A stretch of 64,000 nucleotides of DNA, from the NCBI GenBank assembly GCA_965637545.1, contig OZ281496.1:21762001-21826000 (forward strand), written 5' to 3'. Source of the DNA: Phallusia mammillata (taxonomy: Eukaryota). The position numbers were made by a program, and so were the translations under genes. This document shows positions 1 through 64,000 of the stretch, in pieces; the stretch's first letter is position 1, and each line of letters starts with the position of its first letter. The notes under the pieces are model-generated. The model was given only the letters and a program-made list of their open reading frames with translations, did no database searches and had not been told where the DNA came from.

Positions 1-118
1 ACACTTTTTTGTAGTTATGTCATTTTCATGTTACATTGATCAAGAATGCTAAACTTAAGCAAAAAATGCAAAATTAATGCATATGTCAGGGGATACATAA
101 CTTAAGAAAAACATTACT

Positions 119-1364
119 TTTGTCCTACTAAGAATACGGCAGTCTCCAATTTGACTACAAAGATGCACAAATTTGTCCATTTGCTTGCATAGATAGCGAA
201 CACCTTCACACTTTGTAACTGTTTCATCAACCCATGTGATTCGGTCACTGCGTATTCTTGTGGTGCCCAAATTGCTACCTTGTCTAACAATTTCACCATC
301 AGCGAAATGGCCTGGCTTTGAGTAAAGACCCTTTACATCATTCAGCAACTGCAAAAAAAGTAAATAAAGTCTAATTTAGTTTAAAATACAACACAATTTA
401 GCCAACCATTTGCAGATTTTAAAGCAGCATGATACAGTCTTTTGCGTTTAAAATTCCTGACAGCTATCCTGCCATACATAAGTCCTAGGCACTTGGCTTT
501 AAATTTACCATTTCTGCTTGATCTTCTGGAAGAAAGTTATCGAACATACAAATGCCCATTTTTTCCATGTCGCTCCATATGGCTCTGGCCTTTTGTTCAT
601 CAACTTCAGTCACGTCAGATTTGTTAAATGGGTCCATCTTTACTGAATTCTGGGCAGCCCAAAGCTTTGAGGATTGGACTGCAGGTGCTTCGTTTGGTTC
701 CTCTAAAAATAGCATTAAATCAATGAACTTGTACATTTATCAGGCAACCAACCAATTTTATTTTAATTTATTTATCTTGTCTTGAAGACAGTGGTGGGAT
801 TCAGCCGGTTCACACCGGTTCTATAAAACCGTCTCAAGAAATTTCAAGAGATCAGCGAACCGGTTAGCATTACTGGTTACTGTATATGACTTTTTGTAAC
901 AGAACCGGCTGAAAAATATGACTTTGGGATAGAACTGGCTGACGAAAAATTTGAATCCCACCACAACTGGAAGATCATACTGATCTTAGTTGTGCCAACA
1001 AACAACATATTTTGTACATTTGTGTACATAACCATAAGTTAAGGATAAGCTTTACAAACTACATTTTGATTTTAAGAAGGGAATAAATGAGAAGCTTGTT
1101 CTTGCCAGGATTTGCATCATTTAGGGCACTGGTGGTAGCAGATGATTCTCCATTTTGTACAGAAAGATTTGATATGCCCTCTCTGATGCTATTTTCTAAT
1201 CCATTAGTATCTTCTTTAAGCTGAACAATTTTTTTACAAGCCTTTTTGTGGGCTTTCCAGTCCTGTTTCTGGTGTTCCCTACTACAATATGCTGCGCTAT
1301 GACATTTTGAGCACCACTGGAGTTTATCTTCACTATCGCACACTTGACATTTTTGTGAAGACAT
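119..1364 (-). CDS. EGLN1: HIF prolyl hydroxylase with N-terminal MYND zinc finger (EGLN1/PHD2-like), 5' part; continues beyond the left edge
   Basis: Exons 1364-1106, 702-509 and 348-119 join in phase. MYND finger CQVC..CSKC..YCSREHQKQDWKAHKKAC. Catalytic-domain N-terminal part GICMFDNFL...RSDRITWVD...SRTK, ending at a GT donor after RTK as in vertebrate EGLN1. Intron 1 needs a GC donor. Confidence 0.93.
789..966. mobile_element. hAT-type MITE (CAGTGGTGGGATTCA family), copy 1, in EGLN intron 1
   Basis: TIR CAGTGGTGGGATTCA / TGAATCCCACCAC(AA). 8-bp TSD CTTGAAGA/CTGGAAGA. Close second copy at 27408-27587. Confidence 0.85.
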
Positions 1365-1612
1365 AATTAGACATCCCTTGTCTGGTCACAACATCACCTC
1401 TTATGGCGCACCATTGTTTTTTCAACACAAAATGATTGTCAACAGCAATATGACTATATATAGGTTCCTGCTGATCAGAGGAACAAACAAGAAAACAATA
1501 CTTCAGCAAAACATAAACTTTGTTTTAAAAAGTGTGAAGTTTAGGTATGGATGGTTGCCAACCTTCCCTTATTTCAGAGCACATTCTTTTTACTCTGCTC
1601 TATATTTTGTTG

Positions 1613-2015
1613 GGGTGACACTAAAACGTTGAATGGGCGGGACGTCGCGGAAATCGCTCAATATCGGGTAAATTGCTGACGGTTAGTGCTATTAGGGTTA
1701 GGTTGAGGTTTTATAATAGTATATGAATCAAAAAATGTCCCTGCCTAAAACTTATTCAACTATTTCCTGACATTAGGCCAAAATGCTATGGCGGGACGTC
1801 GCGGGAGATGGCGGGACGTTTCGGGCGCGGAATGTAGTGTTCGGCGGAATTTTTTTTAATGATTTACTATTATAAAACCTTATCCCAACCTTAATAGCTC
1901 CAACCGTCAGCAATTTAACCCGATATTTAGAGGTTTTCACGACGTCCCGCCATCTCCCGCGACGTCCCGCCCTCCATTCCACCCATCCCGCCCATTCAGC
2001 GTTTTAGTGTCACCC
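1613..2015. mobile_element. Non-autonomous TIR element (GGG termini, 8-bp TSD; Merlin- or Mutator-like)
   Basis: 30-bp TIR GGGTGACACTAAAACGTTGAATGGGCGGGA / TCCCGCCCATTCAGCGTTTTAGTGTCACCC. Perfect TSD TTTTGTTG at 1605-1612 and 2016-2023. Internal inverted GGCGGGACGTCGCGGGAGATGGCGGGACGT blocks. Confidence 0.85.
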
Positions 2016-2612
2016 TTTTGTTGTTCTTGTCAAGGTTTAAAATGACAATTGATTCGTAAAAAATGTGTAATACCATTTTATTCTACGAGTTTATATTATC
2101 TAATAGCCAAAATTAAAGAAACAAATTATCTTTTTAAATTAAAAATAAATTTTCTTTTTTTCATGTAAAGGCTTGTTTAAAAACTTTAAAGATGACACCA
2201 ATTTTTGGCTAAATGAATACTTTAGTGCAAGTTTACCTAACTAGGTTACTTAATGGCAAATCAGAAATATATTTTGGCCACAAGCATACCATCTGGTCTC
2301 CTTCATCCTAAATGCCAAAAATATCCTTTTTTTGAAAAAAACATGGCAAGCTATCAGTCCATGTCACCTAAAATATCCAACATCGGGGTTTGAAATGTGT
2401 GAACAAACAGCGTATTACAGTTCTAAATCCAACTTCTTATCATAACTTTCGTGAATTTAAGGTTTCGTTTTGTTCAAAAATGCAGACCCATTTTGTACAC
2501 GCAATGACCTTCTCGTTAGCACTGCCGTGATTAGATAAATCTGTTTGCAAATTCATGAGGCAATTTATAGTAATTCGATAATAGTACACTCCATTTACCA
2601 ATTCACATACAT

Positions 2613-4547
2613 CACGTTTACCAAGTTTTACGTTATGTAACAAATCAGGCGCTACTTATCCGGATAAAATTTTATCCGGTGTACTACAAACTTCATTAAA
2701 TTTTGACTCATTCTGTCCCCCAAAATCAAGAAAGTTGTGTTTTAGCAGTTTTTTTCTACCGTGCAAGTATTCAGCACAAAAAATTTGCAAAACTGTGTAA
2801 ATAAATGACTTCAGTGGAAAAGAGGGCCCATAAAATTTAATATTAGGCCAGTTTATAAATGACATGTGTATAAATAGTCTAACTTCTTTGCCCTTGCAAA
2901 ACGTTTAGGTTTGAAACCGAATCAGCCAAGAATTTCACAAAATAACGATAGCGTTGTTTTAAGTGGCGTTTTATTAATACCAGGCGTCCATTACAGTAAA
3001 CTGCGACATCACGTAAACCATATCCTATCTTTGTCTGACTGCAACAGAAAACGACATAGTCAACTCATAACAATGTCGGAAATTACAATCATATAAAAAT
3101 ATCAACTAAAACTAAAGGCATTCCGATGATGTCAGAAACTACTTGAGTTGCGACAAAACTTAAAAAACGCAGACTCATTGCGCTTCTCTTTCGTGAGTTT
3201 GCGGTGTTACCATAAAAAGAACAGGAGGTTCAGCGTTACTTTTCGCTGGGATACCTTTTCTAGTTGCCGCTGTGGTGGTTTTCACTTCTCCGCTGGCAGT
3301 CCGGTACAGCAGCTTGTCAGTGCCGTTTTCTTGCATCCGGAAGCTTTTAACAGTAAATTTAATAAAAACCCTTTACGCTAGCATAAGCAGCTACAGTGCT
3401 CGTCCCATTCTGCACGTAAGCAATGGCTTGACTGTTTGAACAACCCGGCGTTCACACGATCAGTACACCACGGGCTCGGACTAGACATCCACGTTCAAGC
3501 CCAGTACAAAGCAGAATTGTTATTTGCACAATTGATTTCAAGTTCCCAATACACGTAATGCAAACAAACAAGGCTAACTGACTGCTTACGCCCCGACTAA
3601 AACGACTTACGAACGTTTACGTATCAAAGGAAGTAATATATATCGCTGCAACTTGGCTATGCACTTACTGGTATAGAGTTACCATAGTGGGTGCACGAAA
3701 ACGCAAAAATTATACAAATTATTAGGAAAGAAACTGTTTTTCGGTTGGTAATGGCAAATGTATCCGAATGCTTAAAATACGTAAGTTTATATTTTTTTAA
3801 ATTGCAAAACTGATTTTGTATTCAGAATTAAGGACCAAATCAGTTTCGGTTTCAAGTTAAAAAAAATTGACCTTTGTTCAACCACCTTTTATGTAATAAT
3901 CTTTATCAAACACATTGCAAGTGATCAAAGTTGTAGGTTTACATTGACTACGTGCATTTGGGTAATGAGTAGGCTACAGGCGTGTCAGGAATGTTGGCTC
4001 AACCGCAGCGAACCAAAGGTAAATTCTGATGTTATTCATTATCAGACAAAGAATTTAACACGTTTACTACTAACTCTTTAAATAAATATCGCAGTTATTA
4101 GATTTTTGCTAAACTTATTTTTTGTCGGTTAACTACGTGATGTAGAACGAACAAAATCAGTACATTTTTAGTTCATTCATTCAACTGCTCTTTGAACAGA
4201 CCGACAAGGTCCAACCTTTGGGCGTCCATTTAAAATTCGCTTATAAATTTGCACCTACACGACAAAACATGTTTTTTGGGGTTTGCTAATTTGCATATTT
4301 CTTTCAAGTATATTTGATCTCTATTGAAAAACTTTTTGTAACCTAAGGAATCTCCCGCAGACAATAGAATGTAAAAAAGAAAGATTCTTGCTTCTTATCA
4401 GTAGTATAACACGTATAATACTGATCTCTATTGGTTAGTAAGTTGGTCTTGACAAAATCTATAGATATAAGACTTTCTGCATTTGGATTACACAACATAC
4501 GTGTAGGAGGAAGTTTAGTTCTTTTTCCTTGATAGCAAATCCACGTG
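2613..4547. promoter_or_regulatory. Cluster of ACGTG (HRE core) motifs upstream of the PHD gene
   Basis: 11 ACGTG/CACGT cores at 2613, 3010, 3413, 3490, 3552, 3949, 4059, 4134, 4410, 4498 and 4542. Function is inferred from position only. Confidence 0.45.
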
Positions 4548-4945
4548 TTATTTTTGATTATAGAATATTTGGTTCAATTGATATTTGAGGGATTCGCACT
4601 GTTTTTTTCACAACCCAATTACGTAATACTGTTTTTAAATATCATCAAAAGTACAGTTTGGCTTCCAAAGAGCCTGTTGAATTTATTCGCGCCAATTTCA
4701 CAACAGTCAAGCTGAGGAACATTACCGTCGAGAGGCAAAGAAAAAAACACAATAACAAATGTTTCACGGTTTTGCACAAGACGCGGGGTCGATTTCTTCA
4801 CAAGGAATATCGCTGGGGAAAGGTTACCCCGCAAATCCTCTTCATTTTTGTACGAAAACCTATAGCCCGGGCCTAAAAAGAATATACAGCTTAAAACATT
4901 GGTTTTACACTGGTTTGTTTAAATGTTATTACCGCTAGGTGGCGA

Positions 4946-13724
<8,779 letters not shown>

Positions 13725-15572
13725 GACTTTGAAAAGTTGATCTGCAAAGTGCAAACCTTACTGGAAAAGATCAAAACAAAACGTTTTGCTTGCGCACTGC
13801 AAAATTAGCAGGTGTTGCCCAAACATAGAAATCAAAAATAAGTTTAAGTCACTGATCTCTATGGGGATTTCTGTCATACGCGCAAGTCTTTACGTGTGTA
13901 TTTTAAGATATCATGTAAATTAGTTAAACAGCCAAACAGGATGTTTTGATGTGTAACAACTAAATGTTTGTATCTAAACTTACTGTTGAAATCTTTTTAG
14001 GGAACTGCAATAACCGGGCAAAAGCACACTCTGGAGAGAATGTTTAAGAATGGCAGCAATTCGACAATCTTTCATTTCTACTAGCTATTGATTTTATACC
14101 ACGAGCTAAGTAGAAAACGAATGACTGCCGATTGAATATTTTGAGATTAGGTTTGGATTAGTCAGCACAAATTTATGGGACATCCGATTAAAGGAAAATA
14201 CAAGGTTCTTCAGCCGCAATCACTAATGCAGCGAAGGTAAGGCGATGCAAATTTCCTAAATCGATTGTCCTGTCGGACTTAAAATGTATTGCTTTTCCTT
14301 CCATGAAATGTTGTAGAGTTTCGACGCAGTGTGGGTAGGCCTACACTTCGTAGAGGTGTAGACAAACACCTATCGCAAAAGGTTTAAATTTTGCAGAAGT
14401 TTAACGCTGTTTAATTAGTTCTTTAGATCAGACAACACGAAATGTAAAAAGTAAGGTATCTTACATTTTAAATCGAATCTGTTAATCTTATGATTTTGGA
14501 ATTTCATGCATATGCAACAGAATTTTATAACCTGTTTGTTAATGTCTTCAATGCTATTCGGTATTGTTAGTTAGTTCAAGAAACCTTCATAGGTAGACAA
14601 GCAGTGAATGTAAAAAAAACAGGTGATGTAGGAGTTTAAGTTCAATTCAAACGTAGTGACAAATTGCCAGTTTGTATTATTTTTAAGCTAATTGAAACTT
14701 GATTTTTATTTGAAGTTTAAACACACTGAAGAATATGATACGACAAAAATGGGCATTTTAAAGCATAAATTAATGGATGTAAAATATTGGTGTACAATCA
14801 ATTATATGCCTCAGTGGCAATCAAGGTTGGGTTATAGAGGCAGTGAAAGGAAGGACAAGGCTTTAATTGAAAGTGAATAAATAATTTAATACAAGCTATT
14901 TTTCAATCATGCAATTAATTCAGGGTCTACTGATCAGTTATGTAACTCAATGTGCTGCCAAGTTTGCTTGTTGAAAATACGAATAGAACGTATAAAAATA
15001 TTAACAAATTTGTCTATAGTGTAGATTAGAGCAAGAAAGTTAAGTAAATGTTGCATAATTTACAGACCTGAACGTAAGGTCTCGCAAAAGACAAACTTTA
15101 ATTAGGGTGAAATAAATAAGGCTTGAAATGCGTAATGATATAAAGCGCATAACAGTCAGATGTTTTTTTGCGAGCACAAGGTTTTAAAATATTTAACATA
15201 GCGTTTCATGCGTTTTATTGTACGAATTCAGGCATTGTCGAGGGCGACCGCCAAATAAACTTGTATAATGTCAGGTAACCAGGCTAAAGTATGATTACCT
15301 GTGATTTCAAAGTAATGAAAATGACCCTTTAAGTTGCAGTGATGATGGATACTATGCGTTTAGACATGTGCAGAAAAAAACTAATATATTCATAACTTAT
15401 ATCTAAAAATTGACTGGCATTCAAAGGAAACACTAACTTTAGTTAATTTTGTTGATGTGCTGTTTCCAAATTTTAAAGTCATTTACTTCATTTATCTTGT
15501 ACAGATGAATACTTGGTGACAATAGATAGTTGATAAAATTTGTCGAAAATTTGGCACCACCACATTAACATA

Positions 15573-18500
15573 ATGACTACAAATAATCCAAGAAGGGGCT
15601 CTCAATGGGCTCGATCAACCTGGAAAAGAGCTCTTGAGGGGGCCTTGATTTCGCCTTTGTTCGATGATGGCACCATGATTATAAGTAGTGACCACAACGA
15701 TGGAGTGTTGCTCAACGTACAAGCTCTTGACCAGGTAAACAGTGCAATCAATAATAATAAAAAAACGGTTACAGATTACTGAGTTGATGGTCGACCACCT
15801 TTTTGCGCATATGCGGTTTCGTGTCTACAGCTACCCCTTTGTCGCATATGGTTGGTCCAATTGTCACAATCGCTTAATGGCATGGTAAAGCTGTAGCAGG
15901 TTAAGCATGAACTTATATTGTGCCCTTCACTATTATTAAGGCCTTGTTATATAGTGTACATATGTCGCTATCTGAATCTTGTTAAGCGAAATGATCTCAA
16001 CTCAACTCAAACCATAAGAAACCGACAGGTCGGTCTAAACCGGTGGTTCCCAACCTTTTTTTGTCGCGACCCAAATACTTCCCAAAATTTAGTTTTGTGG
16101 ATTCTCGCGACCCATAAACATACATTCATACTATTTTGGGTTGATTTTTGTTTGTAAATCAGGAAAGCTTTTCGAAAATTACTGCGCCAATTTGAAAAAT
16201 CAAATAATATTCGTTTATTTTTAACCGACTTAGAGCTGGTTCAAAGCATTATCAGCCAGACAACGCTTAACAGTGATCTCACACAAATATTATGACGTCA
16301 CAATCAGAATTAACCACTACCATGCCAAATTGTCATGAAATTATTATTGGGCAACAATTTATAGCCTTGGGAAATAATAAAATAACGCTACGAAACGAAG
16401 TCAAGGAGTAGATGCTTTTATTCCCACAAAAACAGGCGACCCAACAGAATTGTCAGGCGACCCAACTTTGGGTCGCGACCCATAGGTTGGGAAACACTGG
16501 TCTAAACTAATGTTCAAACTATCACAAAGGAAAACTTTTTGAATCCATTTAAACGGAGTTGCAATAAATGTACTGCGACTCGTTATAACCAAATGTATTC
16601 ACTTTTTTCGCTGTAGCGAGTGATTTCCGATCTTGAGAACCCCCAACCATAATTGCAAAAATTCTTATAATAGGTTTTCATTACTGTAACCTGGTTAGGA
16701 TAAATTAACGAGTTTATTGCAATCGATATTTTCACCGACATTCTTGCTAATTTTATGCAGGAAGAAGACAACACAACAGGAAAAAACAAACAAGCTGATC
16801 AAGGTTTGCAGTTTCCGCCGCGGCAAAGCGTCCTTACTAGGGTAATTAAATTGTCTTGCCTGTATCTAGAATTAACAACCATTTAATCTACTGCAATCCA
16901 ATTAAAACCGGTTGCACAAGGTGTACAGTTAAATGGTAATTTGTGTAAAATGTTGTTTCTCCTTCTGATTACCATAATGATGAATGACGGTAGGTTTCTA
17001 GCTGTAGGGCGTTGTGCCCTGGTGCCCTGGTGCGCCATTGAACCTGTATCGGTTTTATACTAGCACACCCGCCTTATAATGCCTGCACAACTAATATAAT
17101 ATAATGTTTTATTTTTACAGTACGTCGTTTAAATATTTTATGTAGGATCGTGTGCTTTGAGAAACTATTCCTTTACAACATATGGGCTACTAGTTTTAAA
17201 CAAAGAGAGCCGATAAAGTCGTACTAAATTTACAAAAATACTTACAAAAGTATATTTTTGACAAGAGAATTCAAAGGGTTCTGAATGAAAGTGTTTTCCT
17301 ATTTGGTAAAAAATGTTAGTTTCTTACCAAAAAGGCACATATAAAAAAACTTGCTAGTTTCTCGTAAGTATAATGGTTTGATAATGGAAAACCTACAATT
17401 TAATTTGCAACACTTTTGCTACACTGAGAAATAATATTTTGCTTTAAAACTGACATTTTACCACTATTGTGATTACGAGAAATTCTATAGCTTTGCTACT
17501 AACTAACTGCTAAGTTATATAGAAATTTTAACTCAACTCAAATCAGTTTTAGTTCTTTTCTATTCTACAGCTTACGGCCTTAATAGTTGAAATGCAGCAC
17601 GCAAGTACGGGACTTCCAACCGTTATTCAGAGTTTTAAGGGAATTTGTGACACATCCAGTTGCCAGGCAACCTGTGGAATGAACGCACCTTGTGCAAAAA
17701 CCGGTGTTCCCGACGCTTTTATGGCTTCTACACTTATCCAATGGCTCACGACCACCCTTGACATAACGTCATATGGAGGTACGTAACAAGGCATGCTTCC
17801 CGTAAAAGTTTTTGGTTGTTTATATTTGCTTGGGTGTTTGCGGAGTTGCAAGTCGGGCCTGGTTCAGTCCAAATGAAACAGGTTTGTTTAGGCCGCAGCG
17901 GTTCTCAAACCGTTGTCCGCGGCCCGGAAAGCAATTTCGCGGGGACCGCTAAGAGCTTGAAGAATTTTCAAGTTATTTGCTGTGAGATTGTGCTATGAAA
18001 AAAAATAATTCAAAGTAGAACTTAAGATTAACGTTCTTTACTGAACAATGCTGTTTATCTAATCACACGAAATTAACATAAATAGAATTGTTCGCGCACA
18101 ATCCTGATTTTTTAAAAACTCTATTCTGTGGAATGTAAGAAAATTGGCTATTGTTTCCACTAAATTTGTCGTTGTGTTTTATTTGTTTTGCGAAAACAAA
18201 TGTTATTCGCTTTTATAAGCATCATTGGCTATTGTTTGTTAACTAGAATTTTAAGTTGGCGAAAATATACATAAAGCTGTATAGACCGCGAGTCCTCGAG
18301 ATAGTGGAAAAAGAAGCGTTATGAACAAACTTTGGTTTGAGAACCACTGGATTAGGGCCCGACTCACTTGACCACATGTATGGTAATTTCACGTTGGTAA
18401 TCACATTTTTAGCCTAATCGTTTAAAAAACTGTTAAAAAACAATTTCAGACTTCCAACTATGTTTCGACTTGTTAGTGCATAAGTGCGTGTATCTGTTAC

Positions 18501-21500
18501 TATAGTTGAAACAAATGTACGAAATCAATCGTTGTACGCATCAAGGTAACTTGAACAGTACCTATCGCCAAGAGTAAAGCTCTTTTGTTAAATAAATTTA
18601 TATACGTTTACGCACTATCTAAATGTATTAATAGTCACAAAAACGAATTATAAGCAGCTTGTTCTGTGCAAAGATCAATAAATCAGTAAATTTTATTCAT
18701 TTTGGTTACACTAGAAACCCACAAGAGAGATCCATCTCATTGAAAAGAAACCCACAAGAGAGATCCAGGCTCATTGAAAAGACCATTACATTGGTTGAAT
18801 ATATCGATTTTTTTGTGGTGATTAATCACAAGTATTTGTTTTTACTAGAGGCCTGTCACCTGGCAACCATGATGTGCAGAATGGGGTTTATTTTTCCATG
18901 CACGACAGAGTGGAATGCGAGCGAACTAAGTGTTGGGGTTCAAGATGATAATGTCTTTTACCGATACCAGGTAATAATGCTTTTATTTAGCACAAAAAAC
19001 GACAATACGGCCCCATAACTTTAAAACAGTTTGAAAAACTGAATCCAGTTAAAGGCATGGTTTTCACATTGGCAAATGTTGGCAGTATGCGCATTCACCG
19101 GTAGAGCTACTAACCTTAGAACTCACGGTAGCCAGGTTTGCTTATTTCCGGTAGGTGGCGCATGCAAATATTTTAAATGCAGTTTGTGTAAAAAATCCCC
19201 GTGAAAAAAAAAAAAAAATGCTGACGGTTAGGGTTGTTAGGGTTTGTCTAAGGCAGTGGTTCTTAACCTTTTTGGTGTGGTTTCCCACTTAAGTAAATCA
19301 CCAAGTTCGAATTTCCCCCTCTGTTATTTTTATAATGATGTTTTGTGCCCAACATTAACAAAAAAATATTCTTTAATCGAAATAATTTTGTGAAGCGATT
19401 TGGTCAGGACCTTAAAGGGATACTGCAATCTTATTTAGTTTGAATAGTGATTTCGTGAGAAAGTAAAATCAGGTGGAATTTTGAAAAATCTCATGTGCTT
19501 GCATTAGTCATTTATTGCATCACAATCAACAGATCAAATGCATTTATTCGCGAACAATAACAAAGTCATTGATACTTTTAGTAATGTCTGTGACGTAACA
19601 AACGATTTTTTGGATTTTATGCGCCTTGTAAAACTAGGTGAAGTTAATCTTACATGTTGTTGCGGAAAATATTGTATTATAAATTAACTTTCAACGGTTA
19701 ATTTCAACCCACGGGCCCGAGTTGGGTGACTTCTGACTCACATAATTTCCCTCTAAAAACATTCAATTTTTCCCACCGGTTAAGAACTGGTCTAAGGTTT
19801 CATAATAATACTTACCAATAAAGTTAACCTAAAAACCCAGTTCTTTATATATTTTTTTTCCTAATCAGTCTAACTGTTAATTTAAATAACTGCACTCTTT
19901 ACGCTATCTATCGGCATTTAGCAAACCTTTTCTGCTGTTAGTTTTAACGTTACTAGCTCCACCGCATTCACTTTGTGTTTGGTTGTGGATTCTAATGCCA
20001 CTTACGTTTCTTTGAGCACGAAGCTTATTCGGCTACTTGATTAGCAATATCACTCACTTTTATGGCTCCAAACGTTAATTTGTTAAACAAATTTTCTCTT
20101 TGATTCACACTTGCCACATTAAAGTTATTGAATTGACTCAAGTCGTATTCTGCAAAAGCTTGATTTAGGTCAATAACTTCAACTCGGACAGATGATCCGC
20201 ATAGGTCTATTACAAAATAACTATTACTTTCATTTTGCACAGACACCCTACCATTGGCCTTCAGAAAATTTGGCTGCCACAGAAAATGACCACGGTAAGG
20301 CAAATTGAAATGCTTTAAACAAATTGCCAATTAGCATTTTGTATTTGTAGCCTGTTATCTCCTTTCGAGAGAAATGAATCCAGATTTTGCTCCGTTGGAT
20401 GAATACGAAACTGTAAGTTCGTGATCCATATGTGTACTTCACATGTTGAAATACATGTTTTAAAGTTTGTCTTCAAATCAAAATGACTTAACTCAAGCTT
20501 TTTTGTGTAAAGAAATGCTTAGCTCACCTGGAAAAGATGCTGAGTCATCAGTGGGGATTCAGCAATAGAGCAACAGCCGTCAAAGAAAAGTAGGTCACGT
20601 TTGACCAACGCTTTTTTATTAATTTAAATACAAATGTGGCTTTCAACTAACTACAAATTCAGCAAACCTGCGATTTTACCGTTTCCCGTTAAATTTTTAG
20701 TTATGGAACATTTAAGTTTGAAATCAGTTAAGCTAAGAGCAATTTCATTTCTCTAAAAGGATTTTTACATTTACAACCTTTTTGATAAAGTTTGGTTAAG
20801 TTTTTTTGGTCTTTTGCTTTATTACATTTCACTGTATTGCGCCAAAATCATCCCTTAAATAGGAAAAATAGAGGCAGGATTCGAACCTACAACTGTTTGA
20901 GGATAAAACTACTATGTGAAAATTTCAAAGAAATTTTGTCATAGAAAACTAACACGTAGTATTTCCTCTTTTCCATACTGCTGAAATCCAAAAGAGCCAT
21001 GCAAACATCTGTTTGTATTTTTGCTAGTTTATTGCAACAATGCTGCATCACTGACCAATACATCAAAAGGTGGCAAGAATATGCATTTTGGAAGATTAAC
21101 AGACCGCAATGTCACAAACGCTCAGCTGGAGGCCTTAACACCGAAAGCTGGAATTCCTGTCTACGGGGACTTAACAGAAATTTACCGTCAGAAAATCCAA
21201 AGCCCACAGGTGTTGTTTGGGACTGGAAATTGTAAACTGACACGAGAACATTATGATCGGCTTTTTTAATCGATAATATAATTGCAACAAACGCTATTGA
21301 ATTGTTTAAGCCAAAAATTATGATCAAATTATCTAGGTAAAGTCTACAAAATTAATTTTTTTTGGGCAACAATTCACTTCACTCTTTCGAAATACAATCA
21401 CGTCGAGTTGGATTAATAATTACGCAACATTAGATTATGTAGAGTCAAGAAGGGACATCGCATACATTTTTTATGGCCAATTTCATCCAGTTTAGTTAGA

Positions 21501-24500
21501 ACCGGCCGTATCTTGGGATGAGAACGTTTCCTCAAACCTTTAATGTTATTTTACAACACTTTCGTACTATTTTTAAGTTGTCAGTAAAAAAGAGAAGAAA
21601 AAAACTCTGGGCGCATCCCCTTCTAGAATACTCAAATCAAGCTGTACAAGGTAAGGCGGGAAGCCTGTTTTAAGACGAGTAACTTTTGTTGACAAATAAC
21701 CAAAAAAAACAGCATTTTTCAATTTAATATTTTATCGTCATAATGGGTTCTTAAAATATTTAACAATAATAATAAGCAAAAATAACTTTTTTCCTCAAAA
21801 TAGGAATTAATTTTCTATTAGTGAGTATTTATTCGCACTGACATTCGTCTGCACACCTATGCTAATCGTTTAAGGGAAATATAATGTTAAAACCACAACT
21901 GCATTAATAATAATTGGCCTAGTACATTAGCCTAATATTAATTAACGAGAAAAGAAATATTTTGATGGTGGCATGCTGACAATGTTGGTACATTAAAATT
22001 TTATTTTTTTACACAGAATATACACAGTGTGTACAGAGTGGTATATTTTTGACCCTTTTACGATTGATGATCCGATGTACTACAATCCATGGAAGTCTGA
22101 TACCGTGCAGGGTGCATGGCCTATTGTACCGACAGAGTAAGTTGCCTACATGCTTTTGATCCATGGTAACCTGACAAAGCCGTAAAACATGTGCTTAGGG
22201 TTTGCCAAACATAAGCTACCTCAGCGAGACAAAATAAACGTCCTGGAAAATGTAATGTATTTTTATGCTTAAATATTCTGCGACTGGTGCGTGAAGTGTG
22301 GTAATGTGGTCGATATTAGCCTTGTGTTATATAAAGAGGAAAAGTACAACCCATAAAAAGCCTGCTTTAATCAGATGTTGATCGGCATTTAAGAACTAAA
22401 ATAGCTCTACTGTAGAACGAAATAAAATATTTGTAATGGATGTGTGGATGATATACTAAAAACTCAATTTTTAAAACACATTTTTAACTATACTAAACAC
22501 CTCGCATCACAAAAGTTTTACTGAGCAAAAACGAGTAAATATTTAATATTGTAAGTTAATTAAGCGATACAAAAAAAAATTAAACAAAAAATTATATTTG
22601 TTAACAAGTGGTCTTTGTTTAAATAAACTAAAACCCTGTACTACGACATCAGTACTATTTTGTCAAGCGACTTGGCCGGTTTTAATTTCTGGGGTTATTT
22701 TATTGTACACTTTGTGTTGTCAAACATTTAAGCATTGTTTTTGCAGAGAGTCGGGTCCTTATATCACACAATGCAAGAGTTGGGCCCGCAACTTCGATAT
22801 TCTACTTAAGGATGAACTTGGTTTAAATTACTTCACTGAACATTTGAAAAAGGAGTTCAGTGAAGAAAATCTTTCTTTTTATTTGGATTGCGTTTATTTA
22901 AGAAGCGCACCACAAAGTGAAGTCGAGGAACTCATCAAGAATATTTTCAGGTAAACAAAACAAAATGGATTGATCAGATAAAATATTTTCCTAGTACGAT
23001 TTCCGCAAATTGGCCGAATGTTCTGGCGCGCCTGATCCATACATAGACCTAAAAAAACCTTGTATAAGCTATTGCTGCCAGGCATAATATCAAGTTTATA
23101 GAGTTCTTCTTGCAAGTATTTTTATTCCGACGTTTCGACGTCCTATACAGGTCGTCTTCGTCAGGGTGAAATTTAAAAAAACCTTGATTGGGATTATTCT
23201 CCAGAAGCGTCCAGGATTCGAATCCCGTAAAAAGAAGTTGGCGGACTATGTATCGAGTTTACCGTTCATTAAATTATGGTTTGGTCTATTTGGATTGGTC
23301 TAATACGAATTGTTTTTTAACCACTTTAAAATAGTTTGTTTGAATCTTTTTGAAATGACACAAACTTTCATTGTTTGGGTTTTTCTTAGGTCCTTACTTT
23401 ATTGCTTAAGAGTTATGACTATCTCTTCTGTAATGCCATATTGTAAATTGCCTAATATGTTTTCCTGAAAGAAACAAATTATGAATAAGCTGTGCTGTCA
23501 GACAAGACATTGACACGTCGGCATATTATAATAAAGACCGCTGGAAGAGCTAAACCTTTGTTGATACAAATAATGCATCCAAGGGCTTTAACAATGAACG
23601 TATTTAAACTTCTTCCATTGATGCAGTGAATTTATTTCTCCCAATGCGGCAACGCCCATCAACATCGACACACAGACCATGAACCAAGTCAAACAAGAAA
23701 TGAAGAAGAATAAAACGCGATACACGTTTGACATGGCACTCGAACACATTTACAAACTGATGAAGAAAGATTCCTACAAACGATTTGTCAATTCCAACAT
23801 CTACAAAGATGCCTTGGCAAACTCAAAACATCCTTGCAAACCACCGTAAGTACAGTAAAGCAAAGTAAAATATATTTTTATTATATTTCTAGTCATCTTT
23901 CTATAGGTCATAAAGCAAAGGTTCTCAACATTTTTTTCGTTTATTTCTTACAGGCAGTTTTGAAAACAAAAATATTTAAATTGATCTTGTCTAGACTGAA
24001 AATTATTTTAACTTGATAAAATTTACCACAAAACATCTCAAACTCTGACCTCTGGCTTAAACAACTTGTAGGATGAATACCACGTTTACAAACATTTTGA
24101 CGAATGCTGCACTTTACTTACAAATATTAAAATTAAAAAACAACAGAAAAGCATTAAAAGATAACATGTAATCAATGTAACTTATAAGTTTTAATTTTTA
24201 CTTCACTGATATTTGCGTTTGCCAGCATAATGCGTACCTAAATGTTGGCTCTAATTTGTCATTCATTTTAATAGAAAGGAGAAAATACGACTTCCAAAGT
24301 AAGTACTAATAGTTTCTGTAGAAATTCGTTTTCTGTCCGAATCCAAGAAACGTAGTAATGCTTAGCACAAATGTGTAGGCGTGTTGATCTTTTGTTAACT
24401 TACTGTTTGCAGTTTTGGGTTAAAATAATCATAAATTTTGAAAAAAAAAATGTAACTCGCTACCATTAGGAAAACGTCTAGCGTAATGTACTTTATAACT

Positions 24501-25014
24501 ACCTTTCGGAAAGGCTGTTGCAGTGGTGCTTTTAATTTTTTGGGGGAGTTAAAACTAAATTTGGATTTTATTTTTTCTGTAATGCTTTTAAAAAAAATGT
24601 TAAAAAAACATTACATCTGAGTGGCCAATGTTTTGTACTCATCTATACTTCCTGACTAATTAAACACTATTTGCACTGTGTTAAAAGGAATGCTAACAAA
24701 GTGCACTTGTTTTTGTTCATGGCACCATTTTAAGAAAATTCATAACAATAACACAATTTTGTGCTCACCTATAGCTTATTACCAAACACTATTTGCACTG
24801 TGTTAAATGGAATTATAAGAAAACGCTATGTTCATGACATCATTAAAAAAAATTGATCACAAATGCACATAGATCATAACTCCCTGGTAGCACGTGGCAT
24901 CACATAGTAGAAAATCAAGAGAACTTGTCTGTTTTCACCCCGTTTGTTTCTGCAATACTTATTAGTTTACCCATTTCTGTTTCGCACTCCAGTATAAAAG
25001 CTGACGAATTTTAA
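15573..25014 (+). CDS. R7-subfamily regulator of G-protein signalling (RGS6/7/9/11-like: DEP-DHEX-GGL-RGS)
   Basis: Exons 15573-15734, 16761-16841, 17571-17778, 18849-18970, 20243-20294, 20351-20412, 20513-20589, 21028-21231 (or -21209), 21585 (or 21578)-21650, 22017-22136, 22747-22950, 23627-23845, 24275-24298, 24993-25014. Motifs: DEP (LIQWL..EACHLA..GFIFP..DDNVFYRYQTPYHWPS), QEYAFW..RP, GGL (FDPF..NPWKSD), RGS (WARNFDILLKDELG..FLKKEFSEENL..HIYKLMKKDSYKRF). First and last two exons are less certain. Confidence 0.9.
16041..16499. mobile_element. hAT MITE in RGS intron
   Basis: TIR CGGTGGTTCCCAACC / GGTTGGGAAACACTG. Perfect TSD GTCTAAAC at 16033 and 16500. GCGACCC repeats. Confidence 0.9.
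17896..18349. mobile_element. hAT MITE in RGS intron
   Basis: TIR CAGCGGTTCTCAAAC / GTTTGAGAACCACTG. TSD is degenerate. Confidence 0.75.
18713..18782. repeat. Two-unit tandem duplication (33/34 bp)
   Basis: AGAAACCCACAAGAGAGATCCA(T/GG)CTCATTGAAA twice. Confidence 0.9.
19100..19963. mobile_element. Mutator-like MITE (GGTAGAGCTA family), copy 2, hosting a nested hAT MITE
   Basis: Ends GGTAGAGCTACTAAC / GTTACTAGCTCCACC. 9-bp TSD GCATTCACC/GCATTCACT. Internal sequence homologous to 50779-51030. Confidence 0.8.
19254..19789. mobile_element. hAT MITE nested in the Mutator-like MITE
   Basis: TIR CAGTGGTTCTTAACC / GGTTAAGAACTG. Perfect TSD GTCTAAGG at 19246 and 19790. Confidence 0.88.
23011..23230 (+). 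mobile_element. tRNA-derived SINE interrupted by a Penelope-like fragment
   Basis: A box TGGCCGAATG at 23011 and B box GGATTCGAATCC at 23214. Colinear with the uninterrupted copy at 41860-41960 once 23063-23186 is removed. Confidence 0.75.
23063..23186 (-). mobile_element. Penelope-like retroelement terminal fragment with minimal hammerhead-ribozyme core
   Basis: Flanked by a 13-bp duplication TAAAAAAACCTTG (23050, 23174). Minus strand reads CTGACGA-A-GACGACCTGTATAGGACGTC-GAAAC-GTC-GGAATAAA. Confidence 0.65.
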
Positions 25015-25914
25015 CCAAAGCATGGATGTAGCCTTAATTGTCTCCAAATAGTTTTATGTTGTGTGTTGGATGTTGTATATAACACTTGTCCTGTAGAGTC
25101 AAGTAGTGGGATGTTATATTTTGTAATTCAGATTGATTTTAAGGATTTGGAGACTTTCACAGTTTTTACCAAAAAACAAACCAGGAGATGCGGACGTCGA
25201 AAGGTAAACAAAAATTCAAGTTTCTTATGCATAGCCGGTTATAATTATATTTCACCGATTTCGGTTGTATTTATAAAACAATTTAGCCTAACAACTTACA
25301 GAAACCCTATATATGTAAGCTATATTCATGTTTATGATTTGCTTTACGAAATTTATGAGTTCTAACACATAAATAGCTTAACAAACCCCATGCACTTTAA
25401 ACACTGTTTTCCAAACTTTTTCTCAAGGGTTCATGCATGACATAAATAAAAACGCAGAGAGCACCATTGATATGAATGTGAAAAATAAGCAATGAAATTT
25501 AAGTGTCGTATTGTATTATTACGTTAGTGTGCAACTGGCTACCTACCAAAAAAGACACACTGTTTGAGAGCCACTGGATTAAATTATGAGATGTTGCAAC
25601 TTTTTGGAAAATAACAAGTTTTCTGGCTTTGCACTTTACAGAGGAGAAATGCCCACCCTTGGCAATTGAAGTGGATGCTTTTGGAGATTTTTGTATTTTA
25701 GTGATGTCTTCGACTAACCTACCAATGTTCCTACTGCGTTCATTTATTTCGTGTTTCATCTGACAGTTTGGAGTTGTATTTAGTCTTACTAGACGCAAAA
25801 ATAGAGCAAAGTAAACAAAAGTTAAAACATTGCGGACCTTGCGAATGAAAAATAAAAAATATTGCCATATATACAAACCAAACTAATGTGCATTAATAAG
25901 GCTTACATATTTAG

Positions 25915-26310
25915 AGACTGAGTTGTATTAGGAGCCGAACCCGAAAGTACAAGCCCAAAACCCGGCTCGAACACCATTTGTTTGAAAACAAAAGGTTGGC
26001 AATTGCAAAACATGTCGGACCCAATTTGTTGATAGTTGTAAACGGGCCTAAAATTGGAGTACGAACCCGGCCTCAACCCGAAAGTGCAAGCCCGAAACAC
26101 GCCCGAACCCCAATCGTTTTTAAGAAGCCAGTTTAGACCCGAAAGTTTAATTTGTAGGCGTATACTTCGGAAAGACAAAGCAACAAACACAATAGATAAT
26201 GGCCATGGACGAGGGTTGTTGGGGATTGGTTTATGCCTATTAACTAGCAGCTTAGCTCGTAAACTTATTAAAATAACCTAAGGCCCAACCCGGCTCGACT
26301 TACAACTCTG
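25915..26310. repeat. Dispersed TIR-type repeat (TAGAGTTGTAA..CCCGAA family)
   Basis: Reverse-complement homology to 55230-55610 and a partial copy at about 30438-30607. CCCGAA/TTCGGG multimers; ends GTTGTAA/TTACAAC. Confidence 0.7.
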
Positions 26311-27114
26311 TTACACTTAAGTCAGGCCCGAAGCAAATCTTCACATTTTAGCCCGAAACCGACTAACATGCTTCTTAATACAAGATTGATGATGTACCAC
26401 AGGTTTTTACATAAGTAATAGGTCATTAACACACTACTGAATTATGTACAAGTGTTTCTGTACTTGAATAAACGTAAATCAATAAATTAACACTGTTTCA
26501 GCGTTTGTACATATTACACGTTTCCTGTTGCAATATGTTTCAATGCAAAGCGCTTGTAAAAATAAACGAATTCTTTGTTACATGTGTAGTAACATTTTTT
26601 GAGTTTACTTTATTTAACAATATGTTTTTAATACAGTTAACATGTTTGCAGCTACAAACACATTGCGTATTAGAATCCCTTTTTCGCAAAAACGAAGCAT
26701 TAATGTTTTCCGACAGGATACCATGCGTTTCCTGGTTAGACCACGTGACCTGTTAGTCGGTAATTTATTTGAGAGACCCGCCCTTATTCAGAACGCAGAA
26801 AATATAACGCAGTGTACGTTTTTTTCAAATCATGGTTTAGAATACACTACTTTTTGAGATAGATAATGCAGATATGTTACTGTGGGCGAAATGGTATATA
26901 TTCTCATCATTTAGAAGAGGTTTGTTTAAATTATAAACATCAAGTTCTTTTCGGATACATAACGAATAAGCACTTTTAATATCTGCATTTGTAATACAGC
27001 TTTTCCTTTAGTTTTTGAAAGTACAAGTGATTCCATTTTTCTTCAGATTAGTAGGTTTTTATTAAAAAAGACCGTAAATATCTTAAAAGGGGAGGCATAG
27101 TCAAAATCACCAAG

Positions 27115-28365
27115 ATGTTTGACATTATTATGACCATAACGTTTGGTCTGATCAGTCTTATTCTCATAATTGTTTCGGCTGCAACTCCAGCTTGGCTGAG
27201 TAACGGAACTGGAATCTTTATTAACTGTATCACTACGGCAGGTGGACTTGCAGGATGCACAGGAGTCTTTGGTAAGTTTGGAGGTTAACCTTGCTCAGAC
27301 CTTAAGCACCAAAGTCTCAGAATGTGCGAAAAAAAAGAATGTAACGGCCCAAATGACATAATGGGCGACATGCTTTATAGTTTAGCCGTTTAGGCTATGC
27401 TCATACCCAGTGGTGGGATTCAGTCGGTTCGCACCGGTTCTATAGAATCGTCTCAAGAAAGTTTATGAGATCAGCGAACCGGTTAGCATTACTGGTTACT
27501 GTCAATGGACTTTTTGTAACAGAACCGGCTGAAAAATATGACTTTTGTGATAGAACCGACTGACAAAAATTTTGAATCCCACCACTGTTCATGTAATCAT
27601 TAATGATATATTCGTTGTTCGACTTATAGACAGTGTGTGTATAGTGCCCCGAATAACATCAATTCATTGCGACATTAACTTTTCTTCTGTGTAAAGAAAA
27701 CATTTTATTTTCAGGCAACGAAGTGATCAGCTTAGTGACAGCGGTGCTTTGCATTATAAGTGCTACTTTTGCTCTCGCGGCGCTTATATTCTTTGCAGTC
27801 TACGTTAACCGATACTTGAGGCAGCAGGGACTCACTGCAGCGACACTGTACCTTTTCTCGGGTGAGCAAACAATACGACAAAAACAATACTGGGCCAAAA
27901 CAATTTAAAATAGAAATCTTATGTTTTATTAACAACTTACTTTTTAAATAAAGGAGTTTTTTATCGCGATTCTAATAAATTAAAACTATTAACTGGTAAA
28001 GGGCTATATCGACATAAGTTCATGGCTTATCCCAGCCTAGTGGATTATATACATCACTTCTTTGCTATACTTGTTTCGTAAAACGGATTGCTTATGTTGA
28101 AGTTTGAAGTATTATCATACCAAACATGGACAAACCAAAAGCCATGGAACCTCATAAGTTAATTAACCGTATGTATTTCGTTTTAGCCACCTTTGCTATA
28201 GCGGCTGGCATTGTTTACCTGGTTGGAACAATTGACCAAACTGTGCCCAACGGTGGACTATATTACTTTGGCTACAGTTTTTACTTGTGTTGGGGAGCTG
28301 CACTGAGTGGTTTAATTGCCTGTGGGTTCGGCTTTTATGCTGGAGCAAAAGGCAACGAAGTGTAG
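27115..28365 (+). CDS. Claudin/PMP22/EMP-superfamily four-pass membrane protein (~160 aa)
   Basis: Exons 27115-27271, 27715-27861 and 28187-28365 join in phase. TM1 then PAW..GIFINC......C (W-GLW-C-C variant), three further hydrophobic segments and FGYSFYLCWGA. Confidence 0.88.
27408..27587. mobile_element. hAT-type MITE (CAGTGGTGGGATTCA family), copy 2
   Basis: Perfect 15-bp TIR CAGTGGTGGGATTCA/TGAATCCCACCACTG. Colinear with 789-966. TSD not conserved. Confidence 0.85.
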
Positions 28366-30118
28366 TAAACCTATACGTTATTGCCTACACCACTAGATAA
28401 ACGTTTTTCTAACTGTTTTTGGTATGCCCATTTTCGAATGGTAGCCCTAATATAGTCAATTTGCTACGTTTTTGAAACAAATATGCAAAGTAGTTTGCAA
28501 TGACAGCATTAACTTTATTGACTTAATGTTTCCATCAAGCAATTCGGCAATTTATAAAAATAAAACGTTTTCCTCATCATACATTTCGGTGCACAGTAAA
28601 TGTTTTCATTTCCTGGGCTTCCTGTCTGCGAATGTATTGTTCTTTATTGCGTTGTAGAGCTGTCGGGTCCTTTTAATTTGTCGTGTATACATTACGATGA
28701 TATTATGAACGTTTATTTGCTTCGTATCTATGCAATGATCACTTTTTCTATGCAATAGCGTCTTCGTATTTATCACACACTTTGCTTTGTATGTAGCTGC
28801 CCAACAAGCTTGATAACTATAGTCGCTTTAACACCGCCTTTAAAAGTGTAAAAAGCGTACAAATGTCGGCCTATTAACCCACTATTCGCAAACTACGAAA
28901 ATAAACCAACTTTTCCTCAATTAGATTTCGTAAGTTTACCATTGCTAACCTATCCACTTCAGGTCGTCTGACGTCACCAGTCAAGCGGAAACATCATTCT
29001 CTGACAAAGCACGAGGGTAGACAGCTTTTGCACAATGAAAAAGTGCGCTTTAAATGGTTGTCGTCCCAACGTTTGGGTTTAACAGATACGAGTGAGTTTG
29101 GGTTGCGCAGAGACTAAGAATTTTATGCCAACATGCAAAAGTATTAGTGACAAAAATAAGCAGGTGTTTACGACTAGTATACCCCTGCGTTTATGCGGAC
29201 ATTAGTGTGGTTTAGCGTATCATTTGAAGCAAAAAGTCTCTAATCTGCCATTACGTTTATAGCACTGTCTTCAACTAAACATATGATCAGGGCCAAATTC
29301 ATCCCCCATTGTAGCCTACACGTTCATGTAAGAAAAATGTAATGCCGGAAACAGCTGCGGAAACTGTAGTGAACAAGCTTGGCAAGTTAATGTGCATTTT
29401 ATCACACACATTCTCACTCTGTTAACTTAACCATTCAGACTGTATACTTCAAAGTAAAATACCGCACTGCCCAGTTCTGGAAAATTGAGTCAACATCAGA
29501 AGCTCAGCACGCGGATAAATCCCTTCTTTCAAAATGGTATGCGTGCTGACAGCTTGTCGTGCCCAAGGCAAACTTGTTTCAAATAGTTCAACGGTTTCAA
29601 ATTACTATTATTGCCCACTCGTCAGGGTTTAGTATTGGAAGACGGTTGCTGGTTTGTTGTACTGCTTAGGAGGCCACAGTTTACTTTCAGATAATGTTGT
29701 TGAAACAATTTAATGTTATATCTGCAAGATTCGGGTTTATGAGAAACAATGTGCAATAAATGGCGACCAGTATTCTATAGTTTCGAGCAGTATTCTGTAA
29801 TATGTGTAAACAGGCATATTGTTTTTGCATAATGAGCATGTAGCCTGTTTGGAGCTGTTTAAAACTGTACATAGCAACACAATAGCACTGTATAGCATGG
29901 CTGCAGTATAAATGCGGTGTCATATTTTTTTCTCTTTCATATCCTGTAGCCAGTGTTAAAATTATTACCAGCATAGCTATACAAAAATGTACATTTGCCT
30001 GTCAGCAAGTCGTTTTAATGCGCTACTAGGCATTTTTTGTGAAGGCATCCTGGGTAAAATTGATTTGCTAGTTTCAGACAAGTGTTTAATCTAAACCAAA
30101 TGATTTTTGAAAAAAAAT

Positions 30119-33100
30119 ATGTTTCTCGCCTTTAACACTTTATGCACGCTCGACTACGTATTCTGGGGTATATGCTTTGCACTTTTCGCGCTATTATTTC
30201 AACGTTGGCACCGAAAGCCTTGCCCCAACTTTCCACTAGGACCCCGGGGAATTCCCGTGTTAGGGGTGCTACCGTTTGCCGGGAATTACCCTGAGAGAAA
30301 AATACGCCAATGGAGTTTGGATACCTATGGCCCTGTGATGTCTGTAAGACTGGGATTCAACGATGTTCTGTTTCTTAACAGCTACGAAGCTATTCAACAG
30401 GTTTGTACAAAATAAGCCTGTTGTATATTAAAACATAATTGTAAGTCTGGCTGGGCTCTTCAAGTCGTGTTCGTGTTCGGGATAAAGGTTAAGGTAAATC
30501 TTGAATAAACAGACTGTGGTTTGTTTTCTAAAATAGGGCGTTCGGCCCGGGATTGGGCTTGAGCTACTTTAGGGTTCGGGCCACACTTTCGCGTCCAATT
30601 ACAATTTTGTGTTAAACAATCTGTTAAGTATAATATAGCTTCAGTAACATCTAAAAAAATAAGTTAATTAAATTAATTGACAACGACGGTTTGTTTAAAT
30701 GCAGGCTTTTGTCAAGCAAGCAAATGCATTCTCTGGACGTCCACAGATTAACATTTTGCAAGATATATCACAGAATCAGGGTATTATTATGGTGGACCAT
30801 GAAGGCTTTCACAAAGCATTGCGACTTTTTGTCGTACAAAAGTTAAAACAGTAAGTTTTCATTGATTGACATCAAATTGATGTCTTTGAACTAGAATCGA
30901 CTGACTTTGTTTCAACAGAAGGTTTTAACGCCCAGATGTTCTTTTGCGTTGACCATGCAATCAGTGTTCGTCTATGTTTTCGATTTTTAACTGATATGGT
31001 TGATATGTTGGTGTTATGGCTTGGTATAAACCAGTCAAATAGTAAAACTCTGCAGGCCTTTTAGATGTATTATTCTTTATTATCAGATTCGGATATGGAA
31101 AAAGGGGAATGGAAGACGTTTGCAACGATGAGATCGATTGCCTCATTAACAGATTCCGCCAAAAGATAGGACAGCGAGTTGACATTACGGTAGATTGATT
31201 TCTGTGAAAGATTGCTTTAAAAGGCTTCCATAAAAGCCACCTGAAACCTAAATTAACAAAGCCAACGCTAAAACAGTTGTAACAAAAATTAATAATCATA
31301 AGTGCTTGTCACATGATTTTAAGTAAGCAATTTCTCTGCAAAAACGTTAATAATCCTAAGCTTTAATAACAATGTTGTATTCGCTGTCAGAAACTGAGGA
31401 TGCCATAAACACTTGATGAAATCTATATTCTGTGAAAATACTGTGTACAACGGTTGATTCTGTTTGTGTCCTAGAATTTTATACACTGGGTTTGGATTAT
31501 AATCCTAAGTCATGTACATATACTTTATATATACCAGACAGATCTAAGTATCGTGACAGCGAACGTGATTTTTAATCTGACCTGTGGAAGGAGATGTAAC
31601 ACCGATGATCACCGATTTCGTCGCTGCATATGGCTTGTTCATAAGTCGTACGTGGATTGTTTGATGCTTTGTTAAGTGAAATCGTTGAGCAAGCTCTTAA
31701 AATCTGTTCTATGCCGTTTTAACGCGCTGTGCCCTAGGCTGATATTTTTCAAAGGCTATAGTTGGCAACACGCTGCTATGTTTGAGGTATAGCGGCATCA
31801 CTAGAAACCATTTGTCTTTTTTCACCATTATCGTACATTAGGTAAAACCTAAGTTGTGTTGATAAAAATAATGTGTGGCATTTAGTTATTTTATTGGCCA
31901 TATCTACAACACAATAAAGTTACCCCTATTTTTTCGATAGCTAAATTGGTTGAAGAAAAGTCTTGTCGTTTTTAACTTAATGGCAGTGTAGTGTAAAAGG
32001 TTTCCTAACAAACCAAATAATTCTATGCAAAGTAAACACATTTCTAGATTTACAAACACCGATGATTCGCTTTACATTGCAATGCTGACTTTGTTCGACT
32101 CTCTAAAATACATCCCGCCCTTCCGTGGCGCTCGTGAGCGGTTTTTGCTTTACCAGAACGAACTTATAAGTGAGTTGTTATTTTTGTATGTCGTACTACT
32201 TTATCTGAATAAACATACCCTTTTTTGCATTTTTCATAATAGTTGTAAAACAACACCATTTTGGAACACTTAAACGGATCTGTTCATAGGTTTAATGGTG
32301 AAAATAACTTTATCAATGATGATGACATGAGCATTTGCCGAAACGTTTGAAATATAAAGCATGTCGCTTTTTTACTTCTACTTGGACCGTTATTTTTACT
32401 ATTAAACACTCTTTTAATGCAACGCCATTTTTGGCAACTGTTTTTGAGTGGAAAATTGTTTAAACCTAATTGAAAGCTTGTATTCTTTAGCACATTTGTT
32501 CTGCCCTGTTTATTTGGCGAATCGACTTTATTTTGCAAACTTTAAATCATTAAAGCTTTAGAAAGTAAACATTTTACATGTACTTGGTATTCTTAGATCA
32601 ATTTAAGAAGGAAGTCAACGAACACAGAAACACTTTTGACCCAAGTGATCTTCGAGACTTTATCGATGCGTTTCTACTTGAACAAGCAAAAGAGAAACAA
32701 ATAGAGGGAAAGAATTCGAAATTTACAGTGCGAAAAGTCCTTTAAACACGCTAACTGTTTTATGTCACCGCACCACCGCACCTTTCTGTAAAACTCAATT
32801 GCCGCCTATAAATAGATAAAAATATGTTTAAGGACGGTGAATTGTTTCTTTGCGTTCGCGATCTCTTTGGAGGCGGCGTTGAGACTATTGTTACCATGGT
32901 GAGGTGGTCGATTTTGTGTCTGCTGCATTATACACAATTTCAAGATATCCTTGTCGAAGAAATTTTACGAGTCCTGGGTAAGTGGTTAAGAAAATATTTG
33001 GGGCTGAGTTCTGAGTGAATACACGCTCCAATTTATGCTCTTCAGCGTAGTTTACTAACCGTACTACTAAAAGCACAAAGTTTCTTGCAAAGTTTACTTA

Positions 33101-34302
33101 GTTGCAACACGCTCAGACGTAGCTGTGTGACAACGAATATATGTTTCTCTGTACTTTTTTGCACCTCAAGTGGAAAATAGGTCCGTTTTGTAGGACAAAA
33201 CTCGTGTTACATATAATATCGAAATATACCCTTAGTAAGCAGATTCGATGTTAAATCTATAAACATATACTGAGCCTAAATAACATCGCTATCAATATCC
33301 GAATGCAGTTTCGAAACAAAAATGCACGTTTAGGTAGGGAAATCGCTTAAAACTCACTGATGCATAGATCTTATTGAGGGCAACACAAGAAACCAAGACA
33401 GGACTACAATCAACACTCTGGCCAGAATAAACTGGCCTCTGAATGTTTTGGCATATACCGTACTGCGTGTTTTGTTTACATACAGGGTGTTTAATTCCAA
33501 CTTGACATGTGTTTTATGTTCGATGTCGTTTTATCTGTCAGGACCTTTAGGAAAACCTTCTATGGCATTAAAGAAAGATATGCCGATGATGTTTGCTTTC
33601 TTGCAAGAAGTATACAGGTATCGCCCTGTTGTTACCCTCAACATACCTCACATGACAACCGAGGATACTCAACTATACGGTTATAACATACCCAAAGGCA
33701 CCAGGGTAAGATGATATTCAATTAAATTGGTATCACCAAGTCGACTGAAGTTACGTAAGAAGATTGCTTCGTATTGTTGAAAAAAAACACACATAGTTTA
33801 ACCCGTCACTTTTTGGCCTGGATAGTTTGTTCAACTCAAACTGTATCCTGTTGGGAAAAACGTATTTTTACTGTCATTTACGCGACTATATCCCAGTATT
33901 AAATGTGAAACATATGTTAGTTTGGCTAAACACAAATAAGTATCATTTGCTGTTACTTATTCAAGTGTTCTATAATTTTATAAACAGGTTACTGCAAACT
34001 TTTGGGCGGCTCATTTCGACCCACAAATATGGAAAGATCCCTTTAAATTTGACCCATATCGACACATTGATGAAGAGGGAAATTTTGTACCTTCAGAAAA
34101 AGTGATACCATTTTCGATGGGGCCTCGCTTTTGTTTAGGCGCAAATCTTGGAAAAATGGAAGTATTTTCAATTTTTGTAAGAATCTTGCAGAATTTTAAA
34201 ATAATGCCGTCAAGTGACCAATTGCCGTCACTAGATGAAGGCACGACTATGATTGCGTTTTCACCGCTTCCTTTTGACATTGTATTGAAAGAGCGTCTTT
34301 GA
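30119..34302 (+). CDS. Cytochrome P450, CYP2 clan (copy A, ~505 aa, intact)
   Basis: Exons 30119-30400, 30705-30850, 31087-31189, 31538-31647, 32048-32169, 32597-32727, 32833-32977, 33542-33705, 33988-34302. Motifs FPLGPRGIPVLG, RDFIDAFL, GGGVET, EVYR, FDPYRH, FSMGPRFCLG. Confidence 0.93.
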
Positions 34303-35319
34303 CATACTGGTTTTAGGTTTTTCTACAATAGTCTTTTGTTTAGGGTTTAGGGTCAGGCCACAATTTTTGCGTAAGATTATTTAAAAACTATACTGAAACA
34401 TTTAATAAAGGACATTTTGTGGGGAATGCGTTTTTTTTACAGCGCAACTGTTTGTTTGCAGTGTTTTGCTTTTTTGTTTCATTATGAGTTCATGACACAC
34501 TTTCAAGCACAAACGAGCTATACACAGTACTGTACTTTTATTTATATTATCAGGAACCAAAGTCAACTAAACTTTTGTACCATATGTTACAGCTTAAATT
34601 TTACGGCAAAGATTTCGGTTCTGTTCTCGTTAACGCCGTACCAACGTTTAAAGTGCAACCTTATCCAAAGTTTCTTTTGCCCAGTAAATTCTCTTACCAA
34701 CTATTTTTGGTTTTAGAATTTATTTCCCAAATTATTAAAACTACCACTTACTGTTAAATTTCCCCGGAATAGAGATCTTAATTCTATGATTATGAAATAT
34801 TTGTCGTGTATCGCTAAGTATTCTATTGTTATGGGGAAGAATTAGTTTTGTTAGATTCTGTGCAATTGTCAAATTGACAAGTCTGATGCGAAAAGAAGCA
34901 TTTGTTTTGGTCGTGACGCACAAGCTGCTGAAAAAAAGCCGCATGTTTTTCCCCGCGGGTTTTCGCTGACGGAAAGAGTTTCAAGTGACAAGTAAAATAT
35001 GCTGCTTACATGAAAAATTGTTTACCAATCGTGTTTCCAGTTTAAACACGTTGCAAATTTGCTTCAACATTGAACAATACAGTTAAATCCGGATTTGAGG
35101 TAAGTTTGTTGCAAGTGAACATTGTTACCATACAATGTGCGTTCAAATTAAATGACATAAGGTGGTCAAACTTTATGACAAACTTGACTAAAAAAAAAAA
35201 TTTAAGCAAACCGTAAAGTTGATTAAAGTTAAAAGTCCGCAGTAGCAAATGATTTTGGTACAAATTAGAGCAACAAGTTGAACCGATAGATATATATTTA
35301 AAAACAGACGCTTTAGATC

Positions 35320-35651
35320 AGGGGTTACCAAACAACAGCCCGGAGATCATTTCAGCAGGCTCGCTACCACATTTTTAGGCTCGCTAAACCATGTTGATAA
35401 CTTTGTAACATTCAGAGACTAATCTACTCCTTACGCAAGTTTTCCTGCGAAATGTAGAATTTATATTTCCTGGTTTCATAGGATTACTACGCCCTGGATT
35501 GATCCAAATCCAGTTTGTTACGTCACAGACAAGAAGTGTAATTTGTGGGTAAACAATCGCCTCGCGAACAAGTTAGGGCATGTAACTATGCGGCCCGTGC
35601 GATCAATATTAAACTCATCCGGCCCGCAGTGAAAAAGTTTGCTGACCCTAG
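35320..35651. mobile_element. Degenerate hAT MITE
   Basis: CAGGGGTTACCAAAC ... GGCCCGCAGTGAAAAAGTTTGCTGACCCTAG. TSD decayed; boundaries approximate. Confidence 0.6.
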
Positions 35652-36083
35652 CTCTGGAGTCTAGACTGCTGGTAAAGCAATGTCGTCAATTGCTTGTTGA
35701 CATACGCGTTGCAATAAACATATCAAACAGTCGGCAAGAGCGAAAAGGGTTAGGGTGGCGTAAGTGCCTGCTAAGTCGTAAGTGTTTGCTGCCGTAGGCA
35801 CAAAGTCTAAATTGTGTCACACTGCCAGTCGTATGTTGGTATAAATGAACAGGCTTGTGTTAAACTTGGATTCATTTGCCAAGTGCCTCGATTTGACGAA
35901 CGAAAAAACACGTTTCGGTAAGGCTAAAAATTTCATAATCTGTTTGTACAGAAAATAGATGCACTCAAGGTGTTTTAACAATCATCTTCTTTGTTACATT
36001 TTGTGTTTTTATGGTCAAAAATTTTAACTTAAAGATGTTATTTTATGAAATTTTAGAGGTAAACTTTTTATTTGAGCAACAAA

Positions 36084-39000
36084 ATGAATGTCTTGGATTA
36101 CTTTGTTAGCGGTGTAGCAGTGATCATCGCATGTTGTTTGCTTCTGTTTCAATGGTGGTGGCGTAAACCCCATCCTAAGTTTCCGCCAGGACCCAGGGGA
36201 ATTCCATTGTTTGGGGTACTCCCATTTTTGGGGACTTTTCCGGCTCGTACAATTACACAGTGGGCTCAGGAGAAGTACGGTCCAGTACTGTCGGTGAGGT
36301 TTGGAAGCGAGGACGTTGTAATTTTAACCAATTGGAAAGTTTTGAACCAGGTGCGTTACCGATGGTTAACATCTTTAACATCCGACTCATTAGCTATTGC
36401 TTTTCGGCAAATACTATAAAATATTGCACCTATTTGTTTTTCTAAATTGTCATCATGAACGTTTATTTGGATTCCAATTAATAAATAAGTTACAATTGAG
36501 TTTGTCTTGGAAACAGTACAATCCACAAACTGTAAATACAGAAAAACGAGCCAAATATGGGCGTGTATAATCATCAGAGAAGTATATTTTCATACAAACT
36601 AAATCTTGGTCGAAATTAAATAAAAAAAATAAATAGTGCATTTTCTAATTTGTGTTATGGGTTTTTTAGGCCCTGGTAAAGAACAATGCTCGATTTGCTG
36701 GCAGACCATACGTTCCAATTTTCAACGCGGTTACAGGCAACAAAGGCGTGCTTTTCAGAGATTACAGCGAGGATTGGAAAACTCAGAAGCATTTTGGTTT
36801 AAGGGTTTTGCGAGAGTACGCTCAACATTTTTTGTCTCCAGTGGCAATTTATAAATATTATTTCAGAAATTCAGAAAAAATTTTCATAATCTAACTTATA
36901 AATGATAATTGTGTAATGCAGTGGTTCCCAAACTTTTTCATATTTTTTTCAAAACGGTCCCTTTGCCATCATTTCGAGGGCTCGCGGCCCTTAAGCCTAA
37001 ATGTGTATTTCATAAAAACGAAGTTGATTGCAGGATTTTAGCTAGTTATGCAAAATTGCGCATAACAATCATCCAAAGACAGCATATGACATCACAAACA
37101 GGACAAAAACAGTACGTTTGTGCGCGAACAATTGCATTTTTGATAGTTGCCATTCAATAAAGGCCATTGTTTAGCAAAGGAGACGGTCGATTCTCAATTC
37201 TACCTTTATTTAAACTTACTTACAGGCACAAACTGAAGCCAAATAAGATTATAGAATTACTTCAACCGCTTCGCGGTCCCCTCAAAATTGCCTCACGGAC
37301 CCCTAAAAGACCGCGGACCCCAGTTTGGGAACCGCTGGTGTAATGGGATTTTGCTACAATTTTAGGTGTGTTATGCAAGACAACATAACGTTATTTCTGT
37401 ACTGTAATTTTGACACGTGAACAAACAAAAAGGTTAAGGTAATCAATCACCAACTATAACTTTAAATCACATCGTTGAAGGTGGGGACTGGGCAAACAAC
37501 GTATGGAGAATGTTGTAAACACAGAGGGGGATTACTTTCTAGACTACATTAGAAGCACTGTTGGAAAACCAATGGATTTAAAGGTGGGTTTGTGTCCTGC
37601 CGCTAAAATAACTTTCATTATGTATTATGGCGTGAAAATTACATTCCATTTCGTGCGTCATGCAATTTATAAAAATACATTTATTGACTTTTGCAATACA
37701 TGTACACCAAATACATTTTGAAAATAAGTTTACTAAATTGGTAAATTCATATTCCAGCAGGTGTGCCGACCTAAAAAAAGAGTAACAAATTAAATAAAAA
37801 AAATTGATCTTATAAAACAGAAATATCTTTTCAACGTAACCGGGAACATCATCTCTCAAATCACGTGGGGTACTCGTTACGAATATGATGACGTGATTTA
37901 TAATGGAATATTGGAGGATCTAAAACTTTTGTAAGAAAAAAAATCATTGTTTTTTAAACCTCATTGTTAATTGTGTATGAAATTTTTTTGGGGGTTGCAT
38001 TGCAAAGAGAGCAGATACAATTAAAACGTTGCCTCTTTGATTTTTAAAAACGTTGGGCAGCCTTATCGTATTACGATTAAAATACCTTAAAAAACACACG
38101 CACTAAAGATTTAGAGTAAACAAACAAAAAGTAAAGAATGTATAGTTTGTGTACCAAAATGAACTAAATAAGTTAAATAAAAACAAAATTTAAAAATTAC
38201 ATTTGTTGCAGATTCGGAGACATGGAGTATGGTCGAAAGCTGTTTTGGGTATATTATGCACCAGAACTTAGATATTTACCTGGTTTTAAAAGAGCTTATA
38301 ACCACTTCTTAGAACGACAATACAGTTCTGTAGGTAAGCCCGCACAAGATTGGTTTGATTTGATGTTTAGGTTTCATAAGTTTAATTTTAGGCATGTCCA
38401 AGAAGATTATAGCGTATTGGATCGAAATAAATATGGAACAAGCCTGACAAAACTGGTTTGGTTAGATAATATTAAAGTAAAGACGTCGAAAATGATGATC
38501 AAGGCATTGTAGACGGCAAGAGATTATAGTCTAAGTCCAAATTAATTTGTGAAGGAGAATTGTTTTTTGGTAAACAGTCCAAAAGTGTTCATATAAATAA
38601 ACCCGTGTGCAAAATATGTACCTGGTGGGTGGTATTTTATTCAGCCCTTCCATTAACTTTTTCATTTTGCACCTGGCACAGCTCACCAGACAGTCGCATG
38701 GAGAAGGGCTTTGCGTTTGGTGTCTTTCTGCTTGTTTGCAGATATTAACGATGCTGTAAAAGCAAAATATTTTTTTTAATGTACATTTAAAATTTAAGAA
38801 CGACTAAATGTTTTTTTCTGATCTTACGTCCATTGCTATAGGACTCATTAGTTTTCATTCACCAAGGGTGATTCCAGTTTTAGGTTTCAGTTACTAGTAG
38901 AGTCTGTTTTATGTATACAACTTTTATGATATTGTTTTCCCTAATGACACTTGTGACTTCATTCTACATTTGAAGGTGACATACGTTCAATAAATATGTT

Positions 39001-41419
39001 GACGCTTTCAGAGTTCATGAGAGAGCAAATCGCCGAACACCAGAAGAATTTCAATAGAAACGATATTCGAGATTTTATGGATGCTTTTATCTTTGAACAA
39101 AGACATGGAACGGAAATAAACAAAAAATGGTTTACTGTAAGTTCTTATTTAACTGAAGTAGAAATCAGAAATAATACGGACCCGATGTGCCTTAATGTGG
39201 CCGCGGAATGCTACGGTCAATACCCTGGTGGTCAATGCCATCTCACCTGATGTTCAGTACCTTTTCATCTGACAGTCACCAGATGCCCTAATGAAAGCTT
39301 AGGTCGACAAACTGTACACTTTCTGCTACTACTTACCCATTTTAACGACATATTCTGTTCCAACCAAAAAACTACCAAAATACCTTTTTGATTAATTCCC
39401 ATTTGCACCAAATGCTTTTATTTTTTTATTTAAAATGTAAAGATACCTAAAATTTAATATAAGTAATGATACCTTGGTGCAAAAGCTGTAGCGACATTTC
39501 AATCATTTGAACTTATTTATGTAAAAAGTGGACATTTTAAAAACACAATCCAGATCGCAATGTAGCTGTTAAATACTTTGCCCTAGTTTGTAATTCGAAA
39601 AATATAAAATGTGAATTAGTAACATAGTTTTAATGTAATTGTACTTAACGTGACTGTCGTGTTTTTTGTCAAGCCGAATGTGATGTGACATACAACCGAG
39701 CTAATTTTATCTAATTTAGAGCATGATCGCTATCAATTAACAGCAGAATTTAAATAGGCTGCCGTTGCCGTTTGGTTAACTAAACCCACCTATTAGGCTA
39801 GAGCAGGGGTCGGCAACTTTTTTTGTACGGACCATTTTTGAAACTAAAATTTTATCCCGGGCCGGTCTTTAAAATACTACAAATATTCAGCAATGAAAAC
39901 GTCTAAATTAGTTTATTATTCCCGGGATTCATGAGCAAAGTGTATAAAGCATTTAACCTGGAAAATTATACGGCCTGGTAACAACCTTCTCGCGGACCGG
40001 TACCGGGCCGCGGACAAGCGGTTGCCGACCTGCACTGGGCTAGAGAATTGCCTAACCATTCGCAAAACAATATGTCATATTTCCATAAAAAGAAAACTTG
40101 TTCTTATAGGATGAACAGCTTGTAATGTACGCGAAAGATTTGTTTCTGGCTGGAACGGAGACCTCCAGCACCACTCTGGGGTGGGCGTTTCTTTACCTTT
40201 TGCATTATCCGGAGTGTTGGGAACCTATTGAAAAGGAAATTGAAAAGGCCTTTGGTCAGTTTATCAAGAGCTGAGCTTATTTTACAAACTAGCATCAAAA
40301 AACAATTATAACATTCTAAGTGTTGCAAGTTTTACAGAGTTTGGTGTAAGTATACGCTGCAGTGGACATTTAGGGAGTATCGTAGTATAAAAGTATAATT
40401 GACCTCATTAACCGTTTTTTTCTTCAAGGTATTAACGGCGTCCCTACATTGTCCAGACGAGACGAAACGCCATATATCATGGCCTACATACAAGAAACCA
40501 TGCGAGTTAGAACCCTGGTAACTTTAACCGCTCAACATAAAACAACTGACGACGGATATTTAAATGAACATTTTATTCCGAAAAACACGACTGTAAGTGC
40601 AAGAGATTTTTTCCCTTCACCCAAATGTTAGGGGTTGTAGTTTGAAAGAATAAAATGACGGTTTTGCTTTTTCTGTGCCGTTACGTTCATTCTTGGGTTA
40701 AATAAACCTGCAGCCATGGCAAGCGTTTAAGACGGGGTTCGAACCCAGTACTCTGTGAACAAATAACCCCATCAAACCATTCAGCCACGTTTACATAATT
40801 TTTGTTAAAATGTAGCGCAGTTTAGTGGTAAAGTTTCTATCGTGGTATTTAAAATTCTGCTCCAATTTTTCTGCCCTATGATTTGGACTTTTGTGAGATT
40901 TTTTTACTCTTTCACTAATTGCAAAAAAAGATTGAGATGGTAAAACTGGAAGTACAGAACGTAACCTACAACAAAAAACCTATCACTATCTGTTCCAATA
41001 TAAACTTTTTTTCATAATTTTTTCTTATTGCACTTCGTTTCTTTGAAACTAAATACGTTTAAGTATATGCTACCAATTTTCTACAAAGTCATGGCGTTCA
41101 CTTGCAGGTAATTCCATGTTTGTGGGGCGTTCACATGGACCCGGAAATATGGCCAAATCCAGAAAAGTTTGACCCATACAGACATATCGACAACAATGGA
41201 AAGTTTGTTGCATCTGACAAGATTGTCCCATTCTCGATGGGACAAAGATTTTGCCCCGGAGAAGGAGTGGCCAAAGTGGAGATCTACATATTCTTTGTAA
41301 AGATCTTGCAGAAATTCAAGTTTCGGGCTCCGAATAAAAGCATTCCGTCTCTGGATGGCCTACTTACCACTATCCATGTGCCTAGTGAGCTAAATGTAAT
41401 TTTTGAGGAGCGTCACTAA
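36084..41419 (+). CDS. Cytochrome P450, CYP2 clan (copy B, intact)
   Basis: Exons 36084-36350, 36670-36815, 37481-37583, 37821-37930, 38212-38333, 39012-39136, 40110-40254, 40429-40592, 41108-41419. Motifs PPGPRG, WKTQK, LAGTETSSTT, ETMR, FSMGQRFCPG. Confidence 0.94.
36919..37337. mobile_element. hAT MITE in CYP B intron 2
   Basis: TIR CAGTGGTTCCCAAACT / AGTTTGGGAACCGCTG. Perfect TSD GTGTAATG. Confidence 0.9.
39804..40037. mobile_element. hAT MITE in CYP B intron 6
   Basis: CAGGGGTCGGCAAC / GTTGCCGACCTGCACTG. Perfect TSD GGCTAGAG. Confidence 0.88.
40720..40790 (-). mobile_element. tRNA-derived SINE head
   Basis: Minus-strand A box TGGCTGAATGG (40787-40777) and B box GGGTTCGAACCCC (40746-40734). 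No acceptor stem. Confidence 0.6.
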
Positions 41420-41859
41420 CATTTAAGTTAATTACACAATATTAAGAAGCCGGTTGTGTCTTACTGCACATTAAAGCATTTGGACTACGCAACCATTATA
41501 CTGTTTGTCATTTAATTGTTTGTTCCAATTTTAGTTTTCTGTAAAACTTGTAAAATCGAATTTTGAATACACATTACAATTAAAAAACCTGAAAGTGTTT
41601 ATAGTGTTATTGTATATAGAAGGTAGTTTCTCTTGATTTTTAATGTAAGTTTTGGCAAATTGCAACCTTGAAATCCCAAAGCGACCCTTTTGAACTTGAA
41701 TAAACTAAGGTAGTGACATCTAAATTTTACACCGGCCAGTCACACGTGTTCCTAAAGTTATTTGCAGTAAATCTAACTTTTACTAGGAGAATTTTTTTTC
41801 GATTACCACTAAGTTGTGCTAAAGAGTCGATGAAGAGTTAAAAATTAGGCAAATATGAA

Positions 41860-41960
41860 ACTTGGCCGAATGGCCTGGCGCGCCTGACCCATATACAGAC
41901 ATAAAAAGCTTGATCGGCATTCGTCCCCGGGAGTGTCCTGGGTTCGAATCCCGTGAAAAA
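41860..41960 (+). mobile_element. tRNA-derived SINE head
   Basis: A box TGGCCGAATGG at 41863 and B box GGTTCGAATCCC at 41941. Same family as 23011-23230. Confidence 0.75.
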
Positions 41961-43084
41961 AATATCCTGTGTTAATTGGGCAATTAAGTCTGTCGCAATC
42001 CAATTCCGTTTCATCTGTCGCGTTATAAAATTCGTTTAGATTAGATTAAATAGTCGCCAAGACTGCCAAAGGATAAGCATAACCGTCTGTGTTCACAGAG
42101 TTGGGGTTAATTGCAGTCTCGTCTACTGTACTTGTGTTTCCTGAGTAAGTGAATTAAGCGACATTGCTTCAACCTTAGAGGAACCTGATAGGTTAAACTA
42201 TATTCATATCTGCAACTCTCTTGGACGTAACAATTAAATAAATATGACCCAACCGGCAATGCACATGTATACTAAGTTATCCATCTTGCAACATAATTCC
42301 AATTCCAATGAGCGTAACAGGTTGTGAAAGATTTTAATTAAGTAAGGCCCTAATTATTTCCAATAGGCGATACAGATACTCCTTTTCCCAAGAACTGCCT
42401 GGTTCTTCCTTTACCAAGAACTGATTAAATCATCCATCGGCTTTGATCCTTAAAGGCAAGCATTAAACGTCTTTATCGAGAGCACAGCTGTAAATAGTTT
42501 TTAACTGGTGTCCAACTCTAGTTTTGCGTTTAGTAAAAGTACACTTCTAAGATCAACTAGATTCACTTCAGCAACATTAAGTCTTACACTTAATAAGACG
42601 TTAGTTTGCGTAATACCCACTCTCCGCCTCTTCAGCACAACTTAGTGTTAATTAATAAGCCGATGTTTTGAAAAAAATTCTCTACGAATAGACTTAGGTT
42701 TACTACATAAAACTTTAGGAACGCTTTTGACTGATTATTGTGCAATTTCGCTCCTGTAGATTAATCATGTTTACCCGAGTGGTTTCGACTGGTGCATTGG
42801 TTTGAGGATTCATGGTAAAGGTTGCAAGATATTGAGTTGCAAAAAATAATCTGCAAATTGCAGTGAAATACCTGTTAAACACTCCCTTTACGTTATTTAC
42901 ATATTTACAATTTTTATTGAATCAAATTTTGATTTAACAAGTTTTACAACAACAAGCCAAACTTGGCACACACAAGCGTTAGATGGTTGGTTACACAGTT
43001 TAAATGCATGGATGTAGCCTACAACATGTAACATTTCAACTTTTTTTTGTCACAACCGACATCATAACGTTATGAAATGAAATG

Positions 43085-46000
43085 TTAGTGACGCTCCTCA
43101 AAAATTACATTTAGCTCACTAGGTACGTGAATAGTTGTGAGTAGGCCTTCTAGTGAGGGAATCCTATTATTTGAAGCCCGAAACTCAAATTTCTGCAAGA
43201 TCTTTACAAAGAATATATAGATCTCCACTTTGGCCACTCCTTCTCCGGGGCAAAATCTTTGTCCCATCGAAAATGGAACAATCTTGTCAGATGCAACAAA
43301 CTTGCCATTGCTGTCGATATGTCTGTATGGGTCAAACTGTTCGGGGTTTGACCATATCTCCGGGTCCATGTGAACAGCCCACAGACAAGGAATTACCTGC
43401 AAGTAAACGCAACAATTTTTAATACTCCTGAATTTAGCGAATCACGATAGCTGACAAATTTAAAAACATTTTCATTTGAAGAAAACTATATGCAACCTTT
43501 GTGCGAGAATATACATAGGAATACAGGGAAAAATTTCGTTTTGTACCATTTTAATCTGCCTGAGTAAAATACTCTCCAGAAAACGCCAAAACAGATGTAA
43601 AATGTGCTTTATGTAAATTAAATAAACATACACAAATTGTAACGACCGAAAACTATAAGTGTAAAACAGTTAAGACACACTTATAGTTATAATGATGAAA
43701 ACTTTACCACTAATCTGCGCTAGAGAGTAAAGTCAAAGAAAATAATTCAAGTAGCCAAATGATCTGCGTCGCCCGGCAGGTTAAAAATTTAAACTTATAG
43801 GCATTAAAAGACGGGAGCGTTTTGGGATTTGATTCAAAGACTAAACCAAACCAAGTATTATCAAATCATGTATGAAACTCTTTTGCAAATAAAAAAATTT
43901 TTTTTTTGTCATAAAAGCATATTTTGTTTTTTACTGTTTTACTAGGTTGTGTGCACAGTAAATGGCAAAACAATCATTAACATTCAAGGGGAGTAAATAA
44001 AACTGTTTTACTTACAGTTGTGTTTTTCGGAATAAAATGTTCATTCAAATATCCATCTTCCGTTGTTTTATGTTGAGCAGTTAAAGTAACTAGGGTTCTG
44101 ACACGCATGATTTCTTGTATGTAGGCCATGATGTACGGCGTTTCGTCACGTCTGGACAATGAAGGAATGCCGTTAATACCTTGAAGGAAAAAGTAGCGTA
44201 CATGTTTAAACACGCAATATGTTATACAGCGTGGTTGCAATAATGCCTTTTGATTTTTACAACTTTCATGGACACACAAAAATTGATATTTTAGTGCTAA
44301 TAGTGGGGAAAAACTTGCATCAAAGGGCTATAATTTGCATCCAACATATACCTTTTAACATTTTAACTACAGCATTTACACTAATCGCGCGTCCTTTTGC
44401 AATTGTCGACATGCAACATCTCCACGAAAAGATTGTTTTTCAACCCTTCAATGGTAAGTCTAAAGCCAGCACATTTGCACATGCACTCCACTCACCATAT
44501 GCTTTCTCAATTTCTCTCTCAATACGATTACAACACTCTGGATAATGCAGAAGGTAAAGAAACGCCCACGCCAGGGTGGTACTGGAGGTTTCAGTTCCAG
44601 CCAGTAACAAATCCTTTCCATACATTACAAGTTGCTCATCCTGTAACAAGTTTCTCTTTTAAGCATATATGAAGAAATATAACGTTAGGTTGCGATTGCT
44701 ACGAAATTCTCTAGCTTTATTACTTGGCTTGTTTAACCGTGCCGAAACCGGGTAACCGTTTTTAATTAAGATGTATATGGATAAAATACTTATGATCGAC
44801 TATTGTCATCATAATTTTTTTCAAAAACTGAATATGAAAACATTTCAAGATTTAAAAAAAATAGTAATAACTTATGTAAAAGAAAAATATGTCAGTCTTT
44901 TTTTTCAAGATCAGTTAAATAAGTACTTACAGTAAACCATTTTTTGTTCATTTCCGTTCCATGTCTTTGTTCGAAGATGAAGGCGTCCATAAAATCTCGA
45001 ATATCGTTTCTGTTGAAATTCTTCTGGTGTTCGGCAACTCTTTTTTCCATGAATTCTAAAATAAAATCATAAAACGTAAAAAAACAGCTACTAATACAAA
45101 AAGATTAATGTGAAAGGAAAAATTTGAGAAAAAAAGCTCAGACCTTGTTCTTAGTGCAAAAAGAAAGAAATAAAAGTGATACAGCAAATACCAACCAGCA
45201 TGTGCAAATTATGCACACGTTTTCGCTGTTGTTAATTGATGCATGCACGTTTGGGCTTGGTGACCACAATCTAAAGTAATTCTCCTTCACGATTTTATTC
45301 GGTCCCAGGCTATTATCTCCTTCAGTATACATGCCTTAATGCTCAGTTTAAACTTATATATAACTAAACATTAAACAAAATTATTTTTGTCAGACTTGTT
45401 CCCTGTGTAATTCGACACAATACATGCCTCAACTTAAACTTCTAAAACTCAAACATCAAATCAAACCAGTCTTGTGGGGACTTACCTACAGAACTGTATT
45501 GTCGTTCTAAGAAGTGGTTATAAGCTCTTTCAAAACCAGGTAAATATCTAAGTTCTGGTGCGTAATATAACCAGAACAGCTTTCGACCATATTCCATGTC
45601 TCCAAATCTGCAACAAATATAGTTTTTTTAGGTGTCGTTTTCTTTAATGTTTATATTTGTTTCATCCGAAATTCACAAACTGGAGATAGTTAAGTGTTTT
45701 GTATTAGTAAGTTAACACGAAAGTTTGAAATTTCCTTCAGCAAACTGTCTCTGCCATTTTAACAAGGCAAAACATATCACAGCTCGTTACTTTAGCAAAC
45801 TTATACAAACAATGATTTCTTCTTACAAAAGTTTGAGATCCTCCAATATTCCATTGTAAATCACGTCATTGTATTCGTAACGAGCACCCCAGGTAATTTG
45901 AGAGATGACATTGCCGGTTACGTTAAAGAGATATTTCTAGGTAGAACAAAAGTACAAAAAGAAAGATAAATAACATAGGCAATGTCTTCTTAAAAAATAC

Positions 46001-47120
46001 ATCAGTTTACTGTTTTTGTCACATATGCGTTGACACACACACATACGCACGCACGCGCACACACCTTTAAGTCTATTTGTTTTCCAATATTGCTTCTAAT
46101 GCATTCTTGGAAGTAATCCCCCTCGCTGTTTACAATATCCTCTATACGCTTCTTGCCCAAACCCCACCTGAAACAAAATTATAAGTTAGATAGTGAATTA
46201 ACAATTTAAACAACTTTCTCCCTGCTGTAGCGGTTTAACCACTACACAAAGGGCTATTATCTGCTTTAGACTTTAAAACGTTGTGCTTACTCTCGCAAAA
46301 CCTTTAAACCAAAATGCTTCTGAGATTTCCAATCCTCGCTGTAATCTCTGAAAATCACGCCTTTGTTGCCTGAAACTGCGTTGAAAATCGTAACGTAAGG
46401 CCTGCCGGAAAATCGTGCACTGTTCTTTACCAGGGCCTGAAAATAACAAAACATAAAAAAATCACAATGCAGTTTATTTAACCAGAGAAATATAGAAGTC
46501 AAAACGTTGATAAGCAAATCAAAATTGCCAGAGGAGCTAAATTTGGTTTACACTTACGTGGTGCGAACCAAAACCTGTGCAGTTATATCCAGTAAAATTG
46601 ATCCATTAAACTAGCTTTGACAAATACCTTTATTTTTAATTGTGAATATGCTTTTTGTAGTTTGATAAAAAATAACGAAAATTCTGCAGGATTTATAACA
46701 TCAATAGTAAAAAACTTTTAAAAGTTGTCACTGGTGCAAGGGGCCCCCTTAACCGGCCACAAACACAATGATGTAGGTCTTATAGGACGGATGTCATCGT
46801 TAATACATGCGTCGGCCGTTGTTATAAGGCTGGGCATTTAGAAATTGACGCACCTGGTTCAAAACTTCCCAGTTGGTCAAAACTACAACGTCCTCGCTTC
46901 CTAACCTCACCGACATCACAGGACCGTATTTCTCCTGGGCCAACTGATTAATTGTTCGGGCTGGGAAAGTCCCCATAAATGGGAGTACCCCAAACAATGG
47001 AATCCCCCTGGGTCCTGGTGGAAACTTGGGATGAGGTTTACGCCACCATCGTTGAAACAGCAGCAAACAACATGCGATGATCACTGCCACACCGCTAACA
47101 GGGTGATCAAGGACATTCAT
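43085..47120 (-). CDS. Cytochrome P450, CYP2 clan (copy C, intact; inverted paralog of B)
   Basis: Exons 47120-46854, 46436-46291, 46167-46065, 45936-45827, 45607-45486, 45055-44931, 44640-44496, 44179-44016, 43396-43085. Exon lengths identical to copy B. Motifs LAGTETSSTT, EIMR, FSMGQRFCPG. Confidence 0.94.
46033..46064. repeat. Alternating purine-pyrimidine (CA/CACG) microsatellite
   Basis: ACACACACACATACGCACGCACGCGCACACAC at the start of CYP C intron 3. Confidence 0.85.
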
Positions 47121-47961
47121 TTTGTTGCTCCAGGAGAAAGTTTATCACCCAAAGCTCAAACAATACTATACATATGTCGAACTTGTTTACTATAACACAG
47201 AGAAGCGCCTGTACCAAACAAAAATGATTATTTATAATGCCCACATTCCTTCAAAAACACATTATGAAAGCTACAATAAAGACCTTTGCCAGCCTTAAAC
47301 AGCTTTTTACGTTGAATGATGTGAGACACATGTCACAGTAATTTCAACAAGTCTTGACGGCTTCTTGTCGTCTATCTCTAAGGCAAGCTATTGCGGTGGT
47401 AATATCTTGCATCGGCATCTTGTAAAATGCAGCTTTATCCCAACATAATATTGACGCTGTGACTTATTTCGAATTTCTTTTACTTGTTTTGCAAGACTAT
47501 TGCCTGGGGCAGCAAATACACAAGGTATGTAGAAGACTTGCGGCATAGCAGCAACTTGCGCAAACAACCACATTATTACGCTTTTGCCAACTGTTTTGCA
47601 TTGGCCTAACCACTAAAGATATAGACACCGTTTTAATGACAACTTTTAGGATGTAAGTCTTACGCGGAATAGGTCTTACACGGAAAAATGAAAACAAACT
47701 ATTTAGGCAACAATACGTAATTGCTCCAAGTTAGACCGCAATACCGCAGTGACGTAAATCATTGGTTCGGGTTTGCTTGGTTGGTAACGCGTTATTAGTC
47801 GTTCTTGCAGCACTTGCTGTTTGGCCTAAACTCTGGGTTGAGAAGGATAGGTTGTGTAAGAAATTTGCAATGAGTGTGATAGGTTGATAACATACATACC
47901 ACCACTTCAAAACATTGAGAGAAATAAGCTGAAAACTGATGCTTTTAAACAACCAAATGTA

Positions 47962-49030
47962 CAGTGATTCCCAAACTTTTTTGACGCGCCTAAATTCCTT
48001 CTAAGAATTAATTTTGTGTGGTTTCTACCGACCAATAAATATGCATGCAGAAACTAGGGTTGGCCCGATACCAATATTTTGAACCGATACCGATACCCGA
48101 TATTTTACCCCAAAAGTACTGCGATCCGATACCGATACCCGATACTTTGCAAACAAGCAACAACATTTTCAAACTGATGTATTTGTAATGTGTTTTCCCA
48201 TCACAGTTAATATAACAACATACTGAGTCTAACACATTAACTGCTTTTTTACCATCACAGTTAATTTAACAACGCACACAGTATAATAAATCACTTAAAC
48301 AAAACACTTCACCATTTAAGTCTTAACACCAAGAAACAACACTAAACTACTGGCACTAAAATTTTTTTTACAGTAATCAGAAATTGAAATGAGTAATCAG
48401 TTATCATTTCACACATTGTGCTTGATGACAATAAGTTTGTTTACGTTTTCTGGTGACAAACGGTTTCTTAAAGGAGACACAATATTACCAGCAACCATGG
48501 GCGCCGCCACGTAGGGGCAAGAGGGGCACTTGCCCCAAGCTATAACTTGTCGTCTGTCGAAAGTTCCCGGCACAATAACAACAGAAAATAGCATTATTAC
48601 ACAAGTTAGACGTGCAAAACCAACCAACCGAACAAGTTCGGGTTTGCCCTTTGCCAAACTCAATGCATCCAACAATCGTGCATATAGCATCCGACAATTG
48701 TGCACATTTGCAATCAGACGTGCCTAGCGTGCTATTAGACGTGACAGAAGCAATGGTTGGACGACCATACATTGTTGGGACTTGGAACTTTTACTTTCCA
48801 TGAACATAACGTCTTCAAATCGATCGTGAGGCGTAATTCCTAGTTCGTTTGATTGGATGAATGATGGATGTATGAAATAAGTTCTCCACATTGTACAAGC
48901 AAATGCCTAAACATGACCATGCATCGCAGGACTACATTTTATGGGTTGGCCTGCATATAAAGTTCTTCATACTCCTGATGTCCCGAAACAGCAGAAAACC
49001 TATCTTTCGTTACTCTACCAGCATTGTAGA
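47962..49030. mobile_element. Mosaic of hAT-derived sequence
   Basis: Left end CAGTGATTCCCAAAC. Blocks 47962-48055 and about 48600-48990 match 57459-58040. TAGGGTTGGCCCGATACC/CCGATACC arrays at 48056-48150. Confidence 0.65.
48409..48500 (-). pseudogene. Relic of hAT transposase C-terminal dimerisation domain
   Basis: Translates AGNIVSPLRNRLSPENVNKLIVIKHNV*, resembling the hAT C-terminal AG..v...R.RL.pe.V..L pattern. No intact upstream frame. Confidence 0.65.
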
Positions 49031-50778
49031 TGTGCTTATCGCATTTGACTTTTTTTTAAACGCAAGATTTCAACTGATTTTGATGAATTTAAATGCGAAT
49101 TCACAATAATGTGTTAAATATAACCGTGTTATTTATTTGTTTGTGAAAACAATGGCAAAGAAGAGAATCAGATAATAATGTTTAAATTAATTCCTTGTAT
49201 TTCTAACCTTATAATCTCATCTCCGAAGCGAACCCAAACAAGTAAAACAAAACAATATCAAAAAAATCACTGTGCAATTTGTTTGCATCAGTGCCATTTT
49301 TGCTGACATTATAAAACATAAAGGCCGATCAAACTGGTGTAATGTGATAAACGTAAAATGCAAATCATCACTGACCAAATTAGATGTTTGGTGTTAAAGG
49401 CCAGATGCAGCATTTCAAACAAGTTTGAAAGCAGCATCTGACATTATCAGCAAGACAAGCGCGACGAACGGCGTTTTCGGCTCGACGGCTTTTGTGGAAA
49501 ACGCGCCTTGCATATCCCCAGGAAGAACCACTGGCCACTGTTGAGTAGTTTTACACAGTAAAATAATGATAAACCTACAGTTTCTGCAATGTAGTATGAG
49601 ACACATACTGTGGTAGTGGATTCATTGTAAACTTTTCGTCTGATAATGTTTACTAGCACAAATTTACAGACAAAAAACATTTGTTAAAAATCTCACTGCA
49701 TTTTGTTGTGCAGTTTAGGCAGCAATTGTTGCGTCATAAAGATGCATTTATTCTAAATTCTAAAGTTGTCTGAATGCAAGTGAAAATAGTGCTCTGTGAA
49801 AGTGAGTGCAAAACAGTTTTGTTTCTTTTTGCAGGTTTACATGTATGTGTGTGTGTGAAGAAAAAGCTATTCTTAAACTTGGAATTAAATGCTACATTAA
49901 TATTGTACACTTTAAATGTACGTACCAAACAGCAAAAGTGTGAACTGTTCCCAATTTTTAAGTAAAAAGGCACCAACTGTCTATATAGGTATTAAAGTTT
50001 GTTCACTTTCAGTGTGAAATGAAGTGCTGTAGTGGTTGCTTAACTTACAGATTGGGAAATGGAAATTGACATGGAACATCGCCGGTCAGTGATGTAAAAT
50101 GCAATACTTACTTCTTTTTTTATTTTCAGGTGCTTTGCTGGCGAAACTGTTGTATTGTGTTTACTGACTTGAAACAAAACCAACAGATATTCTGTTCTGC
50201 CAATCAGAAATCTCTATTTCAAATAGGTGAAAGCCAAATAGCAATCAGAAGAGACCTTATCAGAAAAATGCACCAAGACCGGTCACCAAAGTCAACTTTA
50301 AAGAGGTACAGTTATAAATATGGTCAAATTTTCACCGGCCGCGTCGGCAACCTTTCAAAAACCGCGTGACAAATTTAATTTTTATGTAAAAAAGTAATGG
50401 CTTTGTATGTCAATTTTTTTGTTCGAAATACTGTATTTTGACTTGCTGACCTGGGCTTGTGTGTCAGGGATTGCCGACCATGCTCTATAGGCAAGGCGAT
50501 ATGCTACAGTCAATATTTGGGAAATTGTTGTGTTGCGATACAAAGTTAATGACGATCTAATAGCAAGGAGGACCTGGAACATTGGGGTGAAATCATAGTT
50601 TTTTTTCCCTAGTATCCATAAATAAGGGGTCACTGATTAAATGCCGGTCGTGTTTTAATTGTGTCATATATTGGATTTTCAAAAATAAACGCATGCAATG
50701 TATTTTTAAATTGCTACTTATTTGTATGATGACATTGTCGTTGTGTGACGAAGCTATGTGTTATAGGTTTAATTCATT

Positions 50779-51030
50779 GATAGAGCTACTAACACTGGAA
50801 CTCACATGCCTGCTACTTTCCTGTAGGTGACGAAACGGAAATATTTAAATGCAGTTCGTGTGAAAAATGCTGACGGATAGGGCTATTAGGGTTGGTGTGG
50901 AGTCTTGTAATAATAATAACAATAAAATCAACCTAAAAACCAAAAATTTAGTCCCTAACCCAACCTCAGTCTCACTGTTCATTTAAATAACTGCTCTTTA
51001 CGTCATCTAAAGGTATTTTGCAAAGCTTTT
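50779..51030. mobile_element. Truncated copy of the GGTAGAGCTA Mutator-like MITE
   Basis: TAGAGCTACTAACAC.., CTGACGGATAGGGCTATTAGGG.., CATTTAAATAACTGCTCTTTACG shared with 19100-19963. Right end missing. Confidence 0.7.
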
Positions 51031-52168
51031 GTATTGTGACGACTGCTTTTAGGTAAAACTGTCAATTTCTTGAGCAGTATATAAAGGATGTTGACTATGA
51101 AGTAATCCCGCCATTGCTTTAAGTTTTTGGCTCGTTTCTTTTTTAGGTGTGTATGGCCATAGCCGTCGATTCCCGGGGTGACAGGGGTGGCGTGCCTCCC
51201 CATTAAAAATCTCTGGGGTGGCAGCCGTTATAAAAAAGCTATGCTGCCACCCCAGAAATTGCCTGGCCTTATTTACATTCGTGCATTATAGATATGCATT
51301 TCTTTTATTGACATGCGCTCTTTCTAACGGCCGGTACACTTCGAGCATGTGCAAAGCAAGATGCGCAAAATCCTTATTGTTTTCAAACAACGCTTGGGGA
51401 AAACCGATTTTGTGCTACTCGCTTTAGCGACTTTCGTCAAGTTTAGTCCGCCAGAGCAATTCTGGACAGGACTTATAACGTGACGTTTGTTTGTGTGTAT
51501 TCTGGAGGTTGATTGGCAGTTCGAGAATATATTCCTTTTCCATGCCCGAGAAACAGAATTGTAGCGGCCACCCATGTGCGTAAAGTTCTTGTCGAAACTG
51601 CAAAGCCGATTCGATACTTTTGCAAAATTGAACGTGTAAAACTAATTTACAGTTCTCTGTTTAGGTATTGCAAGCGCATTTGCGATTTGTTCGTCTTGAT
51701 ACCTTTTTAACCACACTCTTTCTTAAGGGATAAATAAAATGCACAACTAGACGATGTGTGACGTACTTTCACAGGTGTCACATCCAAGTGAAGCAAGTTT
51801 GCGAGTACAGATTAATGTTCGTGTTTATGCCCTGCCAATATCCGCGAAAGCCATACGAACCTAAACGCGTACAACGTTGTGTTTTGATCACGTAACAAAC
51901 CACTTTTCTTCGCCAAATTTTGCCACCCCACAAACGAAACTTTTTGCTGAAAAATCGACGCCTATGTGTATGGCGTATGTAATTAATTCAAGTGCTTTAG
52001 TACTCCTGCGTAAAAAAATACCGTGGAACAATTGCGACATCCAATGGTGACACTCTGATAAAAGTTAAAAATATTTTCACGAATAATAAACGTTGTAGCC
52101 AGTTATTGAGAGAAGTTGCGCTATGGCTTTCTGCTTTGTTTTTGTTTTTGTTTTGGATTGGTCTAAAA

Positions 52169-52907
52169 CAGGGGTGGGGAACCTTTTTGTTTGTGAAGGC
52201 CGCCAAACGGTTTATCGACACTCGTTCAGGCCACACAGACTATTTCTCAGGCCAAGGACAGTGACATTCAAACTTTTTGACTTACAGAATGGTTGATGTG
52301 GGGTCACGTCTAAAACTGCGGGCCCGCTTGGCCCAGCACTTGGCCCAGCACTTGGCCCGTTTTTCCCAGCGAGAGACGGGCTAAGCAAATGGATATAGTG
52401 GGCCCGCAGTTTTTCAATTGCATGAAGTGCTGGGCCAAGCGGGCCAAGTGATCCAAGTGGGCCCGCAGTTTTATACGTGATCGGTTGATGTGCTACTGGA
52501 CTTACGGTCCAAGCTAAATAAAATTCGTCACTACATTTCTACCCTCTCCACAACATTCAGGATTTTATTAACATATAAACTCGCTTGTTTATTAATATCA
52601 ATCTAAGAGCATCTTGTGACATCACAGACGAGTTTAAGACATTCGATTGTGCGCAAACAATTGTTCGTTTGCAGCAGAAGTAAGATTGTAGAAACTTGGT
52701 CTCTTGGCAGTTCTACGGATATCGCTTTGTGTACCAGTACGCAAACATTTGGCTCTAAACCGCTGCGCTTAAACCAATCAAATCGTAATGTGGAATAAAG
52801 GTAAAAAAATACGTTTCTGTCTAGTTTTTAGCGCATGGTGCAGTGTGTATTATCAACATCGTTAATTGTATTCTGACATCGTTTAGGCCGCAGGTTCCCC
52901 ACCCCTG
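52169..52907. mobile_element. hAT MITE hosting a nested TIR element
   Basis: Perfect TIR CAGGGGTGGGGAACC / GGTTCCCCACCCCTG. Perfect TSD GTCTAAAA. Confidence 0.92.
52301..52482. mobile_element. Mutator-like MITE nested in the hAT MITE
   Basis: About 30-bp TIR (G)GGTCACGTCTAAAACTGCGGGCCCGCTTGG / CCAAGTGGGCCCGCAGTTTTATACGTGATC. Flanking duplication GGTTGATGTG. Internal CTTGGCCCAGCA repeats. Confidence 0.8.
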
Positions 52908-53396
52908 GTCTAAAACTTGGCAAAAACACACACTATATGTCCTCTTTACTTATAAGAAAATGGTTTACTGAAGCGGCCAAAGCTTTATTGTGCAACGAAG
53001 CCATGTCAGAAGTATGTTAGAAACGTGAAAAAGATAGAGCAACGCAAATCAGGCGTTTATAAACAGGCAACGCGGTAAACGAAAACGGCAAATGGCACGC
53101 CGCGATGCGCATGAGTGGCGCCTTTACGCACGTTCAAGTCCTATGTTTTACCAGTCGATTGTAAATTTTACCGTCGTAAAAACTATATTTCTTTGTTAAG
53201 TGGGAATTCAAGTGGATTTTTTCGTATAGATTTGATGCAAAGATTTCTAAAAGCTTGTGCCATGTCAGATGGTTTTCAATTGTTTTCTTTCATTTTTATT
53301 AGTACCCACGTTTCTTTGAATGAATTATTCATTTTTGTTAATGTACAATCAAAACTTGGAACATAAATGGTGAAACAAGCGCTTAAAATGTAAGCC

Positions 53397-56300
53397 TTAA
53401 ATGATTAAACAAAACATAAGACAGACGCCCCAAATGACTTGAAATGCATGGTGAACGCGCAGTCCACTTATTGCGCCACAGGTATAACTCCCAACGTAGT
53501 TAATGCATTTATCATTTGGACATGGATCAGGCGTTTGTTCGCATTCATTGACATCTGGAAAATATGTGGTGAAATATTACTCAGTTATTCTAAATTGGAT
53601 AACACATACGCTGTAAAAGTTTGAAAATAAAACTAAAATGTAAAATCTCGACTTACCATCCGGTGCAGTGAAGTTTAAACCTGTAACTGCAAAAACAACG
53701 AGCTACGGTTATTTACGTTGCAGATTAATTAGTATTATTGATTGATTGATTTATGACCCATGAAATAAATCAGTTCCAAACGATGTGACAAATATTAACA
53801 TTTGGTATATTCTACTTCGTTTACCCGTTTCAATCCAAGAGTACACTTGTGTCATTTGTGTGTAAAATGTTGGCCCATTATCACATCTGTCGTCACTAAA
53901 ACTGTTCACACCATATTGGTACCATGTCCCGTCGCCAACATCGCACATCAGTGGTCCGCCCCAATCTCCCTGAAATAATATTGTTATTTTGTTATCAGTT
54001 TTAGTATGGGAAAACTATAAATTCACGCATCGTCCCAAACAATGGTTTTAACATGCTTAGTTTTCCCTTTAGTTGGAATTTACGGACCAAATATGACTGT
54101 GACCCATTTTACCCATTGCGGAATAAAAGAGTGAAAGCCTGGAAACATTAAACATAAAAGTAGTTATTACCGCACAAGTATCTTTGTTGTCTGCATGGGC
54201 ACACAGAAGGGTGCTGGGGAGCCCATCAGGCGACGCACCGCGAAATCTTCTGTAGTTTGGATCACAGTATGTCCTGGTTTGTATCTGCATTTCTACTTCT
54301 TGTAACGTCTCAGAAGGACGAAATGTATGGTCTAAAGCAGTGTGGTCCAACTTTATTTTGTTGCGGGCCATTTAAAATCGTTAACTTACTACGCGGGCCA
54401 AGGTTTAAATTTTTGCAGGAAAAAACTTTTTCTGGGCCAACTCTAGGGTAACTATACACCTTTTTTACCTACAGATAAGTTTATTTTTATACTTTGTAGT
54501 TATTTACTTAGCAGAAGCTGTCAAAAATATTCAGTTTCCACTCTAGCGCAGAAATGCCCCTGAACGGTTTGGAGAAGCAGAACCCTTTATTACATAACAA
54601 TGCCGTGTCATGCGTCACAATAGGAGATTTTATAGCATTTAGTGTGCGTTAATCCTGATATATTGAAAACATTGAATTACTGAAGACAAAACTTATAGTT
54701 GTCATTAAAATGTTGGGACTTTCGCGGGCCAACAAAATTATCTCGCGGGCCACAATTGGCCCGCGGGCCTGCAGTTGGACCACGCTGGTCTAAAGGAAAA
54801 TCAGGATTTTTTTTGCAAACTGCAATACTTCATACCTTAAAAAGATCCACTCAGTTTATTGTTTGGTCATAGTTAGGCCTGCCCAAGTCAAAACGGTAGG
54901 TTAGCGACAGGAAAATTCTTTGGCGCGGGACGGATGCTATTGTTGCTATAACATTTATATTAAGTAATCGTGAAATAGAAGATATCGTGGACAACGGCAA
55001 AAATAACTAATCAATCAAAATTTCGTGTATAAATATTGAAATTAAAGTCTGTAAAATGAAGTTGAGTGAAAAATGCAGATCCGTGAAATGACAATACTTC
55101 TTTGTCACACATCCACAATGGATCACGCCAGACACTCACCTATTTTGTACAAAACTATACAATAAACCTTCGACTGATTTCGCTAATAATAACAGCAATA
55201 AAAAGTGTCATTTCGAACACAAGACGTCCTAAAGTTGTAAGTCGGACCGGGCTTTGCGGGCCGGTTTCGGTTTCGGTTTCGGGCTTGGGTTTCTTAAAAA
55301 ATGCGGGCTTGATTCGGGCCTAACTTTACACTTGGTGTCAACATTTTTTAAATATCTTTAACTAGCTCAGTAGCCAGTTGATGGGCCTGACCTAATTTTG
55401 AACAGCCCTTAAACGCCTTGTTTAAGACCAATTGTCTGTTGTGTTGGTTGTCTTAGTTTTTCTGAGGCTTTAATTTAAACGCCTGTCAATCAAACTTTCG
55501 GACCTAAAAGGGCTTCCACAAAACCATGCGGGATCGGGCCGGGTTTCGGGCTTGTACTTTCGGGTTCGGGCTGTGTTCTGGCTCCAGTTTCAGGCCCGTT
55601 TACAACTCTACGATTTAAAATCGTTCCGCGGGAAGCATTATCTTATTCAGGCCTGCTTAAATAAAACCATCAATGATCGAAGACCAAAGTTCATGAAAAC
55701 CTATAAGTTTTATACACATATCATATCTTAAAATCCTAAGGACGAATGACCCTATTGTTGTTCACGACTAACTTATAAATGTATTATCGTAAGGTGTAAA
55801 CAAACAAATCAAAAATTTACTCCTAAAATCATACCATGTGTTCTTCCCCAACCCGCAAAGAAACATTTTGTGTTTGGAGGCAATTCGTAATTCGTTCCAG
55901 GTGGTAAACAGATGGGTCTCACATCATCATTAAACACAATTCTTGACGACACTTCTAAAAGCGCTGCGTCGTTTCCTGACTGATAATTTCTGAAAAAGTA
56001 AGTATCTTAATATTTTCACTACACAAACTATATGTGTCCATGTTTGAATATTTACGTACATAAAACTTGGGTGTTTGACCTTTCTTCTCACTGGTAACCT
56101 TTGTTCTCCTGGCGCATTTTCAGAAAGCGTCAGTGTTCCAGCGTAGATCACCAACCTAAGTTAAGGTCCATATTACTTTGTTTGTTTTGTTGTGTTGTCT
56201 TATGTTTACTCACGTTTCAGAGTCACTGAAACAGTCGGCTCCCGTCATGACCCATTTTGCAGACAAAATACTTCCTCCACATAAAAATTCATGGAATAGG

Positions 56301-56903
56301 ACATTGTTTTTAAACACTTGCACCATCCAGGGCCAAGAGCCGCTTGTTGAAGTTGACCCGCCGTGTATTCTTGCGCTCTGGAACATTCAAAAACGTAAAA
56401 GTTTAAAAATGTCTGACAAGTATAGTGAGTATGCAAAAGGTTTACCGTTCTGAACGAGCTGGACCGTTTACCACAGACTGGTGCTGGAGTCTCTGCAAAC
56501 CCAACGCGTTGGTTTGTTGATTATGTGACATACACTCTTGCAAATTTGTGTACATATTAATTGTCTATGTGTAAAAGTAAATATACCTGTGCATGTTGGA
56601 ATTGGACTGTCCCAACTGGCATCGGTTTCGTTTGCTACGCATGTTGCAGTTGGTATTCCATTAAGAGTGTAACCGCTTTTGCAGGAAAAATCTACTACTT
56701 CTGCATTGTTATATACGGCGGAGTCTGGAACCACATTGCCATTCAAAATATCTGGTCTGGAACAAGTAGGAACTGCAAGACAAAATTTACATATTTTAGT
56801 TTTCTAATAGTTAACGTACCAACAGCAATGGCAACGTACCAACAGGTGTTGTTAACACCAGTACCACATTGAGAATGAGAAAGTAACTTTTAGCGTACTT
56901 CAT
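53397..56903 (-). CDS. Secreted or GPI-anchored serine-protease homolog: signal peptide - CCP/Sushi - inactive trypsin domain - truncated cbEGF - hydrophobic tail
   Basis: Exons 56903-56840, 56772-56587, 56492-56446, 56377-56214, 56155-56060, 55989-55835, 54331-54171, 53969-53825, 53687-53657 and 53554-53397 join in phase. Motifs CGKR, RIHGG, SWPWMV, CGGSILSAKWVMTGADC, NDAALL, PICLP, GWG, DTCAGDWGGPLMC, DVNEC..CINYVGSYTC. Confidence 0.88.
54338..54787. mobile_element. hAT MITE inserted on the 3' splice site of protease exon 7
   Basis: TIR CAGTGTGGTCCAACT / AGTTGGACCACGCTG. Perfect TSD GTCTAAAG (minus strand CTTTAG|AC) at 54330 and 54788. Confidence 0.92.
55230..55610. repeat. Dispersed TIR-type repeat (TAGAGTTGTAA family)
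   Basis: TAAAGTTGTAAGTCGG ... GGCCCGTTTACAACTCTA. Homologous to 26033-26310. No TSD seen. Confidence 0.75.
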
Positions 56904-57458
56904 CTTTCTAAATCGACAAGATTGTATATGTTTTTGAAAAATCTTTTTTTAAATATCACTTATAGCCTATTCATTTATAAAATGTCTAAACTTTCTGTAT
57001 TTAAGAGAATGCAAACCTGCATGTTGACAACAACGATTACTTTTACCTCTTGGAAATATCTTATTACAAAGACTGATGGTTCTTTACGTTCAGAACGATA
57101 TAAGGTGTGGTAACTTATATGTCAATAATATATTCCTAAATTTGTGTCTTATTTTCTATGTGTTGCGTTTTGCGATTCTTGCCCTATCGCTGTGCAAATT
57201 CAGAATTGTTGCTTGTATTTCATGTAGTTTACTAAGTTTTGCGATTTTTGTTTTCTTTCTCGGTCCTGCTGTTGGGTACAACTTGTTTCTTCATAGCTAT
57301 AGTGTCTCGGACGAGCTTTAAATTGTAATGCAGCTACTTAAAACAATACATACAAATACCCGTTTTAGTCCTATTTAAAAAGAGCTACAGAACTTTAGTG
57401 AAGGTTCTGATCACACTTTTATTAAATCGTAATAAAATCAGTTGCCTGTACCCTAGCA

Positions 57459-58040
57459 CAGTGATTTCCTAACTTCTAAAGACGCTTCAGTTTCTTTTAA
57501 AAATTAGTTTTGTGGTTTCTCGCGACCAATAAATATGCATGCAGAAACTCAGTTAAAGGATAATTAAAACTTCCAGACTTTTGCTTAATAAACAAAAGAA
57601 GCTGGTCCTGTGGTTGCGCGGTAAACAACTTGCTTACAATTCTGCTACAACTCTAGTTCTGTTCGCAAACCTATTTTGGCCTGTAACCAAACACCACCTA
57701 CCAACAAAGACAAAAACGGTCTTCACCCGAACCTAAAGCTCGGACAAGTTTTTGTTTAGACGCGTAAAACCAACCAACCGACAAGCGCGCACATACCTGC
57801 AATCAGACGTGTCTAGCGTGCTATCAGACGTGACAGAAGCAACGATTGGACAACGGAACTATGCTGGTACTTTTCTTTTCATTAATACAATGTCTTCGAG
57901 TCGACCGTGAGACGTATTGGATAAAGCATGCACAAAATTAGTACACCTTGTATAAGCAAATGCTTGAACATGGCATTAGGGGGAGAACGCAAGTTGTGCA
58001 CAACTAAAATAACAGTAAACCTACCTTTCGCTATTCTATA
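57459..58040. repeat. Second copy of the hAT-derived repeat at 47962-49030
   Basis: Shared strings GACCAATAAATATGCATGCAGAAACT, AAAACCAACCAACCGA and CAATCAGACGTG.CTAGCGTGCTAT.AGACGTGACAGAAGCAA. Confidence 0.75.
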
Positions 58041-58681
58041 ACAGTGGCGGGTCGTGCCTAAAATTATTGGGGATGTTGTTTGTATTTTTTAGCCTTTGTA
58101 ACTGTGAAAAAACAAAACAGCACACGTCTAACTTAGCAACTACATTGTGACGTGTTTTCGTCATGCCTGGGTGCACATGAGTGTAAACAGCAGTGCAAAG
58201 AGTATTAAAAACATGAGATGAAACTTCGGCAAGTCACGTGACTATTTGCATTGTTAAGCCATAGATCAGTGCTCTTCAACCGGGTATACTGTATACCCAA
58301 GTGTATACCGCATCAAAACTAGGGTATACAAGGAGACAAGGGTATACGAAGGGAATACAGCTGAGGTTAGTGTTACTGACAACAATTTTCTCACAACAAA
58401 TGTTTTTACATATCCTATCAGAAAAGCACCACATCCTGGCCAAAGTGATATTGACCAGATTCTCTATTATTGCGTCAGTAATGTGAACTATGAAGCATTA
58501 ACTAATAAAAACGATTATGACGTAATAGGCCGCATACACTCCTGGACTACGTGCACGACATGCTTAGTTGTGCTTTTAAGTTTCAAGTGTAGCTAGTGTT
58601 TGAGATAAATTGGCAGCGTGAACGTAAATCTGCATGATAAGATAACAACTGTGGCTAATTTATGATAGTTTGGAAGTTGCA

Positions 58682-61600
58682 ATGTCGTTGTTTAAGCACT
58701 TTGGTAGCACAGAATCTCCAACCACGTCCTCTACAAATGAGCTTAATGCTGCTAAGCGCCAAAAAACAGCACCAAAAAGACGAAAATGGAATGACGATTT
58801 CATAAATTATGGATTTCGTCGCCCAATCGGTGAAGAGGAGAGTTCTTTTTCTTCTGCCCAGTGCCTTTTTTGCTCAACCGTATGCATATTTCCAAAATGT
58901 TTCCGAATTCGAACCACAGGGCTTTTTAAGCCAATCACAAAGGCGGGTTTTCCCGGGTCATGTGACTTTTTAACAAATCAGCGTAGTCGACTCATTGAAC
59001 CAATCAGAAGACAGCTTGCGTAGTAACCAGTCAATCTGCCTTGAGTTACTATATTTGAAAGTTAAGGTTGCAACGCACATGTGCGTGGTTTTATAATTGT
59101 ATTACTAAAATAAAAGCATTTTAAAAGGCATTTTTAATAATTAATCACAAGCTTTTTTATAAATAATTATCGGATATTGTTAAGTGGATTCCATGCAGCA
59201 AATTGCGGAACTTGAAGGCATGCAGCAAATTGTGAAACTTGAAGGAAAATTAGTAACAAAAGGAAATGAAGAAATGGTTTTTAGATTGACCTCACAATCA
59301 GCAAAAGACTGGGACGAGTGGCTTGAGTCTTTTTGTGTAGTTTCTAGTACTAGCTGGAATGTATGCCAAACATTTTTCAACCCTAAAGTATTTTGGGGAA
59401 ACCTTTAAATGCCATCTTAATCAGTTTTGCCAACATAAAATTGGTGCATCAAATTCAACACTTTGTGTCCTGTGTCTATGGATGTTAAAATCAAACTTTA
59501 CACCAAGTCAACTAAACATCAGATAAGTTGGTTTCTACTCATCCGTGTATGCCAGTTAACGACAATCACTTGCTTAAAGCTGCCGGAAACCTTGGTTAGC
59601 TAAAGATCAGTGAATCTACAAAAAATTTTTGGCAATGATTGTTAGTGTCTCAAGCATTAAAAAGTTCAAACCCATGAGACCAAGTTGCTTGTTACAGATG
59701 GAATAAGTGCAGCAGTCACTAACAACTGCCATAATCCAAAACCCTGCTCTATGTACTATCTCTGGGATCAGTGGCGTAAATATAACTTTGGGGCATCAAG
59801 TGGTATAAATTTGTTTTGTGCTATACAGAAGTATGCCGATAAATCTGAGGCTAGGATCTGCCTTTAGCAGTTTAAAGGATTTTATGTTCGTGCCATTGTA
59901 AGTCCGATCATGGAAAGAATCGACAAAATGATGTTACAATCTTCTGAGATGGTGTTTGTGGCTTCTACAACCAATCTGGACCGGACTAATGCCTCACTTA
60001 CAGTCCTGTTATGTGGTAGTCCAATTGGGGATGTATCAGGGATCAGCACCTCAGAAGCATATGTATGTAGTAGTTGCTTTTGGTCAGTAGCAGGCACCAT
60101 CTGTGGAATTCATTAGTGATTTGGCCACCACACATCTACACAAGATCATGGTGGCTGTTCAAATGCCATGGAAATCAATCCACCCACTTCATTGTCTGAT
60201 GGCATTGCGGGACCCTCATAAACATAAACCAGTGACTGAATGTCCAGACTACACTGCAGAGAACTTTTCTTAAATTTGATAGCGTTCTGAGCTTACAAGC
60301 ACTCTAGTGACTTTCATTAAAAGAAAACTAATGAAGCAGTAGAAAGGTTTAAGAACTTTATCTCTTCTGCTCATTTTGTTGCACAAATAAGATCAGCACT
60401 TCATTCATTTGGAAGAAACTCAATTGGCAACCGCAATGCTTAATAGCAAAATACATTGTATTTCTGGTATTGACATTAAAATGATATATTTTCTTGGTAT
60501 GGTTGGTACAAAAATTCATTTCCTTTTGTGTTTTACTCTTTTCCTGCAGCTTTTCCGTGTATTTTTGTGTTATTACCTATTTGCTATTCCAGAACCTGCA
60601 TTATACCAATAGATTATCATTGGATCTACTTTATAGAACTGTTGACTGATTATTTTTGACTGTGGTTACTGCATGAATAATAAACAAACTTTTGGATGAC
60701 TGTTGAAATGAGTGATATAGTGTTTTAATTTAGGTACAACTGTTTTGTTCCAAAAAAGAGTTGCAATTAAATAAACTAATGTAAACCATGAAGGAAAATA
60801 AATAGCCTGTGTAGCAAGGTCAAGACAAACTAATTTAACTTGCTGACAAATATGACTGGTAATATAGAGTGCTGTCAATACTACCCAAGCTTGCTTACCC
60901 TAATTTAGAGTATTGTAAGTAAAATGGTGTTTTGTATTATACATGTGATTATAAATGAATAAAAAAAACTGGTGTAAACAAGAAAAATAAAATATCTGAG
61001 AAAAAGCTGCTCACATCAGGTGAGATAAGAAAATAAATTTCTGACACTGCTGCATAGTTTTAGATGGCAGCTATTCTGTACAACATTTTTTGGGACTATT
61101 ATCATTTCAATGTCACAAGAAAAACAATAAATTTGCTAGCACAAGTAAATCTTCTCATAACTTACTTTATACTGTAGTAGTTTTTCTTAATCCTGCATTT
61201 GTTCTCAAGCACACTACTTCAATTTGCTATTTAAAATCGCTTCTGTTTTATTGTAAACTTACGACAGAATTCCAGCATGCACAATCAAAATAACATATAC
61301 ATTGGTGGCACAGAACAACATTCAAAACTGAAAATACGGGGAGTAATTGGAACAACTATGCAAATGGCATGCCTAGTGTACACTTATGTTAGAACTGCAC
61401 TGTGTACAATTATAAACCATTCATCTCCGTAGGTTAGGAACAGTTTGTTGATCCCAAGGTATGGCATGCTATGCATGTGTTAAATTGCGTTGATCATAGG
61501 TGCTTGCACTAGAGACAATGAGGCATAATACACTGTTTTTATGCCATGCAAACTTTCCTGCATGCAGTGCTCATCATATACAAAGTAAAATTTTGACATT

Positions 61601-63777
61601 GATGGATTGAAGGGGTTGCGTTGCTATCCTAAACAAACACATAGCATTAATAATAGAAAATATTTTGCACAAAAGCTATTTCAGACTTAATAAAAAGTAT
61701 CAGTGTATAATCTAACATTAATGGAGCATATATTGCACAAAAGTGATTTTACACCCAATAAAAATTATGTGTGTATAATTTACTGCTATACTTAACCTAA
61801 TAAACATTACCTTCAGTTTAAACATCCAAAATGCATCAGTCTTTACTATGTTCCGACTTGTAAAAATGTTTTTTTCATTCAAAACTGACATAAAACTTGC
61901 AACGTCGACAATACTGAAGTCAAAGTAACCGCTTAGCAACCTGGACGTGACGTATCGACAACCCGCAGATTTCCGCTGCTGTGATTGGCTGAAAAAGCCC
62001 TGTGGTTCGAATTCGGAAACATTTTGGAAATATGCCAACCGTATATGGCAATGTTAATCTTGTCTAATCAAAGCTTTTAGGTCATCTTACAAAACAGCAT
62101 CCAGAACACCAAAACAAGTCAAATAAATTCTTCCAGTTACAATTGGCTGCCCAGAACAAGCAGAGCAGTTTGTTTGGTAAGCAAATGGGACACCAGGTAA
62201 TCGATGACAAAAACCTCATATTAGCCTCGTTAAAAATGTCACATCACATAATGAAAGTCAAACGTCCGTATATTGAACTTGAACGTGTAGTTCAGCCTTG
62301 TTTGGAAATTGCGGCTGATTATATTCATGGAGGAAAAAGGGCAATTGATAAAGTCAAACAACTTCCAATTTCCGACACTACTGTTGGGCGACGCTGTGTC
62401 GTTATAGCCAAAGATTTAAAAGAGCAACTAATCCAGAAGCTACTAAAAGCCTCCTCTTTCGGCATACAGTTGGATGAAAGTACTGATGTAAGTAGTGAGT
62501 CTCAGCTAATGGTTTTCTGTAGGTTTCCTGATGTAGAAGTAAACAGAATAGTCGAACACTATCTTTTTTGTCAACCAGTTGGAGAAACAGCAACTGCTGA
62601 AGCGATTTTCAACAAAATAAACAAATTCTTTGAAAACGAGAAGTTAGATTGGTCAAAGTGTAAGGCTGTGACAACAGATGGCGCTGCAGCTATGCGAGGT
62701 TCACAAAAGGGCGTGATTAAAAGAATACAACGTCTGTCTCCAAAGTGCGTAGGAATTCATTGCATTCTTCATCGCGAAGCATTAGTAACAAAGAAAATGA
62801 AACTGAATGCAGGCATGATAGATGTCTGTGAACATGAATTAAACGATGTTCTGCGGGCAGTTGTAGACATTGTAAACGCAATTCGAAAAAGTGCTAAGCA
62901 ACACAGATTGTTTTCAAAACTTTGTGATGAAATGACATCCTCTTCCAAAAAACTGATTATGCACTCGGAGGTACGGTGGCTATCCAGGGGGAAAGTTCTT
63001 TCCCGTGTGTTCGAACTTCGTAAACCATTAACAGAGTATTACACTCAACATAAAGACGAAAGAGCTATAAAGTTCCTTGACATATTCTGGGTTGCAAAAT
63101 TGGCGTACTTGGCATCGATTTTTGATCGTTTCAACCAAGTCAACATCTCTCTTCAAGGTAAAGGGGGTGATATATTTCGCTCTACGAGCAAGATCAATGC
63201 ACTGAAACTAAAAATTCCACTCTGGAAAAATAATGCTCAATCAAGAAACTTCAATGACTTCCCTTTATTAAGCCAATATATGAAAGAGTGTGGTTGGGAG
63301 TTTGAGGATGTTTCTATTGAAGATAAACTGGCTGTCCTTATTGTTGGTCTCTTGAACTTACTTGGCGATAATTTGGCCGCGTACTTTCCTGACGACAACG
63401 ACCAATATCTGGAAACCAACTCGTGGATTATTCAGCCATTTAATGATGAGCTTACAGTGGACGAGGAATTGCTGGAACTCCGCGCTGATTTAAACCAAAA
63501 GTACTTATTTCGAGGAGTGGATTACTCAGAATTCTGGGTATCTCTTTTACAATATCCTGAATACGAAAATATTGCAAAAAAGGCCATTGATATTTTGGTA
63601 CAGATGCCTACCACTTATTTATGCGAAGAAGGATTTTCCAGTCTTGTCGAGATAAAGTCAAACAAACGAAACTCGATACTTGACATTGATTCTTTAATGA
63701 GGGGGGCTATTGAGAACGTGTTAACACCACGTTATGTCCAAATTGCAGAAACAATGCAGCAGCAAGCTAGCCATTGA
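58682..63777 (+). pseudogene. hAT transposase (BED finger + DDE), interrupted in the BED finger by a Mutator-like element and a TAA at 62065
   Basis: 58682-58883 encodes M..KRRKWNDDFINYGF..CLFCSTV. The frame resumes after the insertion as YGNVNLV*SKLLGHLTKQHPEH. From 62068 it is open to 63777 with QLDESTD, TTDGAAAM, HCILHREAL, EVRWLSRGK and TTYLCEEGFS. Confidence 0.9.
58884..62035 (+). mobile_element. Mutator-like (MULE) element, 3152 bp, with decayed transposase
   Basis: 56-bp TIR (1 mismatch) GCATATTTCCAAAATGTTTCCGAATTCGAACCACAGGGCTTTTT.AGCCAATCACA. Perfect 9-bp TSD CAACCGTAT. Internal fragments such as EMVFVASTTNLDRTNASLTVLLCGSPIG resemble the animal MULE DDE core (from memory, not searched). 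Confidence 0.9.
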
Positions 63778-64000
63778 ATCATCTTTGATTGTTTCGTTTC
63801 TTATACTTTCGTTTCAGTTGACCCAGCTACTAATTTTTCGTTGACTATTTAACCTATGTTCACATAAAAAAATGCTATGTGTGGGGTATACAAAGCTGCT
63901 GCAGAATTGTAAAAGGTATACAACGGGGAAAAAGGTTGAAGAGCACTGCCATAGATACCTTAATTCACTAGATGCGCAACTCGGCGAAATCGCTCAGACA

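What the first reader, a model, noticed from the sequence alone, without database searches (positions are those of the whole stretch)
53397..56903. Dead trypsin-fold protein with a haptoglobin-like CCP-SP core plus C-terminal EGF and membrane anchor
Seen: catalytic His is replaced by Asp (TGADC for TAAHC) and catalytic Ser by Trp (GDWGGP for GDSGGP). The Asp (NDAALL), activation site R|IHGG, interchain Cys pair (CGKR/PICLP), S1 Asp (KDTC) and all reading frames are retained. Established: CCP plus inactive SP is the haptoglobin design, derived from MASP/C1r-type proteases. Inference: this is a maintained pseudoenzyme acting as a surface-tethered receptor, decoy or cofactor in complement-like immunity or gamete recognition. 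I do not recall this domain order being described.
Basis: partly seen in the sequence, partly recalled or inferred. Interest (0 to 1): 0.72.

Follow-up and report, generated by a model that had tools for sequence, protein, structure and literature searches.

The report
Membrane-tethered dead trypsin-like protein, sea squirt
A compact sea-squirt gene encodes a surface-tethered trypsin-like protein that has lost two of its three catalytic residues but keeps its fold, so it probably binds rather than cuts; dead proteases are a known kind, I found no description of this domain order, and its partner and role are unknown.

Summary
A 10-exon minus-strand gene (56903-53397; all introns GT-AG; 401 codons) encodes a signal peptide, one CCP/sushi module, a trypsin-fold domain, the first two-thirds of a calcium-binding EGF module, and a hydrophobic C-terminal tail. 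Alignments put Asp at His57 and Trp at Ser195. Asp102, Asp189, Gly193, Asp194, the R|IHGG cleavage site and every canonical disulfide cysteine are kept.

- It is a folded pseudoprotease, probably GPI-anchored.
- Descent from the haptoglobin/C1r lineage is not supported. The His-loop disulfide is present, the protease domain is split over five exons, the Trp codon TGG is one step from TCG, and the best solved matches are factor XI, kallikrein, acrosin, TMPRSS2 and prostasin.
- The EGF lacks Cys5 and Cys6.

A spliced contig in one probable RNA run joins exons 6-10 exactly as modelled, without indels, but it differs at about 7% of bases. It therefore comes from an allele or a close paralog. In the window's own copy, a hAT-type MITE duplicates the intron-6 acceptor.

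No ortholog was recovered. This scan had already noted, about 60 kb away on other DNA, a tandem array of GPI-anchored CCP + dead-protease genes. This gene is probably an outlying member of that family; I could not test that.

The parts
56840..56903 (-). Exon 1: start codon and signal peptide (MKYAK + hydrophobic core); donor G|GTACGT, phase 1
   Evidence: 10-residue hydropathy up to 3.2
56587..56772 (-). Exon 2: one complete CCP/sushi module (4 Cys, one NET sequon), phase 1-1 exon
   Evidence: Sushi, E 1.5e-11, profile 1-56/56; closest solved modules are CR1, CR2, factor H, DAF
56446..56492 (-). Exon 3: linker carrying the Cys (CGKR) expected to pair with Cys122
   Evidence: pairing inferred from the S1A two-chain pattern
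56214..56377 (-). Exon 4: activation site SAR|IHGG, WPW, Cys42...Cys58, and TGADC with Asp (GAC) in place of His57
56060..56155 (-). Exon 5: protease-domain strands between His57 and Asp102
   Evidence: no Pfam hit on its own
55835..55989 (-). Exon 6: NDAALL (Asp102 kept), PICLP (Cys122), Cys136, GWG
   Evidence: covered by the spliced contig in run X1
54338..54787 (.). hAT-type MITE in intron 6. Its 8-bp target duplication GTCTAAAG (54330-54337 and 54788-54795) copies the exon-7 acceptor CTTTAG|AC.
   Evidence: terminal inverted repeats, direct repeat 458 nt apart; contigs of other copies break off at exactly 54338 and 54787
54171..54331 (-). Exon 7: Cys168, Cys182, KDTCA (Asp189, Cys191); the exon that differs most from the transcribed copy
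53825..53969 (-). Exon 8: GDWGGP with Trp (TGG) in place of Ser195; Cys201, Cys220; Ser216 and Thr226 in place of Gly
53657..53686 (-). Exon 9: 10-codon linker with an NFT sequon, phase 1-1
53397..53554 (-). Exon 10: calcium-binding EGF truncated after Cys4, a small-residue stretch (GAIS), a spacer, a 16-residue hydrophobic tail, and stop TAA
   Evidence: the X1 contig runs uninterrupted to 53427
53295..53300 (-). AATAAA polyadenylation signal, 97 nt after the stop

Best explanation
This is a real ascidian gene for a secreted, surface-tethered pseudoprotease.

Shown:
- The gene has 10 exons and 401 codons. It encodes a signal peptide, one CCP, a trypsin-fold domain, a truncated cbEGF and a hydrophobic C-terminus.
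- The nucleophile Ser195 is Trp and the general base His57 is Asp, so it cannot cut peptide bonds by the serine-protease mechanism.
- All five S1A disulfides, the R|IHGG cleavage site, Asp194 and Gly193 are kept.

Inferred mechanism:
- The precursor enters the secretory pathway and its C-terminal tail is exchanged for a GPI anchor near GAIS.
- A trypsin-like convertase cuts at R|I. The new Ile16 N-terminus pairs with Asp194 and locks the domain in the 'activated' shape.
- The CCP stays attached through the linker Cys-Cys122 bond.
- The former substrate cleft, now filled by Trp195 and narrowed by Ser216/Thr226, and its surrounding loops then serve as a non-catalytic binding surface displayed on the cell. 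Haptoglobin, HGF and sperm PRSS37 use dead trypsin folds in this way.

It is most likely a solitary, one-module member of a lineage-specific family of CCP + dead-S1A surface proteins. The ligand and the tissue are unknown.
For: - Gene model with consistent phases and an intact frame.
- Domain hits exon by exon.
- Residue-level alignments for positions 57, 102, 122 and 195.
- All 20 Cys are accounted for by canonical pairs.
- A spliced contig in run X1 joins exons 6-7-8-9-10 at exactly the modelled junctions. It has no indel over about 600 nt and reads into the hydrophobic tail.
- AATAAA lies 97 nt after the stop.
- Exon GC is 44.5% against 36% in introns.
- The tail's hydropathy rises to 2.5 at the very C-terminus, after the small residues GAIS.
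- Known parallels: GPI-anchored testisin and the pseudoprotease PRSS37 on sperm (PMC9114714), and ascidian ovochymase with one dead protease domain (PMC9265791).
- Neighbouring family: notes. These are a lead only.
Against: - The transcribed contig differs from the window at about 7% of bases (44 of 604), so this exact copy has not been shown to be expressed.
- Runs X2-X4 show only repeats. Exons 1-5 have no RNA support.
- A MITE duplicates the intron-6 acceptor. The upstream copy keeps the native pyrimidine tract, so this haplotype may mis-splice.
- No ortholog was found, so long-term purifying selection is not shown.
- The GPI anchor, the activation cleavage and any binding partner are inferred only.
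Confidence: 0.6

Rival explanations
1. A recently disabled or decaying copy. The frame is still open, but the gene is drifting: the catalytic residues and the EGF second half are lost, a transposon sits on a splice acceptor, and only a paralog is expressed.
For: - The MITE's target duplication copies the acceptor, 458 nt upstream, next to the original pyrimidine tract.
- No contig of 99% identity or more lies on any exon.
- All three differences from the transcribed copy in exon 9 change the amino acid, as do two or three of the four at the start of exon 7.
- EGF Cys5 and Cys6 are lost.
Against: - There is no stop or frameshift in 1206 nt, and all nine introns keep GT-AG.
- All 18 structural cysteines and the conserved motifs WPW, CGGS, PICLP, GWG and GGP are intact.
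- There is no indel against the transcribed copy over about 600 nt.
- The acceptor next to exon 7 is intact.
Confidence: 0.2
2. One reading: a haptoglobin-like derivative of a MASP/C1r-type complement protease, acting in complement-like immunity.
For: - A CCP lies directly before a two-chain dead protease domain, with the interchain Cys pair, as in haptoglobin.
- The CCP is closest to modules of complement regulators.
- Ascidians have MASPs and many CCP genes (PMC5465252).
Against: - The His-loop Cys42-Cys58 is present, the protease domain is split over five exons, and the TGG codon is one step from TCG. From my own knowledge, the C1r/C1s/MASP-2/haptoglobin lineage lacks the loop, has a single protease exon and uses AGY.
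- There are no CUB exons upstream.
- No MASP, C1r, C1s or haptoglobin chain is among the best 60 solved matches.
- Descent from an ascidian MASP-1-type gene is not excluded.
Confidence: 0.1
3. A secreted or type-I membrane form. The C-terminal hydrophobic stretch would be a short transmembrane helix, or simply the degenerate remainder of the EGF module, and no GPI anchor is added.
For: - The tail contains two Cys, a Gly and a Trp.
- The sequence CGAISG still follows the EGF pattern C-x-C-x-x-G.
- No GPI predictor was available.
Against: - The 16 hydrophobic residues end exactly at the C-terminus, with no cytoplasmic residues.
- They are preceded by small residues and a 6-residue spacer. This is the usual GPI-signal layout (my own knowledge).
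Confidence: 0.1

Closest known systems
Haptoglobin (vertebrate CCP + dead S1A domain)
   Same: - A CCP lies directly before a trypsin-fold domain that lacks His57 and Ser195.
- It is a two-chain form held by a Cys pair after cleavage at an R|I site.
- It acts by binding, not by cutting.
   Different: - Different lineage markers here: His-loop disulfide present, five protease exons, a TCN-derived codon.
- Different replacements: Asp and Trp here; in haptoglobin Lys and Ala, from my memory.
- This protein has a C-terminal EGF remnant and a membrane tether, whereas haptoglobin is a soluble plasma protein.
- Not among the best solved matches.
Prostasin (PRSS8) and testisin (PRSS21): GPI-anchored S1A proteases
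   Same: - A trypsin-fold domain with a prodomain Cys-Cys122 link and a C-terminal hydrophobic GPI-type signal.
- Prostasin is among the solved matches of exons 4 and 8.
- Testisin is a GPI-anchored sperm protease (PMC9114714).
   Different: Those enzymes are active and have no CCP or EGF module.
Non-catalytic serine protease homologs: PRSS37, HGF/MSP, protein Z, azurocidin, insect clip-SPHs
   Same: - The catalytic residues are lost while the fold and disulfides are kept.
- Several need the activation cleavage to work as ligands or cofactors.
- The MSP (HGF-like protein) beta chain is the best solved match of exon 6.
   Different: The accessory modules differ (kringle, Gla-EGF, clip). None combines an N-terminal CCP with a C-terminal EGF and a lipid anchor.
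Tandem array of GPI-anchored CCP + dead-S1A 'poly-pseudoprotease' genes in the same genome (scan note s1-368970)
   Same: By that note, the same building blocks (sushi repeats, dead trypsin-like domains, GPI signal) lie about 60 kb from this gene. The 93%-identical transcribed contig may come from there.
   Different: Those genes are said to carry two or three protease domains, and this one has a single domain plus an EGF remnant. I could not read that DNA, so kinship is untested.
MASP / C1r / C1s
   Same: A CCP-protease junction with an Arg-Ile activation site. Ascidian MASPs are, from my memory, of the split-exon, TCN type.
   Different: No CUB-EGF-CUB region, one CCP instead of two, a dead catalytic site and a C-terminal tether.

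Membership tests
S1A (chymotrypsin-fold) peptidase family, as a fold | Collinear match to the Trypsin profile, with the conserved disulfides 42-58, 136-201, 168-182 and 191-220 | tested here: met
   Pfam Trypsin hits on exons 4, 6, 8 (and weakly 7), at profile positions 1-46, 82-130, 135-176 and 178-220. All eight Cys are present.
S1A peptidase, as an active enzyme | Catalytic triad His57-Asp102-Ser195 | tested here: not met
   Asp at 57 and Trp at 195; only Asp102 is kept.
Serine protease homolog / pseudoprotease | Fold and structural residues kept, catalytic residues replaced, reading frame intact | tested here: met
Serine protease homolog / pseudoprotease | Maintained by selection (conserved orthologs, dN/dS below 1) | tested here: inconclusive
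   No ortholog was recovered. The only comparison is a 7%-different transcribed copy without indels.
Haptoglobin / C1r / C1s / MASP-2 lineage | Protease domain in one exon, no His-loop disulfide, AGY-type codon at position 195 (features recalled from my own knowledge) | tested here: not met
   Five protease exons, Cys42 and Cys58 present, and TGG is one step from TCG.
Haptoglobin / C1r / C1s / MASP-2 lineage | Closest sequence relatives are MASP, C1r, C1s or haptoglobin | tested here: not met
   None is among the best 60 solved chains for exons 2, 4, 6 or 8. The top matches are factor XI, kallikrein, acrosin, TMPRSS2, prostasin, plasminogen/MSP and tryptase. No tree was made.
MASP/C1r/C1s architecture | CUB-EGF-CUB-CCP-CCP before the protease domain | tested here: not met
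   Exon 1 is a signal peptide directly followed by one CCP. No further module exons lie upstream in the window.
GPI-anchored S1A proteins (prostasin/testisin type) | C-terminal GPI attachment signal | tested here: inconclusive
   Small residues GAIS, a 6-residue spacer and a 16-residue hydrophobic end. No dedicated predictor or experiment was available.
Calcium-binding EGF module | Six Cys with the D-x-N-E-C ... C-x-N-x-x-G-x-Y-x-C-x-C pattern | tested here: not met
   Only Cys1-4 and the calcium and hydroxylation motifs are present. The profile is covered at positions 2-29 of 43, and Cys5 is Ala.
Local CCP + dead-S1A GPI-anchored gene family (scan note s1-368970) | Sequence kinship with the array genes | not testable with these tools
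   The array lies outside the window. The look-up by sequence was blank.

The most novel reading that the evidence does not exclude
The gene is one unit of a fast-diversifying, ascidian-specific set of lipid-anchored dead-protease receptors. The loops around the former active site (exon 7) would vary between copies or individuals and serve self/non-self or sperm-egg recognition, that is, a recognition system built on a trypsin scaffold.

Hints only:
- Differences from the transcribed copy are unevenly spread (exon 7 about 14%, exon 8 about 3%; chi-square p = 0.004).
- Where I could read them, they mostly change the amino acid.
- A related tandem array is reported nearby.
Probability: 0.12. Interest if true: 0.8.

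Novelty: new variant of a known kind. Interest (0 to 1): 0.4.

Why it matters
Dead proteases reused as binding proteins are known (haptoglobin, HGF, PRSS37), and so are lipid-anchored trypsin-like enzymes (prostasin, testisin). I found no description of this combination: CCP, a dead but still activatable trypsin fold, an EGF remnant and a GPI-type tail.

It shows the haptoglobin-like design arising a second time, from a different protease lineage, in the sister group of vertebrates. If it belongs to the neighbouring array, it marks a lineage-specific family of surface proteins whose variable loops could be tested for a role in ascidian immunity or fertilization.

As a single gene with no known partner, and with uncertain expression of this copy, its interest is moderate.

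Tried and rejected
1. Exhaustive HMMER search with exon 4. The ranking by summed score filled the list with multi-protease proteins. None is more than 52% identical, none carries GDWGG, and the 20 I looked up are cnidarian, arthropod, mollusc, amphioxus or vertebrate proteins.

2. Word search with the open frame around exon 8. It was blank, which says little because only proteins of 48-152 aa were eligible.

3. Two profile searches in which exon pieces, each by reference and each as its own row, were aligned with protease domains of database proteins so that full-length proteins became eligible (A2; A6). Both were swamped by relatives of the carrier rows, and there was no tunicate among the 120 listed each time. 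The best per-exon identity to any fetched protein is 55%.

4. Exact look-up of the exon-7 open frame in public assemblies. It is not on record.

5. Alignments A1, A3, A4 and A5 misplaced fragments and were not used.

6. A search for paralogs or the missing EGF half inside the window found none.

7. Four literature searches for the architecture found no description.

8. Considered and rejected: catalysis by another residue (there is no nucleophile at 195 and no base at 57), and further 5' module exons (exon 1 is a signal peptide).
Full report
**What is there.** The minus strand between 56903 and 53397 carries ten open pieces that join through GT-AG introns with consistent phases. Together they form a 1206-nt reading frame of 401 codons ending in TAA. 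Eight introns are 58 to 201 nt long. Intron 6 is 1503 nt and is mostly made of inserted repeats. Exons are 44.5% G+C against 36% for the introns, and an AATAAA lies 97 nt after the stop. Nothing else in the 64-kb window resembles any of these exons. The neighbours are three cytochrome P450 genes, an RGS gene, a DEAD-box helicase gene and a transposase frame. Earlier notes of this scan call the genome a sea squirt, and one names Phallusia mammillata. I did not verify the species.

**Domains, exon by exon.**
- Exon 1 is a signal peptide.
- Exon 2 is a complete sushi/CCP module (E 1.5e-11). It is closest to modules of CR1, CR2, factor H and DAF.
- Exons 4 to 8 match the Trypsin profile in order, at positions 1-46, 82-130, 135-176 and 178-220.
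- Exon 10 matches the calcium-binding EGF profile (1e-7), but only at positions 2-29 of 43.

**The catalytic site.** Alignment with factor XI and plasma kallikrein puts TGADC over TAAHC, so His57 is Asp. Alignment with tryptase and chymotrypsin-like chains puts GDWGGP over GDSGGP, so Ser195 is Trp. Alignment with plasminogen puts NDAALL over KDIALL and PICLP over PACLP, so Asp102 and Cys122 are kept. A clean alignment of exons 4, 6 and 8 with three protease domains shows the same (A2). The codons are GAC and TGG, each one substitution away from CAC and TCG. Without a nucleophile and without a general base, this cannot be a serine protease.

**What is kept.** All 20 Cys have a canonical role: four in the CCP, the linker Cys with Cys122, the pairs 42-58, 136-201, 168-182 and 191-220, four in the EGF, and two inside the hydrophobic tail. 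The cleavage site SAR|IHGG, Gly193 and Asp194 are present, so the zymogen-type switch could still operate. Asp189 is present, but Gly216 is Ser and Gly226 is Thr. Together with Trp195, this probably fills or narrows the S1 pocket. That last step is inference.

**The C-terminus.**
- The EGF has D-V-N-E-C, three more Cys and the C-I-N-Y-V-G-S-Y-T-C motif. It then reads C-G-A-I-S-G where relatives read C-Q-C-L-P-G.
- Cys5 is therefore lost, and no Cys6 follows at the usual distance.
- The last 16 residues are hydrophobic (15-residue hydropathy up to 2.5) and run to the very end. They are preceded by the small residues GAIS and a short spacer.
- This is the usual layout of a GPI attachment signal. 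I had no predictor and no experiment, so it remains an inference.
- No missing EGF half lies downstream.
- The RNA contig reads straight through into the tail, so the end of the model is not an artefact of a missed donor.

**Expression.**
- No run on record as RNA holds the stretch.
- Four probable RNA runs were laid on 52400-57600. One of them, X1, has a 606-nt contig that covers 55973-55835, 54319-54170, 53968-53825 and 53555-53427.
- The letters between these pieces are diverged versions of the first 12 bases of exon 7 and of the 30-nt exon 9.
- Introns 6 to 9 are therefore removed exactly at the modelled junctions. That shows an RNA origin, or less likely a retrocopy.
- The contig has no indel, but it differs at 44 of 604 positions (7.3%). 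It is therefore another allele or, more likely, a close paralog.
- The differences are unevenly spread: exon 7 has 22 of 162 and exon 8 has 4 of 144 (chi-square p = 0.004).
- In the two short pieces I could read, most differences change the amino acid. All three in exon 9 do so (G to D, L to S, A to V), while the NFT sequon is kept.
- Runs X2-X4 cover only the repeats. Exons 1-5 have no RNA support.

**A caveat for this copy.** A 450-nt element with inverted ends (CAGTGTGGTCCAACT) lies at 54338-54787 and is flanked by the 8-bp duplication GTCTAAAG. Contigs of other copies break off at exactly those two coordinates. On the coding strand the duplication reads CTTTAG|AC, which is the acceptor of exon 7. 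The copy next to the exon is intact. An identical acceptor, however, now stands 458 nt upstream behind the original pyrimidine tract. If that one is used, the message gains 458 nt and loses the frame. Whether this haplotype splices correctly is open.

**Relatives.**
- An exhaustive search of 1.84 billion representatives with exon 4 gave nothing above 52% identity.
- The word-index searches gave either nothing or lists filled by relatives of the carrier rows.
- The best per-exon identity to any of the 395 proteins fetched is 55%. All are ordinary proteases of non-tunicates.
- Absence of relatives cannot be claimed.

**Comparison with the known.**
- The design resembles haptoglobin: a CCP, a dead two-chain trypsin fold, and function by binding.
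- Three lineage markers speak against descent from the C1r/C1s/MASP-2/haptoglobin branch: the His-loop disulfide is present, the protease domain has five exons, and the Trp codon is TCN-derived. The defining features of that branch are from my own knowledge.
- The best solved matches are factor XI, kallikrein, acrosin, TMPRSS2, hepsin, prostasin, plasminogen/MSP and tryptase.
- His lies near an exon end, Asp in mid exon and Ser at an exon start, with phases 2, 1 and 0. From my memory, this is the common trypsin/kallikrein gene pattern.
- Descent from a split-exon ascidian MASP is not excluded.
- Functional parallels exist. Testisin is a GPI-anchored sperm protease, and PRSS37 is a dead trypsin-like protein needed for sperm function (PMC9114714). 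Ascidian ovochymase carries a dead third protease domain, and ascidian sperm proteases also act by binding egg-coat proteins (PMC9265791). Ascidians hold many CCP genes, including the polymorphic vCRL1 (PMC5465252; PMC9265791).
- No paper found describes this domain order.

**Earlier scan notes.** A note with a follow-up (s1-368970) reports, 60 kb beyond this window's end, a tandem cluster of nine genes for GPI-anchored proteins. These are built from sushi repeats and two or three dead trypsin-like domains. Another note reports a dead trypsin + EGF-like + LRR gene elsewhere (s1-410967). These are unchecked leads. They make it likely that the present gene is an outlying single-module member of a lineage-specific family, and that the X1 contig may come from that array. 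I could not test either point.

**Verdict.** The reading as a folded, tethered pseudoprotease is well supported. Descent from the haptoglobin lineage is not. Maintenance by selection, expression of this exact copy, and any immune or gamete role are open.

Noticed in passing
window 54330-54795: A hAT-type MITE of 450 nt with 15-nt inverted ends. Its 8-bp target duplication GTCTAAAG recreates the exon-7 acceptor and leaves a second identical acceptor 458 nt upstream. Other copies of the element are transcribed in all four runs laid.
   Followed up: partly
window 55230-55610 (intron 6); similar translated text at 25906-26277 and 52215-52538: A second G+C-rich multi-copy repeat (GGGCC/GGTTTCGG motifs), covered at high depth by contigs of runs X2-X4 that break off at its edges. 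Together with the MITE it accounts for most of the 1.5-kb intron.
   Followed up: no
window 30100-47150: Three cytochrome P450 genes: two on the + strand (about 30.1-34.3 kb and 36.1-41.4 kb) and one on the - strand (about 47.1-43.1 kb). The last exons of the second and third are nearly identical, pointing to a recent inverted duplication. Pfam p450 hits of 1e-27 to 1e-28.
   Followed up: partly
window 62068-63774 (+): An uninterrupted 569-codon frame with a weak DUF4371 match (E 1e-4, below Pfam's cut-off). It looks like a hAT/ZBED-type transposase or a domesticated copy.
   Followed up: partly
window 53825-54331 against the run X1 contig: The transcribed near-copy differs about five times more in exon 7 (loops around the former active site) than in exon 8. 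This is either diversification of the binding loops or a patchwork from gene conversion.
   Followed up: partly

What the first reader, a model, noticed from the sequence alone, without database searches (positions are those of the whole stretch)
54330..54795. hAT MITE inserted exactly on a splice acceptor, with the TSD regenerating the AG
The 8-bp TSD reads CTTTAG|AC on the gene strand and spans the intron-exon junction. The original pyrimidine tract (TCCTGATTTTCCTTTAG) is now 458 bp upstream; using it reads into the MITE and meets TAA after about 37 codons. The second TSD copy restores the exact coding junction but has only GGACCACACTGCTTTAG as tract. The element therefore either hides in the intron through a TSD-derived acceptor, the principle behind introner-type intron creation, or creates a productive/NMD switch. 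The local hAT target preference (nTCTARRn) contains TAG, so this could recur genome-wide.
Basis: partly seen in the sequence, partly recalled or inferred. Interest (0 to 1): 0.7.

Follow-up and report, generated by a model that had tools for sequence, protein, structure and literature searches.

The report
Jumping element duplicating a splice acceptor
A small jumping element has landed exactly on an intron-exon boundary of a sea-squirt gene and duplicated the splice signal, so the gene can still be read correctly on paper, but the available RNA data show only its neighbouring twin gene, so whether the trick works is untested.

Summary
The DNA observation is confirmed. A 450-bp MITE (54338-54787) of a family with about 100-200 copies sits between two perfect copies of the 8-bp duplication CTTTAGAC (gene strand). 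That duplication spans the acceptor of intron 6 (AG|AC) of a 10-exon, catalytically dead CCP-trypsin-EGF gene on the minus strand. A tandem paralog 30 kb away has the same intron, 195 nt long and without the element, ending acttttag|ACCATAC. It serves as a paralogous empty site.

The family has 8-bp duplications, CAG-type terminal repeats and an nnYTARnn target, which is the Buster-type hAT signature.

- **Upstream acceptor:** using it gives Asp plus 36 codons, then TAA.
- **Downstream acceptor:** using it keeps the 401-codon frame.

The functional reading is unresolved. Spliced RNA contigs in two runs come from the paralog, not from this copy. The downstream acceptor is no weaker in pyrimidines than RNA-verified acceptors of the paralog. 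The upstream acceptor is fully intact from the donor to +4.

One DNA run's contig stops exactly at the element boundary, which hints that the insertion is polymorphic.

The principle, a duplication that supplies the 3' AG, is known from introners and maize Ds. Here no new intron arises. This scan has noted similar acceptor hits elsewhere in this genome; I did not test them. Interest is modest.

The parts
54338..54787 (-). 450-bp non-autonomous hAT-type (Buster-type target) MITE
   Evidence: Terminal inverted repeats. Family of at least 98-203 copies. No ORF above 49 aa lies wholly inside it. It differs by 3.1% from the sample consensus.
54774..54787 (-). Terminal inverted repeat at the upstream end on the gene strand, CAGCGTGGTCCAAC
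54338..54351 (+). Other terminal inverted repeat, CAGTGTGGTCCAAC as read on the + strand
54788..54795 (-). Upstream (distal) copy of the 8-bp duplication CTTTAGAC. It holds the original acceptor AG (54791-54790) with its native intron context.
   Evidence: The site is identical to the downstream site from -6 to +4. Pyrimidines at -23..-4 are 12/20.
54330..54337 (-). Downstream (proximal) copy of CTTTAGAC. Its AG (54333-54332) is the only acceptor that keeps the reading frame.
   Evidence: Pyrimidines at -23..-4 are 10/20. The paralog's homologous junction is confirmed by RNA contigs.
54171..54331 (-). Exon 7 (161 nt, phase 1) of the trypsin-like domain
   Evidence: The exon is 86% identical to the paralog's exon, with dN/dS 0.20.
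55835..55989 (-). Exon 6, whose donor (GT at 55834-55833) must pair with one of the two acceptors
   Evidence: (Pfam trypsin profile positions 95-130).
54796..55834 (-). Pre-insertion body of intron 6 (with the upstream duplication copy's six intron bases it made a 1045-nt intron). It is already expanded by a very high-copy repeat at about 55215-55700.
   Evidence: In DNA run X5 the contig depth reaches 26,606 there against about 50 in the flanks. The paralog's intron is 195 nt.
54677..54679 (-). TAA reached in frame if the upstream acceptor is used (Asp + 36 codons)
53397..56903 (-). Host gene: signal peptide, Sushi/CCP, dead trypsin fold (His to Asp, Ser to Trp), EGF, hydrophobic tail. It has 10 exons and 1206 nt of coding sequence.

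Best explanation
**Shown**
- A Buster-type hAT MITE transposed into the target CTTTAGAC, which straddled the 3' splice site of intron 6 (ctttag|AC) of one of two tandem copies of a catalytically dead CCP-trypsin-EGF gene.
- Repair of the staggered cut duplicated the 8 bp. The pre-mRNA now carries two acceptors 458 nt apart that are identical from -6 to +4.
- The upstream acceptor keeps the whole native intron context. The downstream one is preceded by the element's end and alone preserves the frame.
- The insertion is later than the gene duplication. It is absent from the paralog, its duplication is perfect, and it differs by about 3% from the family consensus, against dS 0.21 between the paralogs.

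**Inferred**
- The insertion is probably still a presence/absence polymorphism.
- When the gene is transcribed, both acceptors are competent.
- The downstream acceptor yields normal mRNA. It is favoured by exon definition, because it lies 161 nt from the next donor whereas the upstream one lies 619 nt away. Its pyrimidine content is ordinary for this gene family.
- The upstream acceptor yields an element-containing, stop-bearing mRNA that would be expected to go to nonsense-mediated decay.
- The net effect would be a tolerated hypomorphic allele, buffered by the expressed paralog.
- It lengthens an existing intron and does not create one.
For: - **Structure and family:**
- **Target:** nnYTARnn, which matches the Buster-family consensus nnnTAnnn cited in PMC3517528.
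- **Paralogous empty site:** a 195-nt intron at the same position.
- **Host gene still intact:** 10 exons in frame; dN/dS 0.36 against the paralog.
- **Downstream acceptor strength:** within the range of functional acceptors of this gene pair. Two of those acceptors are verified by spliced contigs of the paralog.
- **Stop after 37 codons** via the upstream acceptor.
- **Hint of polymorphism:** in DNA run X5 a 395-nt contig at full depth (55) ends exactly at 54337. With 31-letter words, an element present on both haplotypes should let the contig run up to 30 nt into the element. A stop at the boundary needs a variant at 54338, as an empty allele would give (inference).
- **Terminal stem:** the repeats are predicted to pair in RNA and bring the two duplication copies together (z = -2.2).
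Against: - No transcript of this gene copy was seen in three RNA-like runs. The spliced contigs present carry exactly the paralog's differences: 18 of 150 positions in exon 7.
- The upstream acceptor is untouched from the donor down to +4 and is transcribed first. It could take all the splicing, which would make this a plain knockout.
- An AAG lies 19 nt upstream of the downstream acceptor. The only yTnAy branch candidate for that acceptor is at -50.
- The joint that would prove an empty allele was not among the 15 of 44 joints listed.
- Contigs cannot show rare isoforms.
Confidence: 0.45

Rival explanations
1. Simple loss-of-function insertion allele. The intact upstream acceptor is used essentially always, the element is exonised, the message hits TAA and is degraded. 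The regenerated downstream acceptor is a coincidence of no consequence, and the allele is tolerated because the tandem paralog is expressed.
For: - The upstream site is identical to the pre-insertion acceptor from the donor to +4. It has the better tract: 12/20 pyrimidines and a 9-nt pyrimidine run.
- No transcript of this copy was seen, while the paralog's is assembled in two runs.
- An earlier follow-up in this scan on another MITE in this genome found an ordinary presence/absence knockout (s1-394857, not tested here).
Against: - Using the upstream acceptor would make a 619-nt internal exon, against 30-186 nt for the other internal exons.
- The downstream acceptor is as pyrimidine-rich as verified acceptors of the family.
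- The missing contigs may simply reflect tissue or stage.
Confidence: 0.3
2. The host copy is transcriptionally silent or already on its way to being a pseudogene. The position of the element relative to the acceptor then has no functional meaning.
For: - No contig of this copy's exons at 99% identity or better in runs X10, X13 or X15.
- The exon 7 peptide has no near relative among 1.84 billion representatives, so no annotated product was found.
Against: - All 10 exons are open with GT-AG borders, and dN/dS against the paralog is 0.36.
- The insertion is too young for decay to show.
- Only three small RNA-like assemblies were laid.
Confidence: 0.15
3. The element is fully neutralised. Only the downstream acceptor is used, and the MITE simply becomes the 3' end of a longer intron with no loss of output.
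For: - The acceptor core ctttag is rebuilt by the duplication, and the pyrimidine content is ordinary.
- Exon definition favours the site nearest the next donor (general knowledge of exon definition; not tested here).
Against: Nothing inactivates the upstream acceptor. The predicted terminal stem pairs both duplication copies alike.
Confidence: 0.1

Closest known systems
Introner elements (for example Micromonas pusilla IE1, Chrysochromulina families)
   Same: These are short DNA transposons with terminal repeats and a target-site duplication in which the 3' AG of the spliced intron is co-opted from the duplication (PMC11282704; PMC9860276).
   Different: - Introners insert into exons and create new introns, supplying the other splice site themselves. 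Here the donor is the old one, the intron pre-exists (paralog), and the element only lengthens it.
- Splicing is not shown here.
- No enrichment of this family at exon borders was seen.
Maize Ds/Ds1 (hAT) elements spliced from host messages (adh1-Fm335, wx alleles, sh2-m1 'de novo intron')
   Same: A non-autonomous hAT element with an 8-bp duplication in a gene, whose harm depends on which splice sites are used around it. The references are listed in PMC3260210; the details are from my own knowledge.
   Different: Those cases are insertions into exons and have RNA evidence. This one sits on an existing acceptor and has no RNA evidence. The Giroux 1994 paper itself was not held.
Mar, a Buster-family hAT MITE of Drosophila willistoni
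   Same: A MITE with CAG-type terminal repeats, 8-bp duplications and the target nnnTAnnn (PMC3517528).
   Different: A different host and no sequence relation was tested. For Mar a relic autonomous copy is known; none was found here.
MITE-derived non-canonical introns of the tunicate Fritillaria borealis
   Same: A tunicate lineage in which MITE insertions with terminal repeats and duplications at intron borders are removed by the spliceosome (summarised in PMC11282704).
   Different: Those are new introns with non-canonical AG-AC/AG-AT ends. All nine introns of this gene are GT-AG.

Membership tests
hAT superfamily non-autonomous element (MITE) | 8-bp target-site duplication | tested here: met
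   This copy has a perfect CTTTAGAC duplication. Of 43 full-length copies, 35 have perfect 8-bp duplications.
hAT superfamily non-autonomous element (MITE) | Short terminal inverted repeats starting with YAG | tested here: met
   CAGCGTGGTCCAAC and CAGTGTGGTCCAAC: 14 nt with one C/T difference. The arms extend to 20 nt at 85%.
hAT superfamily non-autonomous element (MITE) | Small, non-coding, multi-copy | tested here: met
   The element is 450 bp with no ORF above 49 aa wholly inside it. The terminus has 98 hits against 0 for the control, and there are 203 BLAST candidates.
hAT superfamily non-autonomous element (MITE) | Autonomous partner encoding a hAT transposase with the same termini | tested here: inconclusive
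   The genome has at least 522 candidates for the hAT dimerisation domain, including six identical 660-aa ORFs. None of the 30 fetched loci carries this terminus. Longer loci that share the terminus are truncated or interrupted copies.
Buster family of hAT | Target consensus nnnTAnnn (as opposed to nTnnnnAn of the Ac family) | tested here: met
   TA at positions 4-5 in 30 of 33 other distinct duplications; YTAR in 25 of 33. The consensus is as cited in PMC3517528.
Introner | Insertion creates a new spliceosomal intron in previously continuous coding sequence | tested here: not met
   The paralog has an intron at the identical position and phase without the element, and RNA contigs confirm that junction.
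Introner | A splice site supplied by the target-site duplication | tested here: inconclusive
   At the sequence level, the only frame-preserving AG lies in the downstream duplication copy. Its use in RNA could not be observed.
Introner | Family members recurrently coincide with intron boundaries in genes | tested here: not met
   In 41 other independent full-length copies, 51 flanks with an AG in the duplication were tested. The 8 longest open flanks have no Pfam hit. The test is weak, because exon 7 itself gives no Pfam hit.

The most novel reading that the evidence does not exclude
In this ascidian, 3' splice-site recognition may rest mainly on a short (T)TTYAG core with little polypyrimidine tract. 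Buster-type hAT MITEs, whose YTAR target matches YTAG acceptors, could then land on acceptors and be neutralised automatically, because the 8-bp duplication rebuilds the core. That would be a general and repeatable route by which introns grow at their 3' end, and a natural stepping stone towards introner-like behaviour in a chordate relative.
Probability: 0.12. Interest if true: 0.6.

Novelty: new member of a known kind. Interest (0 to 1): 0.3.

Why it matters
If carriers of this allele splice correctly, it is a clean natural experiment. It offers two acceptors 458 nt apart that are identical from -6 to +4. One keeps its native branch and tract region; the other has only transposon sequence upstream. 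That would show how little upstream context an ascidian acceptor needs. It would also show that hAT insertions on YTAG acceptors repair themselves through their own duplication.

A rough expectation can be set. YTAR occupies 2.1% of positions in the window. Four of the 16 acceptors in this gene pair are YTAG|. With an assumed 100,000-130,000 introns (my assumption, not measured), about 0.6% of unselected insertions should hit an acceptor in this register. That is about one per 100-200-copy family, which is what is seen here. Whether the genome-wide count falls below that figure would measure how harmful such hits are.

If instead the upstream site wins, this is an ordinary knockout allele buffered by a paralog.

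Tried and rejected
1. **RNA evidence.** One lay of three RNA-like runs and one DNA run gave spliced contigs that seemed at first to support the junction. Their mismatch counts (18/150, 5/120, 3/124, 8/129) equal the paralog's differences. They therefore say nothing about this copy. The reads tools were then exhausted.

2. **Protein word search.** I searched with the stop-free 100-aa frame over exon 7, scoring residues 14-67. No candidate came back. The length window (55-175 aa) excludes full-length products.

3. **Exhaustive search with the exon 7 peptide**. It gave only three weak hits (best 33% identity) with several matched stretches each, so no annotated or transcript-derived product could be retrieved.

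4. **Empty allele or haplotig in the assembly.** The flank searches found only this locus and the paralog.

5. **Autonomous partner.** Not found.

7. **Chance direct repeat.** Rejected, because the family shows the same 8-bp duplications.

8. **Assembly artefact.** Rejected, because an independent DNA run's contig breaks at the element boundary and does not read through an empty site.

9. **Giroux 1994.** The paper could not be read.

Full report
**1. The observation**

On the minus strand the region reads ...tcctgattttcCTTTAGAC|CAGCGTGGTCCAAC ... GTTGGACCACACTG|CTTTAGAC|catacatttcg.
- The element occupies 54338-54787 (450 bp).
- Its 14-nt termini differ at one C/T position. The pattern gives 3 hits in the window against 0.46 expected; the two exact ones are these termini.
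- The repeat finder extends the arms to 20 nt at 85% complementarity. It reports a 10-bp exact direct repeat 458 bp apart. Eight of those bases are the target-site duplication. The other two are a coincidence: the element begins with CA and the exon continues with CA.
- The two acceptor sites are therefore identical from -6 to +4.

**2. It is a real transposon family**

- A search of the window's own 240-Mb assembly gave 203 first-look candidates. Forty were scored, at 88-100% identity over the full length.
- The 30-nt terminus occurs 98 times with at most 2 mismatches, against 0 for the reversed control.
- Of 43 full-length copies I could fetch, 35 have perfect 8-bp duplications.
- Among 33 other distinct duplications, positions 4-5 are TA in 30, YTAR holds in 25, and TAG is centred on one strand or the other in 20.
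- Eight-bp duplications, CAG-type termini and an nnnTAnnn target are the signature of the Buster family of hAT, as described for the Drosophila MITE Mar (PMC3517528).
- The genome holds at least 522 candidates for the hAT dimerisation domain, including six identical 660-aa ORFs. I found no autonomous copy with these termini.
- This copy differs from the sample consensus by 3.1% and from its nearest copies by 1.6%.

**3. The host gene and the junction**

- A 10-exon, all GT-AG model on the minus strand (56903-53397, 1206 nt) is open in one frame.
- Pfam finds Sushi in exon 2. It finds trypsin profile positions 1-46, 95-130 and 178-220 in exons 4, 6 and 8. Exon 7 must therefore supply the missing 131-177.
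- Exon 6 ends ...ACACATG|gt at 55835 (phase 1). Only the AG at 54333-54332 continues the frame (G|AC CAT ACA = D H T).
- The upstream AG (54791-54790) gives Asp, 36 element-encoded codons, and then TAA at 54679-54677.
- The protease is dead. WVMTGADCF aligns to factor XI WILTAAHCF (His to Asp). GDWGGPL aligns to tryptase GDSGGPL (Ser to Trp).

**4. A paralogous empty site**

- About 30 kb away (C3:21845556-21847738) lies a tandem paralog with the same ten exons and the same two dead residues.
- Its intron 6 is 195 nt and ends ggttacttttag|ACCATACC.
- The intron and its TTTAG|ACCATAC junction therefore predate the insertion. The MITE did not create an intron.
- Between the paralogs dS is 0.21, dN is 0.078 and dN/dS is 0.36, and both frames are intact. 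The insertion is several-fold younger than the duplication, too young for decay of the host gene to be visible.
- Intron 6 of this copy had already been expanded by a very high-copy repeat at about 55215-55700 (depth up to 26,606 in a DNA run).

**5. RNA and DNA runs**

No listed holder of this stretch is on record as RNA. I laid three RNA-like runs from three studies and one DNA run from a fourth.

*RNA-like runs*
- Runs X13 and X10 each hold a spliced contig covering exons 6-7-8 (and 9-10 in X13).
- Their mismatch counts are 18 of 150 in exon 7, 5 of 120 in exon 6, 3 of 124 in exon 8 and 8 of 129 in exon 10. These equal the paralog's differences from this copy.
- The 12 unaligned letters between the exon 6 and exon 7 pieces correspond to the paralog's first 12 exon bases, which carry 4 mismatches.
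- So the paralog is expressed and is spliced at the homologous junction. This copy was not seen in any of the three runs.
- RNA contigs that enter the element all leave it into foreign flanks, so they come from other copies.
- Contigs drop rare forms, so this is not proof of silence.

*DNA run X5*
- A 395-nt contig at full depth (55) covers 53943-54337 and ends exactly at the last base before the element.
- With 31-letter words, a homozygous insertion should let the unique flank run up to 30 nt into the element. A stop at the boundary needs a variant at 54338, which an empty allele would give.
- A heterozygous 1-nt indel at 54807 shows that the individual carries two haplotypes here.
- The proving joint (54337>54796) was not among the 15 of 44 joints listed. 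I treat polymorphism as likely (about 0.6), not shown.

**6. Which acceptor?**

- Pyrimidines at -23..-4 are 10/20 for the downstream site and 12/20 for the upstream one.
- Sixteen acceptors of the two paralogs range from 6 to 14. The paralog's exon 7 (10/20) and exon 8 (8/20) acceptors are used in the RNA contigs. The downstream site is therefore not unusually weak for this family.
- *Favouring the downstream site:* the alternative exon would be 619 nt, while the other internal exons are 30-186 nt. By the exon-definition model, the acceptor nearest the next donor is preferred (general knowledge).
- *Favouring the upstream site:* its entire native context is intact and it is transcribed first.
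- *Branch signals:* the only yTnAy candidates within 70 nt are at -50 (downstream site, with an AAG at -21/-20 in between) and at -12 (upstream site). Branch signals therefore decide nothing.
- *RNA fold:* the predicted fold pairs the terminal repeats and, weakly, the two duplication copies with each other (z = -2.2). This treats both AGs alike.
- I conclude that mixed use is the single most likely outcome, with low confidence.

**7. Recurrence**

- YTAR occupies 2.1% of window positions. Four of the 16 acceptors in this gene pair are YTAG|.
- With an assumed 100,000-130,000 introns (my assumption), about 0.6% of unselected insertions would fall on an acceptor in this register. That is about one per family of this size, which is what is seen.
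- In 41 other independent full-length copies I tested 51 flanks with an AG inside the duplication. The eight longest open flanks have no Pfam hit. The test is weak, since exon 7 itself has no Pfam hit.
- Earlier notes of this scan list other MITEs on acceptors in the same genome (s1-408698, s1-353711, s1-380908, s1-361554). One follow-up (s1-361554) names the genome as the sea squirt Phallusia mammillata. I tested none of these.

**8. Comparison with what is known**

- A duplication that supplies the 3' AG is the introner principle (PMC11282704; PMC9860276).
- hAT elements spliced from host messages are classical in maize. The references are listed in PMC3260210, and the details are from my own knowledge.
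- This case differs in that it sits on an existing acceptor, so it extends an intron. It fails the defining introner feature of creating one.
- It is a new instance of a known kind, not a new mechanism.

**9. Limits**

Noticed in passing
window 56214-56377 (exon 4) and 53825-53969 (exon 8); paralog L037: Both tandem paralogs carry His57 to Asp and Ser195 to Trp in the trypsin fold, and exon 8 is identical at the protein level between them. This is a conserved dead protease homologue, not a decaying gene.
   Followed up: partly
window about 55215-55700: The same intron holds a very high-copy repeat rich in GCCCGAA-type units. Contig depth in DNA run X5 reaches 26,606 there against about 50 in the flanks. 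It accounts for much of the growth of this intron from about 195 nt to 1045 nt before the MITE arrived.
   Followed up: no
window 52169-52907: A second hAT-type MITE of another family lies just downstream of the gene. Its termini are CAGGGGTGGGGAAC and its duplication is GTCTAAAA on the + strand. A nested palindromic GGGCCCGC-rich element sits inside it at 52304-52480.
   Followed up: partly
window 58877-58946 and 61973-62042: Inverted repeats of 70 nt at 90% complementarity lie about 3 kb apart. They overlap short ORFs that mirror each other, and neither ORF has a Pfam hit. This may be a larger element with long terminal repeats.
   Followed up: partly
G000 loci L038-L043 (six chromosomes): Six copies of a hAT element have identical dimerisation-domain matches (same E-value and score) and 660-aa open frames, which suggests a recently active autonomous hAT. 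It was not shown to share this MITE's termini.
   Followed up: partly
L015/L016 (C4:26.33 and 26.49 Mb); L085/L097 (C6:4.138 and 4.148 Mb): These pairs of MITE copies have the same identity to the query and the same duplications, so they are segmental duplicates and not independent insertions.
   Followed up: no
window 54171-54331 (exon 7 peptide): The 53-aa exon 7 peptide has only three weak matches (best E 1e-7, 33% identity) among 1.84 billion representative proteins, so this part of the trypsin fold is lineage-specific.
   Followed up: no
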